Source of the DNA: a virus
DNA: 23,107 bases
UHGV virus genome: UHGV-1970859
Strand: one strand, 5' to 3'
Part shown: piece by piece, positions 1 through 23,107 of the stretch
Position numbering within the stretch: the first letter of the stretch is position 1
How the letters are laid out: each line of letters opens with the position of its first letter
Translations under genes and position numbers: made by a program
Notes under the pieces: generated by a model
Told to the model about the DNA's origin: nothing
What the model saw: the letters and a program-made list of their open reading frames with translations, nothing else
The model's database searches: none

Positions 1-966
1 GTTTCCTGAAAAAGTGCCAAACTGAACAATATATCCACCTGGTAGCCTGAACCATCCCGAACCAGAAGCGAATGCTCCCATATCCGGTATCTGATTATCT
101 CCTGTGCCCACATCCCTTTTCGCCGCTTCTCCCAAACCAAGGTATGCGAGAAGACCAGCTACATCCTTTCCACTCAAATGAGTCAGCGTCTCATCCAGTG
201 GCTGCTTACCTGACAGCGCATTGTTAATGGTGGTACTGAATTTCGGGTCATTGTTGATAGCTGCGGCAATTTCTTTCAGTGTGTCCAGCGTGTCAGGGGC
301 ACCGTTAATCAGAGCGGTAATAGCGGCCTGTACAAACGCAGTGGTCGCAATCCGCGTGGTGTTATTTCCTGCGGCAGGCGTCGGCGCTTTTGGTTCTCCG
401 GTAAATGTCGGATTATGTTTCTGTGCATACTGGGTATGAGGATCCTGTGCGGCAATGTGGTTTCTCATCTGGTCATCCACATACAGCTTTAATTCCAGGA
501 CTTTATCATCCACGTATTTACGGGTCGCCAGTACCACCGACGGGTCGATTTTCAGCGTGATGGCTTCGGTATTCGTGACAACCAGAATCATGCGGATAGT
601 CTGGGTGCGTCCACTGCCTTCCTGCAACTGCGGTTTGTACGTTTCCGGGCAGTTTGCCACCGCAATGAGTACACCTTCATCATCATAAAGACCAATCTCA
701 CGGATCCAGAATCCTCCCTCGTTTTCAGGGATGATTTGCTCCGCAATAATCTGGCTCTGATTGTTAGGGTCAACACTCAGAAGATTCAGCGGTGCAATGC
801 GTTTCTGGTTAATCAGTTTTGTTTGTGCAGGGTCTGGTGTTGGTAACACACCATTTGCATCACCAACGGCCATTTGCGTCAGATTCAGCTTACTGCCGAG
901 CATCGTCGCGTTAGCCAGTCGTGCCGCGCCCTGATTAGTCAGAATGGCGTAGTATTTCACTGTCAT
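1..966 (-). CDS. H: Tail fibre protein gpH, N-terminal 322 aa; gene continues past the left window edge
   Basis: Not in the ORF track because it has no in-window stop. Own translation of the minus strand from ATG at 966-964 (ATGA overlap with the gpI stop) is open to position 1: [20 protein letters not shown]...[41 protein letters not shown], matching the conserved P2 gpH N-terminal domain. Position right after I matches P2. Confidence 0.8.
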
Positions 967-1571
967 GCGTTTACTCTCAGATTATCAATTAAATGAATGG
1001 CCGGGGCAGGGAAATAATCCCCTTCGACAATAATGGACTCCGGGGTGTAGGGATAAACCGTCAGGGCATCGCCGTGATAGCATCCCGTACCAACGAAAAT
1101 CTTTCCGTTCACACTCAGGCTGATCGCCAGCCCCGTCAGATGGCGACTTACTGGTTTTGCATCCGCAATAAGGCGCTCAAGTTCCTGATACATTTCATCG
1201 GTGATGCCCTGATCAAGTACTCCGACAACAATGCGAAATGTTCCCGGCTCCTCGTTGAGTTGCCACCACTCCTTTACTTCAATCAGGTAGCCGAGAGGCT
1301 CCACGGCTCTTCGCAGTGCGCTGATGGTCCCTTTGTGTCGGTGTATCAGCCATGCATCACGAATCACCTGTCGCTTTGTCTCTTCCGGCCAGTTGCGATC
1401 CCAGCGGTCAACGGAAAACGCCCAGGCGAGATAAGGCAGCAGATGCACCGGGCAGGTGTCCGGCGACCACAGCGTGTTGAGGTCTACCGGAATGTCTGTA
1501 ATGCGTGTTCCGACGGCTTCGGCACAACGCATGAAATTGCTGGCTGATGGTGGTAACAACGAATTACTCAT
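963..1571 (-). CDS. I: Baseplate assembly protein gpI
   Basis: Track ORF 963..1604. Likely start is the internal ATG at 1571 ([11 protein letters not shown]...), overlapping the J stop. Conserved [25 protein letters not shown] and [13 protein letters not shown] resemble P2 gpI. Confidence 0.85.
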
Positions 1572-2460
1572 TGCGTCCACCTTCGCTGATGGTGAATGAC
1601 TCACAGCGCGCCGCCTGTATGTCGCTGATGGCCATATTCTGTGTGGGTTCGATTATCTCCACGCGTTGCACACCGTGCACATGCAGTGCGGCAGCAATGG
1701 CGGACAACGCCACGTCCTGACCGATAAGCCCCTGTTCAGCCAGCCACTTCCTGAATGACGATTCCGCCGCGGCCAGAATAGGTTCGGATTCCGGGCCGGG
1801 GTAAAAGTACAGTTTTGCATTCAGCCGCCATGTCACGATTCTGGCGCTCTGTACAGTAAGGCGGTCGGCCACCGGGCGGGTATCCTCTGCATTCAGAACG
1901 GCGCGAACGGTATTAAGCAACGCCTCCGTTGCTGTGCCGTCGCCTTCAGTGGACAGAATGGAAACCGTCACACAGGCCGGAGACGGGCTGATGGCCCGCG
2001 CATCACGCACCAGACCGCTGGCGCTGCGTGCAAAATACTCGTATGCGCCTGACGGGCCTGCAACACTCAGGCCGTCATACGCCCGCTGCGCCCGCAGTCT
2101 CAGCGAGGTGTCGCTCTCCATCACCGCGTCGGTGGTATCCGTTGCCGGAGTGATGGTCAGGCGCTTTGTGTTCATATTGCCCGCGAGGTTGTCCAGGTCT
2201 GTCCCGGCGCTGTGGCTTAACATGCAGGCGCGTGCCCCCTCATTGACCCGCTGGCGTAACAGCATTTCACGAAACGCTGTTGTCTGGGCGATAACGTTCA
2301 GGGGTTCCGATTCCAGCTCCAGCGCGGCGGAGACGGCTTCACGCTGTTCGGCGGGATAAGCCGCAATCATCATGGCCTTTGTGTCAGCCAGAATTGCCTC
2401 AAAGTCAGGCTCCGCGATGATGGCGGGTTCCGGTAACTGGGAAAGGTCAACGGCAGGCAT
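1564..2460 (-). CDS. J: Baseplate assembly protein gpJ
   Basis: 298-aa ORF between W and I. Size and position match P2 gpJ (about 300 aa). Confidence 0.85.
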   Translation of the reverse strand: MPAVDLSQLPEPAIIAEPDFEAILADTKAMMIAAYPAEQREAVSAALELESEPLNVIAQTTAFREMLLRQRVNEGARACMLSHSAGTDLDNLAGNMNTKRLTITPATDTTDAVMESDTSLRLRAQRAYDGLSVAGPSGAYEYFARSASGLVRDARAISPSPACVTVSILSTEGDGTATEALLNTVRAVLNAEDTRPVADRLTVQSARIVTWRLNAKLYFYPGPESEPILAAAESSFRKWLAEQGLIGQDVALSAIAAALHVHGVQRVEIIEPTQNMAISDIQAARCESFTISEGGRNE

Positions 2461-2463
2461 GAT

Positions 2464-2814
2464 TTACTCCCTCAGCGTGATGGTTAATTCAACATTCTGC
2501 ATGGTCTGCATGACAGTGCCCGACAGCGTCACCCCGGCGCGGCCTCCCGCTTTCCAGACAACGTCGATGGCATCCAGGGCAATGCGGGGTTCCCATCGTG
2601 TCAGCGCAATCACGGCAGCACTCATGCATTGCAGACGCGTGGTGTTATTCATGGGTTCGTCAATCAAATCAGGCACAAGGCTGCCATATTCCCGTCGCAT
2701 AACCCGGCTTGCCAGCGGGGTGGTCAGGATGTCCCTGACTGACTGTTTCAGGTGCTCCATATCGTTCAGGTTTCCCGTTCCGTCCGGGTTCATTCCTGTG
2801 TAGCGGGTTGTCAC
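2464..2814 (-). CDS. W: Baseplate protein gpW (GPW/gp25 family)
   Basis: 116 aa, GTG start overlapping the V stop. MTTRYTGMN...VRDILTTPLASRVMRREYGSL resembles P2 gpW MTARYLGMN...RVMRRDYGSL. Confidence 0.9.
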   Translation of the reverse strand: MTTRYTGMNPDGTGNLNDMEHLKQSVRDILTTPLASRVMRREYGSLVPDLIDEPMNNTTRLQCMSAAVIALTRWEPRIALDAIDVVWKAGGRAGVTLSGTVMQTMQNVELTITLRE

Positions 2815-3392
2815 TGCGGGCCTCCTGTCGAATCGCTGCCGCCTTTAACGCCACCGTGCTTATGCGTATGCACGGTAATGCCGTTTGAGGTGAAGTTGCC
2901 GCCGCTGTGCGTGATATTGCCGCTCATCTTTCCCCCTTTTGTGACGTCAAGCGTCGCTGTTCTCAGAAGGTCTGTGCATTCCACGACGGGCGTATCCAGT
3001 GTCACGCTGACGGATGCCTGCAGGGTGGCTGTTTTCATGCCGCTGGCGCTCAGTGCGCCTGCGTCCGCGTCGTAGCGGAACACCGCGCCGTCCGGCGCGC
3101 TGATCACGATTTCTTTCAGGCTTTTGCCGGGGGCCGGACTGGCATCACTCCACAGGCTGCCAATTATCATGGCGGTTTCCGGGTTGCCGCCAATGCAGGC
3201 AATTACCACCTGTTCGCCTGGTGATGGCGGCAGCCACACATTGAAGGCTCCCGCGCGCGTGGTGTTCCAGCGCAGCCAGCCTGTTTCCAGTTCGCCGCTG
3301 CGAACGCGCACGCGCCAGGACTTCTCATCAACTTCAGAGATGATCCCGGTGCGGATGATATTGCTCAGCAGTCGCATGAGTTCTGCGCTCAC
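2811..3392 (-). CDS. V: Baseplate spike/assembly protein gpV
   Basis: 193 aa. NIIRTGII...EVDEKSWRVRV and C-terminal GITVHTHKHGG resemble P2 gpV. GTG start at 3392 is preceded by a GGAGG Shine-Dalgarno and overlaps the S stop. Confidence 0.9.
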   Translation of the reverse strand: MSAELMRLLSNIIRTGIISEVDEKSWRVRVRSGELETGWLRWNTTRAGAFNVWLPPSPGEQVVIACIGGNPETAMIIGSLWSDASPAPGKSLKEIVISAPDGAVFRYDADAGALSASGMKTATLQASVSVTLDTPVVECTDLLRTATLDVTKGGKMSGNITHSGGNFTSNGITVHTHKHGGVKGGSDSTGGPQ

Positions 3393-4033
3393 CGTACAGC
3401 CTCCGCAATCCGGCCCAGCACCGTGTTATAAATCAGGCGTTCATCTGCCTGACTGATGCCCAGCAGCTCACGTACCGGGTAATCGGTGAAAATGCCCGGC
3501 GCAACCTGATCGCGCTCACCGAACTGATGAACGCGTGCAATACGTGCAGCCACGCCGTTGTAACCCACCGTCACACCGGAAGCATCTGCACGGGCTTTCA
3601 GGTAGCGGGCGGTGCGCAGTTTTACGAACATGGGGACGCGCTTTGTGCTGTCCTGGTTGATGCGCCGGGTGCGTATTTCCAGAAAACGGTCGACGTCATC
3701 CCGGTAAAACGTGCGGATATTGTTTTTATCCTCATCCCACCCGGTAATGGTTCGCCCGTATTTCCCCGTGTCGTGATGCCAGTTTTTCAGCGTGCGTGCT
3801 TCGTTATTCCAGATAAAGCGAATGCGTTCCTGTATCCGGGTTACGCGGCGTCTGCGTGGTGTCCATGCGGTCCCGTCCGGCGCTTTCTGTGACCGGATAC
3901 GCGCCTGCTGGGCGCGGCGTAAATCCTGTGCCAGCTTTCTGGCGATGTTATTGATGGCCTGCTGATTCAGGCTGTCGCGGATGGCCTCAAAGGTTTCATC
4001 CACGCGGGTGAATGCCTTATCCATCGCTTTCAC
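3389..4033 (-). CDS. S: Virion morphogenesis / tail completion protein (gpS-like)
   Basis: 214-aa ORF at the P2 S position, with an HQFGE motif typical of the S family. Longer than P2 gpS. Start could be GTG at 4033 or ATG at 4024. Confidence 0.7.
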   Translation of the reverse strand: MKAMDKAFTRVDETFEAIRDSLNQQAINNIARKLAQDLRRAQQARIRSQKAPDGTAWTPRRRRVTRIQERIRFIWNNEARTLKNWHHDTGKYGRTITGWDEDKNNIRTFYRDDVDRFLEIRTRRINQDSTKRVPMFVKLRTARYLKARADASGVTVGYNGVAARIARVHQFGERDQVAPGIFTDYPVRELLGISQADERLIYNTVLGRIAEAVR

Positions 4034-4484
4034 CCCACGTCACATCCTGGAATACATGCGACCAGTCGCCTTCGGAAGATGGCAGGCGTGGTTTTGGCTC
4101 CGGCAGGTGTTCTGCCTGCGGTGTGCCCTGACTGCTGCGCGTGATGCGAACGCGTTCCCGCAGGGGGAGCGTAAACAGGAGATCGGCGCTGTCATCGTCA
4201 TTGATAACGGCGGAGAATTTGATGTCCTGATTACGCTCAGGGTTGAGCAACAACTGTGGCTGATTTTCGGATAACCACGCCAGCAGCGGCAGCGTGAGGT
4301 CGTCCAGCTCCCCGGCGTAATCCATGACAAACATCACCATCTGATAGCGGTAAACAAACGATGGGGTTTCTCCTGTCGTTTCAATGTTGCCGCTCTCCAC
4401 GAAAATGGTGAATTTTTCCGGGTTGGCCTGACACCATCGGCATGAACGGGTCATGGCTTCACGCAGGGAATCAGTTTTCAGCAT
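4017..4484 (-). CDS. R: Tail completion protein gpR
   Basis: 155 aa. MLKTDSLREAM...LPLLAWLSENQP resembles P2 gpR (MLKPDSLRRAL...VLAWLRENQP), same length. Confidence 0.85.
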   Translation of the reverse strand: MLKTDSLREAMTRSCRWCQANPEKFTIFVESGNIETTGETPSFVYRYQMVMFVMDYAGELDDLTLPLLAWLSENQPQLLLNPERNQDIKFSAVINDDDSADLLFTLPLRERVRITRSSQGTPQAEHLPEPKPRLPSSEGDWSHVFQDVTWGESDG

Positions 4485-4791
4485 GGTTGTTGTCCTCGTT
4501 GTTCAGTCGTTGCAGCCTGCGCTGTTCCAGTAATTCAATGGCCCGTTTATCCGCGTTACAGGTTTCCAGTGCATCCAGAAGGCGGTCGCCCCATATACCG
4601 AGATTTCCCCATGTGGGAGTATCAGGGAAGGGGGGAGGCGTTACCGGTATGGTCAGCGTCTGCGGTATAAGCCGGACTGACGGCGCTGGCAGTGGCGCGT
4701 TCTGCGTGCCTGCGCAGCCTGTCAGTAAAACGAGCGTCAGGCAAAGCGTGGGCGCATTCATCTTTTGCAATATCGTTGCGTAGCTGTTCAC
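4471..4791 (-). CDS. Outer-membrane spanin lipoprotein (LysC/Rz1-like)
   Basis: Lipoprotein signal with lipobox LLTGC (MNAPTLCLTLVLLTGCAG), proline-rich mature part. Overlaps the 3' end of the i-spanin gene in another frame, as P2 lysB/lysC do. Start could be at 4791 or 4761. Confidence 0.6.
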   Translation of the reverse strand: MNSYATILQKMNAPTLCLTLVLLTGCAGTQNAPLPAPSVRLIPQTLTIPVTPPPFPDTPTWGNLGIWGDRLLDALETCNADKRAIELLEQRRLQRLNNEDNNHAEN

Positions 4792-5029
4792 GTCTTACCT
4801 CTCCGTCCTGATTGCGTTGCTGATTTTCCACGCGGAGTTGCGCCAGCACCTGCTGCATATCCTGTACCCCGGCGCTGATGATATTCAGGGTGTCGGCGGT
4901 ACTTTTCAGGGTGCTGGCCTGCGCTTCGTTTCTGGCGTTCTCCCGGCCAAGCGACCACGACAGACGCATGGATGTTCCCCATGCGGCAATCAGAAGGAAA
5001 GCGATGCCCAGCGTGGGCCAGAGTTTCAT
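4622..5029 (-). CDS. Inner-membrane spanin (LysB/Rz-like)
   Basis: Internal start MKLWPTLGIAFLLIAAWG gives an N-terminal TM helix followed by a charged coiled-coil-like segment. ATG is coupled (ATGA) to the endolysin stop. The track ORF extends upstream to 5173, which is likely a spurious extension. Confidence 0.6.
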   Translation of the reverse strand: MKLWPTLGIAFLLIAAWGTSMRLSWSLGRENARNEAQASTLKSTADTLNIISAGVQDMQQVLAQLRVENQQRNQDGEVRREQLRNDIAKDECAHALPDARFTDRLRRHAERATASAVSPAYTADADHTGNASPLP

Positions 5030-5418
5030 GCCGGATAGGCTCCGTGTGGTAACTGAAAATGCGGTCCGTCTTTCAGGGTCTTCCAGTCGCCGCCCCATTC
5101 CACCGGAATATTCAGTTCCCGGCTGGCCTGTCTGAATGCTGCTGCGATTTTTTCGTACAGCGGCCATTCCCATGACACCTGGCTGCCGATATAAGCCACA
5201 ACATCCACGGCATGTCCCGTAAGGTGGCGGCTGTTCATGGTCTGGCTCTTACCCGTGGCCACAAGTTGCTTCTGGCGGTAACGACTGCGCAACCCTTCGG
5301 TGATACCAAAATCCACTTCCGAAATTTCCAGTGCCCGTCGGGTCACTTTCACCAGATCAGGATTTACGCCCTGCAAATTCTTTTCGCTCCGGCTGCTGAA
5401 TTTAAATGTGTTGCTCAT
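5026..5418 (-). CDS. Endolysin, peptidase M15 family (zinc D-Ala-D-Ala / L-Ala-D-Glu peptidase-like)
   Basis: 130 aa with SRHLTGHAVDV and DGPHFQLPH motifs (the H/D/H zinc ligand pattern of the VanY/M15 fold). Sits between holin and spanins, with an ATGA overlap with the holin stop. Confidence 0.75.
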   Translation of the reverse strand: MSNTFKFSSRSEKNLQGVNPDLVKVTRRALEISEVDFGITEGLRSRYRQKQLVATGKSQTMNSRHLTGHAVDVVAYIGSQVSWEWPLYEKIAAAFRQASRELNIPVEWGGDWKTLKDGPHFQLPHGAYPA

Positions 5419-5738
5419 TCGTCCTTCTCCTTCACCCTGCGATTAAAGGCTGCAATAACCTTGTCGCGTGCTTTCTCTGCGCCCATAAAACCGATTGATG
5501 CGCCGATAAACGTCACGGCATCTTCAGGAAAACCGAAGAAGCGCAACGACCCGGCCACGGCCATGGCAAGAACGCCGCACGCCAGCGATCCCGTTACGGT
5601 CTGAACCAGTGTTCGTCCGTCATAAAGACTCATCAGCGCGGAAATGCTGACCGCCGCGCCTACTGCATACACCGTTGGCAGGTGGTCAAAGAGCCACGCA
5701 ATAACCTGCTCTGTGATCCCTGTTTGAATGGTGCTCAC
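5415..5738 (-). CDS. Holin (class I-like, three predicted TM segments)
   Basis: In-frame GTG at 5738 is preceded by GGGGGAG. The 107-aa product has three hydrophobic stretches and a charged C-terminal tail (NRRVKEKDE). Position between X and endolysin. The track ORF 5415..5957 upstream part overlaps X and is probably not translated. Confidence 0.6.
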   Translation of the reverse strand: MSTIQTGITEQVIAWLFDHLPTVYAVGAAVSISALMSLYDGRTLVQTVTGSLACGVLAMAVAGSLRFFGFPEDAVTFIGASIGFMGAEKARDKVIAAFNRRVKEKDE

Positions 5739-5740
5739 TG

Positions 5741-5941
5741 CTACTCCCCCCACAACTGAATCATTTCTCGTTTCTTCTTCTCCGGCTCCGGCATCTCCAC
5801 TTCCTGCCCGGCGTCCAGAAATACCTGCTGACAGAGTCCGGGGTTGGCATCCAGCACCTTTTCGGTGACGCCCTGCGTCGTGCCGTAGTACCGGAAACAG
5901 AGCGAATCCACGGTGTCGCCTTCCAGTGCCTTCACTTTCAT
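5741..5941 (-). CDS. X: Tail protein gpX
   Basis: Internal start MKVKALEGDTVDSLCFRYYG...LWGE resembles P2 gpX (MKTFALQGDTLDAICVRYYG...LWE), 66 aa. Confidence 0.85.
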   Translation of the reverse strand: MKVKALEGDTVDSLCFRYYGTTQGVTEKVLDANPGLCQQVFLDAGQEVEMPEPEKKKREMIQLWGE

Positions 5942-6435
5942 CAGCACAACTCCGCAAAGATTCGCGGGCGGCACAGAATGTCAGAGATGGCCCAGCTCAC
6001 ATCGCGCCACAAATCCGATGTCTGTATATCCAGTGCGTCCGCCCGGCGGTCGCCCTTGTCCGTTGTGTCTGCATCACGATAACGCTCCAGAATCAGGGCG
6101 CGCGTGGCGGTATAAACCGCATTGCGCCAGTGCCAGAGATTGACGCTTTCTCCGTTAATTACGGGTGCCGGAACATCGGCCAGCGTCTGATGGCCAGCCG
6201 CCTGCTGTTCCTGCTGCCACGCTTCCAGCTCGCGGGTAACGTGTGCCACGGCCCCGGTGGCGGTATGCAGCAGGCGGGAGGTGGTCACACGTCCCGGCAG
6301 TCGTACCGCCAGACGCAGTTCACGCAGCACAATATCCGGCCAGAATGCACCCGCTGAAATACGGGTATCACCATCATCGGTATCGGTGATGTCGTCCTCT
6401 GCGGGTCCGGGGTTGGTTCTGGCAACCATACTCAT
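5941..6435 (-). CDS. L: Capsid/head completion protein gpL
   Basis: ADVPAPVINGESV and LWRDVSWAISDI resemble P2 gpL. AGGAG Shine-Dalgarno 8 nt upstream of the ATG at 6435. The track start at 6444 is a GTG inside that Shine-Dalgarno. Confidence 0.85.
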   Translation of the reverse strand: MSMVARTNPGPAEDDITDTDDGDTRISAGAFWPDIVLRELRLAVRLPGRVTTSRLLHTATGAVAHVTRELEAWQQEQQAAGHQTLADVPAPVINGESVNLWHWRNAVYTATRALILERYRDADTTDKGDRRADALDIQTSDLWRDVSWAISDILCRPRIFAELC

Positions 6436-6456
6436 GGGGTTCACTCCTGAAAAAAT

Positions 6457-6520
6457 CGGGCGGTGGGTGCGCGGTGTAAACGGTCACGGAGTCAAACCGG
6501 AACACCGCGCACGCCGCCCG
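6457..6520 (-). repeat. Long GC-rich imperfect inverted repeat (stem-loop) in the M-L intergenic region
   Basis: Left arm CGGGCGGTGGGTGCGCGGTGT pairs with right arm ACACCGCGCACGCCGCCCG (9 bp perfect core, imperfect extension) around a loop of about 24 nt. Lies inside the late transcript between M and L. Confidence 0.4.
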
Positions 6521-6536
6521 CTGACGGGGTCAGTCG

Positions 6537-7337
6537 TTAACCGCGCTTCGCCTTCTGCGTCGCGGTGGTTTTTCGTGTTGCAGGCTTCCGCGTTGTCTTT
6601 TTACTTTTGCTGCTTTCGTCCTGCGCCTGCTGTGCGCTGGCGTCTTCTGGTGCGGCTGCGGAATCGGCTTTTTTCAGGGCGCGGGAAAGGGTTGCAATCT
6701 CGCGTTTCACACCTGCGTTCGGGTTCAGGTGCATTGCTTCGCGCAGCAGCTTCAGTGACAGGGCCATGCTGTCCGCATCACTCAGGCCACGGCGGGCAAA
6801 GGCGCACGCTTTGCATAATTTGGCGCGCACTTCGTCCGGCATGTCCTGGTCGGTGACAATCTCCCGGAGGGTGTCCAGTGGTTCGATAAAGGCGGACAAA
6901 TCCGCGTCGGCATCCGTCCCGGCCTGCGTCAGTACCGGATTACAGATTTCTTCGGTCAGTACCGTGGCAGCAGTACGGCCAAAGTTATCCGGCATGATGA
7001 GGTTGTGACGGACCACATACGCGCCGATACGCAGCGCAAGCGGAAGATCGCCACAGTCAATCGCCCACACCATCAGCGTGGCAATCACTTCATCCTGCTG
7101 CCCGCCGTCAGCCTCCAGCGTTCCCTCAATCCAGCCGGAAAAATCCGGCAACAACTCTTTTTTGATGGCGGCTTTCGCGCTTCTGGCCTGTACGCCCTTA
7201 AGCCGGGCCTGTGCCAGACGCAGACGATACAGCACCTCTTCATGCGCGGTACGCGCGGCGTGGTCCACGCCTTCATTCGCCCGGCCTGCGCGCTGTGCCA
7301 TCACGTTCTGCCAGTGTTGCTGTGCAGGAGTAATCAT
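6537..7337 (-). CDS. M: Terminase small (endonuclease) subunit gpM
   Basis: 266 aa. MITPAQQHW, MPDEVRAKL and AGVKREI resemble P2 gpM (MTSPAQRHM, MPDEVRAKL, AGVKKEIERL). Basic C-terminal tail. Confidence 0.9.
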   Translation of the reverse strand: MITPAQQHWQNVMAQRAGRANEGVDHAARTAHEEVLYRLRLAQARLKGVQARSAKAAIKKELLPDFSGWIEGTLEADGGQQDEVIATLMVWAIDCGDLPLALRIGAYVVRHNLIMPDNFGRTAATVLTEEICNPVLTQAGTDADADLSAFIEPLDTLREIVTDQDMPDEVRAKLCKACAFARRGLSDADSMALSLKLLREAMHLNPNAGVKREIATLSRALKKADSAAAPEDASAQQAQDESSKSKKTTRKPATRKTTATQKAKRG

Positions 7338-7354
7338 TTGTTCTCTCCGTTACT

Positions 7355-7373
7355 GGCGGGCATGATGCCCGCC
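7355..7373 (-). terminator. Short GC hairpin after the major capsid gene (partial terminator or mRNA stabiliser)
   Basis: GGCGGGCA-TGA-TGCCCGCC, a perfect 8-bp stem, between the N stop (7383) and the M Shine-Dalgarno/start (7337). No long T tract, so at most an attenuating element. Confidence 0.35.
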
Positions 7374-7382
7374 GTGAGTTGA

Positions 7383-8435
7383 TTAGCTGTCGGCGAACTT
7401 CAGGCCAGTGACCATCGCGCACTTGCCATAGTCTTCAACGACATAAGCGTCATTGATGGACTGGTAGGTGGCAATGCGGTTGTATTCCGGCTCGTCTTTC
7501 ATCAGGCGACGCATTGAACCTTTCTGCCAGTAAATCGACAGGTTGTTGAACGAGGTGATCAGCATCGTTGCATCCGGGAAGAACGGCGCAAGGAACACGC
7601 CCAGCCCGCCAATGGTGCGCGATGACAGGATGAGCTGCCCGGCAAGTAATTCCGCATTGGGATTCTGGCCGCTGATGCTGTTCAGCACGGGCAGACGCAG
7701 CGAGTTAAACAGGTTGCGCCCCATAATCACCACAAGGTCGTCAGCTTCCTTGTGCCATTCATCCAGCAGGGATGAACGCGCGTCCTGTACCAGTGCATCA
7801 GCGTTCGCATACTTACCCGCGTGCGCCACGGTGTTGTCCATGTTGCGGGAGGTCAGCGTCACGTCATTCATAACGCGTTCGCTGGCGTCGGTTCTGATGT
7901 GCTCCAGCCATCCCACGTTAACGTCCTGAAGCAGCTTGTTGGTGCTGAAGTTGGACTCATCCGCGTGAGACGTGCCGTTGAAACCAATCATGATGCGGTC
8001 AAGCGCCACCTGTCGGGCAATCTGTGCGCTGATGCGGGACTGAAAATCAGAATGTGCCGCCCAGGCATCAAGCTGCGGATATGAAATAAACGTGTCGTAG
8101 TTCACCTGTTCGCACTGGTATTTGCGGTTTTTCAGATCAACCACGTTATTCGGGTTACGGCGTTTTGTGCCGTCATAACTGGTATTCGTGCGTGCAATTG
8201 GCCCGGTGGTGTCCGGGAGGATTTTTTCGCCTTTCTGGTCGGTCACGCCGATCACGTTAATTCTTTTCGTAAATTCGGTGCTTTCCTTTGAGGCGTTTTC
8301 AAAACGCTGCTGCACCGAGGGTTCCACGGTAAATCGCGATACCAGTGCGGAAACCGGAATATTATTAAGCGACGCCTGCTGCGCCATATAGCAACCCAGC
8401 TTGTTGCGGGTAATATCTGACATCACCAGATTCAT
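7383..8435 (-). CDS. N: Major capsid protein gpN
   Basis: 350 aa. FTVEPSVQQ, IMIGFNGTS, DLVVIMGRNL and ATMLITSFNNLSIYW resemble P2 gpN. AAGGAG Shine-Dalgarno upstream of the ATG. Confidence 0.95.
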   Translation of the reverse strand: MNLVMSDITRNKLGCYMAQQASLNNIPVSALVSRFTVEPSVQQRFENASKESTEFTKRINVIGVTDQKGEKILPDTTGPIARTNTSYDGTKRRNPNNVVDLKNRKYQCEQVNYDTFISYPQLDAWAAHSDFQSRISAQIARQVALDRIMIGFNGTSHADESNFSTNKLLQDVNVGWLEHIRTDASERVMNDVTLTSRNMDNTVAHAGKYANADALVQDARSSLLDEWHKEADDLVVIMGRNLFNSLRLPVLNSISGQNPNAELLAGQLILSSRTIGGLGVFLAPFFPDATMLITSFNNLSIYWQKGSMRRLMKDEPEYNRIATYQSINDAYVVEDYGKCAMVTGLKFADS

Positions 8436-8458
8436 AAAAAATTTGCTCCTTTGTCTTA

Positions 8459-9295
8459 TCAGAAGTCAGCCAACTGGTCGGAGGCTGCACCTGTTGCGGT
8501 GAACCGGTTCTGCGGATCGCCGTCCTGCGTGCGCAGTTTTTCCTTCAGTGCTGCCAGCTCTGTGGTCAGTGACGTAATTTTCTGGCTGTCCTGCTGATGG
8601 CGGGTTTCCAGCACATTAAAACGGTCGATAATGTCGGCCTGTGACGTTGCGACGCCTTCCACCGCTTCCTGAATACGGGAAAAACTGGCGTCATCCGCTT
8701 TGCGGCCACGGCCAATAATCCCCATTACGCGGTTAAACCACTGGGTGCCTTCTTCCTGGCGTTGTTCTGCCATTTCGATGATTTCAGACTCGATGGCTTC
8801 GGAGATAAGCGGCGCTTCACCCTGGATACTGTTGAACGTCATCACCGCCTGACGTTGCTGTGCCGTGAATTTCAGGCGCTCAGTGCCCAGGCTTGCCGGG
8901 GTGTCGGTCATCGCCAGCCCGACCAGATAGGCGCGCCCGTTAACGGAGAACTGCGGGTGCAGTTCGATACTGGAATAGATTTTCTTGCCGTCCGCGACAA
9001 GCTGCTTCATGCGCTCGGTCGGTTCGATTTCTGCATACAGCGCAGTACGTCCGGCCAGCGGACCTTCCGTAATGTCTTCCGTACTCAGTGCGGTGACATC
9101 GCCCATTGCGGAAAATTCGCTTGACGGGCATGGCGAGAGATAGTGCTCAACGTTCACGCGGGCAGCGTAAACATCCGGGTTGAAGTTCTCGGCGGCTTCA
9201 CGCAGATGCACCGGACTGATTTCACGTCCATCAACAGTTGATCCGGAGACAGCCACGCGAAACTTTTTGCGGGATGTCTTTTTTTCATTAGCCAT
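8459..9295 (-). CDS. O: Capsid scaffolding protein gpO
   Basis: Track ORF 8459..9328. Likely start is MANEKKTSRKKFRVAVSG at 9295 (P2 gpO begins MAKKVSKFFRIGVEG). LVGLAMTDTPASLGTE is conserved. Coiled-coil C-terminal half. Confidence 0.9.
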   Translation of the reverse strand: MANEKKTSRKKFRVAVSGSTVDGREISPVHLREAAENFNPDVYAARVNVEHYLSPCPSSEFSAMGDVTALSTEDITEGPLAGRTALYAEIEPTERMKQLVADGKKIYSSIELHPQFSVNGRAYLVGLAMTDTPASLGTERLKFTAQQRQAVMTFNSIQGEAPLISEAIESEIIEMAEQRQEEGTQWFNRVMGIIGRGRKADDASFSRIQEAVEGVATSQADIIDRFNVLETRHQQDSQKITSLTTELAALKEKLRTQDGDPQNRFTATGAASDQLADF

Positions 9296-9449
9296 AGTTT
9301 TTGCCCCTCTGACTGGTTCTTCAGTCATGATGGCAAAGCGTAACAGGCTGATACAAAGGGCTTTTGTTGTAAGAAAACGGCCAGAACAGGGGGTTAAGGA
9401 GAACAGTTTCGCGCGCGGGTAATCTTCCTGTAATTACTCAGGGGGAGCA
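9296..9449. promoter_or_regulatory. Divergent late-promoter region between O (minus) and P (plus)
   Basis: In P2 this intergenic region holds the Ogr-activated late promoters for the O and P operons. Assigned by position only; no clean TGT-N12-ACA activator dyad was identified by eye. Confidence 0.3.
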
Positions 9450-11201
9450 ATGATTCAGGACGCTTTTGTGCGCCAGCGTGCGCGGCAACTTTACTGGCAG
9501 GGTTATCCGCCCGCAGAAATATCACGTCTGATGGGAATAAACCCGAACACGATTTATGCGTGGAAAAAACGTGACCAGTGGGATGAAACGCCACCCGTGC
9601 AGCGTGTCACGCAGTCCATCGATGCGCGCCTCATCCAGCTTACTGAAAAACAGAATAAAACAGGCGGTGACTTTAAGGAAATAGACCTGCTGACCCGGCA
9701 GCTTAAAAAACTGCATGATGGCCAGCCGGATGCGACGGTCACAGGAAAGAAAGGCCGGGCGAAAAAACTCAAAAATCATTTCACGCCGGAACAGATTGCC
9801 GCACTGCGGGAAAAAATCATCAGCAGGCTGGAGTGGCATCAGCGGGGCTGGTTTGACTCCCTGACCCTTTGCAGGGAAGCCGGGATACGTAACAGGATGA
9901 TCCTGAAATCCCGACAGATTGGGGCAACCTGGTATTTTGCACAGGAAGCGCTGCTGATGGCGCTGCGTGACGATGTGGCGCAACCTTACCAGCGTAACCA
10001 GATTTTTTTGTCTGCGTCACGTCGTCAGGCGTTCCAGTTTAAAAGCATTATTCAGAAGGCCGCGGCTGAAGTTGATGTGGAGCTGAAAGGGGGCGATAAA
10101 ATCATCCTCTCCAACGGCGCAGAGCTGCATTTTCTCGGCACTTCTGCTGCGTCGGCACAGTCCTATACGGGCAATTTTTATTTTGATGAATTTTTCTGGG
10201 TCAGTCGCTTTGCTGAACTGCGCAAGGTGGCTGGCGCTATGGCAACCCTCAGCGGACTGCGGCGCACCTACTTCTCCACGCCATCCACCGAAACGCACGA
10301 GGCATACGCCTACTGGAACGGTGACCGCTGGAACGAGAAAAAGGCCTCGCATAAACGCCAGCGTTTTTCTGTGGACTGGAAAACGCTGCATAACGGGCTT
10401 ATCTGCCCTGACCGGACGTGGCGGCAAATTGTCACGCTGGAAGATGTGGTTAATCACGGCTGGAAACACACCGATATCGACGAAATTCGTGATGAAAACA
10501 CCGAAGACGAGTTCCTCAATCTCTATATGTGTGAATTTGTCCGCGAAGGGGAATCGGCATTTAACCTGAATATCCTGATTGGCTGCGGTGTTGACGGATA
10601 CGACGACTGGAAAGACTGGAAACCTTTTGCTCCCCGCCCGATGGGGAATCGTCCGGTATGGATTGGGTATGACGCAAACGGCAGCAGTGGAAACGGCGAC
10701 AGCGGCGCTGTGTCCGTGGTGGTTCCTCCGGCTGTTCCTGGTGGCCGTTTTCGAACGGTGGAGACGCGACGCGTTCAGGGGCTGGAGTTTGAAGAACAGG
10801 CCAGAGTCATTGAAGAGTTCACGTATCGCTACAACGTGGAACACATCGGCATTGATGTGACGGGCGGGAACGGGGAGGCTGTTTATCAGATAGTGAAACG
10901 GTTTTTCCCTGCTGCTATTCCGTACACCTTCACGCTGTCATCAAAACGGTCGCTGGTACTGAAAATGCTGCAAATAATGCGTGCCGGGCGGTGGGAATAC
11001 GATCGCGCCGAACGCGAGCTGGTCGCGGCCTTTAACGCCGTGCGTAAGGTGAAAACACCGGGCGGCTTTATCACTTACGAAACGGACCGCGCGAGGGGGA
11101 TCAGCCACGGCGACCTTGCGTGGGCAACCATGCTTGCTGTCATTAACGAACCGATTGGCGGCGAAGGAGAAAACGAGCGTTTCACGGTTATGGAGTTCTG
11201 A
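9450..11201 (+). CDS. P: Terminase large (ATPase) subunit gpP
   Basis: 583 aa. N-terminal RARQLYWQGYPPAEISRLMGINPNTIYAWKKRDQWDE and overall size match P2 gpP. Divergent from O as in P2. Confidence 0.95.
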   Translation: MIQDAFVRQRARQLYWQGYPPAEISRLMGINPNTIYAWKKRDQWDETPPVQRVTQSIDARLIQLTEKQNKTGGDFKEIDLLTRQLKKLHDGQPDATVTGKKGRAKKLKNHFTPEQIAALREKIISRLEWHQRGWFDSLTLCREAGIRNRMILKSRQIGATWYFAQEALLMALRDDVAQPYQRNQIFLSASRRQAFQFKSIIQKAAAEVDVELKGGDKIILSNGAELHFLGTSAASAQSYTGNFYFDEFFWVSRFAELRKVAGAMATLSGLRRTYFSTPSTETHEAYAYWNGDRWNEKKASHKRQRFSVDWKTLHNGLICPDRTWRQIVTLEDVVNHGWKHTDIDEIRDENTEDEFLNLYMCEFVREGESAFNLNILIGCGVDGYDDWKDWKPFAPRPMGNRPVWIGYDANGSSGNGDSGAVSVVVPPAVPGGRFRTVETRRVQGLEFEEQARVIEEFTYRYNVEHIGIDVTGGNGEAVYQIVKRFFPAAIPYTFTLSSKRSLVLKMLQIMRAGRWEYDRAERELVAAFNAVRKVKTPGGFITYETDRARGISHGDLAWATMLAVINEPIGGEGENERFTVMEF

Positions 11202-12247
11202 TGAGCAGAAAAAATAAAAAAGTGCGCATGAGTTCACGCATTGATCTCGCTGATGCGCTCAGGAAAGAATCATCGCTCAGTGCATTCACATTTGATGGTC
11301 CTTATCGCCTGACCGGGCATGACCTGCTGGACAATATGTACTGTGCTGATAACGGGCGGTGGTATGAAACCCCGGTGGACTGGTACGGTCTGGCAAGAGC
11401 TGCCCGGCAAACGTCCTGGCATCAGTCTGCGCTTTACTTTAAGCGCAATGTATTGCTCGGCTGCTATATTCCGCACCCGCTGCTTTCCCGGCAGGATTTC
11501 TCGGCGCTGGCGCTGGACTGGTTTGTGTTCGGTAACGCATTCCTTGAGCTTCGAAGCAATATGCTCGGCGAACCGCTTAAATTACGGCACGCCCTGGCGA
11601 AATACATGCGACGCGGAAGCGATCTTGAATCATGGTGGTATGTGCAGGATGGCAAGGACGCGTTCCAGTTTCGCCCTGGCAAAGTGTGCCACCTGATGAA
11701 TCCGGATATTAACCAGGAAATCTACGGCATGCCGGAATATCTTGGCGCATTACTCTCGGCCAGCCTGTCTCATTCGGCGGACATGTTCAGAAAACTGTAT
11801 TACGACAACGGATCCCACGCCGGGTGCATCATCTACATCGGTGCAGCGCAGGTAAACCGCGAAAGCATGGACTCCCTGAAAGAAACGCTACAGGGTGCAC
11901 GTGGTGGTGGTGCGTTTAAAAACGTGCTCATTCATGCGCCCAACGGGGGCAAAGAGGGGGTGCAAATTTTGCCGTTCCAGCAGATCACCGCAAAGGATGA
12001 GTTCATGAATGTTAAGGTGGCATCCCGTGATGATGTGCTGGCTGCGCACCGCGTTCCGCCGCAACTGATGGGGGCGATGCCGGGCGAAAAAAGTGCGTTT
12101 GGTGATGTGGAGAAGGCCGCGCGGGTTTACGCAATTAACGAGCTGATGCCCGTCATGGAGGCCATGAAGCACATCAATGACTGGCTTGGCGAAGAGGTGA
12201 TCCGCTTTAACCCTTACGCGCTGCTGGACACCCAGCCCACATCCTGA
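11201..12247 (+). CDS. Q: Portal protein gpQ
   Basis: 348 aa, start overlaps the P stop (TGATG). Size and position match P2 gpQ. Confidence 0.9.
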   Translation: MSRKNKKVRMSSRIDLADALRKESSLSAFTFDGPYRLTGHDLLDNMYCADNGRWYETPVDWYGLARAARQTSWHQSALYFKRNVLLGCYIPHPLLSRQDFSALALDWFVFGNAFLELRSNMLGEPLKLRHALAKYMRRGSDLESWWYVQDGKDAFQFRPGKVCHLMNPDINQEIYGMPEYLGALLSASLSHSADMFRKLYYDNGSHAGCIIYIGAAQVNRESMDSLKETLQGARGGGAFKNVLIHAPNGGKEGVQILPFQQITAKDEFMNVKVASRDDVLAAHRVPPQLMGAMPGEKSAFGDVEKAARVYAINELMPVMEAMKHINDWLGEEVIRFNPYALLDTQPTS

Positions 12248-12274
12248 CGCGCTTCGCTTGTCTGCTGCTTCGCC

Positions 12275-12297
12275 GGGGCATAAAAAATTTATGCCCC
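12275..12297. repeat. Perfect hairpin GGGGCATAAA-AAA-TTTATGCCCC just downstream of Q
   Basis: 10-bp perfect inverted repeat with a 3-nt loop, 28 bp after the Q stop. No flanking T tract, so not a classical intrinsic terminator. Lies in the region where P2 has its cos/packaging sequences. Confidence 0.4.
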
Positions 12298-12723
12298 GAC
12301 TCTCCAGCTCTTGTATCAATCAGATAATTTCACGACGCTTTCCTGCTTATTGCCATCATCGACAGTCAGACTCTTACGCAATCCCACCGCGTTGACTGCA
12401 TGTTCTCGCCGTCTCAGTGCGATTTTGACGGCCTTACCTTTCACCCCATCAAATCAAAAGCCCTCACGTCTTTTTCACGCTCAGCGTGAGAAAGACAGCC
12501 ATTCTGTTCTATCTCTGCGACATCGTTCAGGGAATGCTATTTACCCCCTGAAACGCGGGCTGTTCCCCCGTCACCTGCGCGCAGAAAAAACGCGTTTTTT
12601 TGTGCACGCACGGATCCTTGGCGGATCCAGCCACCACGCGGGCCGGAAGGGCAAAAAGTCGTTCAAAAAAATTGTGCAAATTTGTGCACAATCTTGCATT
12701 AAAATCAACGTTCAGTGGATGTA

Positions 12724-12752
12724 TTTAAGCGAAAAAAAGATCTTTGTATAAT
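12724..12752 (+). promoter_or_regulatory. Candidate sigma70 promoter for the toxin-antitoxin operon
   Basis: TATAAT at about 12747-12752 with TG immediately upstream and a weak -35 (TTTAAG) 17 bp away, about 30 bp upstream of the toxin start. Three TTGTGCA repeats lie upstream at about 12598, 12672 and 12682. Confidence 0.3.
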
Positions 12753-12783
12753 TTCGTTCGGTTACGTTGGTGAGAGGTTCTGA

Positions 12784-13185
12784 GTGAAAGACATCACATA
12801 TTGGAATGATAAAATTCAGAAACAAATTGATAGTTATCCTGAAGCCGTTCGAGAAAGGATAAATTTTGAGCTTGTTGCACTGCAGAGCGATTGTCCTCAT
12901 TCTTTCGACAGTTTCGATTTTCCAGTGGATGGTGATGATGCCTTGGGGGTTCCACCGGCTCAAAAAAAATCAATGCGGGAAACGATTGGTCGCTACGCAA
13001 TGCAATTAACCATCAAGAGTAGTGATTCTTATCGTATGATTTACGTTGCGAAATTTGCGGAGTCTGTTTACATACTTCATACATTTAAGAAAAAGACAAA
13101 TGGTGTGTCAAAAAAAGAATATGAGACAGCTGCCGCAAGATACAAACAATTAGTGGAGTATCGTCGTAAAAATGGCTTAAGATAG
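12784..13185 (+). CDS. Type II toxin, RelE/HigB superfamily (Gp49-like, DUF891-type)
   Basis: 133 aa, GTG start with GAGAGG upstream. C-terminal YRMIYVAKFAESVYILHTFKKKTNGVSKKEYETAAARYKQL is characteristic of Gp49-like toxins. Followed by an XRE-HTH gene (toxin-first order as in HigBA). AT-rich relative to flanking phage genes. Confidence 0.6.
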   Translation: MKDITYWNDKIQKQIDSYPEAVRERINFELVALQSDCPHSFDSFDFPVDGDDALGVPPAQKKSMRETIGRYAMQLTIKSSDSYRMIYVAKFAESVYILHTFKKKTNGVSKKEYETAAARYKQLVEYRRKNGLR

Positions 13186-13255
13186 CTTGCAGGTATCTCA
13201 AATCTGATATAACATAATCAATGTCAGCAACATCGCTGATTAAGGCTGGAGAGTT

Positions 13256-13573
13256 ATGGAATTCGTCGTAGTTAAAAACCCTTATGCGTCATCAAGTAGC
13301 TCTGTAAATGAAGCTAGTGATAAACACATCCGGGCCCAATTAATGGTTATTATCCGAAAAATGATTCAGGAGCGCGGTCTTACCCAGCGAGAAGCTGCTG
13401 AATTGCTGGAAACAACCCAACCAAGAGTAAGCGAAATCATTAATGGTAAGTTAGATAATCATACCATTGATCGACTGTTTATCATGCTAAACATCCTGGG
13501 GTGGGATTTTAAGTTTGGGTATTCCGGTGGGGTTGTTACTGCGACGGCAGAACATTCCTGTCAGGTTGCATAA
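13256..13573 (+). CDS. Antitoxin, HTH XRE family (HigA-like)
   Basis: 105 aa. LTQREAAELLETTQPRVSEIINGKLDNHTIDRLFIMLNILG is an HTH pattern typical of antitoxins paired with Gp49-like toxins. GGAG Shine-Dalgarno. Confidence 0.6.
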   Translation: MEFVVVKNPYASSSSSVNEASDKHIRAQLMVIIRKMIQERGLTQREAAELLETTQPRVSEIINGKLDNHTIDRLFIMLNILGWDFKFGYSGGVVTATAEHSCQVA

Positions 13574-13580
13574 ATATTAA

Positions 13581-13613
13581 GCCCCTGACGGGGCCAACCG
13601 TCAGGGGCTTTTC
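13581..13613 (+). terminator. Rho-independent terminator after the antitoxin gene
   Basis: GCCCCTGACGG-GGCCAA-CCGTCAGGGGC, an 11-bp perfect GC-rich stem followed by TTTTC, 8 bp after the stop codon. Confidence 0.7.
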
Positions 13614-13738
13614 AACACAAAGAAATGATAGTCTGAGAAATATCATCACCTTGATGTTTTGCATGTACAACTGTGATTCTAGTCAATCCAGGCAGATAAT
13701 CAAGGTAAAAATCATTCTCAGTAAGGAGGTGATTATGG

Positions 13739-13888
13739 ATGGCTTTGAAATCAATTGTAAAAAAACCGGCTCCGAAAGGATTTCGTTGGCAGTTTTGCCG
13801 ATACCGTAAGGTTCGTGGTGATTCTGGTCGAAAGCTGGATGCTCATGAGTATGGCTGGAAAGCTTGGGCGTTTCTAGTGCGAAGCTGA
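13739..13888 (+). CDS. Small basic hypothetical protein (49 aa)
   Basis: Below the ORF-track size cutoff. Strong AGGAGG Shine-Dalgarno at 13724-13729. Own translation: MALKSIVKKPAPKGFRWQFCRYRKVRGDSGRKLDAHEYGWKAWAFLVRS. Has its own terminator hairpin 13 nt downstream. An alternative 24-aa frame starts at 13735. Confidence 0.35.
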   Translation: MALKSIVKKPAPKGFRWQFCRYRKVRGDSGRKLDAHEYGWKAWAFLVRS

Positions 13889-13901
13889 TATTTGATATTT
13901 A

Positions 13902-13925
13902 AAAGCATGGCGAAAGCCATGCTTT
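13902..13925. terminator. Bidirectional intrinsic terminator between the small ORF (plus) and parR (minus)
   Basis: AGCATGGC-GAAA-GCCATGCT, an 8-bp stem with a GNRA-type loop, T-rich on both sides. A second hairpin ATTCAGG-N8-CCTGAAT at about 13934-13955 is followed by TTCTTTTTTA. Confidence 0.55.
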
Positions 13926-13931
13926 TTGTGA

Positions 13932-14246
13932 TCATTCAGGAAAAAATTCCTGAATATTCTTTTTTATTTGACTTATATTCTGATTTTTGCAACCAACAGG
14001 CTCGCTGTTATGCCAGCCCCATATGTGATTGTTGGCAGGCATATTTTCCCCCTCTGACCATTCAGCCAGCCAGTAAGCAAAGGCAGGATCGTTTTTAATG
14101 AGTGCCAGTCCAGCCAGAAATGCCGCGCGTTGCGCGCGGCTGCGTTCGGAGGCTGGCAGGCTGTCGAGATAATTACACGCTTCCCGTTCACTCTTGACTG
14201 CAGCTGGCTTCAGATAGAAACTTATCCGTCTGGTTGGTGTCGTCAT
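13932..14246 (-). CDS. parR: ParR-like RHH centromere-binding adaptor
   Basis: Track ORF 13932..14381. Likely start is MTTPTRRISFYLKPAAV at 14246, with an AAGGAG Shine-Dalgarno inside the parM 3' end. N-terminal RRISFYLKP...YLDSLPASERSRAQRAAFLAGLALIKNDP resembles R1 ParR (RRTIAFKLNP...TLDSIPQGERSRLNRAALTAGLALYRQDP) as recalled from memory. Confidence 0.6.
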   Translation of the reverse strand: MTTPTRRISFYLKPAAVKSEREACNYLDSLPASERSRAQRAAFLAGLALIKNDPAFAYWLAEWSEGENMPANNHIWGWHNSEPVGCKNQNISQIKKNIQEFFPE

Positions 14247-14250
14247 TGGT

Positions 14251-15210
14251 TTACTCCTTGTCCATTGCGTACAGCCCATTAACCAGAGCAAACTGTGGCA
14301 CCCCGTCCGCGATGAAAGTCGCATTAACTCCGCAGGCTTCGCGGATAGCGGGGGCCACAATCTCCGCCCCGCCACCGACAACCATCACCCGCCCGTAACC
14401 CGAAAAACCCGCCAGCGCGCGGATCACGCGTTGTTTCAGTGTTTCTTCCTTTTCACGAATAACCGCCATCAGGCTGGCGTAATGCGCGTCATTGTGGATG
14501 TGCTGGCGCAGCCAGGCTTCATCATGGCGATGTTCGATAATGGTATTGGCGATGTGGTGACTGGTACGCATACCGTTAGTGGCCATCACCGACAGTACGG
14601 CATCGGCCATCAGGGAAACGCCTACGTGTGGATCGCAAAACACCTGGCTGATACCTACCAGTTGTCCCTGAACCTTTGCCACATCCAGCGTGGTTCCGCC
14701 TAAATCCACAATCAGCAGGGATTCAAACGGACTCATGTCAGCCAGTGCTTTAAAACCAGCCGGAATGGATTCAGGCATAACCCGTACGTTACGGATAGTG
14801 AATGCTTTTCCGTTCTGGTACGCCACCGGGCGCATGACGTTTGCTTTTTTGCGGTTGATGTTGGCCATGTCCGGCTGTGCGTTTGTGTCGAAATATTCGC
14901 TCAGTGGCAGGGTGACAACCACATCCACTTCCTGTGGTGTGATGCCTGATTTGACCAGCGCGTGATGAATGGCAATGACATTCACATCGCTGTACTGGTA
15001 TTGCGTGTCGGTCGTCTGGACAAAGCGATCGCTGACCGGATCAAAACCATAGCGCACGCCATCAAGCATGTAGTTTGCGGGCTGCGTGCCACCGAACGGC
15101 GCAGACCATTCCGACTTGAAGCTGTTCGGGCTGATGGCGTTGCGGCGTTCGCCGTTCTCAGTCCATGCCAGCTTGATGTTGGTGGAGCCGTCATCGATAC
15201 AAATTTTCAT
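14251..15210 (-). CDS. parM: ParM/StbA-family actin-like segregation ATPase
   Basis: 319 aa. MKICIDDGSTNIKLAW, ISPNSFKSEW, YSDVNVIAIHHAL, VMPESIPAG, LLIVDLGGTTLD, FSGYGRVMVVGGGAE and LVNGLYAM match the R1 ParM motifs (phosphate 1, adenosine and phosphate 2 elements of the actin fold), as recalled from memory. Confidence 0.85.
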   Translation of the reverse strand: MKICIDDGSTNIKLAWTENGERRNAISPNSFKSEWSAPFGGTQPANYMLDGVRYGFDPVSDRFVQTTDTQYQYSDVNVIAIHHALVKSGITPQEVDVVVTLPLSEYFDTNAQPDMANINRKKANVMRPVAYQNGKAFTIRNVRVMPESIPAGFKALADMSPFESLLIVDLGGTTLDVAKVQGQLVGISQVFCDPHVGVSLMADAVLSVMATNGMRTSHHIANTIIEHRHDEAWLRQHIHNDAHYASLMAVIREKEETLKQRVIRALAGFSGYGRVMVVGGGAEIVAPAIREACGVNATFIADGVPQFALVNGLYAMDKE

Positions 15211-15240
15211 GTCGCTTTTCCTTATGTTGATTAATTAATC

Positions 15241-15278
15241 GTTTACGGGATTCTGAAATCCCGTTTTTGCCTGTTTTA
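15241..15278. repeat. Repeat unit 1 containing the 20-bp palindrome ACGGGATT-CTGA-AATCCCGT (about 15245-15264)
   Basis: Lies in the 76-bp gap between the A stop and the parM start, so within the parM promoter/leader region. Confidence 0.5.
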
Positions 15279-15286
15279 TGCGCGCT

Positions 15287-18154
15287 TCATATATCGCGGC
15301 GCGTTTTTTGCTCATTTACGGGATTTGTGAATCCCGTTTCTGTCTGTTTTTTGTTTCCACTGGTCAGGCCACCCCGCAGCAGGTCTGCTTTGCGGCGGGC
15401 GCGTTCAGTGGTTTCACTGATTCTCTGTGCGTGCTCTGCGTCGCGGATGGCGCGCAGCATGTCAGAAAGCACGGTAACGGGTGTTTTCATGGTGTTCTGG
15501 TCTTGCTGAAGTGTGGATGCCAGGCGTGCGGCGGCTTCGGGGTCTGATGCCCCCAGCTGTTCCAGATAGCTGGCGACCGGGTTATGGCGGATCTCCGTGC
15601 TGCTTACGCCGTGGTTACGGCTCAGGCGCTGCCAGAGCTGCGTGATCCGGCTGTCCGGTCTGGTATCCGGTTTGCGTACAATTTCAAATCCCTGCGGTGC
15701 AATGATGCTGCCGTCAACGTACAGACTGCCGCCCCGTAACAGGTGCTGCATCTGTTGTTCACCGATATGCAGGCCGAGAGATTCAGCAGACTCCCGCCAT
15801 TCTTTAGCGAGTAATTCGTGGTTATCAGGCAAAGGCCGCTGCTGTTTGCGGCTCTGTGTCCAGCTCTGCATTTCATCACTGCTGTTTTTTGCCTGTTTGT
15901 CACGAAGCGAACGCATCAGCGCCCGGCGTTCGTGCCGTTTCAGTGAGCGCATCCATTCGTTCACTTCAACGCCGTCAGGGAGCTGCGGCCACGGTGCTGG
16001 CCGTTCTTCCGGCTGTTCTGTCCCGTTGTTGTCCGTTTCCTGTACACGGGGACAGTTATTGCCACGAGTCCAAGGGGCGGCAGGGCCGCCCTGAAGGTCA
16101 AAACCATTTTCGCGGGCGCTGTCTTCCGCTTCCGGTTTGCGTCTTACCAGCTTCCAGTTATCCGGATGCGTGCATACGCGGGAAGACTCCCCAATGAGCG
16201 GCGACCAGATCCCGTAAATCTGTACACTCTGCTCGCCGTAATCGTTCAGCTCATCTGCGAGGTCGTAGGCTGTGCGAATCAGGTAGTCCTTGCGCGGAAC
16301 AAGTACGCCACCCTGTTTTTCAATGTAGGTGGCAAAACATCCGGCATCAGCGGCAGCGAGTACCGCATCCATTGCGTCATCCTTCAGCCGTTGCGGGCCT
16401 TCCGGGTTGCGTGCCATCTGGCTGGCAAGGCGGCGGAGTTCACGCCACACCTGACGGGAGGGGATGCCAAAGAACTGGAACTGGCGGACCCGGTGAAGGC
16501 GCGCCCAGCCGATGGCACGCTCCACGCTCTCGGCCATTGATTTACCTGTTTCGTGGTCAACGCGTGGCTTGCCCGTTTTCGGGTCGATGCCATCCACGGC
16601 ACGGCTGTCCAGGTTTTTCCCGATGTAGGTGGCGATGTAGCTGGTCGGTGTGCCTTTTGAGCCGTCGACGTACTCTGCCTTAAAGCGTGGGGTAATATCA
16701 TCACCCAGCTCGTGACGATCTTCCTGAATGGCAATATCGCGGGTGTGGGACACAATGGTGTCGATTTCTTCCGGATGAGCAAAGACCATCATATGCCAGT
16801 GCACGGTGCCGTCATGGTGAGGCTCCACCGTGCGGATGCCATACCAGCGCAGGCCGTCGCGGTTCAGTTTCTTGCGGACTGCCGCAAAAAACGTGTTAAC
16901 CAGGTAATCGCTGGAGTCGCGCATGGTGGCCCCGTTCCATTTGGGATTCTGATGACCGTTCTCTGTTGTGGCGTGGTATTTTGACGGGCAGGTGACAGTC
17001 AGAAACACCGCTTTGTCGCCACGGGCTTCGGCCAGAAGTTCCAGTCCCTTCATGGTGGCCATCATTTCTGCCTTACGGTGAACCGGGTTACTTACTCCCG
17101 CGTAATACACTGTCTCGAGATCAATCGTGAACCCGTCTTCATTTTCCAGCATGAAACTTTTCAGGAAATCGCGTGTTTTCTCGCGCTGTGCGCGAAACTC
17201 GCTTAACGCGTCCTGGCTCAGATAAGGCGATGTTTTTCTGGAAACCAGACAGGCGGCGCGGAGTTGTTCTTCTCTCCACTCGCAACGTAACAGCCACAGT
17301 TTGCGTTTCCACCATTCCGCACAGGTCAGGCGAAGGATTGCACCCGGCAGCAGCTCTGTGTCCGGTTCGTTCCTCCGGTCTTTGTCTGTTGTCAGTACGT
17401 CATAATGCGGAGGCATGGCGTGCAGGTGTAACGCCATGCGGGCCAGCATCTGATACGCCTTCAGGGTTACATCCATGGTCAGCTCGCCATCGGTCGCGCC
17501 AAAGCCATCGCAGAGTTTTTCGAAGGTGCTGCTGAACATCGCCGCCGTCATGGTGGCCAGCGTCTGTATCTGGTGTTTGTTGAGCTGCGGCAGGTAAAGC
17601 AAATCGTCCAGGCGCTCGCGTCCGGCAAGGGAGCGATAACCCGGTGTCAGCCAGCGTCCGTCAGTGCGATCCAGACGTTCGAATATTTTGCGCAGGGTTC
17701 CGCGTGCATAGCGTTCCGCCTGCCAGTTCTTTTTGCCTTTCTGACGATCGGCTTCCTGCTTCTTGCGCAGAAAAGAGAGGTGGCGGCTCAGAGGTTCACG
17801 CAGATAAACGGGAAGCACCTTCAGTGTGGCAAAAGCACGGGCCACCGGGTCTTGTTCTGTTGCCTGACGCTTGCTGATGATGCTTTGTGTCAGCTTTTCA
17901 CGCTGTCCGGCTTCCTCAAGGGATGCCATGAGTTTTTTACCCACGGTGGATTGTGCGAAAAAGGCTTCCTCCTTCGCTTCCTGTTCTTCCAGGGCCTTTT
18001 TGTCTGCTTCAAGGTAGTAACGGATGGCGCGTTGCAGGTCGGTTTCAGTTTCCTGCCTGCGCTCCGTAAATCTGGCCGGATCAATGGCTGGCCGTGGTTC
18101 ATTCCAGCTCCATGCAAACTCACTCATGGCTGGTATCCCGTCACGTGCTGCCAC
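15287..18154 (-). CDS. A: Replication initiation protein gpA (HUH rolling-circle endonuclease)
   Basis: 955-aa ORF. [21 protein letters not shown] (HUH motif) and [13 protein letters not shown] (paired catalytic tyrosines) resemble P2 gpA ([35 protein letters not shown]). Track start is GTG at 18154; an ATG at 18127 is coupled (ATGA) to the upstream gene stop and may be the true start. Confidence 0.9.
   Translation of the reverse strand: [955 protein letters not shown]
15313..15351. repeat. Repeat unit 2 containing the palindrome ACGGGATT-TGTG-AATCCCGT (about 15318-15337)
   Basis: Near-identical to unit 1 including flanks (TTTACGGGATT...AATCCCGTTT.TG.CTGTTTT), 73 bp away. Lies within the last codons of A. 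Confidence 0.5.
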
Positions 18155-18513
18155 TCCAGCGAGAAGAGGGTGGAAAGGCGGTTAAATTCAGCGGTGTATT
18201 CACTCAGCGAGGCACACCCGCCAGCAGTGCGATGCGCCAGCATTGCCGCAAATATGGAGGCCGGGGAGTCGTAATACGCCAGCAGTGATTCGCCGTGTGG
18301 TGTCAGGCAGTGCAACGCCAGCCCATGTGGTGTGAAGTCCACGCGGTAGCAGTCGTCTACTGTGAAATAAAGGGTGTCTGCATTCTCCGGTTTTGTGGTG
18401 CGTGCTCTGTTGTCACGACCACGGATGTAGAGATCAAATAATCCCTGAAGAACGGGAGCCAGACGGGTGTCCTGTGTGCGCACCCATCTTGTGAAGTCAT
18501 GAGCGTCAATCAT
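18124..18513 (-). CDS. Hypothetical early-operon protein (129 aa)
   Basis: ORF translationally coupled to A. No recognisable motif. Occupies the position of the small P2 orf80-83/B genes. Confidence 0.45.
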   Translation of the reverse strand: MIDAHDFTRWVRTQDTRLAPVLQGLFDLYIRGRDNRARTTKPENADTLYFTVDDCYRVDFTPHGLALHCLTPHGESLLAYYDSPASIFAAMLAHRTAGGCASLSEYTAEFNRLSTLFSLEWQHVTGYQP

Positions 18514-18621
18514 GCTGCAATTCTCTCTACTAAGGATGTGCGAAGGCTTCCTGCCAAAAAACTCAGAAGCGGTCGGTTACAGGAATTGGCGTTCTACGAG
18601 TAGTTATTGCTGGCTTGAGGT

Positions 18622-18840
18622 TCATTTCTGTTTAATTCCGTGCATGCTGTAGAAGAAATCAAAAGTGTTATCTATGCGTATCATGAGCTCACGCTGCATC
18701 GCTTCTGGTGTTTCTGGTTCACCTGGTGAGCCAACGCCCGCGAAGAAATCACCGATCTCGCTTTGAATAAGTACCTTTAGCGTTGCTGAGGAATTCATGC
18801 GTGTGCGGTGATGTCTGCGAGTGATTCTTCTACTGCTCAT
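18622..18840 (-). CDS. Hypothetical small early protein (72 aa)
   Basis: ORF with Arg-rich N-terminus, start overlapping the stop of the upstream ORF (ATGA). Same strand and operon as A. Confidence 0.4.
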   Translation of the reverse strand: MSSRRITRRHHRTRMNSSATLKVLIQSEIGDFFAGVGSPGEPETPEAMQRELMIRIDNTFDFFYSMHGIKQK

Positions 18841-19040
18841 TTGCGTGGATCCTGTACCTGTCGGATAAGATTCACCCGCGCCACATTAGTGGCGCAGAAG
18901 TAAGTGCCGTCAGTGAGATAGATGTGGTGTGCATCCTTTTCTGAGCGGTGTTTGTCGATTGTGGTAATCAGGCGTTCGTCGACTTCGTATTCACGTCCTC
19001 TGGAGGTGAAACGAACGACAGGAAAATGCTTAATTGCCAT
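18837..19040 (-). CDS. Hypothetical small early protein (67 aa)
   Basis: ORF in the early operon; no recognisable motif. Confidence 0.4.
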   Translation of the reverse strand: MAIKHFPVVRFTSRGREYEVDERLITTIDKHRSEKDAHHIYLTDGTYFCATNVARVNLIRQVQDPRK

Positions 19041-19125
19041 TACGCCTCCTTGGGTGTGCGAATACCTCTGCGAATGCAGATTGTGTTCACATTTTCTTAT
19101 TTAAGATGGGGTTTTATTTACGCTG

Positions 19126-19239
19126 TTATTCGCCAGTGAAAAAGCGTTCAATCTTTTTTACTGAATTAATAATTCGCATAATACCAATTGCACAGACCAC
19201 CGAAATAATCAGAACAATCCATGATATAAATATACTCAT
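19126..19239 (-). CDS. Candidate 37-aa hydrophobic peptide (single TM)
   Basis: Own translation: MSIFISWIVLIISVVCAIGIMRIINSVKKIERFFTGE. Its ATG overlaps the stop of the 80-aa upstream gene (ATGA coupling). Below the ORF-track size threshold. The track ORF 19166..19351 in another frame is probably spurious. Confidence 0.3.
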   Translation of the reverse strand: MSIFISWIVLIISVVCAIGIMRIINSVKKIERFFTGE

Positions 19240-19478
19240 GCGATATTTCCCAGTTTGTACGGCTCAATATGCTCCCCGCATTCTGCGGCGCAGATAAGCT
19301 CAGAAAGTTCGTTAAGTGCATCCAGATCGTCAGCGTAAAAAGCCACGTCATACAGACTCCGGATAGCCCTGGTCAATGAGTCACGGGCTGCACGTTCTGA
19401 ATGAGCGCCTGATGCGCTTAAGCGAAAATAAAAACGCTCAAGTGCTTTGTTGATGAGAGTTTTATATTCTTTATCCAT
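19236..19478 (-). CDS. Hypothetical small early protein (80 aa)
   Basis: ORF in the early operon, predicted helical; no recognisable motif. Confidence 0.45.
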   Translation of the reverse strand: MDKEYKTLINKALERFYFRLSASGAHSERAARDSLTRAIRSLYDVAFYADDLDALNELSELICAAECGEHIEPYKLGNIA

Positions 19479-19489
19479 CGCAACACCCT

Positions 19490-19768
19490 TTAATCTGCTT
19501 TCTGAATTTCAGCTTCTGAATCCATGCAGATAATTTCGATATAGGGTTCATCGCCATTAACCTGACGAGATTTTTCGGCTTCGCTAATTATTTCGCGAAT
19601 GGTCTGGTACGGAAGCTCTACAGTCAGGCGTGTACCGTTCAGATAAACGTAGGTAGCTGCGTTTTTTTCAGATGGAACTACTCCGTCAATAGCTGATGCG
19701 CGTAATAACAGTTCACCGCGAAAATCAATAAAGCGGATAAATACACCTTGTGCATGGTCTTTAGTCAT
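19490..19768 (-). CDS. Hypothetical early protein (about 92 aa)
   Basis: Track ORF 19490..19813. The internal ATG at 19768 avoids overlap with the upstream gene. No recognisable motif. Confidence 0.4.
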   Translation of the reverse strand: MTKDHAQGVFIRFIDFRGELLLRASAIDGVVPSEKNAATYVYLNGTRLTVELPYQTIREIISEAEKSRQVNGDEPYIEIICMDSEAEIQKAD

Positions 19769-19778
19769 AAAGCACCTG

Positions 19779-20129
19779 TTATAAATCAGCCTGTTTAATA
19801 AAACTTTGCCCACGAAGCAGACGATCGACTGTGCGCAGTGCTTCGTACAATGTGAAATCCTGCCCGAACTGATTATCGCCGCTGCTTAATGCAAAAATGC
19901 GGTTTCCGGTAAACGGATTGCGTGGGCATCTGTGAACCACGATTCCAGCTTTCTCAATCAGCCAGGTGTGTTCGCCGATTTGTGTTACTGCGTGCCCATC
20001 TGGTGTTGCGTGCGTCTCGTTCAGGTTATAGCGACTGTTACTACGTGATGCACTGGTAGCGACGTGGTGTACATGGCGTTCTACGCCATTACGAAATTTG
20101 AAGTATGGATTATTAGCATTTTTTTTCAT
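19779..20129 (-). CDS. Hypothetical early protein (116 aa)
   Basis: ORF directly downstream of the cox-like gene; His/Cys-containing, no recognisable motif. Confidence 0.45.
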   Translation of the reverse strand: MKKNANNPYFKFRNGVERHVHHVATSASRSNSRYNLNETHATPDGHAVTQIGEHTWLIEKAGIVVHRCPRNPFTGNRIFALSSGDNQFGQDFTLYEALRTVDRLLRGQSFIKQADL

Positions 20130-20150
20130 GATGATGCTCTGTTCATTGTT

Positions 20151-20354
20151 TTAGCTGTTAGCCAAAGCGTCTTTTAACATCGCCACAAGGTTTACTTCAG
20201 GCTTTTCCATTTTGGCGCGTTTGGGGCGGATAATAATTCGACCGTCAGCCAACATCTTTTTGCATGTATTAAGAGGGATACCTGTTATCTCTGCATATTT
20301 CTGCAGGGATACATAGGGGGCATTCACATGGATATTGATGGTTATACCTGACAT
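20151..20354 (-). CDS. cox: Cox-like HTH DNA-binding protein (putative excisionase / switch regulator)
   Basis: 67 aa. APYVSLQKYAEITGIPLNTCKKMLADGRI resembles the P2 Cox HTH (IPYQEFAKLIGKSTGAVRRMIDKGKLPVI). GAGG Shine-Dalgarno. Located at the head of the early operon. Confidence 0.55.
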   Translation of the reverse strand: MSGITINIHVNAPYVSLQKYAEITGIPLNTCKKMLADGRIIIRPKRAKMEKPEVNLVAMLKDALANS

Positions 20355-20370
20355 CCCACTAGCCTCGTGA

Positions 20371-20577
20371 TCAGGAAGATTTGTTTTGTTCTTTCTGGGT
20401 TAGCTCTAGGCCGCGAAGGAAGATCATGCGCGCCATGTTAGAGGATGAGCGTTGTTCTTTAGCTGCCATTTCATCAATGACGGCTCGCTCCTCGAGTGAC
20501 AGCCGAAGTGCCAGTCTTGGACCTGTGGCGGTGTTACGCGGAATGCGTGATCTGGTATCGTGAAGAACTTGTTTCAT
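20371..20577 (-). CDS. Ribbon-helix-helix (Arc/CopG-like) DNA-binding protein, first gene of the early operon
   Basis: 68 aa. PRLALRLSLEERAVIDEMAAKEQRSSSNMARMIFLRGLE fits the RHH beta-strand/helix-A pattern. No obvious Shine-Dalgarno, so possibly leaderless or weakly translated. Confidence 0.45.
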   Translation of the reverse strand: MKQVLHDTRSRIPRNTATGPRLALRLSLEERAVIDEMAAKEQRSSSNMARMIFLRGLELTQKEQNKSS

Positions 20578-20652
20578 AGTGGTATATTGTGATCATCTAA
20601 TAGCTCGTGAAATCATTTTGGTATCAAAAAAGATACCTGTCAAGGTTTTTGT
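20578..20652. promoter_or_regulatory. Lysis-lysogeny switch region (divergent genes, expected face-to-face promoters and operators)
   Basis: 75-bp gap between the early operon and the repressor gene. TGGTAT(C) repeats at about 20553, 20580 and 20619, and an inverted pair GGTATC-AAAAAA-GATACC at about 20620-20637. TATATT -10-like hexamer. Confidence 0.4.
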
Positions 20653-21057
20653 ATGAAAAATGATATTGGTCAGCGGTTGCGTGAGGAAAGGGAAAGATTG
20701 GGACTTAGTCAAGTTGCTATGAGCGACATTGGTGGAGTCAAAAAGCTAACTCAGCTTAGATATGAGAAAGGAGATAGCTTTCCTGATGCTGCGTATTTGG
20801 CAGCGCTGTCTCGTTTTGGCCTTGATGTTCAGTATGTTGTGTTGGGAATTCACTCACCTGAAACTTATAACGATGATGAGCAGGAGCTGATTACTCGCTT
20901 TCGAGCAGCTTCGTTAGATGTGAAAAACGCCGTGATCGGGGCTTTAAAAGGTGCGATCAGTGAAAAGGAAACTCAGCCATCAGGACGTGAGTTAAATATT
21001 TCTGGTGGTAATAACCGTATCGCTGGTCGTGACTATAACGAAACTAAGGGTAGGTGA
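20653..21057 (+). CDS. Immunity repressor (C-like), XRE-family HTH
   Basis: 134 aa. N-terminal GQRLREERERLGLSQVAMSDIGGVKKLTQLRYEKGDSFPDAAYLAALSRFGLDV is a classic XRE HTH. Divergent from the early operon and on the same strand as int, as for P2 C / 186 cI. Confidence 0.7.
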   Translation: MKNDIGQRLREERERLGLSQVAMSDIGGVKKLTQLRYEKGDSFPDAAYLAALSRFGLDVQYVVLGIHSPETYNDDEQELITRFRAASLDVKNAVIGALKGAISEKETQPSGRELNISGGNNRIAGRDYNETKGR

Positions 21058-21072
21058 TAGTAGGGAGGTGAC

Positions 21073-21723
21073 ATGGCCGTCAACTCAAACGGTTCAAACA
21101 ATCGCGTTGCTGGACGTGATTTTCACGAAAAGAATATTCAGATAGCGCGATATGATGGTTCTCATACCGTCAATATCGCAATCCCTTCGAATAATGATGA
21201 TGACGATCGCCCTTTGCTTAAGGCTCAGCGTAAGGAGCTAAATAGCTTGGTTGCTGCTATTGCAGAAGCTAGCAATACTGAAGCGTTTATTATTTGGCAA
21301 AAAGTACATGCGGAGATTGGTGTAGCTGGTATTGATGATATGACAGTAAATCAATATAAAACAGCGGAGAGTTTTCTGCATGCAATGCTTGAGCGATGTA
21401 AAGATCATGATGCCTGTAAGACTCTTGTAAGTTTATTACTACGTAACAGTGAAGACTGTGGACTTCGACAAAAACTTCTGCGGTATTGCCATATCAATTT
21501 CGGTACAGGACGTTTAAACGATCTTACTCGTTCTCAGTTACAGTCTGCATTGTCGTGGTTAGAGCAACAATCGGTATCAAGCCATACAGAGAATTCGACC
21601 TTACCAGAAGTCCGACTTCGTGCTTCAGAATTAATCCGACTTTATCCAAAAGAAATAATATTCTTTATCTGCGTAGGGGTTTTGGTAGGCGGTGCCATTT
21701 CTAGGGTGTTTTTTAATTTGTAA
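21073..21723 (+). CDS. Hypothetical tail-anchored membrane protein (216 aa) in the lysogenic operon
   Basis: GGGAGGTG Shine-Dalgarno. Low-complexity N-terminus (NNDDDD), helical central region, C-terminal TM segment IIFFICVGVLVGGAISRVFF. Its N-terminus repeats a motif from the repressor C-terminus. Confidence 0.5.
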   Translation: MAVNSNGSNNRVAGRDFHEKNIQIARYDGSHTVNIAIPSNNDDDDRPLLKAQRKELNSLVAAIAEASNTEAFIIWQKVHAEIGVAGIDDMTVNQYKTAESFLHAMLERCKDHDACKTLVSLLLRNSEDCGLRQKLLRYCHINFGTGRLNDLTRSQLQSALSWLEQQSVSSHTENSTLPEVRLRASELIRLYPKEIIFFICVGVLVGGAISRVFFNL

Positions 21724-21752
21724 TCTTACTTGAGCTAAATTGAGGTAATGAT

Positions 21753-22100
21753 ATGAAAGTAAAAAAGGTTCAACTATTAGTTACTTTTTTATCTATGTTT
21801 TCTTTTTCCGCCGTCGCAATGCCTTTTAAAAATATTGAACGTGAGAGTTTCAATGGGGTATGGCCATTTAATACTGATGAGGTTCAATTACAGTGTCTTG
21901 ATGGTAATCCTTATGTGATGAATTTTGACGATAATAAGTTATATGCGCTTACAGGTTTGGCTCGAATAAAAGGTAAAACATTTGGTGCGTTACCGTTAGA
22001 TAACAATAATCCATTTTGGCTAGATAATGATGCCGCCCCAGGGTTAAAAAAGAGTCTGGGGGATGTCACTAAGGCTGCATTTGATTTATGTGATAAGTAA
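21753..22100 (+). CDS. Secreted YebY-like (DUF2511) protein
   Basis: 115 aa with signal peptide (MKVKKVQLLVTFLSMFSFSAVA). NGVWPFNTDEVQLQC...PYVMNF and C-terminal AAFDLC resemble E. coli YebY (AWPFTREEVMLTC...LYVINP...LC) as recalled from memory. AT-rich. Confidence 0.55.
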   Translation: MKVKKVQLLVTFLSMFSFSAVAMPFKNIERESFNGVWPFNTDEVQLQCLDGNPYVMNFDDNKLYALTGLARIKGKTFGALPLDNNNPFWLDNDAAPGLKKSLGDVTKAAFDLCDK

Positions 22101-22105
22101 CTAAA

Positions 22106-23107
22106 ATGTCGGTTCGTAAGATTCCATCAGGTAAATGGCTTTGCGAATGTTATCCCTACGGGGCATCGGGAAAACGCATTCGTAAACAGTTTGCGACAAA
22201 AAGTGAGGCGCTCTCTTATGAGCGCCGTTTAATGAATAGTAGAGTTGGAGAGGAGTTTCAAGATGGTTCTGGTCCTCGTCTTTCTGAGTTGATTGCTCGT
22301 TGGTTTGAGATGTACGGTAAAACCTTGTCCTCTGGTGCAGAGCGCAAAGTCAAACTTGAGGCGATTTGTTCCAGGCTGGGAGATCCATTTGCTTCTCAGT
22401 TTGACAAAAATATGTTTGCTACTTATAGGGAAAGAAGGCTATCAGGAGAATGGAATCCCAAGAGGAAGAAAAAACTTAGTGAAGCAACCGTTAATCGCGA
22501 GCAGTCATATCTACATGCTGTTTTTGCCGAACTGAAGCGACTTGGGGAGTGGTCTGGTGAAAACCCCCTGACTGGTATTCGCAAGTTTCGTGAGGAAGAA
22601 AAGGAACTGGCGTTTCTGTATGTAGATGAGATTGAACGCCTTCTGATTGCGTGTGATGAGTCACGGAATAAAGATTTGGGGGTTGTTGTCCGTATTGGGC
22701 TTGCGACTGGTGCTCGGTGGAGTGAAGCAGAAGGATTAAAGCAATCTCAAGTACTGCCCGGTCGAATCACATTTGTTAAAACTAAAGGAAAGAAGAACCG
22801 CACTGTACCGATTTCACCTCAATTGCAGGCTATGCTTCCTAAAAAACGAGGAGCGCTATTTTCACCATGTTATGAGGCTTTTGACGCTGCAATTAAGAGA
22901 GCGAAGATCGAGCTTCCTGATGGGCAATTAACTCATGTGCTACGTCACACTTTTGCCAGTCATTTTATGATGCGGGGCGGAAATATTCTTGTGTTGCAAA
23001 AAATACTGGGGCATAGCGATATAAAAATGACTATGCGTTATGCGCATTTTGCTCCAGGTCATTTAGAGGCTGCTGTTGAATTGAACCCTTTTGACAATAG
23101 AGGGTAA
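22106..23107 (+). CDS. int: Tyrosine integrase (P2 Int family)
   Basis: 333 aa. C-terminal catalytic signature HVLRHTFASHFMMRGGNILVLQKILGHSDIKMTMRYAHF (R-H-R-Y). Terminal position at the end of the lysogenic operon. Stop codon is the last codon of the window. Confidence 0.95.
   Translation: MSVRKIPSGKWLCECYPYGASGKRIRKQFATKSEALSYERRLMNSRVGEEFQDGSGPRLSELIARWFEMYGKTLSSGAERKVKLEAICSRLGDPFASQFDKNMFATYRERRLSGEWNPKRKKKLSEATVNREQSYLHAVFAELKRLGEWSGENPLTGIRKFREEEKELAFLYVDEIERLLIACDESRNKDLGVVVRIGLATGARWSEAEGLKQSQVLPGRITFVKTKGKKNRTVPISPQLQAMLPKKRGALFSPCYEAFDAAIKRAKIELPDGQLTHVLRHTFASHFMMRGGNILVLQKILGHSDIKMTMRYAHFAPGHLEAAVELNPFDNRG

What the first reader, a model, noticed from the sequence alone, without database searches (positions are those of the whole stretch)
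12248..15286. Accessory locus at the P2 old/tin position carries a toxin-antitoxin pair, an orphan small ORF and a parMR cassette
In P2 the interval between portal gene Q (via cos) and replication gene A holds the non-essential anti-phage genes old and tin, and in P2-like prophages this interval is a described hotspot for swapping defence systems. Here the same 3-kb interval contains none of those. It has a Gp49/HigB-like toxin with an XRE antitoxin under its own promoter and terminator, a 49-aa basic ORF with its own Shine-Dalgarno and terminator, and a convergently oriented parM-parR cassette. The toxin-antitoxin and small-ORF part is AT-rich compared with the flanking phage genes, consistent with horizontal acquisition. 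The combination is a candidate defence or maintenance island whose function is not evident from sequence.
Basis: partly seen in the sequence, partly recalled or inferred. Interest (0 to 1): 0.75.

Follow-up and report, generated by a model that had tools for sequence, protein, structure and literature searches.

The report
Prophage cargo slot beside conserved ParMR
The region is the known variable cargo slot of a P88-like (P2-family) E. coli prophage: the partition genes belong to the phage backbone, and the real cargo is a rare toxin-antitoxin pair coupled to a small, previously unannotated protein gene that has a conserved leader RNA structure and a predicted antisense RNA.

Summary

The interpretation needs three corrections.

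1. **parM-parR is not swapped-in cargo.** It is conserved at 93-97% identity in P88-like (Xuanwuvirus) phages. About 53 of 60 evenly sampled E. coli hits, out of 1,440 matching records, carry it. Rousset et al. 2022 already noted this partition system in the P2 Q-A hotspot.

2. **The variable slot is narrower.** It runs from about 12,700 to 13,930-14,175, and the right recombination junction lies inside parR. This cargo is in only 2 of 5,426 complete E. coli genomes. Sister prophages carry other cargo such as DUF4760, Ea22-like, YafO or Doc/Phd genes.

3. **The 49-aa ORF is not an orphan.** It belongs to a widespread small-protein family under strong purifying selection (dN/dS about 0.07), with 65 clusters at 50% identity.
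   - The gene always follows a two-gene module containing an XRE regulator. Here and in Serratia, Pantoea and others that module is Gp49-HTH_37. In 75 of 88 other loci it is an XRE plus ImmA/IrrE pair resembling CapH/CapP.
   - It has a covarying leader RNA structure.
   - It also has a conserved antisense promoter (33 of 35 sequences).

No known defence system matches any of these genes. Function is inferred, not shown.

The parts
12248..12710 (.). Conserved cos-proximal backbone DNA downstream of the portal gene. It includes the portal terminator hairpin (12274-12298). The left cargo junction falls at about 12689-12710.
   Evidence: Identity is 94-97% to P88, Shae_phiSM and the ST131 prophage up to 12689-12710. 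The hairpin is repeat I8. The P2 cos 19-mer itself was not found, so the exact cos position is not defined here.
12747..12752 (+). Candidate -10 box (TATAAT) of the toxin-antitoxin promoter.
   Evidence: Read directly from the sequence. A -10-like hexamer sits at the same aligned position in 9 related cassettes, while the sequence further upstream is unrelated.
12784..13185 (+). Gp49/HigB-class (RelE superfamily) type II toxin, 133 aa, GTG start, with a short acidic insert.
   Evidence: PF05973 matches at E 3.2e-13, above the gathering score. Orthologues start with ATG at the same codon. A profile of the subfamily hits S. pneumoniae HigB 6af3 at E 0.038.
13256..13573 (+). XRE-type (HTH_37) antitoxin, 105 aa.
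   Evidence: HTH_37 matches at 7.7e-19 and PDB 2a6c at 2.8e-11. It always follows the toxin in orthologous cassettes.
13579..13610 (.). 13-bp GC-rich hairpin. It is a weak or leaky terminator for the TA operon on the + strand, and the predicted terminator of the antisense RNA on the - strand.
   Evidence: The hairpin travels with the small-gene module in both the TA and the XRE-ImmA contexts. The U-tract is more consistent on the - strand (read).
13624..13738 (+). Structured 5' leader of the small gene. H1 is the hairpin 13624-13630/13641-13647. In H2 the H1 loop (13633-13638) pairs with 13716-13721, next to the Shine-Dalgarno sequence. H3 is 13648-13655/13699-13706. The SD is at 13723-13729. 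An out-of-frame ATG lies at 13735.
   Evidence: The covariation score is 0.40 against 0.21 shuffled (0 of 500 shuffles) and 0.09-0.13 when slid. All 7 H1 pairs and all 6 H2 pairs show changes on both sides. In H1, G-U pairs outnumber A-C pairs 16 to 1 on the + strand. The upstream ATG is present in 65 of 94 loci.
13568..13703 (-). Predicted antisense promoter (-35 TTGATT 13703..13698, -10 TAGAAT 13681..13676) and a roughly 100-nt antisense RNA running to the 13610..13579 hairpin.
   Evidence: One search lists the site. Across 35 diverse homologous leaders, -35 TTGnnn is present in 35, a 16-18 nt spacer in 35 and -10 TAnnnT in 33. The predicted RNA folds with z -5.35 here and -4.83 in L005. Transcription was not shown.
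13739..13888 (+). 49-aa basic protein (net charge about +10), a member of an unannotated prophage small-protein family (phrog_33859).
   Evidence: phrog_33859 matches at E 4.8e-24. The family has 65 clusters at 50% identity and 90 loci. Median dN/dS is 0.07. The AF2 model has pLDDT 87.8 and is a small beta fold with no structural match.
13901..13926 (.). Bidirectional terminator between the small gene and the convergent parR.
   Evidence: It is an 11-bp perfect inverted repeat flanked by A and T runs.
13932..14246 (-). parR (StbB-type ribbon-helix-helix adaptor), 104 aa. It is mosaic, and the right cargo junction lies inside it at 14051-14176.
   Evidence: PF10784 matches at 2.2e-25 and pB171 ParR 2jd3 at E 0.0035. 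The N-terminal 23 residues and the C-terminal FPE are conserved while the middle is 53-74% identical.
14251..15210 (-). parM, actin-like partition ATPase, 319 aa.
   Evidence: Pfam StbA_N and ParM_N match. R1 ParM 1mwk matches full length at E 4e-92. The gene is 96-97% identical in P88-like phages. The nearest true plasmid ParM is 53% identical.
15239..15353 (.). Putative parC and parM promoter region. It holds two 42-nt direct repeats, each with the palindrome ACGGGATT-N4-AATCCCGT (15245-15264 and 15318-15337). The second lies inside the 3' end of gene A.
   Evidence: There are exactly 2 matches in the window against 0.12 expected. ParR binding was not tested.

Best explanation
The interval is the cos-proximal Q-to-A region of an integrative P88-like (Xuanwuvirus, P2-family) prophage. 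It is a mosaic of three layers.

**1. Phage backbone.** This comprises cos-side DNA (12248 to about 12700) and a lineage-conserved type II partition locus.
- The partition locus is parC, parM and parR (13932 to about 15353).
- By homology to R1 ParMRC, ParR should bind two palindromic sites upstream of parM and couple them to ParM filaments.
- It would then segregate the excised or replicating circular phage genome. This is inferred.

**2. Imported toxin-antitoxin operon.**
- The operon sits in an AT-rich cassette of about 1.2 kb (about 12710-13930) and has its own -10 box.
- It encodes a toxin-first type II TA: a Gp49/HigB-class RelE-superfamily toxin and an HTH_37 XRE antitoxin.
- By family precedent, the antitoxin neutralises the toxin and autorepresses the operon. 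The toxin is most likely an mRNA interferase released when the antitoxin is lost.
- That would give addiction and possibly abortive infection. Both are inferred.

**3. Coupled small-gene module.**
- Directly downstream, and co-inherited with the TA, lies a module of about 355 bp encoding a conserved 49-aa basic beta protein.
- Its mRNA most likely arises by read-through of the weak hairpin after the antitoxin.
- The leader is structured, and a conserved antisense promoter inside it would hold basal expression down.
- The small protein would therefore be made only when the XRE-controlled operon is derepressed.
- Its biochemical activity is unknown.
For: **Backbone versus cargo**
- parMR and the cos side are 93-97% identical in P88, Shae_phiSM and most of 1,440 E. 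coli records. The middle aligns in only 2 of 5,426 genomes.
- Sister prophages carry DUF4760, Ea22-like, ClpX-ZnF/DUF4014, DUF3800, XF1762, YafO, Doc/Phd or nothing at the slot.

**ParMR**
- ParM matches R1 ParM at E 4e-92 and ParR matches PF10784.
- The palindromic repeats are shown.
- An integrase lies at 22106-23107.

**Toxin-antitoxin**
- Pfam hits are above threshold.
- Gene order is toxin first, as in all studied Gp49-type modules.
- The position of the -10 box is conserved.

**Small gene**
- It is under purifying selection, with dN/dS 0.07.
- It matches phrog_33859.
- It sits directly after Gp49-HTH_37 in Serratia, Pantoea, a second P2-like phage (inverted, abutting the portal gene) and metagenomic contigs, in four different insertion contexts.
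- The three proteins co-diverge at 64-86% identity.
- In 75 of 88 further loci it follows an XRE plus Peptidase_M78 pair, at a constant 140-170 nt gap.
- Leader covariation is shown.
- The strand asymmetry of wobble pairs shows that the + strand RNA includes H1, which leaves no room for a promoter of its own.
- The antisense promoter is conserved in 33 of 35 sequences.
Against: - Nothing was tested experimentally. Toxicity, neutralisation, the antisense transcript, read-through and ParR-parC binding are all inferred.
- In this window the hairpin after the antitoxin is followed by UUUU, so read-through may be inefficient here.
- Related Gp49-HTH_37 pairs in Enterobacter lambdoid prophages, Photorhabdus and a Rep3 plasmid lack the 49-aa family. 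The TA therefore does not need it.
- The small gene's commonest partner is a different module, XRE-ImmA. The linkage could reflect shared regulatory logic, or a shared preference for operon ends in prophage hotspots, rather than a joint mechanism.
- No PADLOC defence model matches.
- parC has only two palindromes, unlike the ten iterons of R1.
Confidence: 0.7

Rival explanations
1. The whole 3-kb interval, parM-parR included, is one horizontally acquired accessory island for defence or maintenance, occupying the old/tin slot.
For: All the genes lie between Q/cos and A. Partition genes and a TA are both maintenance functions. Rousset et al. counted the partition system among the contents of the Q-A hotspot.
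Against: parMR has backbone GC (0.52-0.56) and is 96-97% identical across P88-like phages that carry entirely different cargo. Only 12.7-13.9/14.18 kb is swapped. The nearest plasmid ParM is 53% identical, so there was no recent import.
Confidence: 0.07
2. The small gene, its leader and the antisense RNA form an autonomous selfish type I toxin-antitoxin-like module. It merely hitch-hikes next to XRE-containing operons and has no functional tie to the Gp49-HTH_37 pair.
For: - The architecture resembles type I loci: a protein under 60 aa, a structured leader, a strong SD, an out-of-frame upstream ATG, and a cis-antisense promoter with its own terminator hairpin.
- The hairpin-to-terminator unit of about 355 bp is the block shared between the TA and ImmA contexts.
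- The module swaps partners.
Against: - The protein is basic and hydrophilic, not a membrane peptide.
- No conserved sense promoter fits between the hairpin and H1, although H1 is selected on the sense RNA.
- The gene is next to an XRE-containing pair in at least 78 of 88 loci, while those partners diverge to 20-40% identity. That is hard to explain by chance hitch-hiking.
Confidence: 0.25
3. The TA plus the small protein form a tripartite anti-phage abortive-infection system. Infection or DNA damage removes the XRE protein, which frees the HigB-like toxin and induces the small effector.
For: - The position is a validated defence hotspot.
- One homologous cassette is adjacent to AbiTii (L011).
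- The alternative partners resemble CapH/CapP, which are damage-responsive regulators of defence operons (capH 4e-10, capP down to 4e-19).
- A tripartite HigBA system, TAC, provides a precedent.
Against: No component matches a defence model in PADLOC beyond weak generic HTH hits. Gp49-type TAs that have been characterised stabilise replicons (Dziewit 2007, cited). The small protein's fold has no match.
Confidence: 0.25
4. The 49-aa frame is a chance ORF, and the conserved element is only RNA or a terminator.
For: PGAP does not annotate it in the near-identical E. coli prophage. Only 5 protein clusters were called in the 5.8-billion-protein set.
Against: - dN/dS is 0.07 over 310 pairs with saturated dS.
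- The reading frame and length are kept from Enterobacterales to Pseudomonas, Xanthomonas, Acinetobacter and beyond.
- AF2 gives pLDDT 87.8 with a 60-sequence alignment.
Confidence: 0.02

Closest known systems
P2 Q-A (old/tin) hotspot of P2-like prophages (Rousset et al. 2022, PMC9122126)
   Same: The position is the same, between portal/cos and gpA. The gene content is variable, AT-rich and swapped. The paper already reports that about a quarter of P2-like phages carry a putative plasmid partition system there, and its Table S5A lists StbA + X + Plasmid_stab_B arrangements.
   Different: In P88-like phages the slot is narrower, running from cos to inside parR, with parMR as a fixed flank. This Gp49 + HTH_37 + small-gene cargo was not found in the stored parts of their tables. 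It is present in only 2 of 5,426 complete E. coli genomes.
Gp49-domain HigBA / Tad-Ata type II toxin-antitoxin modules (pAMI2 tad-ata, N15, SXT; A. baumannii HigBA; M. tuberculosis HigBA2/3)
   Same: The toxin has a Gp49 (PF05973) domain and is encoded first, followed by an XRE-HTH antitoxin on the same strand.
   Different: - This toxin subfamily has an acidic insert between the N-terminal helices and the core.
- It has no sequence-detectable solved relative except a marginal HigB hit.
- It is followed by a conserved third gene.
- Its activity is untested.
R1 / pB171 ParMRC type II plasmid partition system
   Same: ParM matches R1 ParM at E 4e-92 over its full length. ParR has the StbB ribbon-helix-helix N-terminus and a conserved C-terminal tail. 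The order parC, parM, parR is the same.
   Different: - It is encoded by an integrative phage (integrase; 1,755 chromosomal places against 2 on plasmids).
- It is only 53% identical to plasmid ParMs.
- The putative parC is two 20-bp palindromes, one inside gene A, rather than ten 11-bp iterons.
- The middle of ParR is recombinationally mosaic.
CapH/CapP and ImmR/ImmA (XRE repressor plus M78 metallopeptidase) damage-responsive regulator pairs
   Same: In 75 of 88 loci the small gene's upstream partners are an XRE HTH and a Peptidase_M78 protein that hit the PADLOC capH and capP models. The logic proposed here, an output gene derepressed when an XRE protein is removed, is the same as theirs.
   Different: The window itself has no M78 peptidase; a TA pair takes that place. 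CapH/CapP are usually divergent from a multi-gene defence operon, not followed by a single 49-aa gene with an antisense RNA.
Type I toxin-antitoxin loci with structured leaders and antisense RNAs (hok/sok, tisB/istR-1, symE/symR)
   Same: There is a protein under 60 aa, a conserved leader with long-range pairing, an antisense promoter within the leader and tight translational control. The comparison rests on general knowledge of these systems.
   Different: The protein is strongly basic and predicted all-beta, not a hydrophobic helix. There is no Rfam match. There is no independent sense promoter, and toxicity is unknown.
TAC (HigB1-HigA1-SecB-like chaperone) tripartite system of M. tuberculosis
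   Same: A HigBA-type pair has a third gene immediately downstream (literature listed).
   Different: The third gene here is a 49-aa basic protein with no SecB similarity. It is separated from the antitoxin by a hairpin and a regulatory leader.

Membership tests
Type II TA, Gp49/HigB-XRE (Tad-Ata) class | The toxin carries a Gp49/RelE-superfamily domain. | tested here: met
   PF05973 matches at E 3.2e-13, 50 bits against a 23.9-bit cut-off. PGAP names the 99%-identical protein a RelE/ParE family toxin.
Type II TA, Gp49/HigB-XRE (Tad-Ata) class | The antitoxin is an XRE-type HTH protein adjacent on the same strand, with the toxin gene first. | tested here: met
   HTH_37 matches at 7.7e-19. There is a 70-nt gap and the toxin is upstream. 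The reverse order is typical of the class.
Type II TA, Gp49/HigB-XRE (Tad-Ata) class | The toxin inhibits growth (mRNA cleavage) and is neutralised by the antitoxin, and the operon is autoregulated. | not testable with these tools
   No experiment was possible. Only a conserved -10 box and a marginal HigB PDB hit at E 0.038 bear on this.
ParMRC type II partition system | An actin-fold ATPase ParM is present. | tested here: met
   StbA_N matches at 6.9e-82 and the ParM C-terminal domain at 3.1e-68. R1 ParM 1mwk matches at E 4.2e-92 over residues 2-316.
ParMRC type II partition system | A ribbon-helix-helix adaptor ParR is encoded directly downstream of parM. | tested here: met
   PF10784 matches at 2.2e-25. 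pB171 ParR 2jd3 matches at E 0.0035 over the N-terminal 55 residues. The gap to parM is 4 nt.
ParMRC type II partition system | A centromere parC of repeated ParR-binding sites overlaps the parM promoter. | tested here: inconclusive
   Two 42-nt direct repeats with 20-bp palindromes lie upstream of parM. These are far fewer sites than in R1, and binding was not tested.
ParMRC type II partition system | The system stabilises an extrachromosomal replicon. | not testable with these tools
   The only evidence is circumstantial. One complete P88-like genome is deposited as a 34,461-bp circular 'plasmid'. Nearly all copies are chromosomal.
P2-like Q-A defence/diversity hotspot | The locus lies between portal/cos and gpA, and its content differs between closely related phages. 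| tested here: met
   The variable part is about 12700 to 13930-14175.
P2-like Q-A defence/diversity hotspot | The cargo is a recognised anti-phage system. | tested here: not met
   PADLOC gives only NsnC at E 0.0026 and generic HTH hits (PDC-M64C at 5e-5). Nothing matches the small protein, ParM or ParR.
Type I toxin-antitoxin locus (for the small-gene module) | A cis- or trans-encoded antisense RNA is complementary to the toxin mRNA leader. | tested here: inconclusive
   The antisense promoter is conserved in 33 of 35 sequences, and the predicted two-hairpin RNA has z about -5. No expression data exist and there is no Rfam family.
Type I toxin-antitoxin locus (for the small-gene module) | A small, usually hydrophobic, toxic peptide is encoded. 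| tested here: not met
   The protein has 49 aa, but with 13 K/R against 3 D/E and a predicted beta-sheet fold. Toxicity is unknown.
CapH/CapP-type regulated module | An XRE repressor is paired with an M78 metallopeptidase. | tested here: not met
   No Peptidase_M78 gene is in the window. The feature is met only in homologous loci elsewhere.

The most novel reading that the evidence does not exclude
The 49-aa gene, its covarying leader RNA and its antisense RNA form a previously undescribed and mostly unannotated prophage module. It is spread across Gamma-, Alpha- and other Proteobacteria and beyond. On this reading it serves as the dedicated output of XRE-type stress sensors, usually CapH/CapP-like XRE-ImmA pairs and here a HigB-type TA. 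The protein would be a new kind of non-membrane small toxin, an effector or an anti-repressor, made only when the XRE protein is destroyed during DNA damage or phage attack.
Probability: 0.3. Interest if true: 0.7.

Novelty: new variant of a known kind. Interest (0 to 1): 0.45.

Why it matters
The hotspot is known, the TA class is known, and the phage ParMR system has already been noted in the literature.

Three things are new.

1. **A sharper map of the slot.** In P88-like phages, which are present in roughly a quarter of complete E. coli genomes, parMR is a fixed flank and recombination junctions fall inside parR.

2. **A small-protein family with its own RNA control layer.**
   - Gene callers mostly miss it.
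   - It is under strong purifying selection.
   - It is persistently wired downstream of XRE-based sensor pairs, including CapH/CapP-like ones.
   - If it is their effector, it would give a compact, testable system for how prophages turn repressor destruction into a physiological output.

3. **An open question about ParMRC.** Why integrative P2-family phages keep an R1-like ParMRC is unresolved, and this locus could be used to test it.

Tried and rejected
- **P2 cos.** The P2 cos 19-mer (recalled from memory) was searched in the window with 3 mismatches and gave no match. The cos position is left undefined.
- **Cargo in plasmids.** The search found no match.
- **PADLOC.** A scan of all five proteins and gpA gave no credible defence hit.
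- **Rfam.** The gathering-threshold scan of the whole window gave nothing. The permissive scan of 13540-13950 gave only far sub-threshold hits, such as BTnc049 at 26.6 bits against 81.9 and ctRNA_pGA1 at 20 against 45. These were treated as chance.
- **AF2 on the small protein.** A 6-sequence alignment gave pLDDT 58 and was discarded. A 60-sequence alignment gave pLDDT 87.8.
- **Weak structural similarity.** Similarity to the phiC31 recombinase domain (TM 0.44, E about 4) was judged not significant.
- **Profile-search artefacts.** P0037 (630 aa, 8 stretches) is a low-complexity false positive.
- **Literature search for the protein motif.** No paper contains it.
- **Sense promoter in the leader.** No conserved TAnnnT lies on the + strand, so the idea was rejected (read).
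- **Chance ORF.** The idea that the 49-aa frame is not a gene was rejected on dN/dS 0.07.
- **Toxin against the PDB.** The single sequence gave no hit.

Full report
**What is at the coordinates**

The window is about two thirds of a P2-family prophage. These genes sit around the interval:
- capsid genes (7383-9328, minus strand)
- large terminase (9450-11201)
- portal (11201-12247)
- replication protein A (15287-18154, minus strand; Phage_GPA 2e-131)
- a tyrosine integrase at the right edge (22106-23107)

- a Gp49/RelE-type toxin (12784-13185; PF05973 at 3e-13, above threshold)
- an HTH_37 XRE protein (13256-13573; 8e-19)
- a 49-aa basic ORF (13739-13888)
- parR (13932-14246, minus strand; PF10784 at 2e-25)
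- parM (14251-15210, minus strand; both ParM domains, 7e-82 and 3e-68)

Perfect hairpins lie at 13579-13610 and 13901-13926. GC drops to 0.38-0.43 across 12600-14000, against 0.52-0.58 outside.

**Which phage, and what is backbone**

Megablast places the region in Escherichia phage P88 and its relatives (Xuanwuvirus, Peduoviridae).
- Every hit aligns to the cos-side 450 bp and to parR-parM, but not to the middle.
- P88 itself, an ST131 prophage and Citrobacter phage Shae_phiSM all have parM and parR directly after gene A. Between cos and parR they carry other genes: two hypotheticals in P88, a DUF4760 protein plus a hypothetical in the ST131 prophage, and a membrane protein in Shae_phiSM.
- Among 5,426 complete E. 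coli genomes, 1,439 have a match. In 60 evenly spaced rows, 53 contain parM-parR at 93-97% identity.
- The genes between cos and parR vary widely. They include DUF4760, XF1762, Ea22-like, ClpX zinc-finger plus DUF4014, DUF3800, YafO, Doc/Phd, or nothing.

Pairwise BLAST puts the breakpoints at 12689-12710 on the left. On the right they fall at 14176 against P88 and Shae_phiSM, and at 14051 against the ST131 prophage, which is inside parR. ParR is accordingly mosaic. Residues 1-23 and the C-terminal ..NI..FPE tail are conserved, while the middle is only 53-74% identical.

The present cargo (12650-13950) is found in just two complete E. coli genomes, in no plasmid, and in no deposited phage.

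The parMR cassette, however, is a fixed flank of the slot and not cargo. Rousset et al. 2022 had already described this hotspot. [quoted passage not shown]

**The partition system**

- ParM aligns over its full length with R1 ParM (1mwk, E 4e-92).
- ParR matches the ribbon-helix-helix N-terminus of pB171 ParR (2jd3, E 0.0035).
- Upstream of parM lie two 42-nt direct repeats, 73 nt apart. Each contains the palindrome ACGGGATT-N4-AATCCCGT. There are exactly two matches in the window, against 0.12 expected.
- One palindrome is in the 76-nt gap between A and parM.

I take these repeats as the parC/operator, but binding is untested. The arrangement also differs from the ten iterons of R1 (R1 detail from general knowledge).

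The phage ParM is only 53% identical to the nearest of more than 5,000 plasmid ParMs. The six plasmid records at 95% or above include NZ_CP148288.1, a 34,461-bp circular record that is simply a whole P88-like genome with integrase. That single record is compatible with an episomal state but does not prove one. 1,755 of 1,757 places in E. coli are chromosomal.

**The toxin-antitoxin pair**

- Orthologues in Serratia, Pantoea, Enterobacter, Salmonella salamae, Photorhabdus and metagenomes (22 clusters) confirm the start codon. They also show an acidic insert of variable length.
- The gene order is toxin first. That is the rule for all studied Gp49-domain modules, namely Tad-Ata of pAMI2, N15 and SXT, and HigBA of A. 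baumannii and M. tuberculosis.
- A -10-like hexamer (TATAAT at 12747-12752) sits at the same aligned position in nine related cassettes whose upstream DNA is otherwise unrelated. The pair therefore brings its own promoter.
- A profile of the subfamily finds only S. pneumoniae HigB in the PDB, at E 0.038.
- The antitoxin matches 2a6c at 3e-11.
- PADLOC gives nothing beyond weak generic hits.

Membership in the Gp49/HigB-XRE type II class is met on domain content and organisation. Activity is untested.

**The small ORF is not an orphan**

It matches phrog_33859 at E 5e-24.

*Linkage to the TA pair*
- Five protein clusters were found in the large protein set. Four of them sit directly after a Gp49 plus HTH_37 pair, on the same strand.
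- Those four occur in four different contexts: beside a lambdoid-type integrase in Serratia, after P2-like tail-fibre genes in Pantoea, next to AbiTii, and abutting the portal gene of another P2-like phage with the cassette inverted.
- The fifth cluster (Arsenophonus), and an E. coli lambdoid phage, have the small gene after an XRE plus Peptidase_M78 (ImmA/IrrE) pair.
- The three proteins co-diverge. Toxin identity is 64-71%, antitoxin 67-76% and the small protein 73-86%.

*Wider distribution*
- Because gene callers miss it, I searched DNA directly. This gave 34 loci in species-representative genomes and 56 viral contigs.
- The genomes include Enterobacterales, Vibrio, Pseudoalteromonas, Acinetobacter, Pseudomonas, Xanthomonas, Geobacteraceae, Alphaproteobacteria, Synergistaceae and Terriglobia.
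- A profile search of 1.84 billion representatives finds 65 clusters. All are short proteins.
- The one long hit is low-complexity noise. One other hit is an ImmA N-terminus fused to the small protein.
- In 88 loci, the gene immediately upstream is Peptidase_M78 in 75 and HTH_37 in 3. The gene before that is an XRE HTH in 72 of 79 and Gp49 in 3. The gap to the small gene is a constant 140-170 nt.
- The XRE and M78 proteins hit the PADLOC capH and capP models (4e-10, and down to 4e-19).
- In 21 loci an integrase lies convergent within 300 nt.

*Coding status and fold*
- Median dN/dS over 310 pairs is 0.07, so the frame is a real gene.
- With a 60-sequence alignment, AlphaFold gives a confident small beta fold (pLDDT 87.8).
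- No paper in the library contains its motif.

**A regulatory layer around the small gene**

The DNA shared between the TA context and the ImmA context begins at the hairpin after the upstream gene. It ends at the terminator after the small ORF, a span of about 355 bp.

*Leader structure.* On 35 diverse leaders I tested three helices.
- H1 is the hairpin 13624-13630/13641-13647.
- H2 pairs the H1 loop (13633-13638) with 13716-13721, next to the Shine-Dalgarno sequence.
- H3 pairs 13648-13655 with 13699-13706.
- 80.8% of cells are paired, against 69.3% in shuffles. The covariation score is 0.40, against 0.21 shuffled (0 of 500 shuffles reach it) and 0.09-0.13 for slid controls.
- All 7 pairs of H1 and all 6 of H2 show changes on both sides.
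- In H1 there are 16 G-U cells on the plus strand and one A-C cell. H1 is therefore selected in the sense RNA.

*Antisense promoter.* The same alignment shows a minus-strand sigma-70 promoter in register.
- -35 TTGnnn is present in 35 of 35 sequences.
- The spacer is 16-18 nt in 35 of 35.
- -10 TAnnnT is present in 33 of 35.
- In the window these are TTGATT and TAGAAT at 13703..13676.

*Predicted antisense RNA.* The predicted transcript is about 100 nt. It folds into two hairpins, with z -5.35 here and -4.83 in the lambdoid relative, where it ends in a canonical U-tract.

*Upstream ATG.* An out-of-frame ATG lies 4 nt before the start codon in 65 of 94 loci.

*Rfam.* No family matches.

None of this shows expression. 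The covariation control is not a probability, because related sequences inflate it.

**How it most likely works**

*Shown.* The gene identities, the backbone-versus-cargo partition, the synteny and purifying selection of the small gene, the covarying leader and the conserved antisense promoter motif.

*Inferred.*
- The HTH_37 protein neutralises and autorepresses a HigB-like mRNA interferase. That would give addiction of the prophage and possibly abortive infection.
- Sense transcription of the small gene comes by read-through from the XRE-controlled operon, because H1 is in the sense RNA and there is no room for a promoter of its own.
- The antisense RNA and the leader keep basal output low. 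The small protein would then appear only on derepression, in parallel with CapH/CapP logic in the commoner context.
- ParMRC segregates circular phage genomes.

*Caveats.*
- Related TA pairs in Enterobacter, Photorhabdus and a Rep3 plasmid lack this small gene. Two Enterobacter loci instead have a different Cys-rich 49-aa ORF at the same place.
- In this window the hairpin after the antitoxin has a UUUU tail.
- The activity of the small protein is unknown.

**Verdict**

The part that goes beyond the literature I could reach is the three-gene cassette. More broadly, it is the small-protein/antisense module wired to XRE-based sensors, which I rate as a new variant of known kinds and a moderate-interest lead.

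Noticed in passing
NZ_CP148288.1 (L119:1-34461): A record deposited as a 34,461-bp circular E. coli 'plasmid' is a complete P88-like phage genome. It carries an integrase, gpA, parM, parR and a Hok/Gef gene. It could be an episomal prophage or an excised or replicating form captured by the assembly.
   Followed up: partly
window 14051-14176 (inside parR): The right-hand homology breakpoints with sister phages fall inside parR, so the middle of ParR is mosaic (53-74% identity). Its first 23 residues and its C-terminal FPE tail stay fixed.
   Followed up: partly
window 15312-15353: The second copy of the parC-like repeat, with its palindrome at 15318-15337, lies within the last codons of replication gene A. 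The coding sequence therefore doubles as a probable ParR site.
   Followed up: partly
L109:~4000-4160 and L116:~3990-4140: In Enterobacter lambdoid prophages, related Gp49-HTH_37 pairs (73-76% identical toxin) lack the 49-aa family. About 190 nt after the antitoxin hairpin they carry a different Cys-rich 49-aa ORF (MISKTCEKCGNTCDVIFRYSICVNG...). This suggests the third position may hold interchangeable small genes.
   Followed up: no
window 13735-13737, and 65 of 94 homologous loci: A conserved out-of-frame ATG lies 4 nt upstream of the small ORF's start, at the better spacing from the Shine-Dalgarno sequence. The peptide it would encode is not conserved, so it may act as a translational decoy.
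   Followed up: partly
P0038 (128 aa, from the profile search): One protein joins the N-terminal part of an ImmA-like protein to the small-protein sequence. It may be a deletion or fusion variant, or a truncated contig.
   Followed up: no
window 12668-12698: Overlapping palindromes (TTGTGCA...TGCACAA, with tandem AAATTGTGC) sit in the conserved backbone just before the left cargo junction. They could be an operator, or a site related to cos or recombination.
   Followed up: no
window 21073-22100: Two genes lie between the HTH repressor-like gene (20653-21057) and the integrase. One encodes 216 aa with no Pfam hit, and the other 115 aa with a weak DUF2511 hit. This may be a second accessory slot of the prophage.
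   Followed up: no
L011:510-1430: One homologous Gp49-HTH_37-small cassette sits next to an AbiTii-domain gene, so it is in a defence-island-like neighbourhood.
   Followed up: no

What the first reader, a model, noticed from the sequence alone, without database searches (positions are those of the whole stretch)
12598..13613. Self-contained HigB/Gp49-like toxin and XRE antitoxin module with upstream TTGTGCA iterons
Toxin-first operon (133 aa then 105 aa HTH) with a plausible promoter, three TTGTGCA repeats upstream (two at 10-bp spacing, candidate antitoxin operator) and a strong terminator (11-bp GC stem plus T tract). Toxin-antitoxin modules at phage defence hotspots frequently act as abortive-infection systems or stabilise the prophage.
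Basis: partly seen in the sequence, partly recalled or inferred. Interest (0 to 1): 0.5.

Follow-up and report, generated by a model that had tools for sequence, protein, structure and literature searches.

The report
HigB-like toxin–antitoxin cargo in prophage
This is an ordinary, divergent HigB/Gp49-type toxin–antitoxin gene pair carried as rare cargo in the known variable spot of a P2-family E. coli prophage; the "iterons" proposed as its operator belong to the phage backbone, and a small conserved third gene next to it is the less expected part.

Summary

The pair is AT-rich cargo (about 12711-14051) in the cos-proximal gpQ-gpA hotspot of a P88-like prophage. It occurs in 2 of 5426 complete E. 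coli genomes, while the backbone occurs in more than 1100.

The TTGTGCA repeats are not the operator. They are invariant in relatives with other cargo or none, and absent upstream of five homologous modules. A better candidate is an 18-bp palindrome in the toxin-antitoxin spacer (13194-13211), conserved in 10 of 12 loci.

The "terminator" hairpin has only four T's on the + strand. It belongs to a separately conserved unit: hairpin, covarying leader, and an unannotated 49-aa gene (13739-13888). That unit also follows XRE+ImmA pairs elsewhere.

The toxin subfamily replaces the E-x-R catalytic motif with Q-x-T, so toxicity is inferred, not shown. Verdict: a new member of a known kind, low to moderate interest.

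The parts
12598..12710 (.). NOT part of the module. This is conserved cos-proximal backbone of P88-like phages and carries the TTGTGCA repeats (12600, 12672, 12682), the palindrome AAAAAACGCGTTTTTT (12585-12600) and GGATCC..GGATCC.
   Evidence: Invariant in 7 relatives with different or no cargo (alignment A1). Backbone identity ends at 12710. The linear record NC_049391 ends at about window 12653.
12711..14051 (.). Variable cargo segment of the hotspot: TA pair, small-ORF unit and the divergent 3' end of parR.
   Evidence: Similarity to P88 and more than 1100 E. coli prophages stops at 12710 and resumes at about 14051-14058. GC is 37-44% against 50-58% in the flanks.
12747..12752 (+). Candidate -10 (TATAAT) of the toxin promoter. 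The window-specific palindrome AAAGATCTTT (12736-12745) sits in the spacer and the SD GAGAGG is at 12772-12777.
   Evidence: TGTATAAT/TGTATGAT/GGTATAAT/TGTATACT is conserved 32-37 nt before the start codon in L090, L091, L095 and L099. It is not called by the consensus scan.
12784..13185 (+). Toxin gene, 133 aa, Gp49/HigB-like RelE-fold protein with an acidic disordered insert (residues about 35-59).
13187..13215 (+). Conserved spacer element: -35-like TTGCAG (13187-13192), imperfect 18-bp palindrome TATCTCAAATCTGATATA (13194-13211), and -10-like TATAAC/TAACAT. Candidate antitoxin operator and internal antitoxin promoter.
   Evidence: Conserved in 10 of 12 homologous loci and a perfect 20-bp palindrome in Photorhabdus L098. 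Within each TA locus and its 200-nt flanks, the half-site TTGATAT occurs outside the spacer only once, as a second copy at the toxin 3' end of L099.
13224..13239 (+). Small hairpin TCAGCAACATCGCTGA just upstream of the antitoxin SD (TAAGGCTGGAGAG, 13242-13254).
   Evidence: A hairpin at the same position has different stem sequences in L090, L091, L105 and L106. Its role is inferred.
13256..13573 (+). Antitoxin gene, 105 aa, HTH_37 (XRE-type) DNA-binding protein.
   Evidence: PF13744 E=7.7e-19 and PF01381 E=7.6e-8. PDB 2a6c E=2.8e-11. A homologue follows the toxin homologue on the same strand in 75 of 80 distant genomic loci (L008-L087), and in the 3 distant viral loci.
13579..13610 (.). Hairpin H1, 13-bp perfect stem. 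It is a likely bidirectional terminator and marks the 5' edge of the small-ORF unit.
   Evidence: It is homologous, with a conserved GGCGCCAACC-type loop, in loci where the upstream genes are XRE+ImmA instead of the TA. The T tract is better on the minus strand in the loci examined.
13611..13738 (+). Conserved structured leader. Helix H2 pairs 13624-13630 with 13641-13647. The long-range helix pairs 13633-13639 with 13715-13721 and abuts the SD AAGGAGG (13722-13728). Helix P2 pairs 13649-13655 with 13699-13705.
   Evidence: 90.9% of cells are paired. Ten pairs have changes on both sides against 5.2±1.3 in shuffles (0/500). Slid controls give 31-49%.
13676..13703 (-). Promoter-like site on the minus strand (TTGATT-16-TAGAAT). 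It would give an antisense RNA of about 100 nt ending at H1.
   Evidence: By my reading of alignment A5, TTGAnn-16/17-TAnnnT recurs in all eight loci read (one lacks the final T), and the 'TA' is invariant inside an otherwise variable stretch. The predicted RNA folds at -39.4 kcal/mol, z=-5.9. No expression data.
13739..13888 (+). Unannotated 49-aa basic protein gene (MALKSIVKKPAPKGFRWQFCRYRKVRG...).
   Evidence: phrog_33859 E=4.8e-24. 26 of 49 residues are invariant in 13 homologues. Substitutions number 111/78/275 at codon positions 1/2/3. In every locus recovered it lies downstream of a Gp49+HTH_37 or an XRE+M78 pair.

Best explanation
The locus is a type II toxin-antitoxin pair of the Gp49/HigB-HTH_37 (tad-ata-like) kind. 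It is carried as rare, horizontally acquired cargo in the cos-proximal gpQ-gpA variable hotspot of a P88-like (Xuanwuvirus, P2-family) E. coli prophage.

Inferred mechanism:
- The 133-aa toxin is a RelE-fold, ribosome-dependent mRNA endonuclease.
- The 105-aa HTH antitoxin neutralises it by direct binding and represses transcription.
- When antitoxin synthesis stops or the antitoxin is degraded (phage takeover, or loss of the element), free toxin arrests translation and growth.

The TTGTGCA repeats are a conserved element of the phage backbone next to the presumptive cos end, not the operator. The best operator candidate is the conserved palindrome in the 70-nt toxin-antitoxin spacer. It overlaps a weak promoter-like site that could transcribe the antitoxin independently of the toxin.

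Shown here: family membership, fold, gene order, cargo boundaries, backbone origin of the repeats, and conservation of the spacer palindrome.

Inferred only: RNase activity, toxicity and neutralisation, operator function, and any defence or stabilisation phenotype.
For: - Family: Pfam Gp49 E=3.2e-13 and HTH_37 E=7.7e-19. A 93-sequence profile hits S. pneumoniae HigB at E=9.7e-6.
- Residues: K62, R84, H99, F101 and K103 are conserved in at least 90% of 93 relatives. R84, F101 and K103 map to S. pneumoniae R73, F90 and K92, equivalent to Mtb R77, F93 and K95 (PMC9098466).
- Synteny: an antitoxin homologue lies immediately downstream on the same strand in 75 of 80 distant genomic loci, and in the 3 distant viral loci.
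- Precedent: toxin-first Gp49+HTH_37 is an established TA configuration of ribosome-dependent mRNases (PMC7157771, PMC11980606, PMC5906591).
- Cargo status. Hotspot identity: and PMC9122126.
- Repeats are backbone.
- Spacer palindrome.
Against: - The subfamily replaces two residues of the canonical Gp49 catalytic pocket. The E-x-R motif (E in 60 of 69 and R in 54 of 69 distant relatives; Mtb HigB1 E66/R68, whose R68A mutant is non-toxic) is Q74-x-T/S76 in all 24 subfamily members. Some Gp49 toxins (Mtb HigB2, HigB3) are non-toxic (PMC9098466).
- No NCBIfam model matches the toxin.
- PADLOC matches are weak (NsnC E=0.0026; PDC-M64C E=5e-5), so a defence role rests on location only.
- The window's copy of the spacer palindrome is the most degenerate (7 of 9 pairs). 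The internal promoter is weak by consensus and was not called by the scan.
- In the studied Gp49 system of A. baumannii no internal antitoxin promoter was detected (PMC5906591).
Confidence: 0.75

Rival explanations
1. First reader's version. The module is self-contained at 12598-13613, and the three TTGTGCA repeats are the antitoxin's operator or iterons.
For: The repeats exist, two of them at helical (10-bp) spacing, and one forms the 10-bp palindrome TTGTGCACAA about 100 nt upstream of the toxin start.
Against: The repeats are invariant in P88, Chuche, Shae_phiSM, 503458 and UTI89, and in the empty-hotspot prophage of TUM9757, none of which has this TA. Six of the seven relatives even have a third tandem copy that is degraded in the window. 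TTGTGCA is absent from -300..-1 of five homologous TA loci with 72-90% identical antitoxins. The cargo junction is at 12710, downstream of all the repeats.
Confidence: 0.04
2. Three-gene system. The toxin, the antitoxin and the 49-aa protein act together. The small gene would be the third cistron, reached by read-through of hairpin H1 and further gated by its structured leader and an antisense RNA. It would therefore be expressed when the HTH repressor is lost, as an output or effector of derepression. The XRE+ImmA versions would work the same way, with repressor cleavage as the trigger.
For: In all 25 loci recovered (about 18 sequence-distinct), the small ORF lies after a Gp49+HTH_37 or an XRE+Peptidase_M78 pair, and wherever measured the gap was 129-176 nt after the stop codon. 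It travels with the TA in P2-like phages in both orientations relative to the portal (window, L090, L099), and in islands and at prophage ends (L104-L111). I found no conserved + strand promoter by eye in the leader. H1 has a short T tract on the + strand. The protein is under strong purifying selection.
Against: The TA occurs without the small gene in 4 of 10 complete, sequence-distinct loci: lambdoid prophages, the Photorhabdus chromosome and a Rep3 plasmid. The two kinds of upstream module are not homologous, so the linkage may reflect a shared insertion niche. There are no expression or interaction data, and the small protein has no detectable homologue of known function.
Confidence: 0.3
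3. The 'toxin' is catalytically attenuated, and the pair acts mainly as a transcriptional regulatory complex (corepressor plus HTH) rather than as a growth-arrest module.
For: The E-x-R catalytic motif is replaced by Q-x-T/S throughout the subfamily. Mtb HigB2 and HigB3 of the same Pfam family are non-toxic (PMC9098466). The toxin acts as corepressor in the A. baumannii Gp49 system (PMC5906591).
Against: K62, R84, H99, F101, K103 and K104 are strictly conserved in the subfamily, and K78 is conserved on the same strand near the lost arginine. The strict toxin-antitoxin linkage is as expected for a poison-antidote pair.
Confidence: 0.15
4. The pair serves mainly as an addiction or stabilisation module for the element, complementing the adjacent ParM/ParR partition genes, rather than as anti-phage defence. 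This is not exclusive of the best explanation.
For: It sits next to parR-parM. Gp49-family modules of N15 and pAMI2 stabilise replicons (Dziewit 2007, cited in PMC5906591). One relative lies on a small Rep3/ParA plasmid.
Against: ParMR is backbone in more than 1100 prophages, while the TA is in 2 of 5426 genomes. 1307 of 1308 backbone matches are chromosomal. The site is a documented defence hotspot (PMC9122126).
Confidence: 0.25

Closest known systems
Gp49/HTH_37 'tad-ata'-type type II TA modules (Paracoccus pAMI2 tad-ata, phage N15 gp49-gp48, SXT; Tn3-family Gp49-HTH_37 pairs)
   Same: Same Pfam families for both partners, toxin-first order, small sizes, and carriage on phages, plasmids and transposons (PMC7157771; PMC5906591).
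   Different: The toxin is only about 27-47% identical to mainstream Gp49 proteins. It carries an acidic insert of 15-30 residues and Q-x-T in place of E-x-R. A 64-81-nt spacer holds a conserved palindrome.
Mycobacterium tuberculosis HigB1 (Rv1955, TAC toxin; PDB 7nbu/7awk)
   Different: 15% identity. There is no SecB-like chaperone gene here. The counterparts of E66 and R68 are substituted, and the alpha2-beta2 loop is expanded and acidic.
Streptococcus pneumoniae HigBA (PDB 6af3/6af4)
   Same: The only PDB sequence hit for the toxin family (E=9.7e-6 with profile A4) and the top Foldseek hit. Its partner is an HTH antitoxin.
   Different: Only the C-terminal 40 residues align by sequence. The antitoxin match to its HigA is insignificant (E=0.98).
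Acinetobacter baumannii HigBA2 (pAB120)
   Same: A Gp49 toxin followed by an HTH antitoxin. The antitoxin autorepresses and the toxin acts as corepressor (PMC5906591).
   Different: There the operator and promoter lie upstream of the toxin and no antitoxin promoter was detected. Here the only conserved palindrome lies between the two genes.
P2 old/tin locus and the gpA-gpQ defence hotspot of P2-like phages (Rousset et al. 2022)
   Same: Same cos-proximal position between the portal and replication genes, with highly variable AT-rich cargo (PMC9122126).
   Different: This cargo was not found in that paper's text or supplements. P88-like phages also have parM-parR between gpA and the cargo.
Type I TA loci with a 5'-leader antisense RNA (hok/sok-like). 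This is a comparison for the small-ORF unit only.
   Same: A small ORF behind a structured leader with a long-range helix next to the SD. A convergent promoter-like site and a terminator could give an antisense RNA of about 100 nt over the leader.
   Different: The 49-aa protein is basic and not hydrophobic. There is no Rfam match. No evidence exists for the RNA or for toxicity. The unit always sits behind an HTH-containing gene pair.

Membership tests
Gp49/HigB-type type II toxin (RelE/ParE superfamily) | Sequence match to the Gp49 profile (PF05973) above the curated cut-off | tested here: met
   Score 50.0 against a cut-off of 23.9, E=3.2e-13, covering residues 58-121. An exhaustive HMM search finds 1612 relatives at E<=0.001. 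The stronger full-length hits aligned are ordinary Gp49-type toxins of about 100-150 aa.
Gp49/HigB-type type II toxin (RelE/ParE superfamily) | RelE fold: N-terminal strand and helices, antiparallel beta-sheet, long C-terminal helix | tested here: met
Gp49/HigB-type type II toxin (RelE/ParE superfamily) | Catalytic pocket residues (Mtb HigB1 K58, E66, R68, R77, K95 and equivalents) | tested here: inconclusive
   K62, R84, F101 and K103 are conserved, but the E-x-R motif is Q74-x-T/S76 in all 24 subfamily members. K78 is invariant in the 20 closest (PMC9098466).
Gp49/HigB-type type II toxin (RelE/ParE superfamily) | Toxicity on expression, with ribosome-dependent mRNA cleavage | not testable with these tools
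   Needs expression and in vitro translation or cleavage assays.
Type II TA operon (HigBA / tad-ata organisation) | Toxin gene immediately followed by a cognate HTH antitoxin gene on the same strand, conserved across relatives | tested here: met
   HTH_37 E=7.7e-19. The antitoxin homologue lies downstream on the same strand in 75 of 80 distant genomic loci (L008-L087), in the 3 distant viral loci and in all close loci.
Type II TA operon (HigBA / tad-ata organisation) | Autoregulatory operator bound by the antitoxin at the module's own promoter | tested here: inconclusive
   The proposed TTGTGCA operator fails, because it is backbone and absent from homologous loci. A conserved palindrome in the spacer is a candidate. 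Binding is untested.
Type II TA operon (HigBA / tad-ata organisation) | Antitoxin neutralises the toxin by direct binding | not testable with these tools
   No complex prediction or assay was available.
Anti-phage defence system (abortive infection) of the P2 gpA-gpQ hotspot | Location in the variable cos-proximal hotspot, with different cargo in related prophages | tested here: met
   Cargo differs in P88, Chuche, Shae_phiSM, UTI89 and 503458, and is absent in TUM9757. The hotspot is defined in PMC9122126.
Anti-phage defence system (abortive infection) of the P2 gpA-gpQ hotspot | Match to a known defence-system protein model | tested here: not met
   PADLOC gives only weak partial hits (NsnC E=0.0026; PDC-M64C E=5.4e-5; capH E=0.039).
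Anti-phage defence system (abortive infection) of the P2 gpA-gpQ hotspot | Protection against phage infection | not testable with these tools
   Needs plaque and growth-curve assays.
Type I TA (small toxin plus cis-antisense RNA): considered for the 49-aa unit | Small hydrophobic or membrane toxin | tested here: not met
   The protein is basic (K/R-rich) with no hydrophobic helix (sequence).
Type I TA (small toxin plus cis-antisense RNA): considered for the 49-aa unit | Antisense RNA gene overlapping the mRNA leader | tested here: inconclusive
   A conserved minus-strand promoter-like site and a minus-strand terminator are present. There are no transcript data and no Rfam family.

The most novel reading that the evidence does not exclude
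The most novel reading concerns the unannotated 49-aa basic protein gene (13739-13888) together with hairpin H1, its covarying structured leader and a putative antisense RNA of about 100 nt. This would be an uncharacterised, tightly gated output cassette that plugs in behind HTH-repressor modules of two unrelated kinds (Gp49-HTH_37 TA pairs and XRE-ImmA/M78 pairs). The window's locus would then be a three-component system: loss of the repressor or antitoxin would release both the HigB-like toxin and a new small effector.
Probability: 0.25. Interest if true: 0.6.

Novelty: new member of a known kind. Interest (0 to 1): 0.3.

Why it matters
As a toxin-antitoxin pair the locus adds little. It is one more HigB/Gp49-type module among the many cargoes of the P2-family cos-proximal hotspot.

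It is useful in three narrower ways:
- It shows that short repeats next to a cargo gene can be phage backbone, here a cos-flanking element. Comparison with empty or differently loaded hotspots settles that quickly.
- This toxin subfamily combines an acidic loop insert, loss of the E-x-R catalytic motif, and a palindrome between toxin and antitoxin genes. That makes it a convenient case for asking how toxin-first operons keep antitoxin in excess.
- The neighbouring, strongly conserved 49-aa gene with a covarying leader is unannotated and uncharacterised. It recurs behind two different repressor-containing modules in enterobacterial prophages, and it is the part worth an experiment.

Tried and rejected
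- NCBIfam gave no model for the toxin and only sub-threshold hits for the antitoxin.
- phmmer of the toxin against PDB found nothing meaningful. The shallow 21-sequence profile gave only E=0.039.
- The first AF2 run, with 21 close homologues, was unusable (pLDDT 54). A 93-sequence alignment fixed this.
- The genome-contig scan returned only distant (28-54% identical) Gp49 loci. These were useful for synteny but not for regulatory comparison.
- The phage collection holds no close toxin relative.
- Searching for the P2 cos sequence recalled from memory gave no match, so cos is only inferred from the end of a linear record.
- Rfam search of 12200-14300 gave only sub-threshold noise.
- The window-specific palindrome AAAGATCTTT in the toxin promoter spacer is not conserved in homologues, so I did not adopt it as operator.
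- An anti-SD pairing (ATCATCACCT with AGGTGAT) in the small-ORF leader is not conserved in the ImmA-linked copies, so I dropped it.
- The leader-pattern scan of viral contigs found only loci already known. In metagenomes 54 of 70 pattern matches were unrelated sequences.
- The idea that the TTGTGCA repeats are the ParR centromere was not pursued. The region upstream of parM has its own repeats.
- Literature and supplement searches for the RefSeq accessions found nothing.
Full report
**Context.** The window is a P2-family prophage, reversed relative to the P2 map.
- Terminase is at 9450-11201 and portal gpQ at 11201-12247 (both +). ParR is at 13932-14246 and ParM at 14251-15210 (both -).
- Replication protein gpA is at 15287-18154 (-), and an integrase gene starts at 22106.
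- The closest relatives are P88-like phages (genus Xuanwuvirus) and many E. coli prophages.
- The finding lies between gpQ and gpA next to cos. Rousset et al. described this position as a hotspot of anti-phage cargo in P2-like phages (PMC9122126).

**Observation check.**
- Both ORFs exist as described. RefSeq annotates them as a RelE/ParE-family toxin and an HTH protein in a 98.8%-identical E. coli chromosome.
- TTGTGCA occurs at 12600, 12672 and 12682. The word is not enriched in the window as a whole (6 found, 5.84 expected).
- The promoter scan calls nothing upstream of the toxin. A perfect TATAAT at 12747-12752 is conserved in position in 5 of the 6 homologous loci compared, all but Photorhabdus L098.
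- The hairpin at 13579-13610 has a 13-bp perfect stem (-29 kcal/mol, z=-6.2). Only four T's follow it on the + strand, and the scan scores it as a minus-strand terminator.

**Cargo boundaries and the repeats.**
- BLAST against P88 and more than 1100 E. coli genomes shows backbone identity (91-98%) from the portal through 12710. It resumes at about 14051-14058 inside parR.
- The stretch between is 37-44% GC against 50-58% in the flanks.
- The TA DNA is present in only 2 of 5426 complete E. coli genomes.
- All three TTGTGCA copies lie in the backbone part.
- In an eight-way alignment they are invariant in phages whose hotspot carries other genes (P88, Chuche, Shae_phiSM, 503458, UTI89) or nothing (TUM9757). 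Six of the seven relatives have a third tandem copy that is degraded in the window.
- TTGTGCA is absent from the 300 nt upstream of five homologous TA modules whose antitoxins are 72-90% identical.
- The repeats are therefore a phage-backbone element. They flank the point where the linear record of phage P88_4B11 ends (about window 12653), so they are probably cos-associated. Their function is unexplained.

**The toxin.**
- Pfam places the 133-aa protein in Gp49 (PF05973; score 50 against cut-off 23.9).
- Close homologues form a small clade: 22 clusters at 47-99% identity from Escherichia, Enterobacter, Salmonella and Photorhabdus. All have a variable acidic insert between helix 2 and strand 2.
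- An exhaustive profile search shows only about five full-length 50%-identity clusters below E=1e-26. Scores then drop steeply to weaker, often partial matches, which on alignment are ordinary Gp49-type proteins of about 100-150 aa.
- With a 93-sequence alignment AlphaFold gives a confident model (pLDDT 82). Its order is strand, two helices, a disordered acidic loop (35-59), four strands, then a long C-terminal helix.
- The profile alignment to S. pneumoniae HigB maps R84, F101 and K103 onto its R73, F90 and K92, equivalent to Mtb R77, F93 and K95 (PMC9098466). These positions are conserved in at least 90% of relatives.
- One caveat matters. The E-x-R motif of mainstream Gp49 toxins (E66/R68 in HigB1; R68A abolishes toxicity) is Q74-x-T/S76 in every member of this subfamily. 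Lysine 78 is invariant in the 20 closest members.
- Activity is therefore plausible but not assured.

**The antitoxin and the pairing.**
- The 105-aa protein is an HTH_37/XRE protein (E=7.7e-19; PDB 2a6c E=2.8e-11).
- In 75 of 80 distant genomic loci (toxins 28-54% identical) a homologue of it lies just downstream of the toxin homologue on the same strand. The same holds in the 3 distant viral loci and in all close loci.
- Toxin-first Gp49+HTH_37 pairs are an established type II TA configuration of ribosome-dependent mRNases (PMC7157771, PMC11980606, PMC5906591).

**Regulation.**
- Within each homologous TA locus and its 200-nt flanks, the one conserved palindrome lies in the 64-81-nt spacer between the two genes, not upstream of the toxin.
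- In the window it is TATCTCAAATCTGATATA (13194-13211), preceded by TTGCAG. It is conserved in 10 of 12 loci and is a perfect 20-bp palindrome in Photorhabdus.
- Its half-site TTGATAT occurs outside the spacer only once, as a second copy at the toxin 3' end of L099.
- The two most divergent loci have other repeats in a longer spacer.
- I infer that this is the antitoxin's operator. It overlaps a weak internal promoter that would uncouple antitoxin from toxin transcription.
- A small hairpin (13224-13239), whose stem sequence differs between loci, sits just before the antitoxin SD.
- None of this was tested. In the A. baumannii Gp49 system no internal promoter was detected (PMC5906591).

**The neighbouring unit.**
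- A 49-aa ORF (13739-13888; strong SD; phrog_33859 E=5e-24) is unannotated in RefSeq.
- It is clearly coding. 26 of 49 residues are invariant in 13 homologues, and substitutions fall 111/78/275 on codon positions 1/2/3.
- It accompanies this TA in three different P2-like phages, in both orientations relative to the portal. It also accompanies it in an island-like contig (L104, two integrases), next to the integrase at a Serratia prophage end, and in Pantoea loci.
- It is missing from TA copies in lambdoid prophages, the Photorhabdus chromosome and a Rep3 plasmid.
- Searching from the small protein or from its leader finds it in only two settings: behind this TA, or behind an unrelated XRE + Peptidase_M78 (ImmA-like) pair. 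Wherever measured the distance was 129-176 nt.
- The shared DNA begins exactly at hairpin H1.
- TA copies without the small gene end in a different hairpin.
- The leader contains helices supported by covariation. 90.9% of cells are paired. Ten pairs show changes on both sides against 5.2±1.3 in shuffles. Slid controls give 31-49%.
- One long-range helix ends right at the SD.
- A minus-strand promoter-like site (TTGATT-16-TAGAAT) recurs as TTGAnn-16/17-TAnnnT in all eight loci I read from alignment A5 (one lacks the final T). H1 has the better T tract on the minus strand.
- The predicted antisense RNA of about 100 nt folds into two hairpins (-39.4 kcal/mol, z=-5.9).
- No Rfam family, PDB relative or Pfam family matches.
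- Whether this is a third component of the TA or a separately gated cassette is open.

**Verdict.**
- The finding is a real toxin-antitoxin pair and a new, divergent member of a well-known family. It sits in a known defence hotspot and is rare among E. coli genomes.
- The operator proposal is wrong, and the terminator and 'self-contained' claims need qualification.
- A defence or stabilisation role is inferred from position only, since PADLOC gives no convincing match.
- The more unusual feature lies just outside the reported coordinates: the conserved small gene with its structured leader.

Noticed in passing
window 13579-13888: An unannotated, highly conserved 49-aa basic protein gene has a covarying structured leader, a candidate antisense RNA and a shared hairpin. 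The unit recurs behind either Gp49+HTH_37 pairs or XRE+Peptidase_M78 pairs in enterobacterial prophages and was never found alone in 25 loci.
   Followed up: partly
window 12585-12700: TTGTGCA repeats (three or four copies, tandem at 10-bp spacing in relatives), the palindrome AAAAAACGCGTTTTTT and GGATCC..GGATCC are invariant backbone of P88-like phages. They flank the end of the linear genome record NC_049391 (about 12653). They are probably cos or terminase-related, but their function is unknown.
   Followed up: partly
window 13194-13211 and 13224-13239: A conserved palindrome plus hairpin lies in the toxin-antitoxin spacer of this TA subfamily. It suggests an internal operator and antitoxin promoter, which is unusual for Gp49-type modules studied so far.
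   Followed up: partly
window 12784-13185 (residues 74-78): The whole toxin subfamily has Q-x-T/S-x-K where mainstream Gp49 toxins have the catalytic E-x-R, and it also has an acidic loop insert of variable length (residues about 35-59).
   Followed up: partly
window 15239-15324: Upstream of parM there are two ATCCCGTAAA repeats and the palindrome GGGATTTCAGAATCCC. These are a candidate parC centromere and promoter for the phage's ParMR partition system, which is conserved in more than 1100 chromosomally integrated prophages.
   Followed up: no
L088 4865-5428 and L090 4979-5482 (relatives; absent from the window at about 12228-12237): Some relatives carry an extra 167-187-aa gene on the opposite strand between the portal stop codon and the cos region. 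This is a second small insertion point next to the hotspot.
   Followed up: no
window 13735-13741: Two start codons four bases apart (ATGGATG) are conserved in all homologous loci. Only the second frame (the 49-aa protein) is conserved at the protein level.
   Followed up: no

What the first reader, a model, noticed from the sequence alone, without database searches (positions are those of the whole stretch)
13720..13926. Orphan 49-aa basic ORF with consensus Shine-Dalgarno and dedicated terminator
A perfect AGGAGG lies at the right distance from an ATG that opens a 49-aa Lys/Arg-rich frame (MALKSIVKKPAPKGFRWQFCRYRKVRGD...), followed 13 nt later by a GNRA-loop hairpin. It sits between the toxin-antitoxin terminator and the parR terminator, so it would be its own transcription unit. 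It is invisible to the ORF track because of its size. It could be a small regulatory or nucleic-acid-binding protein, or the region could encode a small RNA instead.
Basis: seen in the sequence. Interest (0 to 1): 0.4.

Follow-up and report, generated by a model that had tools for sequence, protein, structure and literature searches.

The report
Antisense-RNA-gated small prophage protein gene
The 49-codon frame is a real, widely conserved but mostly unannotated gene for a very basic mini-protein, and comparison with about 90 related loci predicts that its translation is locked by a folded leader, an activating pseudoknot and an antisense small RNA, which suggests a product the cell must keep tightly off.

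Summary
In detail: AGGAGG at 13724-13729, ATG at 13739, a 49-codon frame to 13888, and a GAAA-loop hairpin at 13905-13922.

The frame is a genuine gene. It matches PHROG 33859 (E 5e-24). I found 52 distinct peptides in 92 loci across Proteobacteria and beyond. Third-codon-position divergence is 0.52 against 0.16 and 0.11, and dN/dS is about 0.06-0.14. AlphaFold gives a confident small beta-sheet (pLDDT 90) with no match in Pfam, NCBIfam or PDB.

It is probably not its own transcription unit. A conserved leader of about 165 nt travels with it: hairpin H0, hairpin P0, helices P2 and P1, and a pyrimidine strand that can mask the SD. The P0 loop covaries with that pyrimidine strand, which indicates a pseudoknot. 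The invariant leader bases match a sigma-70 promoter on the opposite strand. That promoter would make an antisense RNA of about 95 nt, ending at H0. The H0 loop on that RNA is the UUGGCG-type motif known from plasmid antisense RNAs.

The logic resembles IncI/IncB rep control and type I toxin-antitoxin systems. Upstream lies a cleavable-repressor operon: XRE plus ImmA (CapH/CapP-like) in most loci, a RelE-like toxin plus HTH antitoxin here.

The protein's function is unknown. A toxic, nucleic-acid-binding effector is my best guess. No RNA, translation or toxicity data exist.

The parts
12784..13185 (+). Upstream operon, gene 1: RelE/ParE-superfamily (Gp49/HigB-like) toxin, 133 aa
   Evidence: Pfam PF05973 Gp49, E 3e-13. 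PGAP calls it a 'type II toxin-antitoxin system RelE/ParE family toxin' in the 99.7%-identical prophage.
13256..13573 (+). Upstream operon, gene 2: HTH (HigA-like) antitoxin/repressor, 105 aa. It occupies the position held by XRE+ImmA in most related loci.
   Evidence: Pfam HTH_37, E 8e-19; annotation; synteny.
13579..13610 (.). H0: 13-bp hairpin with hexaloop GGCCAA (13592-13597) on the mRNA strand, which reads UUGGCC on the antisense strand. Predicted terminator and recognition loop of the antisense RNA, and its target loop in the mRNA.
   Evidence: Terminator-like on the minus strand. The loop is CGCCAA in 24 of 56 distinct loci, a near-variant in 10, and flipped to UUGGCG in 8. The left flank is A-rich, giving a T-run on the minus strand.
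13625..13646 (+). P0 hairpin (ATGATA / TATCAT) with the purine-rich loop GTCTGAGAAA
   Evidence: 98.6-99.1% of cells paired; all 7 pairs show compensatory changes.
13633..13639 (+). Pseudoknot, 5' strand (CTGAGAA in the P0 loop)
   Evidence: Pairs with 13715-13721. 85.6-86% paired; 5-6 of 7 pairs compensatory. Cognate versus non-cognate duplex energy is -10.9 versus -7.0 kcal/mol; 0 of 20000 permutations were as good.
13648..13706 (+). P2 helix (13648-13655 with 13699-13706) enclosing the P1 hairpin (13671-13678 with 13685-13691, loop CTAGTC)
   Evidence: MFE folds. P2 is 82-84% paired with 3 of 8 pairs compensatory on the unfitted alignment and 8 of 8 on the CM-fitted one; P1 is 62-68% paired.
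13676..13703 (-). Predicted sigma-70 promoter of the antisense RNA: -35 TTGATT (13703..13698), 16-nt spacer, -10 TAGAAT (13681..13676)
   Evidence: Promoter scan. The same promoter sits at the same place in nearly all taxa. The invariant leader columns A13676, T13680, A13681 and CAAG 13701-13704 are TAnnnT and cTTG on the minus strand.
13572..13669 (-). Predicted cis-antisense sRNA, about 95-98 nt: 5' tail, the complement of P0 as a stem-loop, then the H0 terminator hairpin with loop UUGGCC. The ends are inferred, not mapped.
   Evidence: Promoter plus minus-strand terminator. Fold -39.4 kcal/mol, z -5.5.
13715..13721 (+). Pyrimidine strand TTCTCAG: the 3' strand of the pseudoknot. Alternatively it forms part of the hairpin that masks the SD.
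   Evidence: The alternative SD-masking hairpin 13710-13734 has -6.6 kcal/mol and cannot be tested by covariation.
13723..13733 (+). Extended Shine-Dalgarno AAGGAGGTGAT
   Evidence: Read. GGAGGTG is (nearly) invariant across taxa.
13735..13737 (+). ATG1: a near-universal out-of-frame ATG at the optimal SD spacing. Role unexplained.
   Evidence: Present in 54 of 57 distinct loci, 4-6 nt after GGAGG. The true start lies 2, 4 or 7 nt downstream. ATG1 frames run 4-37 codons with no conserved stop.
13739..13888 (+). Small protein gene, 49 aa, net charge about +10, predicted three-stranded beta-sheet
   Evidence: phrog_33859, E 4.8e-24. Homologues. Purifying selection. AlphaFold pLDDT 89.6.
13901..13927 (.). 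Bidirectional intrinsic terminator (AAAAGCATGGC-GAAA-GCCATGCTTTTT) shared by the small gene (+) and parR (-, which ends at 13932)
   Evidence: Folds on both strands, z -5.0 and -7.5. parR ORF; Pfam Plasmid_stab_B.

Best explanation
What it is: 13739-13888 encodes a genuine 49-aa, strongly basic, beta-sheet mini-protein. It belongs to an uncharacterised family (PHROG 33859) that rides on prophage and island cargo sites. It is the last cistron of a mobile module and is held under layered control.

How it most likely works:
(1) Transcription enters from the upstream auto-repressed operon. Here that is the RelE-like toxin plus HTH antitoxin. In most relatives it is an XRE repressor plus an ImmA/IrrE peptidase resembling CapH/CapP. 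The message therefore rises only when the repressor is destroyed.
(2) In the leader of about 165 nt, a pyrimidine strand (13715-13721) can pair with the SD and mask it.
(3) The same strand can instead pair with the loop of hairpin P0 (13633-13639). This pseudoknot would free the very strong SD.
(4) A promoter on the opposite strand inside the leader makes a cis-antisense RNA of about 95 nt. It covers P0 and ends in hairpin H0, whose loop is the UUGGCG-type U-turn motif of plasmid antisense RNAs. By pairing with H0 and P0 it would prevent the pseudoknot and keep translation off until mRNA outnumbers it.
(5) The protein itself is probably harmful to the cell: a nucleic-acid- or ribosome-binding growth-arrest effector, as in a type I toxin-antitoxin or abortive-infection device.

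Status of each step: shown by comparative analysis are the coding status, P0, P2, the pseudoknot, the promoter-like and terminator-like elements on the minus strand, and the synteny. Inferred are the existence of the antisense transcript, SD masking, read-through transcription, the direction of the switch, and the protein's function.
For: Coding status:
- 52 distinct peptides of 43-52 aa were recovered from 92 loci.
- Pairwise differences are 0.157, 0.112 and 0.521 at codon positions 1, 2 and 3. pN/pS is 0.14 and median dN/dS 0.06, against more than 2 in the other two frames.
- phrog_33859 matches at E 4.8e-24.
- A profile search found 361 clusters at 90% identity and 116 clusters at 50% identity among 1.84 billion representatives, nearly all small stand-alone proteins (two longer ones look like a deletion fusion and an N-terminal extension).
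- AlphaFold gives pLDDT 89.6.

Leader structure:
- The same hairpins appear in single-sequence folds from many taxa.
- On a MAFFT alignment not fitted to structure, P0 is 98.6% paired with 7 of 7 pairs compensatory, the pseudoknot is 86% paired with 5 of 7, and P2 is 82% paired. No shuffle of 500 reached these values, and slid controls gave 36-51%.
- On a 33-sequence alignment including Pseudomonas and Methylococcaceae, the pseudoknot (not part of the model) is 85.6% paired with 6 of 7 compensatory.
- The best duplex of the strand 5' of the SD falls in the P0 loop in about 50 of 62 loci.
- Cognate versus non-cognate energy is -10.9 versus -7.0 kcal/mol, permutation p <= 5e-5.
- G.U pairs lie on the plus strand.

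Antisense RNA:
- A minus-strand promoter (TTGnnn, 16-18 nt, TAnnnT, often with TGn) sits 33-38 nt left of the start codon in nearly all taxa.
- The invariant leader bases are exactly its key positions.
- H0 is a hairpin followed by a T-run on the minus strand.
- The H0 hexaloop is CGCCAA/UUGGCG. This is the motif named in the title of Asano et al. 1998, JBC 273:11826, cited in PMC10724649.
- The predicted sRNA folds with z -5.5.

Context:
- XRE (PF01381) plus Peptidase_M78 (PF06114) lie upstream in about 38-40 of 50 loci.
- These match PADLOC CapH (8e-10) and CapP (6e-12).
- The module sits at prophage ends and cargo spots, and here in the variable region between the P2-type portal and replication genes.
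Against: - No transcript, ribosome or toxicity data exist.
- The SD-masking hairpin is weak here (-6.6 kcal/mol, z -1.7). It cannot be tested by covariation because the SD never varies, and slid controls pair equally well.
- The P1 loop and the 3' strand of P2 are doubly constrained, as promoter and as helix. Part of their conservation may therefore be promoter-only.
- In this window H0 is also a fair plus-strand terminator (13 bp followed by UUUU), so read-through may be low. I found no alternative plus-strand promoter.
- In the Pseudomonas clade H0 has no T-run on either strand and its loop is flipped.
- The protein is not hydrophobic, unlike most type I toxins.
- Nothing links the fold to any known toxin.
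- The conserved out-of-frame ATG1 is not explained by the model.
Confidence: 0.6

Rival explanations
1. One reading: an independent mini-gene with its own promoter, a plain strong SD and a private terminator. The protein is constitutively made in the lysogen, and the upstream conservation is incidental.
For: The SD, start codon and downstream hairpin are all present. H0 with UUUU could end the upstream operon on the plus strand.
Against: No plus-strand promoter-like site lies between 13400 and 14300. The conserved, covarying leader (P0 and the pseudoknot) lies upstream of any possible private promoter and must be in the mRNA. The gene follows an operon in the same orientation in nearly all loci. 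The terminator is bidirectional and shared with parR.
Confidence: 0.07
2. The leader is a purely cis-acting switch, such as an RNA thermometer, a ligand- or protein-binding riboswitch, or autoregulation by the basic protein. No antisense RNA exists, and the minus-strand promoter-like bases are conserved only because they form P1 and P2.
For: P2 shows compensatory changes and P1 is a hairpin. The pseudoknot and the SD hairpin have similar energies, as expected of a switch. A very basic product could bind its own leader.
Against: The invariant bases are loop and unpaired positions that spell TAnnnT and cTTG at 16-18 nt spacing on the minus strand, from Enterobacterales to Synergistaceae. Helices alone do not need those letters. 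H0 has a T-run on the minus strand but usually not on the plus strand, and it carries the antisense-RNA loop motif. No Rfam family matches.
Confidence: 0.12
3. The regulation is as in the best explanation, but the protein is not a toxin. It would be a regulator released on DNA damage, for example an antirepressor or inducer of the resident prophage, an inhibitor of a competitor phage or host process such as cell division, or a partner of the XRE/ImmA (or toxin/antitoxin) pair.
For: XRE-ImmA pairs control induction of mobile elements and defence operons (bioRxiv 10.1101/2022.04.27.489752; PMC2701414, which predicted an unknown third component). The protein is small, basic and soluble-looking, unlike membrane type I toxins. 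Its position next to integrases in lambdoid prophages would suit a lifecycle regulator.
Against: The same module sits in unrelated phage types (P2-like, lambdoid) and at either prophage end. The hosts have their own CI/LexA-type repressors, so a specific repressor target is unlikely to be shared. Multi-layer silencing is more typical of harmful products. Neither reading has direct evidence.
Confidence: 0.25
4. The frame is not translated, and the region functions only as RNA.
For: Short ORFs arise by chance. PGAP does not call it in the closest genome.
Against: Amino-acid conservation persists across classes while synonymous sites are saturated (pS 0.75, pN 0.145). The other frames carry 1-6 stops. 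The SD and start codon are conserved. The fold prediction is confident.
Confidence: 0.02

Closest known systems
Antisense RNA / activator-pseudoknot control of rep translation in I-complex and IncL/M plasmids (ColIb-P9 Inc RNA-repZ, pMU720 RNAI-repA). Titles of Asano & Mizobuchi 1998 and Athanasopoulos et al. 1999 as cited in PMC10724649; mechanistic details partly from my own knowledge.
   Same: A cis-antisense RNA of roughly 60-100 nt carries a UUGGCG-type loop. It targets a hairpin in the mRNA leader. A pseudoknot between a leader hairpin loop and a sequence next to the RBS is needed for translation. The antisense RNA competes with pseudoknot formation.
   Different: The regulated gene is a 49-aa protein, not a replication initiator. 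The pseudoknot uses a second hairpin (P0), not the hairpin that bears the UUGGCG target loop. The pseudoknot would work by removing an anti-SD strand. No in-frame leader peptide is coupled to the gene; instead there is an out-of-frame ATG. There is no sequence or covariance-model similarity (no Rfam hit). The window's own loop is UUGGCC, and the loop is flipped onto the mRNA in Pseudomonas.
Type I toxin-antitoxin systems (hok/sok, tisB/istR, zorO/orzO, dinQ/agrB, aapA1/isoA1; PMC5416894 and PMC5066626, listed)
   Same: A small protein gene has a long structured 5' leader that sequesters the SD. Mutually exclusive mRNA folds and an antisense sRNA encoded in the leader region are predicted. The system resides on mobile elements and is missed by annotation.
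   Different: The product is basic and predicted to be a soluble beta-sheet, not a hydrophobic membrane peptide. Toxicity is untested. The gene is the distal cistron of a protein-regulated operon rather than a stand-alone locus.
CapH/CapP, ImmR/ImmA and DdrO/IrrE repressor-peptidase switches (bioRxiv 10.1101/2022.04.27.489752; PMC2701414)
   Same: In most related loci the two genes upstream are an XRE HTH protein and an M78 metallopeptidase. They hit the PADLOC CapH and CapP models. Such pairs derepress an associated effector operon on DNA damage.
   Different: The pair is co-oriented with its presumed cargo instead of divergent. The peptidase is short (about 175 aa) and matches only the peptidase part of the CapP profile (14-146 of 242). 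In this window the pair is replaced by a RelE-like toxin and an HTH antitoxin.
PHROG 33859 (phage protein family of unknown function)
   Same: Full-length match, E 4.8e-24.
   Different: The family carries no functional annotation, so membership names the protein but explains nothing.

Membership tests
PHROG 33859 | Significant full-length match to the family profile | tested here: met
   E 4.8e-24, residues 1-49 on profile positions 1-55 of 57.
Type I toxin-antitoxin system | Small protein whose expression is toxic to the cell | not testable with these tools
   No expression data. There is no similarity to known toxins.
Type I toxin-antitoxin system | Toxin is typically a short hydrophobic membrane peptide | tested here: not met
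   Net charge is about +10, there is no hydrophobic helix, and AlphaFold predicts a three-stranded sheet. A minority of known type I toxins are also non-membrane proteins (my own knowledge: SymE, RalR).
Type I toxin-antitoxin system | Antisense RNA antitoxin complementary to the toxin mRNA | tested here: inconclusive
   A conserved minus-strand promoter and terminator predict one, but no transcript evidence is available.
Type I toxin-antitoxin system | Toxin mRNA leader folds so as to hide the SD, with alternative structures | tested here: inconclusive
   The alternative pairing (pseudoknot) is well supported. The SD-masking hairpin is predicted but has no covariation support.
I-complex / IncL/M type antisense-pseudoknot translational control | Antisense RNA hairpin with a 5'-UUGGCG-3' loop complementary to a target loop in the mRNA | tested here: met
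   The family at large has the hexaloop CGCCAA on the mRNA strand in 24 of 56 loci, near-variants in 10, and the flipped form in 8. The window itself has GGCCAA/UUGGCC, one base off. The motif is named in the title cited.
I-complex / IncL/M type antisense-pseudoknot translational control | Pseudoknot between a leader hairpin loop and a sequence adjacent to the RBS | tested here: met
   P0 loop with the strand 2-9 nt upstream of the SD. 85.6-86% paired; 5-6 of 7 pairs compensatory; beats all shuffles and all permutations.
I-complex / IncL/M type antisense-pseudoknot translational control | Translationally coupled leader peptide upstream of the regulated gene | tested here: not met
   No conserved upstream leader ORF was seen. 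The only conserved extra start is ATG1, out of frame and overlapping the gene start, with a variable stop.
I-complex / IncL/M type antisense-pseudoknot translational control | Regulated gene is a plasmid replication initiator; homology of the RNA to CopA/RNAI families | tested here: not met
   The product is a 49-aa protein. No Rfam match appeared even at E <= 10 or E <= 1. This is an analogy, not membership.
CapH/CapP-regulated defence operon | XRE-family repressor plus M78 (ImmA/IrrE) peptidase adjacent to the regulated operon | tested here: not met
   For this window the upstream genes are Gp49/RelE-like plus HTH_37. The feature is met in about 38-40 of 50 related loci, but there the pair is co-oriented and the match covers only the peptidase part of the CapP profile.
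Type II RelE/ParE-HigA toxin-antitoxin pair (the upstream genes) | RelE-superfamily toxin followed by an HTH antitoxin in one operon | tested here: met
   PF05973, E 3e-13, and PF13744, E 8e-19. Activity is untested.

The most novel reading that the evidence does not exclude
This is a previously unrecognised, widespread family of fail-safe effector modules on prophages and islands. A new non-membrane mini-toxin of 43-52 aa (basic beta-sheet, probably binding nucleic acid or the ribosome) would be silenced by a CopA/Inc-like antisense RNA that blocks an activator pseudoknot. It would be transcriptionally armed by a CapH/CapP-like (or toxin-antitoxin) repressor switch. In effect it would be a new type I toxin-antitoxin or abortive-infection system that fires on DNA damage or phage attack. 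It would also be the missing 'third component' of many XRE-COG2856 pairs predicted in PMC2701414.
Probability: 0.3. Interest if true: 0.8.

Novelty: new variant of a known kind. Interest (0 to 1): 0.66.

Why it matters
- XRE-ImmA/IrrE (COG2856) pairs are among the commonest two-gene modules on mobile elements. Their cargo is often unknown: Makarova et al. 2009 predicted 'a still unknown third component'. Here a conserved but largely unannotated small gene and a predicted sRNA sit directly downstream of one clade of such pairs, in hosts from Enterobacterales to Pseudomonas and Acinetobacter, and more rarely outside Proteobacteria.
- The control logic of competition between an antisense RNA and a pseudoknot was known from plasmid replication genes. 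Finding it, by independent covariation evidence, in front of a phage-borne mini-protein would widen that mechanism.
- It would also supply a compact, portable translational gate with a clear genetic test.
- The case shows how annotation pipelines miss both partners. The gene is uncalled in the closest E. coli genome, and there is no Rfam or Pfam entry.
- If the protein is a toxin, it would be a new fold class for RNA-controlled toxins and a candidate anti-phage effector in the P2 cargo region.

Tried and rejected
- RNAalifold on an all-taxa MAFFT alignment gave no structure. The cause was misalignment, solved by using a closer seed set and a covariance model.
- Rfam returned nothing for the window, for 11 related loci, or for two focused regions. 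Only sub-threshold terminator-like hits appeared.
- Domain fusions as a functional clue: all 116 clusters are small. The few longer ones look like mis-called starts or, in one case, a deletion fusion to an ImmA N-terminus.
- By eye I considered a sigma-54 promoter or a plus-strand sigma-70 promoter in the 'CC-TTG' block. Both were rejected: spacing to any -10 box is wrong (22-23 nt), and the block is the covarying 5' strand of P2.
- I considered ATG1 as the true start with programmed frameshifting or transcriptional slippage. This was rejected because the offset to the real frame is +4, +7 or +2 (mixed frames), and the A7 run of the window is absent in relatives.
- Pairing of the P0 3' arm with the GGTGAT tail of the SD was not consistent across clades.
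- A literature search for the peptide motifs gave zero papers. Searches on ImmA, small proteins, antisense RNA and pseudoknots found no description of this module.
Full report
**1. The observation**

The window is a P2-like prophage of E. coli. A 1.6-kb stretch around the finding is 99.7% identical to prophages in two complete genomes. There PGAP annotates a RelE/ParE-family toxin, an HTH protein, a ParR-like protein, ParM and the replication endonuclease, but nothing between the HTH gene and parR.

- AAGGAGGTGAT at 13723-13733.
- ATG at 13739.
- A 49-codon frame ending at 13888.
- The hairpin GCATGGC-GAAA-GCCATGC at 13905-13922.

Two refinements are needed. First, a second ATG (13735) lies 4 nt upstream in another frame. 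Second, the hairpin is flanked by A4 on the left and T5 on the right and folds equally well on both strands (-16.9 and -16.5 kcal/mol). It is therefore a bidirectional terminator shared with parR, whose ORF ends at 13932.

**2. It is a real gene**

The peptide matches phrog_33859 (unknown function) over its full length, E 4.8e-24. It matches nothing in Pfam or NCBIfam.

Relatives were found in several searches:
- Five in the protein database, from Serratia, Pantoea and Arsenophonus.
- One lambdoid phage record.
- 34 genome loci and 56 viral contigs. Hosts include Enterobacterales, Vibrio, Pseudoalteromonas, Acinetobacter, Xanthomonas, Pseudomonas, Methylococcaceae and Chromatiales, with a few Alphaproteobacteria, Geobacteraceae, Synergistaceae and others.

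From these I extracted 52 distinct peptides of 43-52 aa. Their core is PKG(F/Y)RWxFCR(Y/F)R(K/R)V(R/K)..S.(K/R).LDAh(D/E)YG(Y/H/W)(E/K)AWxFLVR.

Among 34 distinct 49-codon sequences, mean pairwise differences are 0.157, 0.112 and 0.521 at codon positions 1, 2 and 3. pN/pS is 0.14 and median dN/dS 0.06. The two other frames give ratios above 2 and contain 1-6 stops.

A profile search gave 361 clusters at 90% identity, all 'hypothetical'. A full HMMER scan of 1.84 billion representatives gave 116 clusters. All are small proteins with the domain at the C-terminus and no informative fusions.

**3. The gene does not stand alone: a conserved leader**

Printing the upstream DNA of all loci revealed about 165 nt of conserved architecture. 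It travels with the ORF even when the flanking genes differ. Single-sequence folds from many taxa give the same layout. In window coordinates:
- H0: 13579-13610, loop GGCCAA.
- P0: 13625-13630 with 13641-13646, purine-rich loop.
- P2: 13648-13655 with 13699-13706, enclosing P1 (13671-13678 with 13685-13691).
- An A-rich linker.
- A pyrimidine strand, then the SD.

The loop of P0 is complementary to the pyrimidine strand just 5' of the SD, and the two change together. Examples:

| Locus | P0 loop | Pyrimidine strand |
|---|---|---|
| window | CUGAGAA | UUCUCAG |
| L039 (closest relative) | CUGGGAG | CUCCCAG |
| L004 | ACUGAGAG | CUCUCAGU |
| L007 | ACCAAGAG | CUCUUGGU |
| L076 | ACCUAAGG | CCUUAGGU |
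| L083 | AACAGCGG | CCGCUGUU |
| L029 | UUCGGGAG | CUUCCGAA |

Quantitative support:
- The best duplex between the 16 nt before the SD and the 100 nt further upstream falls at a constant position (the P0 loop) in about 50 of 62 distinct loci.
- For 26 representatives with different strands, cognate pairs average -10.9 kcal/mol against -7.0 for mismatched partners. None of 20000 permutations did as well.
- On a MAFFT alignment that knows nothing of structure (21 sequences), P0 is 98.6% paired with all 7 pairs compensatory. The pseudoknot is 86% paired (5 of 7 compensatory) and P2 82%. Every measure beats 500 of 500 shuffles, and slid controls give 36-51%.
- A covariance model built without the pseudoknot recovered Pseudomonas, Methylococcaceae and other loci. 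On that 33-sequence alignment the pseudoknot is 85.6% paired with 6 of 7 pairs compensatory, P0 is 99% paired, and P2 is 84% paired with 8 of 8 compensatory.

Complementarity to an antisense RNA comes for free, so this covariation can only reflect pairing within the mRNA.

The same pyrimidine strand is predicted to pair with the SD (13710-13734, -6.6 kcal/mol). That helix cannot be tested because the SD never varies, and slid registers pair equally well. It remains an inference.

**4. A predicted antisense RNA**

The few invariant leader bases are not explained by helices. They are A13676, T13680, A13681 and CAAG 13701-13704. Read on the minus strand they give TAnnnT and cTTG, 16 nt apart. These are the key positions of a sigma-70 promoter.

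- The consensus scan finds TTGATT-16-TAGAAT at 13703..13676.
- The same element recurs 33-38 nt left of the start codon from Enterobacterales to Acinetobacter, Pseudomonas, Thiobaca and a Synergistaceae genome. Its form is TTGAAC, TTGCGT, TTGCCA or TTGAAA, then 17 nt often ending in TGn, then TAnnnT.
- A transcript from it runs leftwards through the complement of the P2 5' strand and of P0, and meets H0.
- On the minus strand H0 is a hairpin followed by a T-run. The A-rich left flank that produces this T-run is seen in most loci.
- The predicted RNA of about 98 nt folds into a 5' tail, a stem-loop and a terminator hairpin, with z -5.5.

The H0 hexaloop is CGCCAA on the mRNA strand in 24 of 56 distinct loci. 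It is a one-base variant in 10, including GGCCAA here. It is the reverse complement, UUGGCG, in 8, mostly the Pseudomonas clade.

UUGGCG is the loop motif of the ColIb-P9 Inc RNA. It appears in the title of Asano et al. 1998, JBC 273:11826, cited in PMC10724649. From my own knowledge, it is shared with CopA and IncB RNAI and forms a U-turn that speeds loop-loop pairing.

G.U pairs in P0 and in the pseudoknot lie on the plus strand. The mRNA fold is therefore what selection sees. The resulting C.A mismatches would leave bulges in the antisense hairpin.

**5. Where transcription comes from, and context**

No plus-strand promoter-like site lies between 13400 and 14300. P0 must be in the mRNA, so the message most likely continues from the upstream operon through H0.

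In about 38-40 of 50 representative loci that operon is an XRE HTH gene of about 119 aa plus an HEXXH peptidase of about 175 aa, followed by leader and ORF. Their matches are:
- XRE gene: Pfam HTH_3, E 1e-9; PADLOC CapH, E 8e-10.
- Peptidase: Pfam Peptidase_M78, E 1e-12 to 2e-7 across three tested loci; PADLOC CapP, E 6e-12.

CapH/CapP, ImmR/ImmA and DdrO/IrrE are repressor-peptidase switches that derepress a cargo operon on DNA damage (bioRxiv 10.1101/2022.04.27.489752). Makarova et al. 2009 noted that XRE-COG2856 pairs probably control 'a still unknown third component' (PMC2701414).

In this window and in L039, both P2-like, the pair is replaced by a Gp49/RelE-like toxin and an HTH antitoxin. 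That is again an operon run by a labile repressor.

The module sits at cargo positions: outside the integrase or after the tail-fibre genes of lambdoid prophages, and here between the portal and replication genes of the P2-like prophage.

It is rare in E. coli, present in 15 of 5426 complete genomes. Two of those carry this version.

**6. Mechanism proposed**

- Shown by comparison: the coding gene, P0, P2, the pseudoknot, promoter-like and terminator-like signals on the minus strand, the UUGGCG-type loop, and the synteny.
- Inferred: (a) the antisense RNA is made; (b) it pairs first loop-to-loop at H0 and then through P0, preventing the pseudoknot; (c) without the pseudoknot the pyrimidine strand masks the SD; (d) when the upstream repressor is destroyed, mRNA outruns the antisense RNA, the pseudoknot forms, the very strong SD is exposed and the protein is made.

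Such double or triple locks are typical of harmful products. Together with the cargo location and the extreme basic and aromatic composition (net charge about +10, eight aromatic residues), I favour a growth-arresting nucleic-acid- or ribosome-binding effector. That step has perhaps a 40% chance of being right. A non-toxic regulatory role is the main rival.

**7. Comparison with what is known**

It works like the I-complex and IncL/M rep control (antisense RNA against an activator pseudoknot) and like type I toxin-antitoxin loci. It is a member of neither on present evidence:
- No Rfam model matches.
- There is no coupled leader peptide.
- The product is not a Rep protein.
- It is not a hydrophobic peptide, and toxicity is untested.

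It is a member of PHROG 33859, which is uncharacterised. I found no paper describing the peptide or the module.

**8. Unexplained**

An out-of-frame ATG lies 4-6 nt after GGAGG in 54 of 57 distinct loci. The real start (ATG or GTG) lies 2, 4 or 7 nt further on. The ATG1 frames are 4-37 codons long with no conserved end. It may be a decoy that throttles productive initiation, but I cannot show this.

The strand flip of the H0 loop in the Pseudomonas clade, and the lack of a T-run there, are also unexplained.

**9. Verdict**

The finding is real and more interesting than first described. It is not an orphan ORF with a private terminator. It is the protein end of a conserved, unannotated module of RNA plus protein. 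The regulatory architecture is well supported by covariation, while the function is still open.

Noticed in passing
window 13735-13737 (and the equivalent site in L002-L092): An ATG out of frame with the conserved ORF sits at the ideal SD spacing in 54 of 57 distinct loci. The real start is 2, 4 or 7 nt downstream and is GTG in 17 loci. The ATG1 frames are short and variable (4-37 codons). It may be a decoy start that throttles translation.
   Followed up: partly
H0 loops: window 13592-13597; L025, L027, L028, L080, L085-L087, L091: The conserved hexaloop is CGCCAA on the mRNA strand in most clades but its reverse complement UUGGCG in the Pseudomonas clade and a few others. The U-turn motif therefore switches from the antisense RNA to the mRNA. 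In that clade there is no T-run on either side of the hairpin.
   Followed up: partly
window 13932-15210 (-): A ParR-like (Plasmid_stab_B) plus ParM partition pair sits inside a chromosomal P2-like prophage. DNA like the parR/parM junction occurs on the chromosomes of 1267 of 5426 complete E. coli genomes, so this actin-type segregation cassette is common prophage cargo.
   Followed up: no
window 15287-18154 (-): The ORF annotated as replication endonuclease in the closest genome is 955 aa in this window, with a long Gln/Arg/Glu-rich C-terminal part. From memory this is longer than the P2 gpA protein (about 760 aa).
   Followed up: no
window 12248-12783 versus L001 10936-12084: Between the portal gene and the toxin gene the window is about 613 bp shorter than the otherwise 99.7%-identical E. 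coli prophage. That prophage carries a 525-nt hypothetical gene there on the opposite strand. The cargo region is therefore itself variable.
   Followed up: no
L039 9495-9699 (-): The related P2-like element that shares the toxin/antitoxin plus small-ORF cargo also carries C4 antisense RNA, its a1/b1 targets and an isrK-like RNA, all above the Rfam gathering score. This is a P1/P7-type immunity RNA system.
   Followed up: no
protein P0143 (128 aa): One database protein is the N-terminal roughly 95 residues of an ImmA-like peptidase fused in frame to the small protein. It probably arose from a deletion that removed the peptidase active site, the leader and the antisense promoter. It would be a natural 'unlocked' variant worth examining.
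   Followed up: no
L026, L036 (upstream ORFs of 256 and 267 aa); L023 (RadC-like JAB protein); L030-L032: In a minority of loci the small gene follows other partners. These include two related proteins with no Pfam match, and a RadC-like JAB-domain protein (PF04002, E 4e-47). The leader there differs from the main type.
   Followed up: partly
window 13479-13616 (+): A sub-threshold Rfam hit to His_leader (28.6 bits against a gathering score of 49, E 0.015) overlaps the end of the antitoxin gene and H0. It is most likely a generic terminator-hairpin resemblance.
   Followed up: no

What the first reader, a model, noticed from the sequence alone, without database searches (positions are those of the whole stretch)
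13932..15210. R1-type ParM actin-like ATPase and ParR adaptor inside an integrase-carrying P2-like phage
The 319-aa protein carries the full set of ParM motifs (IDDGSTNIKL, YSDVNV...HHAL, VMPESIPAG, DLGGTTLD, GGGAE) and the downstream 104-aa protein matches the ParR RHH N-terminus, with translational coupling through an AAGGAG inside the parM 3' end. A type II plasmid-partition machine is unexpected in a phage that also encodes an integrase and P2-type rolling-circle replication. Possibilities: (i) the element can persist as a phage-plasmid; (ii) the actin-like filament positions phage DNA or virions; (iii) the cassette has been co-opted in the defence hotspot, for example to exclude incoming plasmids or phages.
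Basis: partly seen in the sequence, partly recalled or inferred. Interest (0 to 1): 0.75.

Follow-up and report, generated by a model that had tools for sequence, protein, structure and literature searches.

The report
Plasmid-type ParMR module in P2-like phage
A P2-like temperate E. coli phage of the P88 group carries an intact plasmid-style actin-like DNA-segregation cassette next to its replication gene; it is real and conserved, but it is already annotated and discussed in the literature, and its role in the phage is untested.

Summary
Window 14251-15210 (-) encodes a 319-aa ParM: 47% identical to plasmid R1 ParM, PDB E=4e-92, model TM 0.95 to 4A62, with D6/E148/D170 conserved. Window 13932-14246 (-) encodes a 104-aa ParR with a ribbon-helix-helix N-terminus and a ParM-binding-type C-terminus. 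The two genes are 4 nt apart, and the parR Shine-Dalgarno lies in the last parM codons.

The element is a P88-like (Xuanwuvirus) P2-family phage. parM and parR are already annotated there. Two papers already suggest an episomal state (Rousset 2022; Pfeifer 2020 preprint).

New here:
- Phage-borne ParMs form their own clade, always directly downstream of replication gene A, in E. coli, Plesiomonas, Hafnia, Serratia and Enterobacter phages.
- parM dN/dS is 0.05. ParR has constrained ends and a hypervariable linker.
- The candidate centromere is two GGG..CCC dyads 72-73 bp apart upstream of parM. It is unlike R1's ten iterons.
- 1441 of 1443 copies in complete E. coli genomes are chromosomal.

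The cassette is the conserved flank of the defence hotspot, not its cargo.

Best reading: a functional ParMRC expressed with the early operon that moves extrachromosomal phage circles transiently, as SXT/R391 SrpMRC and CGP3 AlpAC do. A stable plasmid life is poorly supported. Known kind; modest interest.

The parts
14251..15210 (-). parM: 319-aa actin-like (ASKHA) segregation ATPase
   Evidence: Pfam StbA_N 273 bits plus ParM C-terminal domain 229 bits. PDB R1 ParM E=4e-92. Model TM 0.95 to 4A62_A. D6, E148 and D170 (R1 numbering) are conserved. dN/dS is 0.054 across 71 distinct alleles.
13932..14246 (-). parR: 104-aa adaptor with an N-terminal ribbon-helix-helix, a variable linker and a C-terminal KKNIQEFFPE tail
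   Evidence: Pfam Plasmid_stab_B 89.9 bits. Profile match to pB171 ParR 2jd3 at E=5e-13. The beta-strand TRRISFYLKP is invariant in nearly all phage alleles, and the C-terminal xxNIxxFFPE is conserved and aligns with R1 KKNAMKLIN. Omega is 0.11 for the N-terminus, 0.5-0.6 for the linker and 0.03-0.14 for the C-terminus.
14254..14259 (-). AAGGAG Shine-Dalgarno for parR, formed by the last two sense codons of parM; the stop-to-start gap is 4 nt
   Evidence: Read directly from the sequence.
15245..15264 (.). Proximal dyad ACGGGATT-N4-AATCCCGT, 35-54 nt upstream of the parM ATG; candidate ParR operator and half of the centromere (parC-like)
   Evidence: this and the distal dyad are the only two exact copies in the window. 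The GGGATT..AATCC core is conserved in 81 related loci. Equivalent dyads occur at -60 and -55 in the Plesiomonas and Hafnia phages.
15318..15337 (.). Distal dyad ACGGGATT-N4-AATCCCGT, 73 bp from the proximal one, inside the last codons of gene A
   Evidence: The 72-73 bp spacing is conserved in phages whose ParMs are only 60-62% identical.
15239..15353 (.). Span holding the two 42-nt direct repeats (15239-15280 and 15312-15353, 81% identical) that carry the dyads and their A-rich flanks
   Evidence: the repeat finder family D1.
13901..13926 (.). Bidirectional hairpin terminator immediately after parR
   Evidence: 11-bp perfect inverted repeat. RNA fold -18.2 kcal/mol, z -5.2 on the parR sense strand, followed by UUUU.
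15287..18154 (-). Gene A, the P2-type rolling-circle replication initiator, directly upstream of and co-oriented with parM (76-nt gap)
   Evidence: Pfam Phage_GPA 438 bits. No terminator-like site on the minus strand between A and parM.
20615..20643 (-). Early-promoter-like site (TTGACA-17-CAAAAT) at the head of the leftward operon that ends with parMR
   Evidence: Consensus scan only. That it drives parMR is an inference.

Best explanation
This is a functional type II (ParMRC) DNA-segregation module. It is a long-standing, lineage-specific part of P88-like and related P2-family phages. It is neither hotspot cargo nor a recent plasmid capture.

Proposed mechanism:
- ParR dimers bind the two GGGATT-N4-AATCC dyads upstream of parM, about seven helical turns apart.
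- The conserved C-terminal tail of ParR captures the growing ends of ATP-ParM filaments.
- The filaments push apart sister copies of the circular phage genome.

parMR are the last genes of the early (cox...A) transcription unit. The machine is therefore made when the genome is extrachromosomal and replicating: after infection before integration, and after excision. It is silent in the repressed, integrated prophage.

Its likely benefit is to distribute or separate the monomeric circles. That would make replication, packaging and lysogen establishment more efficient, and fewer cells would lose the element. SXT/R391 SrpMRC and CGP3 AlpAC provide the precedents.

What is shown and what is inferred:
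- Shown: identity, intactness, conservation, synteny and selection.
- Inferred: ParR binding to the dyads, co-transcription with A, and the biological pay-off.
For: Identity and intactness:
- ParM matches R1 ParM over its full length, and catalytic D6/E148/D170 are conserved.
- ParR has an RHH N-terminus and an R1-like C-terminal tail.

Selection:
- parM dN/dS is 0.054.
- The ParR ends are constrained and the linker relaxed, as expected for an adaptor.
- All 86 parM copies examined are full length.

Old, phage-specific association:
- Every ParM at least 54% identical to this one lies next to P2 gene A, in E. coli, Plesiomonas, Hafnia, Serratia and Enterobacter (the portal and terminase genes are also present wherever the contig extends far enough). 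Every ParM at 52% or below does not.
- The phage ParMs form one clade in an NJ tree of 116 sequences.

Cis sites:
- The window holds two exact dyads and no others.
- Their core is conserved in 81 loci.
- The two-dyad layout at 72-73 bp is conserved across phages with 60-62% identical ParMs.
- SrpC, a proven centromere, likewise has only four short repeats.

Transcription layout: the genes are co-oriented, the gap after A is 76 nt with no sense-strand terminator, and a strong terminator follows parR.

Precedents:
- SrpMRC stabilises an integrative element that replicates by rolling circle in its excised state.
- AlpAC are early genes needed for full levels of circular phage DNA.

Integrated state is the norm: 1441 of 1443 copies are chromosomal.
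Against: - No experiment on this cassette was found in the searchable literature.
- Only two dyads are present, against ten iterons in R1. The E. coli-clade ParR also lacks an ~11-residue segment after the RHH that R1, pB171 and other phage ParRs have. Assembly of a full ParR ring on the DNA is therefore doubtful.
- On the + strand the dyads also score as terminator-like hairpins followed by T-runs, so a non-ParR role is possible.
- No convincing sigma-70 promoter was found near parM, and co-transcription with A is inferred from layout only.
- P2 and 186 do well without such a system, so any benefit may be small.
Confidence: 0.55

Rival explanations
1. Phage-plasmid lifestyle. ParMRC lets these phages persist for many generations as low-copy plasmids, as an alternative to integration. 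This is the suggestion of Rousset 2022 and Pfeifer 2020.
For: - The ParMRC cassette is complete and under purifying selection.
- Toxin-antitoxin modules often sit beside it: Gp49/HigB-like plus an HTH antitoxin here, and HicAB in the Serratia phage.
- One 34,461-bp circular record is an entire P88-like phage.
- The idea is stated in the literature.
- Phage-plasmid D6 carries an R1-type ParM.
Against: - 1441 of 1443 copies in 5426 complete E. coli genomes are chromosomal.
- Only 12 PLSDB records carry P2-like structural genes, and most are very large replicons.
- A P2-like phage without parMR (pENTAS02) is also deposited as a circular plasmid, so such records are not specific to parMR.
- A 99.9% identical copy of the hotspool-to-parM stretch of the 'plasmid' phage (portal gene end to parM) lies integrated in another strain.
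- An integrase is present in every complete example examined.
- The only replication gene found is the P2-type rolling-circle initiator, which sits in the repressible early operon.
Confidence: 0.2
2. Exclusion or incompatibility function. Prophage-expressed ParR/ParM interferes with incoming plasmids or related phages that use the same centromere, or the cassette acts as a defence system in the P2 hotspot.
For: - The cassette lies in the gpA-gpQ interval, which is a documented defence hotspot.
- parC-type sites are known, from general knowledge of R1 parC, to exert incompatibility.
Against: - Neither protein has a PADLOC match.
- The cassette is the invariant flank, not the variable cargo, in five genera.
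- The dyads are unlike the R1 parC iterons.
- The layout predicts little expression in a repressed lysogen.
Confidence: 0.07
3. Regulatory or chromosomal role only. ParR serves mainly as a transcription factor at the end of gene A, or the system acts on the integrated locus, with no role in moving free phage DNA.
For: - ParR proteins are autorepressors in R1 (general knowledge).
- There are only two operator-like dyads, one of them inside gene A.
- ParR lacks the segment after the RHH.
Against: - Strong purifying selection on the whole ParM ATPase (omega 0.054), with intact catalytic residues.
- The ParM-binding tail of ParR is conserved.
- Neither constraint would be needed for a pure regulator.
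Confidence: 0.08
4. Decaying relic of an old plasmid-phage recombination that now has no function.
For: - Some database clusters hold truncated ParM fragments (261, 229 and 188 aa) with hundreds of members.
- P2 and 186 lack the cassette.
Against: - dN/dS is 0.054, and all 86 examined copies are full length.
- Synteny is conserved across genera at 54-62% identity.
Confidence: 0.03

Closest known systems
ParMRC (parA/stb locus) of plasmids R1/R100, the type II partition archetype
   Same: - Same gene order, parM then parR, with tight coupling.
- ParM is 47% identical over its full length, with the same fold (TM 0.95) and catalytic residues.
- ParR has an RHH N-terminus and a KKN-type C-terminal tail.
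- The repeats lie upstream of parM.
   Different: - The cis site is two 20-bp dyads 73 bp apart, not ten A/C-rich 11-bp iterons.
- ParR is shorter and lacks an ~11-residue segment after the RHH.
- The host replicon is an integrating, rolling-circle P2-like phage.
- The phage ParMs are a separate clade.
parM/parR of Escherichia phage P88 and other Xuanwuvirus (Peduoviridae), e.g. phiSM, 520873, P884B11
   Same: - Same module in the same slot.
- About 95-97% nucleotide identity over the matching parts (95.6-96.7% in the best records), and ParM 97-100% identical.
- The genes are already annotated as ParM and partition protein.
   Different: - This window has the rarer ParR allele ('type 1': SLPASERS helix and its own linker). 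P88 has 'type 2', only about 54% identical overall.
- The cargo between parR and the portal gene differs: a HigB-like TA here.
SrpMRC of SXT/R391 integrative conjugative elements (Carraro et al. 2015, PMC4489591)
   Same: - An actin-type partition system on an element that normally sits in the chromosome, carries an integrase and replicates by rolling circle when excised.
- A small centromere of four short direct and inverted repeats upstream of the M gene.
- Expressed only when the element is activated.
   Different: - SrpM and SrpR are only distantly related to R1 ParM/ParR, whereas this cassette is a close R1 relative.
- The host is an ICE, not a phage.
- SrpMRC function is experimentally shown; this one is not.
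AlpAC/alpS of Corynebacterium glutamicum prophage CGP3 (Donovan et al. 2015, PMC4446434)
   Same: - An integrated prophage encodes an actin-like ATPase plus a DNA-binding adaptor whose sites lie in the operon's upstream region.
- They are early genes and link circular phage DNA to filaments.
   Different: - A different actin-like family with a different gene order.
- A Gram-positive host.
- The phenotype shown is a twofold drop in circular phage DNA.
StbA-type partition of phage-plasmid D6 (P1-like)
   Same: It is the only other group of deposited phage genomes with an R1-type ParM (53.8% identical to R1).
   Different: D6 is annotated as a 91-kb phage with an StbA-type plasmid stability protein. 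From general knowledge it is a plasmid prophage with no need to integrate. The element here integrates.

Membership tests
Type II (ParMRC) plasmid partition system, R1 type | Actin-like ASKHA ATPase of the ParM/StbA family with intact nucleotide-binding and catalytic residues | tested here: met
   Pfam StbA_N and the ParM C-terminal domain score far above cut-off. R1 ParM E=4e-92. Model TM 0.95 to 4A62_A. D6, E148 and D170 are conserved.
Type II (ParMRC) plasmid partition system, R1 type | Small ribbon-helix-helix adaptor ParR encoded immediately downstream of parM | tested here: met
   Pfam Plasmid_stab_B 89.9 bits. Profile match to pB171 ParR 2jd3 E=5e-13. 4-nt gap with the SD inside parM.
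Type II (ParMRC) plasmid partition system, R1 type | ParR C-terminal peptide that binds ParM | tested here: inconclusive
   The C-terminal IKKNIQEFFPE aligns with R1 TKKNAMKLIN. It is conserved in all phage alleles (omega 0.03-0.14) while the linker varies. Binding itself was not tested.
Type II (ParMRC) plasmid partition system, R1 type | Centromere parC: an array of repeated ParR sites upstream of parM that spans the promoter | tested here: inconclusive
   Two 20-bp dyads (four half-sites) 73 bp apart lie upstream of parM, and the layout is conserved in distant phage relatives. There are far fewer repeats than R1's ten, no sequence similarity to R1 parC, and no clear promoter between them.
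Type II (ParMRC) plasmid partition system, R1 type | Stabilises an unstable low-copy replicon; ParM forms dynamic filaments | not testable with these tools
   Needs plasmid-loss assays and microscopy or biochemistry.
Phage-plasmids (P1, N15, SSU5, D6 type) | The prophage is maintained as an autonomous extrachromosomal replicon | tested here: not met
   1441 of 1443 copies in complete E. coli genomes are on chromosomes. The single phage-sized circular record is matched by a parMR-less P2-like phage that is also deposited as a plasmid.
Phage-plasmids (P1, N15, SSU5, D6 type) | A plasmid-type replication module that is active in the lysogenic state | tested here: not met
   The only replication gene identified is the P2 Phage_GPA rolling-circle initiator, located in the early operon. 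An integrase is present.
Anti-phage defence systems of the P2 gpA-gpQ hotspot | Match to a known or candidate defence family, with variable presence as hotspot cargo | tested here: not met
   No PADLOC hit for ParM or ParR. The cassette is the conserved flank next to gene A, while the cargo between parR and gpQ varies.
Xuanwuvirus (P88-like Peduoviridae) | Close nucleotide similarity and synteny to phage P88 | tested here: met
   95-97% identity of the matching parts to P88-group phages. The order is the same: P, Q, cargo, parR, parM, A.

The most novel reading that the evidence does not exclude
A whole clade of integrating P2-family phages uses a minimal actin spindle: a ParM filament, a short ParR, and a two-dyad centromere that abuts or overlaps the 3' end of the replication gene in the lineages where A directly precedes parM. 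The spindle would be used during the brief extrachromosomal phase only. It would separate rolling-circle-derived monomer circles and so raise burst size or the chance that both daughter cells become lysogens. That would be the first cytoskeletal DNA-positioning system shown for a small Gram-negative temperate phage, and a natural minimal ParMRC.
Probability: 0.4. Interest if true: 0.55.

Novelty: already known. Interest (0 to 1): 0.3.

Why it matters
About a quarter of complete E. coli genomes carry this cassette inside a prophage, yet nobody appears to have tested what it does.

If it works during the extrachromosomal phase, it would extend two experimentally shown cases to the very common P2 family: ICE partition (SrpMRC) and prophage actin (AlpAC).

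It would also offer a compact two-site centromere for studying how few ParR sites a ParM spindle needs.

For annotation, 'plasmid segregation protein' on a chromosome here signals a P88-like prophage. It does not signal an integrated plasmid or a phage-plasmid.

Tried and rejected
- **Defence-system reading.** PADLOC gave no hits for ParM or ParR. Synteny shows the cassette is not variable cargo.
- **Other ASKHA family.** Rejected by PDB sequence and fold searches.
- **Structured RNA in 12200-15600.** Rfam gave only sub-threshold chance hits: His_leader at 28.6 bits against a 49-bit cut-off, and a miRNA model.
- **Similarity of the upstream region to R1 parC.** None beyond A-richness.
- **Compensatory changes in the dyads as evidence for an RNA hairpin.** Variation is mostly in the loop and at the outer positions, which is not informative.
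- **Covariation between ParR allele type and dyad sequence.** None was seen. Both allele types occur with identical upstream DNA, which fits the near-invariant beta-strand.
- **The circular 34.5-kb record as proof of a plasmid state.** The strain's own chromosome is not in the collection. A near-identical phage is integrated elsewhere, and a parMR-less control also exists as a 'plasmid'. The record proves nothing.
- **Own promoter for parM.** The consensus scan found none.
- **Literature searches for experiments on this cassette.** They found annotation-level mentions and two speculative sentences only.
- **One query sent to the wrong collection.** It still showed that R1-type ParM occurs in only two groups of deposited phages.
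- **ParR structure prediction.** Not run, because the alignment rows came from loci and were not admissible.
Full report
**What is there**

The minus strand of the window carries two tightly packed ORFs. One spans 14251-15210 (319 aa) and the other 13932-14246 (104 aa from its ATG).

The 319-aa protein is a ParM.
- It matches Pfam StbA_N at 273.5 bits and the ParM C-terminal domain at 229.3 bits.
- It aligns end to end with plasmid R1 ParM in the PDB at E=4.2e-92 and is 47% identical to it.
- An AlphaFold model built on 53 homologues (pLDDT 89.7, pTM 0.86) superposes best on 4A62_A, R1 ParM bound to the ParR C-terminal peptide, at TM 0.95 and rmsd 1.6 A.
- MreB and Hsp70 domains reach TM 0.63 at most.
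- Residues equivalent to R1 D6, E148 and D170 are conserved here and in four distant phage homologues. From general knowledge, the last two are the classic hydrolysis mutants.

The 104-aa protein is a ParR.
- It matches Pfam Plasmid_stab_B at 89.9 bits.
- As a family profile it matches the pB171 ParR structure 2jd3 at E=5.4e-13.

The parM stop and the parR start are 4 nt apart, and AAGGAG is formed by the last two parM codons.

**What element this is**

Gene A (15287-18154, minus strand; Phage_GPA 438 bits) lies 76 nt upstream of parM. The portal and terminase genes lie on the other side. A tyrosine integrase closes the window.

The region is about 95-97% identical, over its matching parts, to Escherichia phage P88 and other Xuanwuvirus (Peduoviridae). 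In those records the two genes are already annotated as ParM and partition protein. PHROGs holds both as 'partition protein' families.

The cassette occurs in 1303 of 5426 complete E. coli genomes.

**What the literature already says**

- Rousset et al. [quoted passage not shown]
- Pfeifer et al. flagged P88 in their phage-plasmid screen and suggested it has episomal and integrative states.
- The P88 and phiSM papers do not analyse the cassette.
- I found no experimental test.

**Is it cargo or core?**

ParM homologues fall into two groups with a gap between them.

I looked up the contexts of the nearest relatives outside the E. coli clade: Plesiomonas 62%, Hafnia 62%, Serratia 58% and Enterobacter 54%. 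All are P2-like prophages with the same order: gene A, zero to two small genes, parM, parR, variable genes, then portal.

In a scan of species-representative genomes, every ParM at least 54% identical lies next to a gene A homologue (with portal and terminase wherever the contig extends that far). None of the ParMs at 52% or below does.

In an NJ tree of 116 ParMs, the phage-context proteins form one clade of 15 tips. R1 and all 12 verified non-phage contexts fall outside it.

Among deposited phage genomes, R1-type ParM occurs only in the P88 group and in phage D6.

So parMR is an old, vertically kept module of a P2-family sub-lineage. It is the conserved flank of the gpA-gpQ hotspot, not its cargo. 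Neither protein matches PADLOC.

**Is it under selection?**

Across 71 distinct full-length parM alleles from 86 loci, dN/dS is 0.054.

ParR shows an informative pattern.
- Phages with 97-100% identical ParM carry at least two ParR alleles that are only about 52-54% identical overall.
- The beta-strand TRRISFYLKP is invariant in all but one of the alleles.
- The C-terminal NI(Q/R)xFFPE tail is kept and aligns with R1 KKNAMKLIN.
- Residues 65-92 are hypervariable.
- Omega is 0.11-0.12 for the N-terminus, 0.5-0.6 for the linker and 0.03-0.14 for the tail.

This is what an adaptor with a DNA-binding end, a ParM-binding end and a floppy tether should look like.

Homology breakpoints between E. coli prophages often fall inside parR (query starts at 152-293). 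The parR 3' half is therefore exchanged together with the hotspot cargo.

The E. coli-clade ParR also lacks an ~11-residue segment after the RHH that R1, pB171 and the other phage ParRs have.

**Cis sites**

Upstream of parM lie two 42-nt direct repeats, 81% identical. Each contains the dyad ACGGGATT-N4-AATCCCGT, at 15245-15264 and 15318-15337.
- These are the only two exact copies in the window.
- They are 73 bp apart.
- The distal one lies within the last codons of gene A.
- The GGGATT..AATCC core is conserved in 81 related loci, with variation mostly in the 4-nt centre.

The Plesiomonas and Hafnia phages have ParMs only 60-62% identical to this one. Each still has two GGG..CCC dyads at almost the same positions relative to the parM ATG:

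| Phage | Dyad positions (upstream of ATG) | Spacing |
|---|---|---|
| Window (E. coli) | -126 / -53 | 73 bp |
| Plesiomonas | -132 / -60 | 72 bp |
| Hafnia | -128 / -55 | 73 bp |

The Serratia and Enterobacter phages have a different ParR beta-strand (NRKISFYL). They carry instead a 14-20-nt inverted repeat; the Serratia phages add two 11-nt direct repeats.

This layout is unlike R1 parC, which consists of ten A/C-rich 11-bp iterons. It is closer to the four-repeat srpC of SXT/R391.

The dyads are my candidate ParR operator and centromere. ParR binding to them is inferred, not shown. On the + strand they also score as terminator-like hairpins. However, the Plesiomonas versions barely form hairpins, which favours protein binding.

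**Expression**

- No sigma-70-like promoter was found near parM, and no sense-strand terminator between A and parM.
- A good early-promoter-like site sits at 20643-20615, at the head of the leftward operon.
- A strong hairpin (-18.2 kcal/mol, z -5.2) follows parR.

I infer that parMR are the distal genes of the early replication operon. They would be made when the genome is free and replicating, and silent in a repressed lysogen.

**Integrated or episomal?**

- In complete E. coli genomes, 1441 of 1443 copies are on chromosomes.
- PLSDB holds only seven close matches. Most are on very large replicons; one is a 34,461-bp circle that is the whole phage, integrase included.
- A 99.9% identical copy of that phage's portal-to-parM stretch lies integrated in another strain from the same project.
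- As a control, PLSDB also holds a phage-sized circular P2-like genome with no parMR (pENTAS02). Such records are thus best read as excised replicative forms caught by assembly.
- A habitual plasmid lifestyle is not supported. A transient extrachromosomal role is not excluded.

**How it most likely works**

The best explanation is a working ParMRC that acts on free circular phage genomes during the early phase. ParR on the two dyads would capture ParM filament ends, and the filaments would push sister circles apart.

Two experimentally studied systems give the precedent.
- SrpMRC of SXT/R391 ICEs is an actin-type system in an integrase operon. It improves retention of an excised, rolling-circle-replicating element and stabilises a single-copy plasmid.
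- AlpAC of prophage CGP3 are early-induced genes. The adaptor binds upstream of the operon, and deletion halves circular phage DNA.

I cannot tell which pay-off applies here: more efficient replication and packaging, or better inheritance before integration.

Rival explanations are a stable phage-plasmid state, an exclusion or incompatibility function, a purely regulatory role, and a decaying relic. They are weighed in the rivals section.

**Verdict**

The finding is real, but it describes a known, annotated and already discussed feature. The added value here is:
- the demonstration that parMR is a phage-specific clade fixed next to gene A;
- the modular selection pattern of ParR;
- the conserved two-dyad candidate centromere;
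- the quantitative evidence against a habitual plasmid state.

Interest is modest. It would rise if experiments showed a cytoskeletal step in the P2-type life cycle.

Noticed in passing
window 12784-13573 (+): The variable cargo next to parR is a toxin-antitoxin-like pair: a 133-aa Gp49/HigB-like protein (Pfam Gp49, 50 bits) and a 105-aa HTH_37 protein. It is followed by a perfect 13-bp hairpin at 13579-13610. The Serratia relative carries HicA/HicB in the same slot. P88 carries other genes there.
   Followed up: partly
window 13633-13888: A small, very basic 49-aa ORF lies at 13739-13888 (+) with a strong AAGGAGG Shine-Dalgarno. It belongs to phrog_33859 (unknown function). Two minus-strand promoter-like sites (13761-13732, 13703-13676) and a 33-nt imperfect inverted repeat (13633-13721) overlap its leader. 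This may be an antisense-regulated small gene.
   Followed up: no
window 21073-22100 (+): Two extra genes sit between the repressor-like HTH gene (20653-21057) and the integrase: a 216-aa protein (phrog_5825, unknown function, with weaker similarity to a membrane-protein family) and a 115-aa DUF2511 protein. The P88-like phage pZ1323PEC0009-2 has none there. This is a second cargo site.
   Followed up: partly
window 13932-14246; loci L003-L082, L090-L092: ParR exists as at least two alleles that are only about 52-54% identical, in phages whose ParM is 97-100% identical. Homology breakpoints between prophages fall inside parR, so its 3' half is swapped together with the hotspot cargo.
   Followed up: yes
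window 13932-14246 vs L083/L084/L086/L087/L089: The E. coli-clade ParR lacks an ~11-residue segment after the ribbon-helix-helix (consensus ..isqirhlidsv..). That segment is present in R1, pB171 and the other phage ParRs. The loss may limit higher-order ParR assembly.
   Followed up: partly
L122 (NC_015969.1, Enterobacter soli pENTAS02, 32,574 bp): This record, deposited as a plasmid, is a complete P2-like phage genome with an integrase and no partition genes.
   Followed up: partly
L091 (NZ_JBQPOM010000071.1, labelled Vagococcus sp. WN89Y); L115 (Lachnospiraceae MAG): A 226-kb contig of a genome labelled as the Gram-positive Vagococcus carries this E. coli phage (ParM 97%, portal 99% identical). 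A Lachnospiraceae MAG contig carries an enterobacterial-type ParM. Both look like contamination or mislabelling.
   Followed up: no
window 15287-15340: The distal dyad is dual-coded: it lies within the last ~16 codons of replication gene A (..ETGFTNPVNEQKTRRDI*). The candidate centromere therefore overlaps the 3' end of the initiator gene.
   Followed up: partly

What the first reader, a model, noticed from the sequence alone, without database searches (positions are those of the whole stretch)
19126..19239. Unannotated 37-aa hydrophobic peptide translationally coupled within the early operon
An ATG overlapping the stop of the 80-aa gene opens a frame encoding a single TM-like helix (MSIFISWIVLIISVVCAIGIMRIINSVKKIERFFTGE). 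Small membrane peptides in early phage operons can act as host-takeover or cell-division-inhibiting factors.
Basis: seen in the sequence. Interest (0 to 1): 0.35.

Follow-up and report, generated by a model that had tools for sequence, protein, structure and literature searches.

The report
Conserved small membrane peptide of P2-like prophage
The 37-codon frame is a real, strongly conserved gene for a one-helix membrane peptide in the early operon of a P88-type (P2-family) E. coli prophage; public records already list it as a hypothetical or membrane protein, and nobody has tested what it does.

Summary
The ORF is there exactly as described: minus strand, 19126..19239, with its ATG overlapping the TGA of the 80-aa DUF4754 gene. 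An ORF this short means nothing alone, but comparison shows it is a gene. In 110 related loci the ATGA overlap is kept in 110 and the frame is intact (37 or 41 aa) in 104. Pooled pN/pS is 0.28 in this frame only, and the other five frames are mostly broken by stops. The peptide is more conserved (54-70%) than DUF4754 (31-42%) or the replication protein gpA (about 40%). It is predicted to be one continuous helix. Residues 3-21 form a transmembrane segment, followed by a basic amphipathic tail with a conserved K-x-I-E-x-x-F-T-G motif. Variable positions fall on a single helical stripe.

It is not unannotated. P88 gp07 is called 'membrane protein', PGAP calls it 'hypothetical protein', and this allele matches 862 of 5426 complete E. 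coli genomes. It belongs to no Pfam, PHROG, NCBIfam or PADLOC family, and I found no paper on it. Function is untested. My best inference is a single-pass inner-membrane small protein, made by translational coupling early in lytic growth, that packs against a conserved, probably host, membrane partner. The cell-division or host-takeover idea is possible but has no direct support.

The parts
19126..19239 (-). The 37-aa small ORF: predicted TM helix at residues 3-21, then a basic amphipathic tail at residues 22-37; stop TAA at 19126-19128.
   Evidence: Searches give the sequence. One search gives pN/pS 0.28. One search shows 104/110 loci intact. Searches give TM energy, helical periodicity of variability and the AF2 helix.
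19236..19239 (-). ATGA overlap: the start codon of the peptide shares bases with the TGA stop of DUF4754. This is the proposed termination-reinitiation (translational coupling) site.
   Evidence: The overlap is present in 110/110 related loci, including lineages where DUF4754 is only 26-42% identical.
19248..19251 (-). Weak purine-rich Shine-Dalgarno-like element (GGGA) 8 nt upstream of the ATG, inside the 3' end of DUF4754. Distant relatives have stronger versions (GAGGAG, AGGAGG, GAGGTGG).
   Evidence: One search lists the 20 nt upstream of the start in all loci; one search shows the junctions.
19236..19478 (-). Upstream coupled gene: an 80-aa DUF4754 protein, acidic (net charge -4), predicted three-helix bundle.
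   Evidence: Pfam PF15946 at E=7.5e-54; phrog_2549; AF2 pLDDT 88.6 with three helices; net charge.
19154..19159 (-). A6 homopolymer in codons 27-29. A7 in two relatives gives a truncated 30-aa form.
   Evidence: annotated as a 'frameshifted' pseudogene in NZ_CP058874.1.
19139..19143 (-). T5 homopolymer in codons 33-34. T4 in three relatives gives 45-aa forms with an altered tail.
19067..19080 (-). Conserved 5-bp stem / 4-nt loop hairpin (TCTGC-ATTC-GCAGA) in the 85-nt gap after the peptide gene. It travels with the peptide gene; its role is uncertain.
   Evidence: Found in 102/110 loci. 98.9% of cells are paired and two stem positions show compensatory changes. No U tract follows, and the fold of the whole gap is not significant (z = -1.0).
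20615..20643 (-). Candidate early promoter (TTGACA-17-CAAAAT) ahead of the leftward operon: Arc-like, Cox-like, DUF4761, a 92-aa protein, DUF4754, then the peptide.
   Evidence: It is the only promoter-like site in 18500-20800. This is a consensus match only, not shown to function.

Best explanation
This is a genuine protein-coding gene, the sixth cistron of the early (lytic) operon of a P88-type (Xuanwuvirus-like, Peduoviridae) prophage of E. coli. Ribosomes ending DUF4754 at its TGA restart on the overlapping ATG, so the peptide is made together with DUF4754 whenever the early operon is on. The 37-aa product is one continuous alpha-helix. Residues 3-21 span the inner membrane, probably N-out/C-in, with the K/R-rich amphipathic tail (residues 22-37) lying at the cytoplasmic face. 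Most of the helix surface is conserved: S6, W7, L10, S/A13, A17, G19, I20, I24, K28, I30, E31, F34, T35. Only one stripe varies. So the peptide most likely works by helix-helix packing against a conserved partner, not as a non-specific detergent-like toxin. Peptide alleles are exchanged between very different DUF4754 alleles, and the peptide is more conserved than the phage proteins around it except DUF4761. I therefore favour a conserved host inner-membrane protein as the partner, which the peptide inhibits or modulates early in lytic growth. Shown here: the ORF, the coupling geometry, purifying selection, helicity and hydrophobicity, conserved synteny. Inferred: expression, membrane insertion and topology, existence and identity of a partner, and the physiological outcome.
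For: The gene is real. pN/pS is 0.28 only in this frame. 104/110 loci are intact and 110/110 keep the ATGA overlap. Divergent 41-aa relatives sit at the same position after DUF4754 in other P2-like prophages.

Constraint is strong. Peptide identity is 54-70%, against 31-42% for DUF4754 and 38-42% for the gpA N-terminus in the same loci.

Membrane helix. The TM energy sum is -3.3 to -4.0 kcal/mol in all lineages, the tail has net charge +1 to +3, and the tail has a high hydrophobic moment. AF2 gives a single helix over residues 2-35 at pLDDT 92.7.

Specific packing. Variability has a 105-degree (3.43-residue) periodicity across residues 3-36; only 5 of 2000 shuffles reach this within the helical range.

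Partner probably not DUF4754-specific. L092 pairs a window-type DUF4754 (83% identical) with the P0018-type peptide (68% identical).

Operon context. The window is a P2-family prophage. Only one promoter-like site lies upstream. The lysis cassette is about 14 kb away, in the late genes.
Against: There are no expression, localisation or phenotype data, and no paper mentions the peptide or DUF4754. Topology rests only on the positive-inside rule. Invariant coupling to DUF4754 (110/110) fits a complex with DUF4754 equally well. The SD-like element in this lineage is weak (GGGA), so output could be low. Frameshifted alleles exist, including in the closest genome, so loss is tolerated at least in a resident prophage. 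The family is tiny: 10 representatives at 50% identity among 1.84 billion proteins. The evolutionary sample is therefore narrow and mostly Escherichia.
Confidence: 0.55

Rival explanations
1. The peptide is the membrane-anchoring or regulatory subunit of a two-protein complex with DUF4754. Coupled translation delivers both in fixed proportion, and the basic tail docks the acidic three-helix bundle to the inner membrane.
For: The two genes are adjacent with an ATGA overlap in 110/110 loci. All 12 phage records with a full-length DUF4754 also carry the peptide. DUF4754 has net charge -4 and the tail +2. DUF4754 is a small three-helix bundle with no enzymatic fold.
Against: The two evolve at very different rates (26-42% against 54-70% identity). 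A mosaic locus, L092, joins divergent alleles of the two. I could not run a complex prediction.
Confidence: 0.25
2. The peptide is a membrane-damaging toxin (type-I-toxin-like or holin-like) that depolarises the host and shuts it down, acting by self-oligomerisation and not on a specific target.
For: Its size, single hydrophobic helix, charged C-terminus and small-residue positions (S6, S/A13, A17, G19) resemble Hok/Ldr/TisB-type toxins and small holins (the resemblance is from general knowledge).
Against: No antisense promoter or RNA is detectable: there is no promoter-like site on the opposite strand and no Rfam match. The gene is embedded in an operon and not a separate, tightly gated unit. 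The holin, endolysin and spanin genes lie in the late region at 4622-5957. Early depolarisation would harm the phage's own replication. The tail motif is conserved in sequence, not just in charge.
Confidence: 0.12
3. Only the act of translating the frame matters, for example to keep ribosomes on the mRNA and so prevent Rho polarity, or to control the downstream hairpin. The peptide itself would be a by-product.
For: A conserved hairpin follows the ORF in 102/110 loci. Phages 186 and P2 have annotated terminators at a comparable place in their early operons.
Against: Amino-acid-level purifying selection (pN/pS 0.28), helical periodicity of conservation and a conserved tail motif across saturated synonymous divergence are not expected for a frame whose sequence is irrelevant.
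Confidence: 0.05
4. The ORF is a chance open frame and not a gene.
For: Short ORFs are abundant here (65 of at least 25 aa in 4.5 kb). No curated protein family matches.
Against: All the comparative evidence above.
Confidence: 0.03

Closest known systems
Escherichia phage P88 SF19_gp07 (YP_009113050.1, 'membrane protein') and its PGAP/UniProt equivalents (e.g. WP_000021655.1; 'Prophage membrane protein' A0A1L4QK33)
   Same: Same gene: 37 aa, same position after DUF4754 with a 4-nt overlap, at most a few substitutions.
   Different: None in kind. These are database entries with no functional study behind them that I could find.
Phage 186 Fil (cell-division inhibitor) and Dhr (host-replication inhibitor), the non-essential early-operon genes of a P2-family phage
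   Same: Small accessory genes lying between the switch genes and the replication genes of the early operon. In 186 they are followed by an intra-operon terminator (tR1), in the place where this locus has a conserved hairpin.
   Different: No sequence similarity. Fil (75 aa) and Dhr (66 aa) are hydrophilic and have no TM helix. P2 Orf78 is also hydrophilic. In the phage collection the peptide and DUF4754 are confined to Xuanwuvirus-type phages.
Bacterial small single-TM regulators of larger membrane proteins (AcrZ, MgrB, MgtS, SidA, Blr and similar; recalled from general knowledge)
   Same: Under 50 aa, one TM helix, short charged cytoplasmic tail. Conservation is on a helix face, as expected for a packing interface.
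   Different: No homology to any of them; Pfam gives only a sub-threshold YiaAB match at E=0.1. This peptide is phage-encoded and early-lytic. No partner is known.
Type I toxin peptides (Hok, Ldr, TisB, Ibs, ShoB, DinQ; recalled from general knowledge)
   Same: Size and hydrophobic helix.
   Different: No antisense RNA gene or promoter and no Rfam hit. The peptide is translationally coupled inside a polycistronic operon, not a stand-alone locus.

Membership tests
P88 gp07-type small membrane peptide (uncurated family; 10 representatives at 50% identity) | Sequence pattern M-[SN]-[IV]-[FL]-x-S-W...A-[IV]-G...[RK]-[IV]-I...K-x-I-E-x-x-F-[TS], length 37-41 aa | tested here: met
   Identical or near-identical to cluster members, with 54-78% identity to the divergent representatives.
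P88 gp07-type small membrane peptide (uncurated family; 10 representatives at 50% identity) | Position immediately after DUF4754 with an ATGA overlap, in the early operon of a P2-family prophage (integrase, repressor, Cox upstream; gpA downstream) | tested here: met
Type I toxin-antitoxin toxins | Small hydrophobic peptide with one TM helix | tested here: met
Type I toxin-antitoxin toxins | Antisense or adjacent sRNA antitoxin with its own promoter; stand-alone transcription unit | tested here: not met
   No promoter-like site on the + strand near 19000-19300. No Rfam match in 18000-21000. The gene is coupled inside an operon. The scans are simple, so a non-canonical RNA is not excluded.
Type I toxin-antitoxin toxins | Toxicity on overexpression | not testable with these tools
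   Needs an experiment.
Holins / pinholins | Encoded in the lysis cassette next to endolysin and spanin, with late expression | tested here: not met
   Holin/antiholin, endolysin and Rz-like spanin map to 4622-5957, among the late genes. The peptide is in the early operon about 14 kb away.
Phage 186 Fil cell-division inhibitor | Sequence homology to Fil | tested here: not met
   Fil is 75 aa, basic and hydrophilic. The representative search with the peptide returned only P88-type peptides.
Phage 186 Fil cell-division inhibitor | Blocks cell division when expressed | not testable with these tools
   Needs an experiment.
Curated protein families (Pfam, PHROGs, NCBIfam, PADLOC) | Score above the family threshold | tested here: not met
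   The best matches are YiaAB at 13.3 bits (cut-off 26.6) and TIGR01218 at 12.9 bits (cut-off 35). No PHROG reached E<=0.01 and there was no PADLOC hit.

The most novel reading that the evidence does not exclude
DUF4761, DUF4754 and the peptide form the conserved core of the P88-type early operon. The peptide, more conserved than the replication initiator, may be a phage-made small-protein inhibitor of one specific E. coli inner-membrane machine, for example a divisome component, a transporter or a DNA-entry route used for superinfection exclusion. That would add a new phage-encoded small-membrane-protein effector with a defined host target, one carried by roughly one in six or more sequenced E. 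coli strains.
Probability: 0.25. Interest if true: 0.6.

Novelty: new member of a known kind. Interest (0 to 1): 0.3.

Why it matters
Small membrane proteins are under-studied, and a growing number turn out to regulate larger membrane machines. This one is very common. This allele matches 862 of 5426 complete E. coli genomes, and the surrounding 701-bp region matches 1365, including O157:H7 and O26 strains. It is under clear purifying selection and is produced only when a P2-family prophage goes lytic. If it targets a host membrane protein, it would be a ready-made probe or inhibitor of that protein. It would also help explain the conserved but wholly uncharacterised DUF4761/DUF4754 block of these prophages. 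If it has no phenotype, it is one more conserved phage ORF of unknown function.

Tried and rejected
I used the HMMER representative search instead.

2. Family libraries (Pfam, PHROGs, NCBIfam, PADLOC) gave nothing above threshold for the peptide or its divergent relatives.

3. I looked for function hints through the partner gene. The DUF4754 profile against PDB sequences hit only designed helical repeats. The AF2 model (pLDDT 88.6) against PDB with Foldseek gave no match at E<=0.001. The wider homolog search found only relatives at 71% identity or above. So DUF4754 is a generic three-helix bundle and is uninformative.

I could not submit a peptide+DUF4754 complex.

5. The genome-contig scan with a single protein returned only 2 loci. 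The IMG/VR scans were more useful.

6. Literature searches for DUF4754, Xuanwuvirus, P2-like early-operon small membrane proteins, the peptide's N-terminal strings and CP-933T found nothing about this gene.

7. I considered homology to 186 Fil/Dhr or P2 Orf78 and rejected it from their sequences.

8. I considered conservation caused by an overlapping ORF in another frame or strand (the 61-aa minus-strand and 87-aa plus-strand ORFs). I rejected it because those frames are interrupted in most relatives and show no excess of synonymous change.

9. Rfam search of 18000-21000 found no known RNA.

Full report
**1. What is in the sequence**

On the minus strand, 19126..19239 is a 37-codon ORF encoding MSIFISWIVLIISVVCAIGIMRIINSVKKIERFFTGE. 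Its ATG (19239-19237) overlaps the TGA (19238-19236) of the 80-aa gene at 19236..19478, giving ATGA. That gene is Pfam DUF4754 (E=7.5e-54) and phrog_2549. A weak purine-rich element (GGGA, 19251-19248) lies 8 nt upstream of the ATG. An 85-nt gap separates the ORF from the next gene (67 aa, 18837..19040), which has a strong AAGGAGG site.

**2. Context**

The window is a P2-family prophage of E. coli, closest to the P88-type phages (genus Xuanwuvirus, Peduoviridae).
- A repressor gene lies on the plus strand at 20653..21057.
- The early operon runs leftward on the minus strand in this order:
  - Arc-like protein (20371..20577)
  - Cox-like protein (20151..20354)
  - DUF4761 (19779..20129)
  - a 92-aa protein (19490..19768)
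  - DUF4754
  - the peptide
  - proteins of 67, 72 and 129 aa
  - the replication endonuclease gpA (15287..18154)
- The only sigma-70-like site in 18500-20800 is TTGACA-17-CAAAAT at 20643-20615 on the minus strand, ahead of the operon. No promoter-like site lies on the opposite strand near the peptide.
- The holin, endolysin and spanin genes are in the late region at 4622-5957.

**3. Is it a gene?**

A 37-codon ORF is unremarkable here: 65 ORFs of at least 25 aa overlap 4.5 kb. The comparative evidence is decisive.

*Distribution.*
- The exact peptide is in the protein collection on at least 1000 contigs, in a 118-member cluster at 90% identity.
- A full HMMER scan of 1.84 billion representatives found only 10 representatives. 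They include 41-aa relatives at 54-68% identity: P0018, P0019 and P0021.
- Each of these sits directly after an 80-aa DUF4754 gene with the same 4-nt overlap, in other P2-like prophages flanked by integrase, repressor, Cox, DUF4761 and gpA.
- IMG/VR scans added 94 more loci.

*Frame integrity.* Across 110 loci the TGA/ATG overlap is present in 110, and the frame is intact (37 or 41 aa) in 104.

*Selection.*
- In Nei-Gojobori comparisons, pooled pN/pS is 0.28.
- Against the distant lineages, synonymous sites are saturated (pS about 0.8) while pN is about 0.25.
- The same alignment read in the other five frames gives pN equal to or above pS, or only mildly below it.
- Those frames carry stops in 31-50 of 50 distinct sequences.

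*Relative conservation.* The peptide is more conserved than most of its neighbours. Against L086, L090, L091 and L101 it is 54-70% identical. DUF4754 is 31-42%, the gpA N-terminus 38-42%, and only DUF4761 (67-75%) is higher.

*The exceptions.* Six loci carry frameshift variants.
- A7 in place of the A6 run at 19154-19159 gives a 30-aa form. This occurs in the closest E. coli genome, where PGAP labels the gene a frameshifted pseudogene.
- T4 in place of the T5 run at 19139-19143 gives 45-aa forms.
- L094 carries a 59-aa form, a frameshifted version of the 41-aa allele seen in L096; I did not map the shift site.
- The 45-aa frameshift forms looked up in the protein collection (including one from A5 at the A-run) sit on 1-15 contigs, against about 1000 for intact forms. 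They could be real mutations or homopolymer sequencing errors.

**4. Physical nature**

- Residues 3-21 give a summed Hessa insertion energy of -3.4 kcal/mol, and -3.3 to -4.0 in the other lineages.
- No charge precedes the helix. The tail (residues 22-37) has net charge +2, and +1 to +3 elsewhere; the 41-aa forms add a KRRK-type end.
- The tail has a large hydrophobic moment.
- AlphaFold2 on the single sequence gives one uninterrupted helix over residues 2-35 at pLDDT 92.7.
- Among 10 representatives filtered at 85% identity:
  - Invariant positions are M1, F4, L10, G19, I20, I24, I30, E31 and F34.
  - Variable positions are 5, 8, 12, 15, 16, 25-27, 29, 32, 33 and 36.
- Variability has a spectral peak at 105 degrees (3.43 residues per turn) over residues 3-36. 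That peak is reached by 48 of 2000 shuffles at any angle and by 5 of 2000 within 95-110 degrees.

So one narrow stripe of the helix is free to vary and the rest is constrained, through both the membrane span and the tail. By the positive-inside rule (established knowledge, not tested here), the C-terminus should be cytoplasmic.

**5. How it probably works**

*Shown.* A conserved coding frame, invariant overlap with DUF4754, a hydrophobic helix, face-specific conservation, and early-operon position.

*Inferred.* The peptide is made by termination-reinitiation together with DUF4754 when the early promoter fires. It inserts N-out/C-in in the inner membrane. It acts by packing its conserved surface against a partner.

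Two observations lean towards a conserved host partner and away from DUF4754.
- The peptide evolves much more slowly than DUF4754.
- Locus L092 joins a window-type DUF4754 (83% identical to the window) to the P0018-type peptide (68% identical). That peptide is identical to the one in L091, whose DUF4754 is only 40% identical to the window's. Alleles of the two genes are therefore interchangeable.

The family is confined to Escherichia, Shigella, Salmonella and Citrobacter prophages, which fits a host-specific target. I cannot say which target, and the cell-division idea is one of several.

My confidence by level:
- real gene for a membrane helix: about 0.9
- acts through a specific partner and not as a non-specific toxin: about 0.6
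- that partner is a host membrane protein: about 0.4

**6. Rivals**

- *Complex with DUF4754.* This is favoured by the 110/110 adjacency and by opposite charges. I could not test it because no complex prediction was available.
- *Type-I-toxin-like or holin-like membrane damage.* This fits the size, but it lacks an antisense RNA or promoter, the genomic setting is wrong, and it does not explain sequence-specific conservation of the tail.
- *Translation-only role linked to the downstream hairpin.* This is contradicted by amino-acid-level selection.
- *Chance ORF.* Excluded.

**7. Comparison with what is known**

The gene is already in public annotation.
- P88 SF19_gp07 is called 'membrane protein'.
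- PGAP lists a 'hypothetical protein' under the match in all 40 records sampled evenly from the 862 complete E. coli genomes that match this allele. I checked two of them directly.
- UniProt calls it 'Prophage membrane protein'.

It is in no curated family, and I found no paper on it or on DUF4754. The classical P2-family phages lack it. The accessory early genes of phage 186 (fil, dhr) and P2 (orf78) are hydrophilic and unrelated. In the phage collection the peptide and DUF4754 occur only in Xuanwuvirus-type records, and all 12 records with a full-length DUF4754 also carry the peptide. In kind it resembles bacterial single-TM small-protein regulators and phage early accessory proteins. That is a resemblance, not membership.

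**8. Verdict**

It is a new, uncharacterised member of a known kind (phage-encoded small membrane proteins). Interest is modest at 0.3. Nothing here would surprise a specialist, but prevalence, strong constraint and a clean genetic handle (a silent start knockout at 19239) make it a reasonable experimental target.

Noticed in passing
window 19067-19080 (minus strand), in the gap between the peptide gene and the 67-aa gene: A conserved 5-bp stem / 4-nt loop hairpin (TCTGC-ATTC-GCAGA, followed by GG). It is present in 102/110 related loci even where the downstream gene differs. Two stem positions show compensatory changes (C-G to U-A) and 98.9% of cells are paired. No U tract follows. Phages 186 (tR1) and P2 have annotated terminators at a comparable spot in their early operons. 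It could be a processing site, an attenuator or a protein-binding palindrome.
   Followed up: partly
L101-L108, about 12 nt after the 41-aa peptide gene (e.g. L101 1859-1954): In one lineage the hairpin is absent, and a second small hydrophobic ORF (31 aa in L101-L105, L107 and L108, MKNVKAILTIATVWLIFQVCALIWLALKIWG in L101; L106 has a divergent longer version) follows the peptide gene. After it comes a terminator-like hairpin with a T run. It has no PHROG match.
   Followed up: partly
window 19154-19159 (A6) and 19139-19143 (T5), inside the peptide gene: Five of the six frameshift alleles seen (30-aa and 45-aa forms) arise at these two homopolymer runs; the sixth (L094, 59 aa) I did not map. 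One of them is in the 99.7%-identical E. coli STLEFF_47 prophage, which PGAP marks as frameshifted. They may be real mutations or homopolymer sequencing errors.
   Followed up: partly
window 13932-15210 (minus strand): This integrating P2-family prophage carries a plasmid-type actin-like partition pair. ParM/StbA is 319 aa (PF06406 E=7e-82) and the StbB/ParR-like protein is about 149 aa (PF10784 E=2e-25; PHROG 'partition protein'). The pair lies just downstream of gpA. That is unusual cargo for a chromosomally integrated phage.
   Followed up: partly
window 12784-13573 (plus strand): A Gp49/HigB-like protein (PF05973, E=3e-13) is followed by an HTH_37/HigA-like protein (E=8e-19). This is probably a toxin-antitoxin pair in the cargo region between the portal gene and the partition genes.
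   Followed up: partly
window 20371-20577 (minus strand) versus about 20426-20563 (plus strand): PHROGs supports a 68-aa Arc-like repressor on the minus strand as the first early gene (E=1e-28), and phage 520873 is annotated that way. PGAP in E. coli genomes instead annotates a 45-aa hypothetical protein on the opposite strand at the same place. This is probably a wrong-strand call in PGAP.
   Followed up: no
window 18124-18513 (minus strand): PGAP names the 129-aa early protein 'inositol monophosphatase' in NZ_CP058874.1. It has no Pfam match and only an unknown-function PHROG (phrog_3237). The name looks like a mis-annotation.
   Followed up: no
L004 (NZ_JBQPOM010000071.1, 'Vagococcus sp. 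WN89Y', 226-kb contig): A genome labelled as Vagococcus, a Gram-positive genus, carries a DUF4754 gene 98% identical to the window's, together with an intact peptide-family ORF. This suggests contamination or mislabelling of that assembly.
   Followed up: no
window 21073-22100 (plus strand): Two genes follow the repressor in the lysogenic direction: a 216-aa protein (phrog_5825, hydrophobic C-terminus, no Pfam match) and a DUF2511 protein. The integrase comes after them. Both are candidates for lysogenic-conversion or exclusion genes.
   Followed up: no

What the first reader, a model, noticed from the sequence alone, without database searches (positions are those of the whole stretch)
20151..20652. 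Extra RHH regulator ahead of the Cox-like gene in the early operon, with TGGTATC operator-like repeats
The early operon begins with a 68-aa ribbon-helix-helix protein lacking an obvious Shine-Dalgarno, followed after 16 bp by the Cox-like HTH gene. P2 has Cox as the first early gene. TGGTAT(C) direct repeats and a GGTATC-N6-GATACC dyad lie across the switch region. This suggests a modified lysis-lysogeny switch with an additional DNA-binding player.
Basis: partly seen in the sequence, partly recalled or inferred. Interest (0 to 1): 0.45.

Follow-up and report, generated by a model that had tools for sequence, protein, structure and literature searches.

The report
Extra small regulator in P2-like switch
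A P2-like E. coli prophage has a real, conserved 68-residue ribbon-helix-helix gene as the first gene of its lytic operon, ahead of the usual Cox-like gene; this is an unstudied three-protein form of a well-known phage switch, and standard genome annotation misses the gene.

Summary
A 68-aa ORF (20577-20371, minus strand) has no Shine-Dalgarno sequence. It lies 16 nt upstream of a 67-aa Cox-like ORF and faces away from an HTH repressor gene.

The ORF is a real gene.
- It matches PHROG 3431 'Arc-like repressor' (E 1e-28), and its family profile hits solved RHH proteins.
- dN/dS is 0.03-0.23.
- It is the first early gene in every one of about 190 related loci from at least 8 genera of Enterobacterales.
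- RefSeq E. coli genomes annotate a 45-aa ORF on the opposite strand instead.

The 'TGGTATC operator repeats' are three unrelated elements.
- The GGTATC-N6-GATACC dyad fills the spacer of the early promoter (TTGACA-17-CAAAAT). It changes with the repressor type, so it is the repressor's operator.
- TGGTATATT (20580-20588) is an invariant extended -10 for the repressor promoter. This gives the face-to-face promoter layout of P2-type switches.
- TGGTATC at 20553 is just the codons D-T-R and is not conserved outside the E. coli group.

What the RHH does is inferred, not shown. Most likely it acts on the lytic side, binding the invariant 17-27 bp block over the repressor promoter's -10 and its own start codon.

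Verdict: a new variant of a known kind, of moderate interest.

The parts
20371..20577 (-). 68-aa ribbon-helix-helix (Arc-like) gene, first gene of the early (lytic) operon. It has an ATG start and no Shine-Dalgarno sequence.
   Evidence: ORF. PHROG 3431 E 9.8e-29 over the full length. Family profile hits HP0222 at 4.3e-4 and Arc at 0.011-0.014. hhalign against Arc gives 68% probability, E 4.8e-5. dN/dS is 0.03-0.23. The gene is present in 107/107 and 80/80 related loci.
20151..20354 (-). 67-aa Cox-like (excisionase-type HTH) gene, second in the early operon, 16 nt after the RHH stop, with a GAGG Shine-Dalgarno sequence.
   Evidence: PHROG 575 E 1.5e-27. 44-46% identical to the cox genes of HP2/S2 and K139. 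Profile against P2 Cox gives 84.7% by hhalign and PDB 4lhf E 0.25.
20653..21057 (+). [quoted passage not shown]
   Evidence: Pfam HTH_31/HTH_19/HTH_3 at sub-threshold scores and PHROG 8 E 2.5e-14. A divergent C-like ORF is present in 103/107 loci; the other four are cut by contig ends.
20615..20643 (-). Early promoter Pe: -35 TTGACA (20643-20638), 17-nt spacer, -10 CAAAAT (20620-20615).
   Evidence: The only sigma-70-like site found in 20100-20800, 10 of 12 matches. The TTGACA-like hexamer is kept, with occasional one- or two-base variants, in the 53 distinct switch regions despite different spacers.
20620..20637 (.). Dyad GGTATC-N6-GATACC inside the Pe spacer: operator O1 of the C repressor.
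   Evidence: Unique exact match in the window. Each of at least 6 repressor types carries its own dyad at this exact position, while the RHH and cox-like genes stay the same.
20580..20588 (+). TGGTATATT: extended -10 (TGnTATAAT-like) of the repressor promoter Pc, facing Pe. The inferred start is near 20595.
   Evidence: Present in all non-redundant switch regions. The most conserved positions are T1, A2 and T6 of the hexamer and the TG. The variants TACATT, TATGTT, TATAGT and TGA- all keep these positions. The annotated PL of K139 and pL of HP2 lie at the equivalent place, next to the first early gene.
20568..20594 (-). Nearly invariant block GATCACAATATACCACT-ATG-AAACAAG (-17 to +10 of the RHH start). 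It contains the Pc -10, a GATC site and two A(T/C)CAC repeats 10 bp apart. It is the candidate RHH binding site and the RHH translation-start context.
   Evidence: Information content is mostly 1.0-2.0 bits from -17 to +10, against mostly under 1 bit further upstream, although RHH proteins are only 40-50% identical. The block is absent upstream of cox in RHH-less relatives, which have normal Shine-Dalgarno sequences. It is retained in L113, where the second gene is unrelated.
20553..20559 (+). TGGTATC inside the RHH coding region (codons Asp7-Thr8-Arg9 on the minus strand). Not a conserved site.
   Evidence: Other genera encode D-Q-R or other residues here and lack the motif. L012 loses it through a synonymous GAT>GAC change.
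20426..20563 (+). 45-aa ORF antisense to the RHH gene, which RefSeq/PGAP annotates as 'hypothetical protein' in place of the RHH. Probably spurious.
   Evidence: Annotated in NZ_CP058874 and NC_013361. It matches no family. Its frame shares wobble positions with the RHH frame. Its dN/dS is higher than that of the RHH frame in 13 of the 14 pairs for which both could be computed (one pair, WIN-L012, was marginally lower), and amino-acid changes are more radical in 10 of 15 pairs. It is cut to 44 codons in Yersinia loci.
20650..20667 (.). Tentative weak second repressor site O2 (TGTATG-N6-GATATT), 30 bp from O1, overlapping the C start codon.
   Evidence: Read from the sequence. It has the same 6-N6-6 geometry as O1 but 4 of 12 mismatches. 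The type-2 repressor loci have a clear second dyad at the equivalent place, 32 bp from O1. Here the match could also come from coding constraint.

Best explanation
The window carries a P2-family (Xuanwuvirus/P88-like) prophage whose immunity module is a three-protein variant of the P2-type switch.

Shown or strongly supported by sequence comparison:
1. Two face-to-face promoters lie in a 75-bp intergenic region. Pe is TTGACA-17-CAAAAT. Pc is the extended -10 TGGTATATT.
2. The XRE-type C repressor binds the GGTATC-N6-GATACC dyad that fills the Pe spacer, shutting off the early operon. A repressor bound there also sits in the path of Pc transcripts.
3. Pe transcribes, in order, a 68-aa ribbon-helix-helix protein, a 67-aa Cox-like protein and the replication genes.

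Inferred:
4. The RHH protein binds as a dimer or a dimer of dimers to the invariant block over the Pc -10 element and its own start codon. The best candidate half-sites are the two A(T/C)CAC repeats 10 bp apart that bracket the -10 hexamer.
5. Binding there turns off repressor synthesis once the lytic operon fires. Because the site lies at about +8 to +30 of the Pe transcript, it also dampens the RHH's own operon.
6. The RHH would then supply the Cro-like, Pc-repressing half of what P2 Cox or 186 Apl do alone. The small Cox-like protein would serve mainly as the excision directionality factor.
7. The missing Shine-Dalgarno sequence would keep RHH levels low relative to Cox-like.
For: The gene is real.
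- PHROG 3431 E 9.8e-29.
- The family profile hits solved RHH proteins: HP0222 4.3e-4, Arc 0.011-0.014. hhalign against Arc gives E 4.8e-5.
- dN/dS is 0.03-0.23 and lower than in the antisense frame in 13 of the 14 computable pairs.
- It persists at 40-52% identity in Hafnia, Yersinia, Mixta, Pectobacterium, Erwinia, Serratia and Edwardsiella.

Its position is fixed.
- It is the first early gene in 107/107 loci found through the RHH and in 80/80 loci found through the Cox-like protein.
- It stays first when a 79-aa ORF is inserted after it and when the second gene is unrelated.
- No promoter-like or terminator-like site lies between the RHH and cox-like genes.

The dyad is the C operator. At least 6 repressor types each have their own dyad in the Pe spacer, next to the same RHH gene.

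The Pc assignment.
- The conservation pattern over 21 non-redundant regions matches an extended -10.
- K139 and HP2 have annotated lysogenic promoters at the equivalent place.
- Convergent Pe/Pc promoters are the P2 design (PMC1904263 abstract).

The block goes with the RHH.
- Conservation extends beyond the -10 element, from -17 to +10.
- Mosaic breakpoints separate it from the repressor and operator side.
- It is absent in RHH-less relatives that carry the same Cox family.
- It is kept in L113 beside a different second gene.

The module takes the place of a plain C + Cox pair in P88, a phage of the same genus.
Against: - No binding, transcription or genetic data exist for any family member.
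- The Cox-like protein co-occurs with the block almost as strictly. It is better conserved (60-66% identity, with a nearly invariant recognition helix) than the RHH. It could be the protein that binds the block, as P2 Cox does at Pc.
- The RHH beta-strand residues aligned to Arc's DNA-contacting residues vary between groups (R-A-R, P-P-R, R-A-Y) while the block hardly changes.
- Block conservation could be explained by the promoter plus the unusual translation start alone.
- Pfam RHH_1 is below its cut-off for the single sequence.
- The AlphaFold monomer model did not give a beta-alpha-alpha fold.
- Pc is assigned from sequence only.
Confidence: 0.45

Rival explanations
1. The RHH is an Arc-type negative autoregulator of the early operon only. 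It binds near or inside Pe and limits the burst of early transcription, as P22 Arc does as first gene of the arc-ant operon. Repression of Pc and excision are both left to the Cox-like protein, as in P2, 186 and HP1.
For: [quoted passage not shown]
- Relatives in the same Cox family (K139, HP2, YenM_31.17, EcoM-813R9) function without any RHH, so the Cox-like protein can presumably regulate the switch alone.
- The conserved block lies within the first 30 nt of the Pe transcript, where a bound protein would act on Pe.
Against: - The Pe spacer is already filled by the repressor operator and varies with repressor type while the RHH stays the same. No RHH-linked site is conserved at Pe itself.
- The only RHH-linked conserved DNA overlaps the Pc -10, so an effect on Pc is hard to avoid.
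Confidence: 0.2
2. The RHH promotes lysogeny and is a functional stand-in for CII. Made early from Pe, it would activate Pc, which has no recognisable -35, or another repressor-directed promoter, giving the burst of repressor and integrase needed to establish lysogeny.
For: - RHH-less relatives with the same Cox family all carry a CII-like activator right after cox.
- RHH-bearing modules have no CII-like gene downstream, only DUF4761, PHROG 3800 and DUF4754.
- Pc has only an extended -10. The hexamer at the -35 position (GTGAAG) matches 3 of 6 and lies in the conserved 5' end of the RHH gene.
Against: - Extended -10 promoters usually need no activator.
- P2 itself has neither CII nor an equivalent.
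- RHH proteins are mostly repressors.
- The strongest conservation sits on the -10 and downstream of it, not at -35 to -60 of Pc, where an activator would bind.
Confidence: 0.12
3. The RHH does not regulate the switch promoters. It works with the Cox-like protein or on the repressor: as an accessory DNA-bending or architectural factor in excision at attP, as an anti-repressor, or as an antitoxin-like partner.
For: - It is tightly adjacent to an excisionase-type gene, 4-16 nt away or overlapping it, in nearly all loci.
- There is a weak RelB-antitoxin similarity (E 0.044).
Against: - In L113 the downstream gene is unrelated, and in L178 another ORF separates the two genes, yet the RHH keeps first position next to the promoters.
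- No toxin-like gene follows, and the RelB score is far below its cut-off (14 against 50 bits).
- No block-like motif was seen in the int-proximal att arm.
Confidence: 0.1
4. The RHH ORF is not a gene. The annotated 45-aa ORF on the other strand (20426-20563) is the real one, or the region is an untranslated leader.
For: - PGAP/RefSeq annotates the antisense ORF in E. coli genomes.
- The RHH start has no Shine-Dalgarno sequence.
- The antisense frame stays open for 44-66 codons in most loci.
Against: - The two frames share wobble positions, so an open antisense frame is expected.
- dN/dS is lower in the RHH frame than in the antisense frame in 13 of the 14 computable pairs, and amino-acid replacements are more conservative in 10 of 15 pairs.
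- The RHH frame has a conserved ATG and N-terminus and fold-family matches.
- An exhaustive search finds a small coherent family, including tandem-duplicated forms.
- The antisense product matches nothing.
Confidence: 0.03

Closest known systems
Bacteriophage P2 / W-phi lysis-lysogeny switch (C, Cox, convergent Pe and Pc)
   Same: - Same phage family, and the same gene order: int and C on one side, the early operon on the other.
- Face-to-face promoters in a short intergenic region.
[quoted passage not shown]
- An excisionase-type small protein is encoded in the early operon (PMC3936717).
   Different: - Here the first early gene is an RHH protein, not Cox.
- The Cox-like protein is 67 aa and only remotely similar to P2 Cox.
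- The repressor is an XRE-type protein of 134 aa that pairs with an inverted-repeat operator in the Pe spacer, whereas P2 C binds direct repeats (PMC2995052).
- Two extra genes lie between C and int.
Switch regions of HP2/S2, K139 and 186-type phages (CI - Cox/Apl - CII)
   Same: - The 67-aa protein is a true homologue (41-45% identity) of the cox genes of HP2/S2, K139, YenM_31.17 and EcoM-813R9.
- Their annotated lysogenic promoter lies right next to the first early gene, as inferred here.
   Different: - In those phages cox is the first early gene and has a normal Shine-Dalgarno sequence. In three of the four a CII-like activator follows it (in HP2 the next ORF is unannotated), and the CI repressor is long (190-215 aa).
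- They have no RHH gene and no GATCACAATATACCA block.
P22 Arc (immI region: arc-ant operon)
   Same: - A small ribbon-helix-helix protein with a basic N-terminal arm.
- It is the first gene of an operon next to a pair of closely spaced, opposed promoters.
- Sequence-profile similarity is detectable.
   Different: - Similarity is remote (27% identity over 45 residues).
- The context is the primary immunity switch of a P2-like phage, not a secondary immunity region controlling an antirepressor.
- The operator is unknown.
Lambda Cro / 186 Apl as first gene of the lytic operon
   Same: In the proposed role it is a small DNA-binding protein, made first from the lytic promoter, that shuts off the repressor's promoter.
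   Different: The fold differs (RHH rather than HTH), and the role here is inferred, not shown.

Membership tests
Ribbon-helix-helix (Arc/MetJ/CopG) superfamily | Sequence match to the beta-strand/helix/helix core of known RHH proteins | tested here: met
   - The family profile hits HP0222 (1x93) at E 4.3e-4, Arc at 0.011-0.014 and CopG at 0.06-0.4.
- hhalign against Arc gives 68% probability and E 4.8e-5 over 45 columns, covering strand and both helices.
Ribbon-helix-helix (Arc/MetJ/CopG) superfamily | Reaches the curated Pfam threshold (RHH_1 / RHH_5) | tested here: not met
   RHH_1 scores 13.5 bits against a cut-off of 20.5. RHH_5 scores 13.2 against 26. Both have E 0.075.
Ribbon-helix-helix (Arc/MetJ/CopG) superfamily | Predicted or solved beta-alpha-alpha fold forming an intertwined dimer | tested here: inconclusive
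   The AlphaFold2 monomer model from a 7-sequence alignment gave one continuous helix over residues 28-67, with pLDDT 73 and pTM 0.33. A dimer could not be modelled. Tandem-duplicated family members (P0016, P0021, P0026) fit a dimeric unit.
PHROG 3431 'Arc-like repressor' | Full-length match to the family profile | tested here: met
   E 9.8e-29, residues 1-68 on profile positions 1-67 of 67. Distant members L113 and L115 also match.
P2 Cox / 186 Apl family (for the 67-aa neighbour) | Sequence membership | tested here: inconclusive
   - PHROG 575 'Cox-like excisionase and repressor' E 1.5e-27.
- Pfam Phage_Cox does not hit the window protein and hits only 3 of 12 relatives at E 0.0018 or worse.
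- PDB 4lhf E 0.25.
P2 Cox / 186 Apl family (for the 67-aa neighbour) | Acts as excisionase and represses the lysogenic promoter | not testable with these tools
   No experimental data were found for this subfamily. The names in the HP2, S2 and K139 records rest on position and similarity.
P2-type genetic switch | Convergent (face-to-face) early and repressor promoters between divergent genes | tested here: met
   Pe was found by the scan. Pc was inferred from an invariant extended -10 on the opposite strand, with the inferred starts overlapping by roughly 13 nt. This rests on sequence only.
P2-type genetic switch | [quoted passage not shown] | tested here: not met
   The RHH precedes the Cox-like gene in all 187 loci examined.
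186-type genetic switch | CII-like activator downstream of apl/cox, and a long CI repressor | tested here: not met
   None of the downstream ORFs that were scanned is CII-like (DUF4761, PHROG 3800, DUF4754). The repressor is 134 aa.
Type II toxin-antitoxin RHH antitoxin (RelB/ParD/CopG type) | Family score above cut-off and an adjacent toxin gene | tested here: not met
   NCBIfam RelB_antitoxin scores 14.1 bits against a cut-off of 50. The downstream gene is the Cox-like HTH protein, and no toxin family was hit.

The most novel reading that the evidence does not exclude
This immunity module is a true three-repressor switch in which the two jobs of P2 Cox are split. An RHH protein with an unusual, Shine-Dalgarno-less start silences the repressor promoter by sitting on its extended -10. 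The 67-aa Cox-like protein is left as a pure excision directionality factor. That would make the module a natural dissection of a multifunctional phage regulator. It is present in about 10% of complete E. coli genomes, including O26, O103 and O157 strains, and is unannotated in RefSeq.
Probability: 0.35. Interest if true: 0.55.

Novelty: new variant of a known kind. Interest (0 to 1): 0.4.

Why it matters
P2-like prophages are among the commonest in Enterobacterales. Their switch is a textbook example of two repressors acting on convergent promoters.

- **A third player.** A conserved third DNA-binding protein at the head of the lytic operon would change how the lysis-lysogeny decision, excision and possibly satellite activation are wired in a widespread subgroup. 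That subgroup covers 522 of 5426 complete E. coli genomes and at least seven other genera.
- **Easy to test.** The system needs only three small proteins and a 100-bp DNA fragment.
- **Annotation error.** RefSeq annotates the wrong strand at this locus in E. coli. The error is easily corrected and may recur for other genes that lack a Shine-Dalgarno sequence.

Tried and rejected
1. **TGGTAT(C) copies as one set of operator repeats: rejected.** The three copies have different conservation patterns and explanations.
2. **RHH as a toxin-antitoxin antitoxin: rejected.** The score is below cut-off and there is no toxin gene.
3. **RHH plus Cox-like as a split version of the 141-aa Cox of phage P88: rejected.** P88 Cox shows no RHH-like part (hhalign probability 0.1%) and only a trace HTH match.
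4. **A second promoter producing a leaderless RHH mRNA (TTCACA-16-CAATAT, start at the ATG): considered from the sequence.** The -35-like hexamer is only partly conserved and is missing in L113 and L005. The -10 matches 3 of 6. The conserved TG fits the opposite-strand extended -10 better. Not excluded.
5. **Shared motifs between the switch and the int-proximal att arm (possible Cox boxes): nothing found.** Only the tRNA-Leu core was shared. The other att arm is outside the window.
6. **Structure prediction of the RHH monomer: uninformative**, so no fold search was run.
7. **Near-matches of the repressor dyad inside the cox-like gene (20265-20282, 20331-20348):** within chance expectation and not conserved in L003.
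8. **Similarity of GATCACA/TATCACT to the omega-repressor heptad (A/T)ATCAC(A/T):** recalled from memory. The spacing here is 10 bp, not 7, and this was not tested.
9. **Literature searches** for an RHH protein in P2-like switches, for Xuanwuvirus and for phage 520873 found nothing relevant.
10. **First attempt to search genomes with the 12-sequence alignment** failed for lack of a conserved stretch. A 6-sequence alignment worked.
Full report
**What is in the sequence.**
- On the minus strand, a 68-aa ORF (20577-20371) starts with ATG and is preceded by TAGATGATCACAATATACCACT, which contains no Shine-Dalgarno sequence.
- Sixteen nucleotides after its stop, a 67-aa ORF (20354-20151) begins behind a GAGG.
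- Across a 75-bp intergenic region, a 134-aa XRE-type HTH protein (20653-21057) is encoded on the plus strand. It is followed by a 216-aa Flk_N-like membrane protein, a DUF2511 protein and a tyrosine integrase.
- TGGTAT occurs at 20553, 20580 and 20619. With 21 copies in 23 kb, three within 72 bp is unlikely by chance.
- GGTATC-N6-GATACC at 20620-20637 is unique in the window.

**Where the window comes from.**
- It is a P2-like prophage of the genus Xuanwuvirus (P88-like), 95% identical to Escherichia phage 520873 over the 2.4-kb query 19400-21800.
- It sits next to yecA. The same 510-bp switch module is in 522 of 5426 complete E. coli genomes, including O26, O103, O45 and some O157:H7 strains.
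- Phage P88 shares the downstream early genes but has a plain P2-type pair, C (93 aa) and Cox (141 aa), in the same slot. The module studied here is therefore an alternative immunity cassette.

**Is the RHH ORF a gene?** Yes.
- It matches PHROG 3431 'Arc-like repressor' over its full length (E 1e-28).
- An exhaustive search of 1.8 billion representative proteins finds a small, coherent family of 18 clusters. They share an N-terminal R-S-R-x-P-R/K-G arm, an L-R-L strand and an RSxSxMAR..LRGL helix. Three members are tandem duplicates.
- The family profile hits solved RHH proteins: HP0222 at 4e-4, Arc at 0.01, and CopG. It aligns to Arc across strand and both helices.
- A single sequence does not reach the Pfam cut-off, and a monomer AlphaFold model was uninformative. 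The fold assignment therefore rests on profiles.
- In 107 loci gathered through the RHH, the frame is intact in almost all. The exceptions are one C-terminal truncation, one N-terminal loss and one decaying Yersinia ruckeri prophage.
- dN/dS is 0.03-0.23.
- RefSeq/PGAP annotates a 45-aa ORF on the opposite strand (20426-20563) and omits the RHH. That frame shares wobble positions with the RHH frame, which explains why it stays open. It has a higher dN/dS in 13 of the 14 pairs for which both could be computed, more radical replacements in 10 of 15 pairs, no family match, and is shortened in other genera.

**Conserved synteny.**
- In Hafnia, Yersinia, Mixta, Pectobacterium, Erwinia, Serratia and Edwardsiella, the RHH (40-52% identical) is always the first gene facing away from a C-like repressor. 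A Cox-like gene (59-66% identical) follows 4-16 nt later.
- Conversely, all 80 closest Cox-like loci in IMG/VR have the RHH upstream.
- The RHH stays first even when a 79-aa ORF is inserted behind it (L178) or the second gene is unrelated (L113). Its fixed partner is therefore the promoter region rather than Cox-like itself.
- More distant homologues of the Cox-like protein (HP2/S2, K139, YenM_31.17, EcoM-813R9; 41-45% identity) are first genes with ordinary Shine-Dalgarno sequences. In three of the four a CII-like activator follows (in HP2 the next ORF is unannotated), and all four face long CI repressors.

**What the repeats are.**
- The promoter scan finds one sigma-70-like site. It is on the minus strand: TTGACA (20643-20638), 17 nt, CAAAAT (20620-20615). 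The dyad exactly fills its spacer.
- Among 53 distinct switch regions, at least six repressor types each carry their own dyad at this position: GGTAYC..GRTACC, TAGGAA..TTCC, GAGATC..GATCTC, TTGACCA..TGGTCAA, GCGAAC..GTTCGC and GCAGA..TCTGC. The TTGACA and the RHH gene stay the same. The dyad is therefore the operator of the C repressor, not of the RHH.
- The second TGGTAT is part of TGGTATATT (20580-20588). In 21 non-redundant regions, the best-conserved positions are the TG and positions 1, 2 and 6 of the hexamer. The observed variants (TACATT, TATGTT, TATAGT, TGA-) keep exactly those. That is the signature of an extended -10 reading towards the repressor gene.
- This gives face-to-face Pe and Pc, with inferred starts near 20608 and 20595, as in P2 (PMC1904263). 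The PL of K139 and pL of HP2 are annotated in the corresponding place.
- The third copy, TGGTATC at 20553, is the codons Asp-Thr-Arg of the RHH. Other genera encode Asp-Gln-Arg or other residues and lack it.

**What is left for the RHH.**
- The DNA from -17 to +10 of the RHH start (GATCACAATATACCACT-ATG-AAACAAG) is almost invariant, although the proteins are only 40-50% identical.
- The block travels with the RHH side at mosaic junctions. It is absent before cox in RHH-less relatives. It is kept in L113 beside a different second gene.
- The -10 element explains only nine of these bases.
- The rest includes a GATC and two A(T/C)CAC repeats 10 bp apart that bracket the -10 hexamer. In several loci the repeats are perfect: ATCAC-AATAT-ATCAC.
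- I infer that this is where the RHH binds. Binding there would shut off Pc and, because the site lies early in the Pe transcript, would also dampen Pe.
- This is an inference. The Cox-like protein is even better conserved and could be the binder, as Cox is in P2 (PMC3936717). The putative DNA-reading residues of the RHH strand also vary between groups.

**Rival explanations.**
- A purely autoregulatory Arc-like role.
- A CII-like, lysogeny-promoting role. RHH-bearing modules lack the CII gene that three of the four RHH-less relatives examined have, which makes this attractive.
- A role in excision, or against the repressor.
- The 'not a gene' reading is essentially excluded.

**Comparison with known systems and novelty.**
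- The architecture is a P2-type switch. It fails the feature 'Cox is the first early gene and there are two players', and the repressor pairs with an inverted repeat rather than P2-style direct repeats (PMC2995052). It is not a 186-type switch either, because CII is absent.
- The RHH family has a PHROG label and one RefSeq phage annotation ('Arc-like repressor' in NC_049344).
- I found no paper on it or on any RHH protein in a P2-like switch. The 2011 survey of P2-like regulatory regions set aside regions it could not align to the P2 or 186 types.
- I rate it a new variant of a known kind, of moderate interest.

**Seen in passing.** The repressor's C-terminal tail (NNRIAGRDYNE) is repeated at the N-terminus of the next gene product, the Flk_N-like membrane protein (NNRVAGRDFHE). 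Across about 50 distinct loci, repressors with the tail are followed by that protein wherever a downstream ORF was detected, and repressors without it never are. This may deserve its own follow-up.

Noticed in passing
window 20995-21057 and 21073-21150: The C repressor ends ...GGNNRIAGRDYNETKGR, and the next ORF (216 aa, Flk_N-like, with a C-terminal membrane anchor) begins MAVNSNGSNNRVAGRDFHEKN. Across about 50 distinct related loci, repressors carrying this tail are followed by a Flk_N-like ORF with the motif at its N-terminus wherever a downstream ORF was detected (none was found in 4 tail-bearing loci). The 118-122-aa repressors without the tail are followed by unrelated ORFs. This suggests a physical or regulatory link between the repressor and a membrane protein.
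   Followed up: partly
window 20426-20563 (+): RefSeq/PGAP annotates this 45-aa antisense ORF (WP_123009457, WP_001673482) as a hypothetical protein and leaves the RHH gene unannotated in E. coli genomes. Only the PHROG-based phage record NC_049344 names the RHH.
   Followed up: yes
L002 6709-7064 (outside the window, beyond int): The prophage appears to be integrated at the 3' end of a tRNA gene beside yecA. I take it to be tRNA-Leu (leuZ) from memory; no tRNA scan was run. The same tRNA-like core lies next to int in most related loci from other genera.
   Followed up: partly
L178 1031-1704: In some loci a 79-aa ORF of unknown function lies between the RHH and Cox-like genes, and the RHH remains first.
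   Followed up: no
L113 2992-3503: A distant RHH (45% identical) is followed by an unrelated 104-aa ORF that overlaps it by 4 nt, instead of the PHROG 575 Cox-like gene. The extended -10 block is still present.
   Followed up: partly
L185 700-1710 (probably also L187, L189, L190 and L193, which give the same hit coordinates but were not opened): In this Pectobacterium-like variant the repressor and switch are replaced by a 171-aa ORF and unrelated DNA. The RHH has a new N-terminus (MAAISEQRSR...) with a normal Shine-Dalgarno sequence.
   Followed up: no
proteins P0016, P0021, P0026 (not in the window): Three members of the RHH family are tandem duplications: two RHH units in one chain of 120-153 aa. 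Their genomic context could not be looked up.
   Followed up: no
window 20590-20593 and 20549-20552: A GATC (Dam) site lies between the inferred Pc -10 and its start. It is conserved in all groups except Edwardsiella. A second GATC lies in the RHH codons Arg-Ser.
   Followed up: no
window 20265-20282 and 20331-20348: Two imperfect copies of the repressor dyad (2 and 3 mismatches) lie inside the cox-like gene, about 290 and 355 bp from O1. They are within chance expectation and are not conserved in L003.
   Followed up: partly
window 18124-18513 (-): A 129-aa early-region ORF is labelled 'inositol monophosphatase' in NZ_CP058874. That is an unlikely name for a small phage early protein, and I did not check it.
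   Followed up: no

What the first reader, a model, noticed from the sequence alone, without database searches (positions are those of the whole stretch)
21073..22100. Two cargo genes inserted between the immunity repressor and integrase: a tail-anchored membrane protein and a secreted YebY/DUF2511-like protein
In P2 the repressor gene is followed directly by int. Here about 1 kb of AT-rich DNA encoding a 216-aa protein with a single C-terminal TM helix and a 115-aa signal-peptide protein is inserted on the same strand, so both would be expressed in the lysogen from the repressor promoter. This is the classic position for lysogenic-conversion, superinfection-exclusion or abortive-infection genes. 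The pairing of a membrane-anchored and a periplasmic protein suggests an envelope-acting function.
Basis: partly seen in the sequence, partly recalled or inferred. Interest (0 to 1): 0.6.

Follow-up and report, generated by a model that had tools for sequence, protein, structure and literature searches.

The report
Phage repressor with matched membrane partner
The two genes are real, but only the second is swappable cargo; the first is a membrane-anchored partner that always accompanies this repressor and starts with a short motif matching the repressor's tail, a pairing I found described nowhere.

Summary
Both ORFs exist exactly as described. They lie in a P88-like (Xuanwuvirus) P2-family prophage next to yecA, present in about 505 of 5426 complete E. 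coli genomes.

orf115 (21753-22100) is a secreted YebY/DUF2511 protein with both disulfide cysteines. It occupies a slot that changes between relatives and holds the PARIS defence system in a Yersinia relative. That makes it true cargo in a hotspot type already reported.

orf216 (21073-21723) is not cargo. In 12 enterobacterial loci it always directly follows the repressor. The same repressor-plus-partner pair also occurs in Mu-like phages (B3, Ps59, BcepMu, phiE255, KS10) and in P2-like KS5.

- The repressor's disordered C-terminal tail (..NISGGNNRIAGRDYNE..) and the partner's disordered N-terminus (..NSNGSNNRVAGRDFHE..) carry the same short motif.
- The motif co-varies locus by locus: none of 200,000 permutations of 13 pairs matched the true pairing.

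My best reading is a two-gene immunity cassette in which a membrane-tethered partner binds the repressor tail and modulates the lysogeny switch. The binding and the function are inferred, not shown. orf216 shares the Flk_N domain and the tail anchor with Flk but is not an Flk orthologue. The proposed membrane-plus-periplasm functional pair is not supported.

The parts
20653..21057 (+). Immunity repressor, 134 aa: XRE-type HTH (residues 1-64), helical hairpin (74-105) and a disordered C-terminal tail (104-134).
   Evidence: HTH_31/HTH_3 and phrog_8 hits. AF2 model with pLDDT about 90 in the HTH and below 50 from residue 104. Homologues are annotated as the repressor in B3-like, BcepMu-like and KS5 phages.
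20992..21042 (+). Repressor tail motif, L114-E130: LNISGGNNRIAGRDYNE.
   Evidence: The motif is conserved in the repressor family even where the HTH (immunity type) differs. It co-varies with the partner's N-terminus.
21073..21723 (+). orf216: the tail-anchored, Flk_N-domain partner of the repressor.
   Evidence: phrog_5825 E 1e-101. PF27202 Flk_N is recorded on 98%-identical homologues. It always lies directly downstream of the repressor.
21079..21129 (+). Partner N-terminal motif, V3-E19: VNSNGSNNRVAGRDFHE. A degenerate second pseudo-repeat follows at about residues 25-38 (nt 21145-21186).
   Evidence: Local alignment to the repressor tail scores 62, and each is the other's best match among 13 pairs. 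The motif is nearly invariant across 22 homologues. Only 4 of 10 identical residues use the same codon, so this is not recent gene conversion. The region is disordered in the AF2 model.
21208..21579 (+). Flk_N module (residues 46-169): two small helical-bundle units.
21655..21711 (+). C-terminal transmembrane tail anchor (residues 195-213).
   Evidence: Highest hydropathy window, 2.36. AF2 helix 192-214. Most homologues end 0-2 residues after the hydrophobic stretch.
21753..22100 (+). orf115: secreted YebY/DUF2511-family protein. Signal peptide residues 1-23 (nt 21753-21821); mature domain with Cys48 and Cys113.
   Evidence: Pfam PF10709, 28.1 bits against a cutoff of 21. Profile match to 7n0j YebY, E 1.4e-6, with both cysteines aligned. 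The cysteines are invariant in 14 homologues. Lowest GC in the region, 0.353.
22106..23107 (+). HP1-type tyrosine integrase, the last gene of the operon.
   Evidence: Int_N and Phage_integrase domains. The nearest DNA relatives are the HP1, HP2 and Yersinia phage integrases. The prophage end lies next to yecA.
20151..20577 (-). Divergent early genes: an Arc-like 68-aa protein and a Cox-like 67-aa protein. They mark the other side of the switch.
   Evidence: The RefSeq annotation of the 98%-identical phage 520873 names them 'Arc-like repressor' and 'Cox-like excisionase and repressor'. A TTGACA-17-CAAAAT promoter-like site points leftward at 20643-20615.

Best explanation
The interval holds two unrelated things.

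**(1) orf216 is the second gene of a two-gene immunity cassette.** The repressor and a membrane-anchored partner with a cytoplasmic N-terminus are made from the same transcript. Each carries the same 17-25-residue G/N/Q/R-rich motif in a disordered terminus: the repressor at its C-terminal tail, the partner at its N-terminus. I propose that the two motifs pair directly, so that a fraction of the repressor is held at, or handed over at, the inner membrane. The partner would then tune how much active repressor is available and so modulate maintenance or release of lysogeny. The closest comparisons are a membrane-tethered anti-repressor or co-factor, ImmA acting on ImmR, RexA/RexB acting with lambda CI, or an anti-sigma factor acting on its sigma factor. 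The Flk_N helical bundles would be the protein-binding body of the partner.

**(2) orf115 is independent cargo.** It is a periplasmic, disulfide-bonded YebY-like protein sitting in the hypervariable slot just upstream of int. It would be expressed in the lysogen as a conversion or protection gene.

**Shown:** synteny, the modular spread of the pair across phage types, motif co-variation, disorder of both termini, the tail anchor and the family assignments.

**Inferred:** co-transcription, physical contact between the motifs, and any effect on the switch.
For: **The pair is invariant while its neighbour varies.**
- In 12 loci from 10 or more genera the order is repressor, then Flk_N protein, then a variable gene, then int. 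The variable gene is DUF2511, a 288-aa BRCT-like protein, DUF8087, a 242-aa membrane protein, two small genes, or nothing.

**The pair travels as a unit.**
- It appears in Mu-like transposable phages of Pectobacterium, P. aeruginosa and Gilliamella and in metagenomes.
- It is also present in phages B3 (ORF18/ORF20), Ps59, KS10, BcepMu (gp17/gp18), phiE255 and KS5.
- The genes are 4-57 nt apart (from the coordinates) or overlap, as at L025, L028, L030, BcepMu and phiE255.

**The motifs co-vary.**
- For 13 pairs with diverse motifs, the own-partner alignment score sum is 564, against 326 +/- 37 for permuted pairings. None of 200,000 permutations reached it.
- For 8 pairs tested exhaustively, only the true pairing out of 40,320 reached the observed sum.
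- Only 4 of 10 identical residues share a codon, so selection acts at the protein level.

**The middle of the partner can change while the motif and membrane anchor stay.**
- The middle is a zinc ribbon in L029 and L030 and no recognised domain in B3.

**Absence correlates with absence.**
- A homologous repressor lacking the tail (L040) has no such partner.

**Structure predictions fit.**
- Both motifs lie in regions predicted to be disordered.

**orf115 is separable cargo.**
- PARIS occupies the same slot in vB_YenM_31.17. The literature already notes the hotspot and YebY's phage context (PMC9122126, PMC13586616, PMC8689200).
Against: - No experiment or complex prediction shows that the two motifs touch.
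- Co-variation could also arise if both motifs bind a common third factor.
- KS10 gp12 lacks a membrane anchor, so membrane tethering is not universal.
- Encoding a repressor antagonist in the repressor's own operon requires post-translational control, for which there is no evidence here.
- P88, the founding phage of the genus Xuanwuvirus, is mitomycin-C inducible (PMC5285337), which needs no membrane partner. Searches of the phage collection with orf216 found it only in phage 520873 and, distantly, in Ralstonia phages, so whether P88 carries this cassette is unknown.
- For orf115 there is no functional evidence beyond family membership.
Confidence: 0.5

Rival explanations
1. Repressor-guarded membrane effector, similar to Rex or to amyloid signalling. 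The membrane partner would be a dormant exclusion or abortive-infection effector. Its N-terminal pseudo-repeats would be held or templated by the repressor tail. When the repressor's state changes, for example through superinfection, an antirepressor or induction, the partner would oligomerise and act on the membrane.
For: - The position directly after the repressor matches lambda cI-rexA-rexB (my own knowledge).
- A motif at the C-terminus of the upstream protein and the N-terminus of the downstream protein is the same genomic signature used to find amyloid signalling pairs (10.1101/2020.01.06.895854).
- The partner has two pseudo-repeats against one in the repressor, as in HET-s/NWD2.
- The partner is a membrane protein.
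Against: - There is no PADLOC hit.
- A single tail-anchor helix with almost no periplasmic residues is a weak pore former.
- There is no NLR/STAND protein and no Bell or HeLo domain.
- The motif is rich in charged residues (R, D, E, K).
- Some partners carry periplasmic sensor-like domains, which suits signalling inward better than killing.
Confidence: 0.22
2. Shared recognition tag. The two motifs never touch each other. Both would be recognised by the same host factor, such as a protease, adaptor or chaperone (FtsH, ClpXP or DnaK). The partner would then compete with the repressor for that factor and set the repressor's half-life.
For: - Both motifs are terminal and disordered, which is typical of degrons.
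- Stability of the Mu repressor is governed by its C-terminal tail and ClpXP (my own knowledge).
- Tail-anchored Flk biogenesis uses DnaK (PMC6794478).
Against: A conserved host factor would hold the motif constant. Instead the motif diverges strongly between cassettes in related hosts, while staying matched within each cassette. That pattern favours partner-specific pairing.
Confidence: 0.13
3. Both genes are cargo that act together on the envelope, one anchored in the membrane and one in the periplasm, to exclude superinfecting phages.
For: - The two genes are adjacent, on the same strand and AT-rich.
- About 505 complete E. coli genomes carry both together.
- The slot is a known hotspot type (PMC9122126).
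Against: - The E. coli co-occurrence reflects one prophage lineage at 95-100% identity.
- Across genera the two genes assort independently.
- Nearly all of orf216 is cytoplasmic, so it has essentially nothing in the periplasm to meet orf115.
Confidence: 0.07
4. Flk mimic. orf216 would act like host Flk on the flagellar type III export switch and change motility in lysogens.
For: It shares the Flk_N domain and the C-terminal tail anchor with Flk.
Against: - It scores only 59 bits against an equivalog cutoff of 353, and has one module instead of two.
- The family is abundant in Klebsiella, which is generally non-flagellate (my own knowledge).
- This model does not explain the motif shared with the repressor.
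Confidence: 0.05

Closest known systems
Flk (flagella biosynthesis regulator; NCBIfam NF007987; E. coli and Salmonella)
   Same: Both have the Flk_N helical module and a C-terminal tail anchor with the bulk of the protein in the cytoplasm. Flk is an experimentally verified tail-anchored protein (PMC6794478).
   Different: Flk has two Flk_N modules, is about 330-416 aa long, has no AGRD-type N-terminal motif and is chromosomal. orf216 has one module, carries the motif, always follows a phage repressor, and scores far below the family cutoff (59 vs 353 bits).
Repressor plus co-transcribed partner modules: ICEBs1 ImmR/ImmA and lambda cI-rexA-rexB
   Same: In each, a gene directly downstream of the repressor sits in the lysogenic operon and its product acts on or with the repressor. 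RexB is an inner-membrane protein. These comparisons rest on my own knowledge.
   Different: There is no sequence or domain relationship: no metalloprotease motif, and no Pfam or PADLOC hits. The matched terminal motifs have no counterpart in those systems.
Amyloid signalling motif pairs (fungal HET-s/NWD2; bacterial BASS motifs with Bell/NLR proteins)
   Same: A short homologous motif lies at the C-terminus of one protein and the N-terminus of the protein encoded by the adjacent gene. One side has pseudo-repeats and the other a single copy. One partner is membrane-directed (10.1101/2020.01.06.895854).
   Different: There is no NLR/STAND protein and no Bell or HeLo effector. The hosts are unicellular Proteobacteria and their phages, whereas BASS pairs were reported essentially in multicellular Actinobacteria and Cyanobacteria. 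Amyloid formation is untested here.
YebY (E. coli AZY operon; PDB 7n0j) and MlbQ (DUF2511 family)
   Same: orf115 has the same family signature, a signal peptide and the Cys48-Cys113 disulfide pair (PMC8689200).
   Different: There is no copC/copD (yobA/yebZ) neighbour and identity to YebY is low. The gene is phage-borne in the repressor-int slot, a context the YebY authors noted but did not study (PMC8689200). PSP3 gp28 and SEN1 carry a 28%-identical version in the same slot.
cI-int accessory and defence hotspot of P2-related phages (K139-like Vibrio phages; minor P2 hotspot 'between integrase and primase')
   Same: Gene content varies between conserved repressor-side and integrase flanks, and known defence systems can occupy the slot (PMC9122126, PMC13586616; PARIS in vB_YenM_31.17).
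   Different: Here the variable slot begins only after the conserved partner gene. The occupant is a small periplasmic protein, not a recognised defence system.

Membership tests
Flk (NCBIfam NF007987 equivalog) | Full-length match above the curated cutoff of 353 bits | tested here: not met
   orf216 scores 59.1 bits and covers Flk residues 20-152 only. Authentic Flk proteins score 428-476 bits.
Flk (NCBIfam NF007987 equivalog) | Two tandem Flk_N modules followed by a tail anchor | tested here: not met
   orf216 has one module, which aligns to either Flk module. The tail anchor is present.
Flk (NCBIfam NF007987 equivalog) | Controls the flagellar type III substrate switch and FlgM secretion | not testable with these tools
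   This needs genetics. The abundance of the family in Klebsiella, which is generally non-flagellate (my own knowledge), argues against it.
Pfam Flk_N domain (PF27202) | Significant match to the domain model | tested here: met
   The precomputed PF27202 assignment is recorded on 98%-identical P0001 and on nearly all homologues. The model is absent from the local Pfam copy.
Tail-anchored membrane protein | A single transmembrane segment within about the last 30 residues, no signal peptide, and the N-terminal bulk in the cytoplasm | tested here: met
   The only hydrophobic segment is residues 195-213 of 216. AF2 predicts a helix at 192-214. Homologues end right after the transmembrane segment. 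Actual membrane insertion was not tested.
DUF2511 / YebY family (PF10709) | Pfam match above the gathering score | tested here: met
   28.1 bits against a cutoff of 21, covering profile positions 3-87 of 87.
DUF2511 / YebY family (PF10709) | Extracytoplasmic location (signal peptide) and two conserved disulfide cysteines | tested here: met
   The signal peptide has an AVA|M cleavage motif. C48 and C113 are invariant in 14 homologues and align to the YebY cysteines (PMC8689200).
AZY copper-uptake operon member (YebY proper) | Adjacent copD (yebZ) and copC (yobA) genes | tested here: not met
   The neighbours are orf216 and int.
Amyloid signalling motif pair (HRAM/BASS type) | A homologous short motif at the C-terminus of one protein and the N-terminus of the adjacent gene's product | tested here: met
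Amyloid signalling motif pair (HRAM/BASS type) | An NLR/STAND receptor on one side and a cell-death effector (Bell, HeLo or similar) on the other | tested here: not met
   The two sides are an XRE-type HTH repressor and a Flk_N tail-anchored protein. No NACHT, NB-ARC or Bell hits were found.
Amyloid signalling motif pair (HRAM/BASS type) | The motif forms cross-beta fibrils and cross-seeds its partner | not testable with these tools
   The only relevant data are that both motifs are predicted to be disordered as monomers.
Repressor-int accessory/defence hotspot of P2-related phages | Gene content varies between conserved flanks, and known defence systems occur in the slot | tested here: met
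   This holds for the orf115 slot only. There are six different contents in 12 loci, PARIS in a related phage, and literature precedent (PMC9122126).
Known anti-phage defence systems (PADLOC) | Match to any PADLOC model | tested here: not met
   Neither orf216 nor orf115 has a hit at E <= 0.1.
ImmA-type anti-repressor protease | COG2856 metalloprotease domain | tested here: not met
   No peptidase family was hit in Pfam or NCBIfam.

The most novel reading that the evidence does not exclude
The matched terminal motifs would form a homotypic, possibly prion-like (cross-beta or beta-solenoid) signalling interface. A membrane-embedded sensor would use it to switch a phage repressor on or off, or the repressor would use it to trigger a membrane effector. 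That would be a new, SOS-independent route for controlling lysogeny, shared by P2-like and Mu-like phages of Gamma- and Betaproteobacteria. It would also be the first amyloid-type signalling pair found in phages of unicellular Proteobacteria. Host Flk might then be a domesticated relative of this partner.
Probability: 0.15. Interest if true: 0.9.

Novelty: new variant of a known kind. Interest (0 to 1): 0.62.

Why it matters
Only a few routes are known by which temperate phages set and release repression: RecA-mediated cleavage, LexA-controlled antirepressors, protease partners and quorum signals. A conserved membrane-anchored partner that shares a co-evolving peptide with the repressor would suggest a further input, from the membrane or envelope. 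Such a partner is present in textbook phages (B3, BcepMu) and in a prophage carried by about 9% of complete E. coli genomes, including O157, O26 and O103 strains.

The idea is directly testable with motif swaps and deletions. It gives a first functional context for the Flk_N domain. It also refines how cargo is called in P2-family prophages, because the variable slot starts after the partner gene and not after the repressor. The YebY-like cargo gene is a recurrent moron (accessory gene) expressed in lysogens. Its function is unknown, but it may affect copper handling or resistance to peptide antibiotics in pathogenic E. coli.

Tried and rejected
**Read-through or frameshift fusion of the repressor and orf216.**
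- In the window the two ORFs are in the same frame, but they are separated by TGA TAG TAG.
- Other loci use different frames, for example L012 and L013.
- No fused HTH-Flk_N protein appeared among 232 repressor homologues or 90 Flk_N cluster representatives.
- Rejected.

**Recent gene conversion as the source of motif similarity.**
- Rejected on codon usage: 4 of 10 identical residues share a codon, and nucleotide identity is 59%.

**Folding the two proteins as one chain.**

**Sequence search of orf216 against solved structures.**
- Nothing significant was found.

**Defence-system models.**
- PADLOC gave no hit for either gene.

**Other copies of the motif in the 23-kb window.**
- None were found.

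**tRNA at the attachment site near yecA.**
- None was found in L001.

**Searching phage records with the P. aeruginosa partner protein.**
- No match.

**Literature searches.**
- Searches for Flk_N or PF27202, for amyloid signalling together with prophage repressors, and for BcepMu gp17/gp18 found no description of the pair.
- I read the genome papers for KS10 and KS5 only. They list these genes simply as hypothetical or membrane proteins. The B3 and BcepMu genome papers were not consulted.

**Context look-up for a second tail-less repressor (P0347).**
- It is not on record in the collection.
Full report
**Observation**

The window is part of a P2-family prophage. Region 20600-22150 is 98% identical to Escherichia phage 520873 (genus Xuanwuvirus, P88-like). 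It is 95-100% identical to a prophage next to yecA in 521 of 5426 complete E. coli genomes, among them O157:H7, O26:H11 and O103 strains.

The ORFs are exactly as reported:
- repressor, 20653-21057
- orf216, 21073-21723
- orf115, 21753-22100
- int, 22106-23107

All are on the + strand. They are separated by 15, 29 and 5 nt, have good ribosome-binding sites, and have no terminator-like site between them. GC falls from 0.44 (repressor, int) to 0.41 (orf216) and 0.35 (orf115), against 0.52 for the whole window. In P2 itself, C is followed directly by int.

**orf115**

orf115 matches Pfam DUF2511 above threshold. As a 14-sequence profile it matches the YebY crystal-structure sequence 7n0j (E 1.4e-6). 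Its two invariant cysteines align to the YebY disulfide pair (PMC8689200). It has a typical Sec signal peptide ending AVA|MP.

Only 18 close homologues were found, far fewer than for orf216.

A 28%-identical DUF2511 gene occupies the same position, between an unrelated 286-aa cI and int, in Salmonella phages PSP3 (gp28) and SEN1. The YebY authors had already noted yebY genes lying between a XerD-like recombinase and a phage CI repressor (PMC8689200).

YebY is periplasmic and dampens YebZ-mediated copper import (PMC11923076). Its relative MlbQ is a lantibiotic self-resistance protein (PMC8689200). orf115 lacks the copC and copD neighbours, so it belongs to the family but not to the AZY system.

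**The slot upstream of int is variable**

I examined 12 loci from Escherichia, Klebsiella, Enterobacter, Rosenbergiella, Mixta, Izhakiella, Hafnia, Serratia, Erwinia and Symbiopectobacterium. The gene between the orf216 homologue and int is one of the following:
- DUF2511
- a 288-292-aa BRCT-containing protein
- DUF8087
- a 242-244-aa membrane protein
- two small genes
- nothing

In Yersinia phage vB_YenM_31.17, which has a related integrase, the repressor-int interval carries AriA/AriB, the PARIS defence system.

A cI-int defence hotspot has been described for K139-like P2-related phages (PMC9122126). [quoted passage not shown] It matches no PADLOC defence model.

**orf216 is not cargo**

It belongs to phrog_5825 (E 1e-101). 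It carries the Flk_N domain (PF27202 on its homologues; NCBIfam Flk E 4e-16 over Flk residues 20-152) and a C-terminal tail anchor.

It is not an Flk orthologue. It scores 59 bits against a cutoff of 353 and has one Flk_N module where authentic Flk has two.

The family is small: 90 clusters at 50% identity among 1.84 billion representative proteins.

The AF2 model (mean pLDDT 71) has four parts:
- residues 1-45 are disordered
- residues 50-172 form two helical units (pLDDT about 80)
- a linker follows
- a transmembrane helix spans residues 192-214

In every one of the 12 enterobacterial loci, orf216 directly follows the repressor, whatever fills the next slot.

**The repressor and orf216 share a motif**

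- Repressor C-terminus: ...LNISGGNNRIAGRDYNETKGR*
- orf216 N-terminus: MAVNSNGSNNRVAGRDFHEKNIQI...

Repressors with different HTH sequences, and so different immunity types, keep the same C-terminal half and tail. AF2 predicts the repressor as an HTH (1-64), a helical hairpin (74-105) and a disordered tail (104-134).

Tracing more distant repressor homologues showed that the pair is modular. The same repressor-then-partner arrangement occurs in:
- Mu-like transposable prophages of Pectobacterium, P. aeruginosa and Gilliamella, and in metagenomes
- phages B3 (ORF18/ORF20), Ps59, KS10 (gp13/gp12), BcepMu (gp17/gp18) and phiE255 (gp46/gp47)
- the P2-like Burkholderia phage KS5 (gp11/gp12)
- Ralstonia phage RS-AB1

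In several of these the two genes overlap by 4 nt or more.

The motif differs between cassettes but stays matched within each one:

| Cassette | Repressor tail | Partner N-terminus |
|---|---|---|
| Pectobacterium prophage (L021) | QIFNGDISGQFAGNQIIN | QEFNGTAQGQFSSRDIIN |
| Metagenomic prophage (L027) | TFHGSVGQSVAGNVTN | DFHGGVGQAAAGDINN |
| Gilliamella prophage (L025) | GQIAGGNIY | EQIAGRDIY |
| Metagenomic prophage (L030) | VSGSGNRASGRDYNEYH | ISGHGNRVAQRDYYELH |

I tested this with 13 pairs chosen for motif diversity. The summed local-alignment score of true partners is 564, against 326 +/- 37 for permuted partners (z = 6.4). None of 200,000 permutations reached the true value. With 8 pairs tested exhaustively, only the true pairing out of all 40,320 reached the observed sum.

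In the window, only 4 of the 10 identical motif residues use the same codon. The similarity is therefore maintained at the protein level and does not come from recent gene conversion.

The rest of the partner protein varies while the N-terminal motif stays:
- one Flk_N module in most cassettes
- a zinc ribbon plus transmembrane segments in L029 and L030
- no recognised domain in B3 and Ps59
- a small periplasmic Cys..Cys domain after the transmembrane segment in the Burkholderia and Ralstonia versions
- no transmembrane segment in KS10 gp12

A related E. coli prophage whose repressor lacks the tail has no such partner.

**Interpretation**

These points are shown:
- The repressor and a membrane protein with a cytoplasmic N-terminus form a conserved two-gene unit.
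- The unit moves between phage types.
- The facing termini of the two proteins carry a co-evolving short motif in disordered regions.

These points are inferred:
- The two motifs contact each other.
- That contact modulates repressor availability or activity. The periplasmic domains of some partners suggest the response may be to membrane or envelope cues.

The rival readings are:
- a repressor-guarded membrane effector, similar to Rex or to amyloid signalling
- a shared recognition tag for a host protease or chaperone
- an Flk-like action on flagellar export

The 'motif at the C-terminus of one protein, N-terminus of the next' signature, with two pseudo-repeats on one side, parallels amyloid signalling pairs (10.1101/2020.01.06.895854). 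However, the receptor and effector domains that define those systems are absent, and fibril formation is untested. I therefore keep that as the novel case and do not make it the main claim.

**Novelty**

Searches of the held literature found no description of the pair. The two phage genome papers I read, for KS10 and KS5, list the partner only as a hypothetical or membrane protein.

The cargo slot and the phage context of DUF2511 are already known. The repressor-partner cassette with matched motifs appears to be new. I rate it a new variant of known repressor-plus-partner modules.

**Verdict**

The finding as written is ordinary and only half right. What lies under it is a testable and apparently undescribed feature of the immunity regions of P2-like and Mu-like phages.

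Noticed in passing
window 12311-15210: The gpA-gpQ (cos-proximal) hotspot of this prophage carries a ParM actin-like segregation ATPase (14251-15210, -), a Plasmid_stab_B protein (13932-14381, -) and a Gp49/HigB-like protein (12784-13185, +). These are plasmid partition and toxin-like genes inside an integrated P2-like prophage.
   Followed up: partly
L002 (NC_049344, Escherichia phage 520873), locus 4457-5499: The RefSeq record of the closest sequenced phage leaves both genes unannotated and splits the integrase in two. tblastn needs three pieces for each gene, which suggests frameshift sequencing errors in that record.
   Followed up: partly
L033 (Yersinia phage vB_YenM_31.17), locus 833-2982: The repressor-int interval of this Peduoviridae phage holds a PARIS system (AriA E 6e-26, AriB E 1e-23). 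The record annotates the two genes only as 'ATPase' and 'hypothetical protein'.
   Followed up: yes
P0214, P0179, P0185 (authentic Flk proteins): Chromosomal Flk consists of two tandem copies of the module found once in the phage partner, plus the same kind of tail anchor, and it lacks the N-terminal motif. Flk could be a domesticated, duplicated relative of the phage protein, or the reverse.
   Followed up: partly
L034 2163-2945 (BcepMu gp18), L036 2262-3008 (KS5 gp12), L037 2333-2701 (RS-AB1); also P0223, P0228: The Burkholderia and Ralstonia partner proteins end in a conserved periplasmic mini-domain of about 45 residues with two cysteines (C.Y.G..Y..G..I.....EC...G..W). This looks like an extracytoplasmic sensing module.
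   Followed up: no
L040 3357-4132; L020 4609-5257: A related E. coli prophage has a repressor without the tail motif. Instead of the Flk_N partner it carries a 117-aa zinc-ribbon protein and a 140-aa coiled-coil tail-anchored protein. A similar two-gene set fills the cargo slot of L020.
   Followed up: partly
L003 5647-6513 (Klebsiella pneumoniae prophage; also L015): The most common Klebsiella occupant of the cargo slot is a 288-aa protein with an N-terminal BRCT domain (E 5e-5) and weak WYL-like similarity. It is a candidate defence or regulatory gene.
   Followed up: no
window 21055-21075: The repressor and orf216 are in the same reading frame, separated by three consecutive stop codons (TGA TAG TAG). 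The same frame is also used in L003 and L007 but not in L012 or L013.
   Followed up: yes
L032 3026-3559 (KS10 gp12): This partner has the matched N-terminal motif and an Flk_N-like region but no transmembrane segment. It is a soluble exception to the membrane-anchor rule.
   Followed up: no
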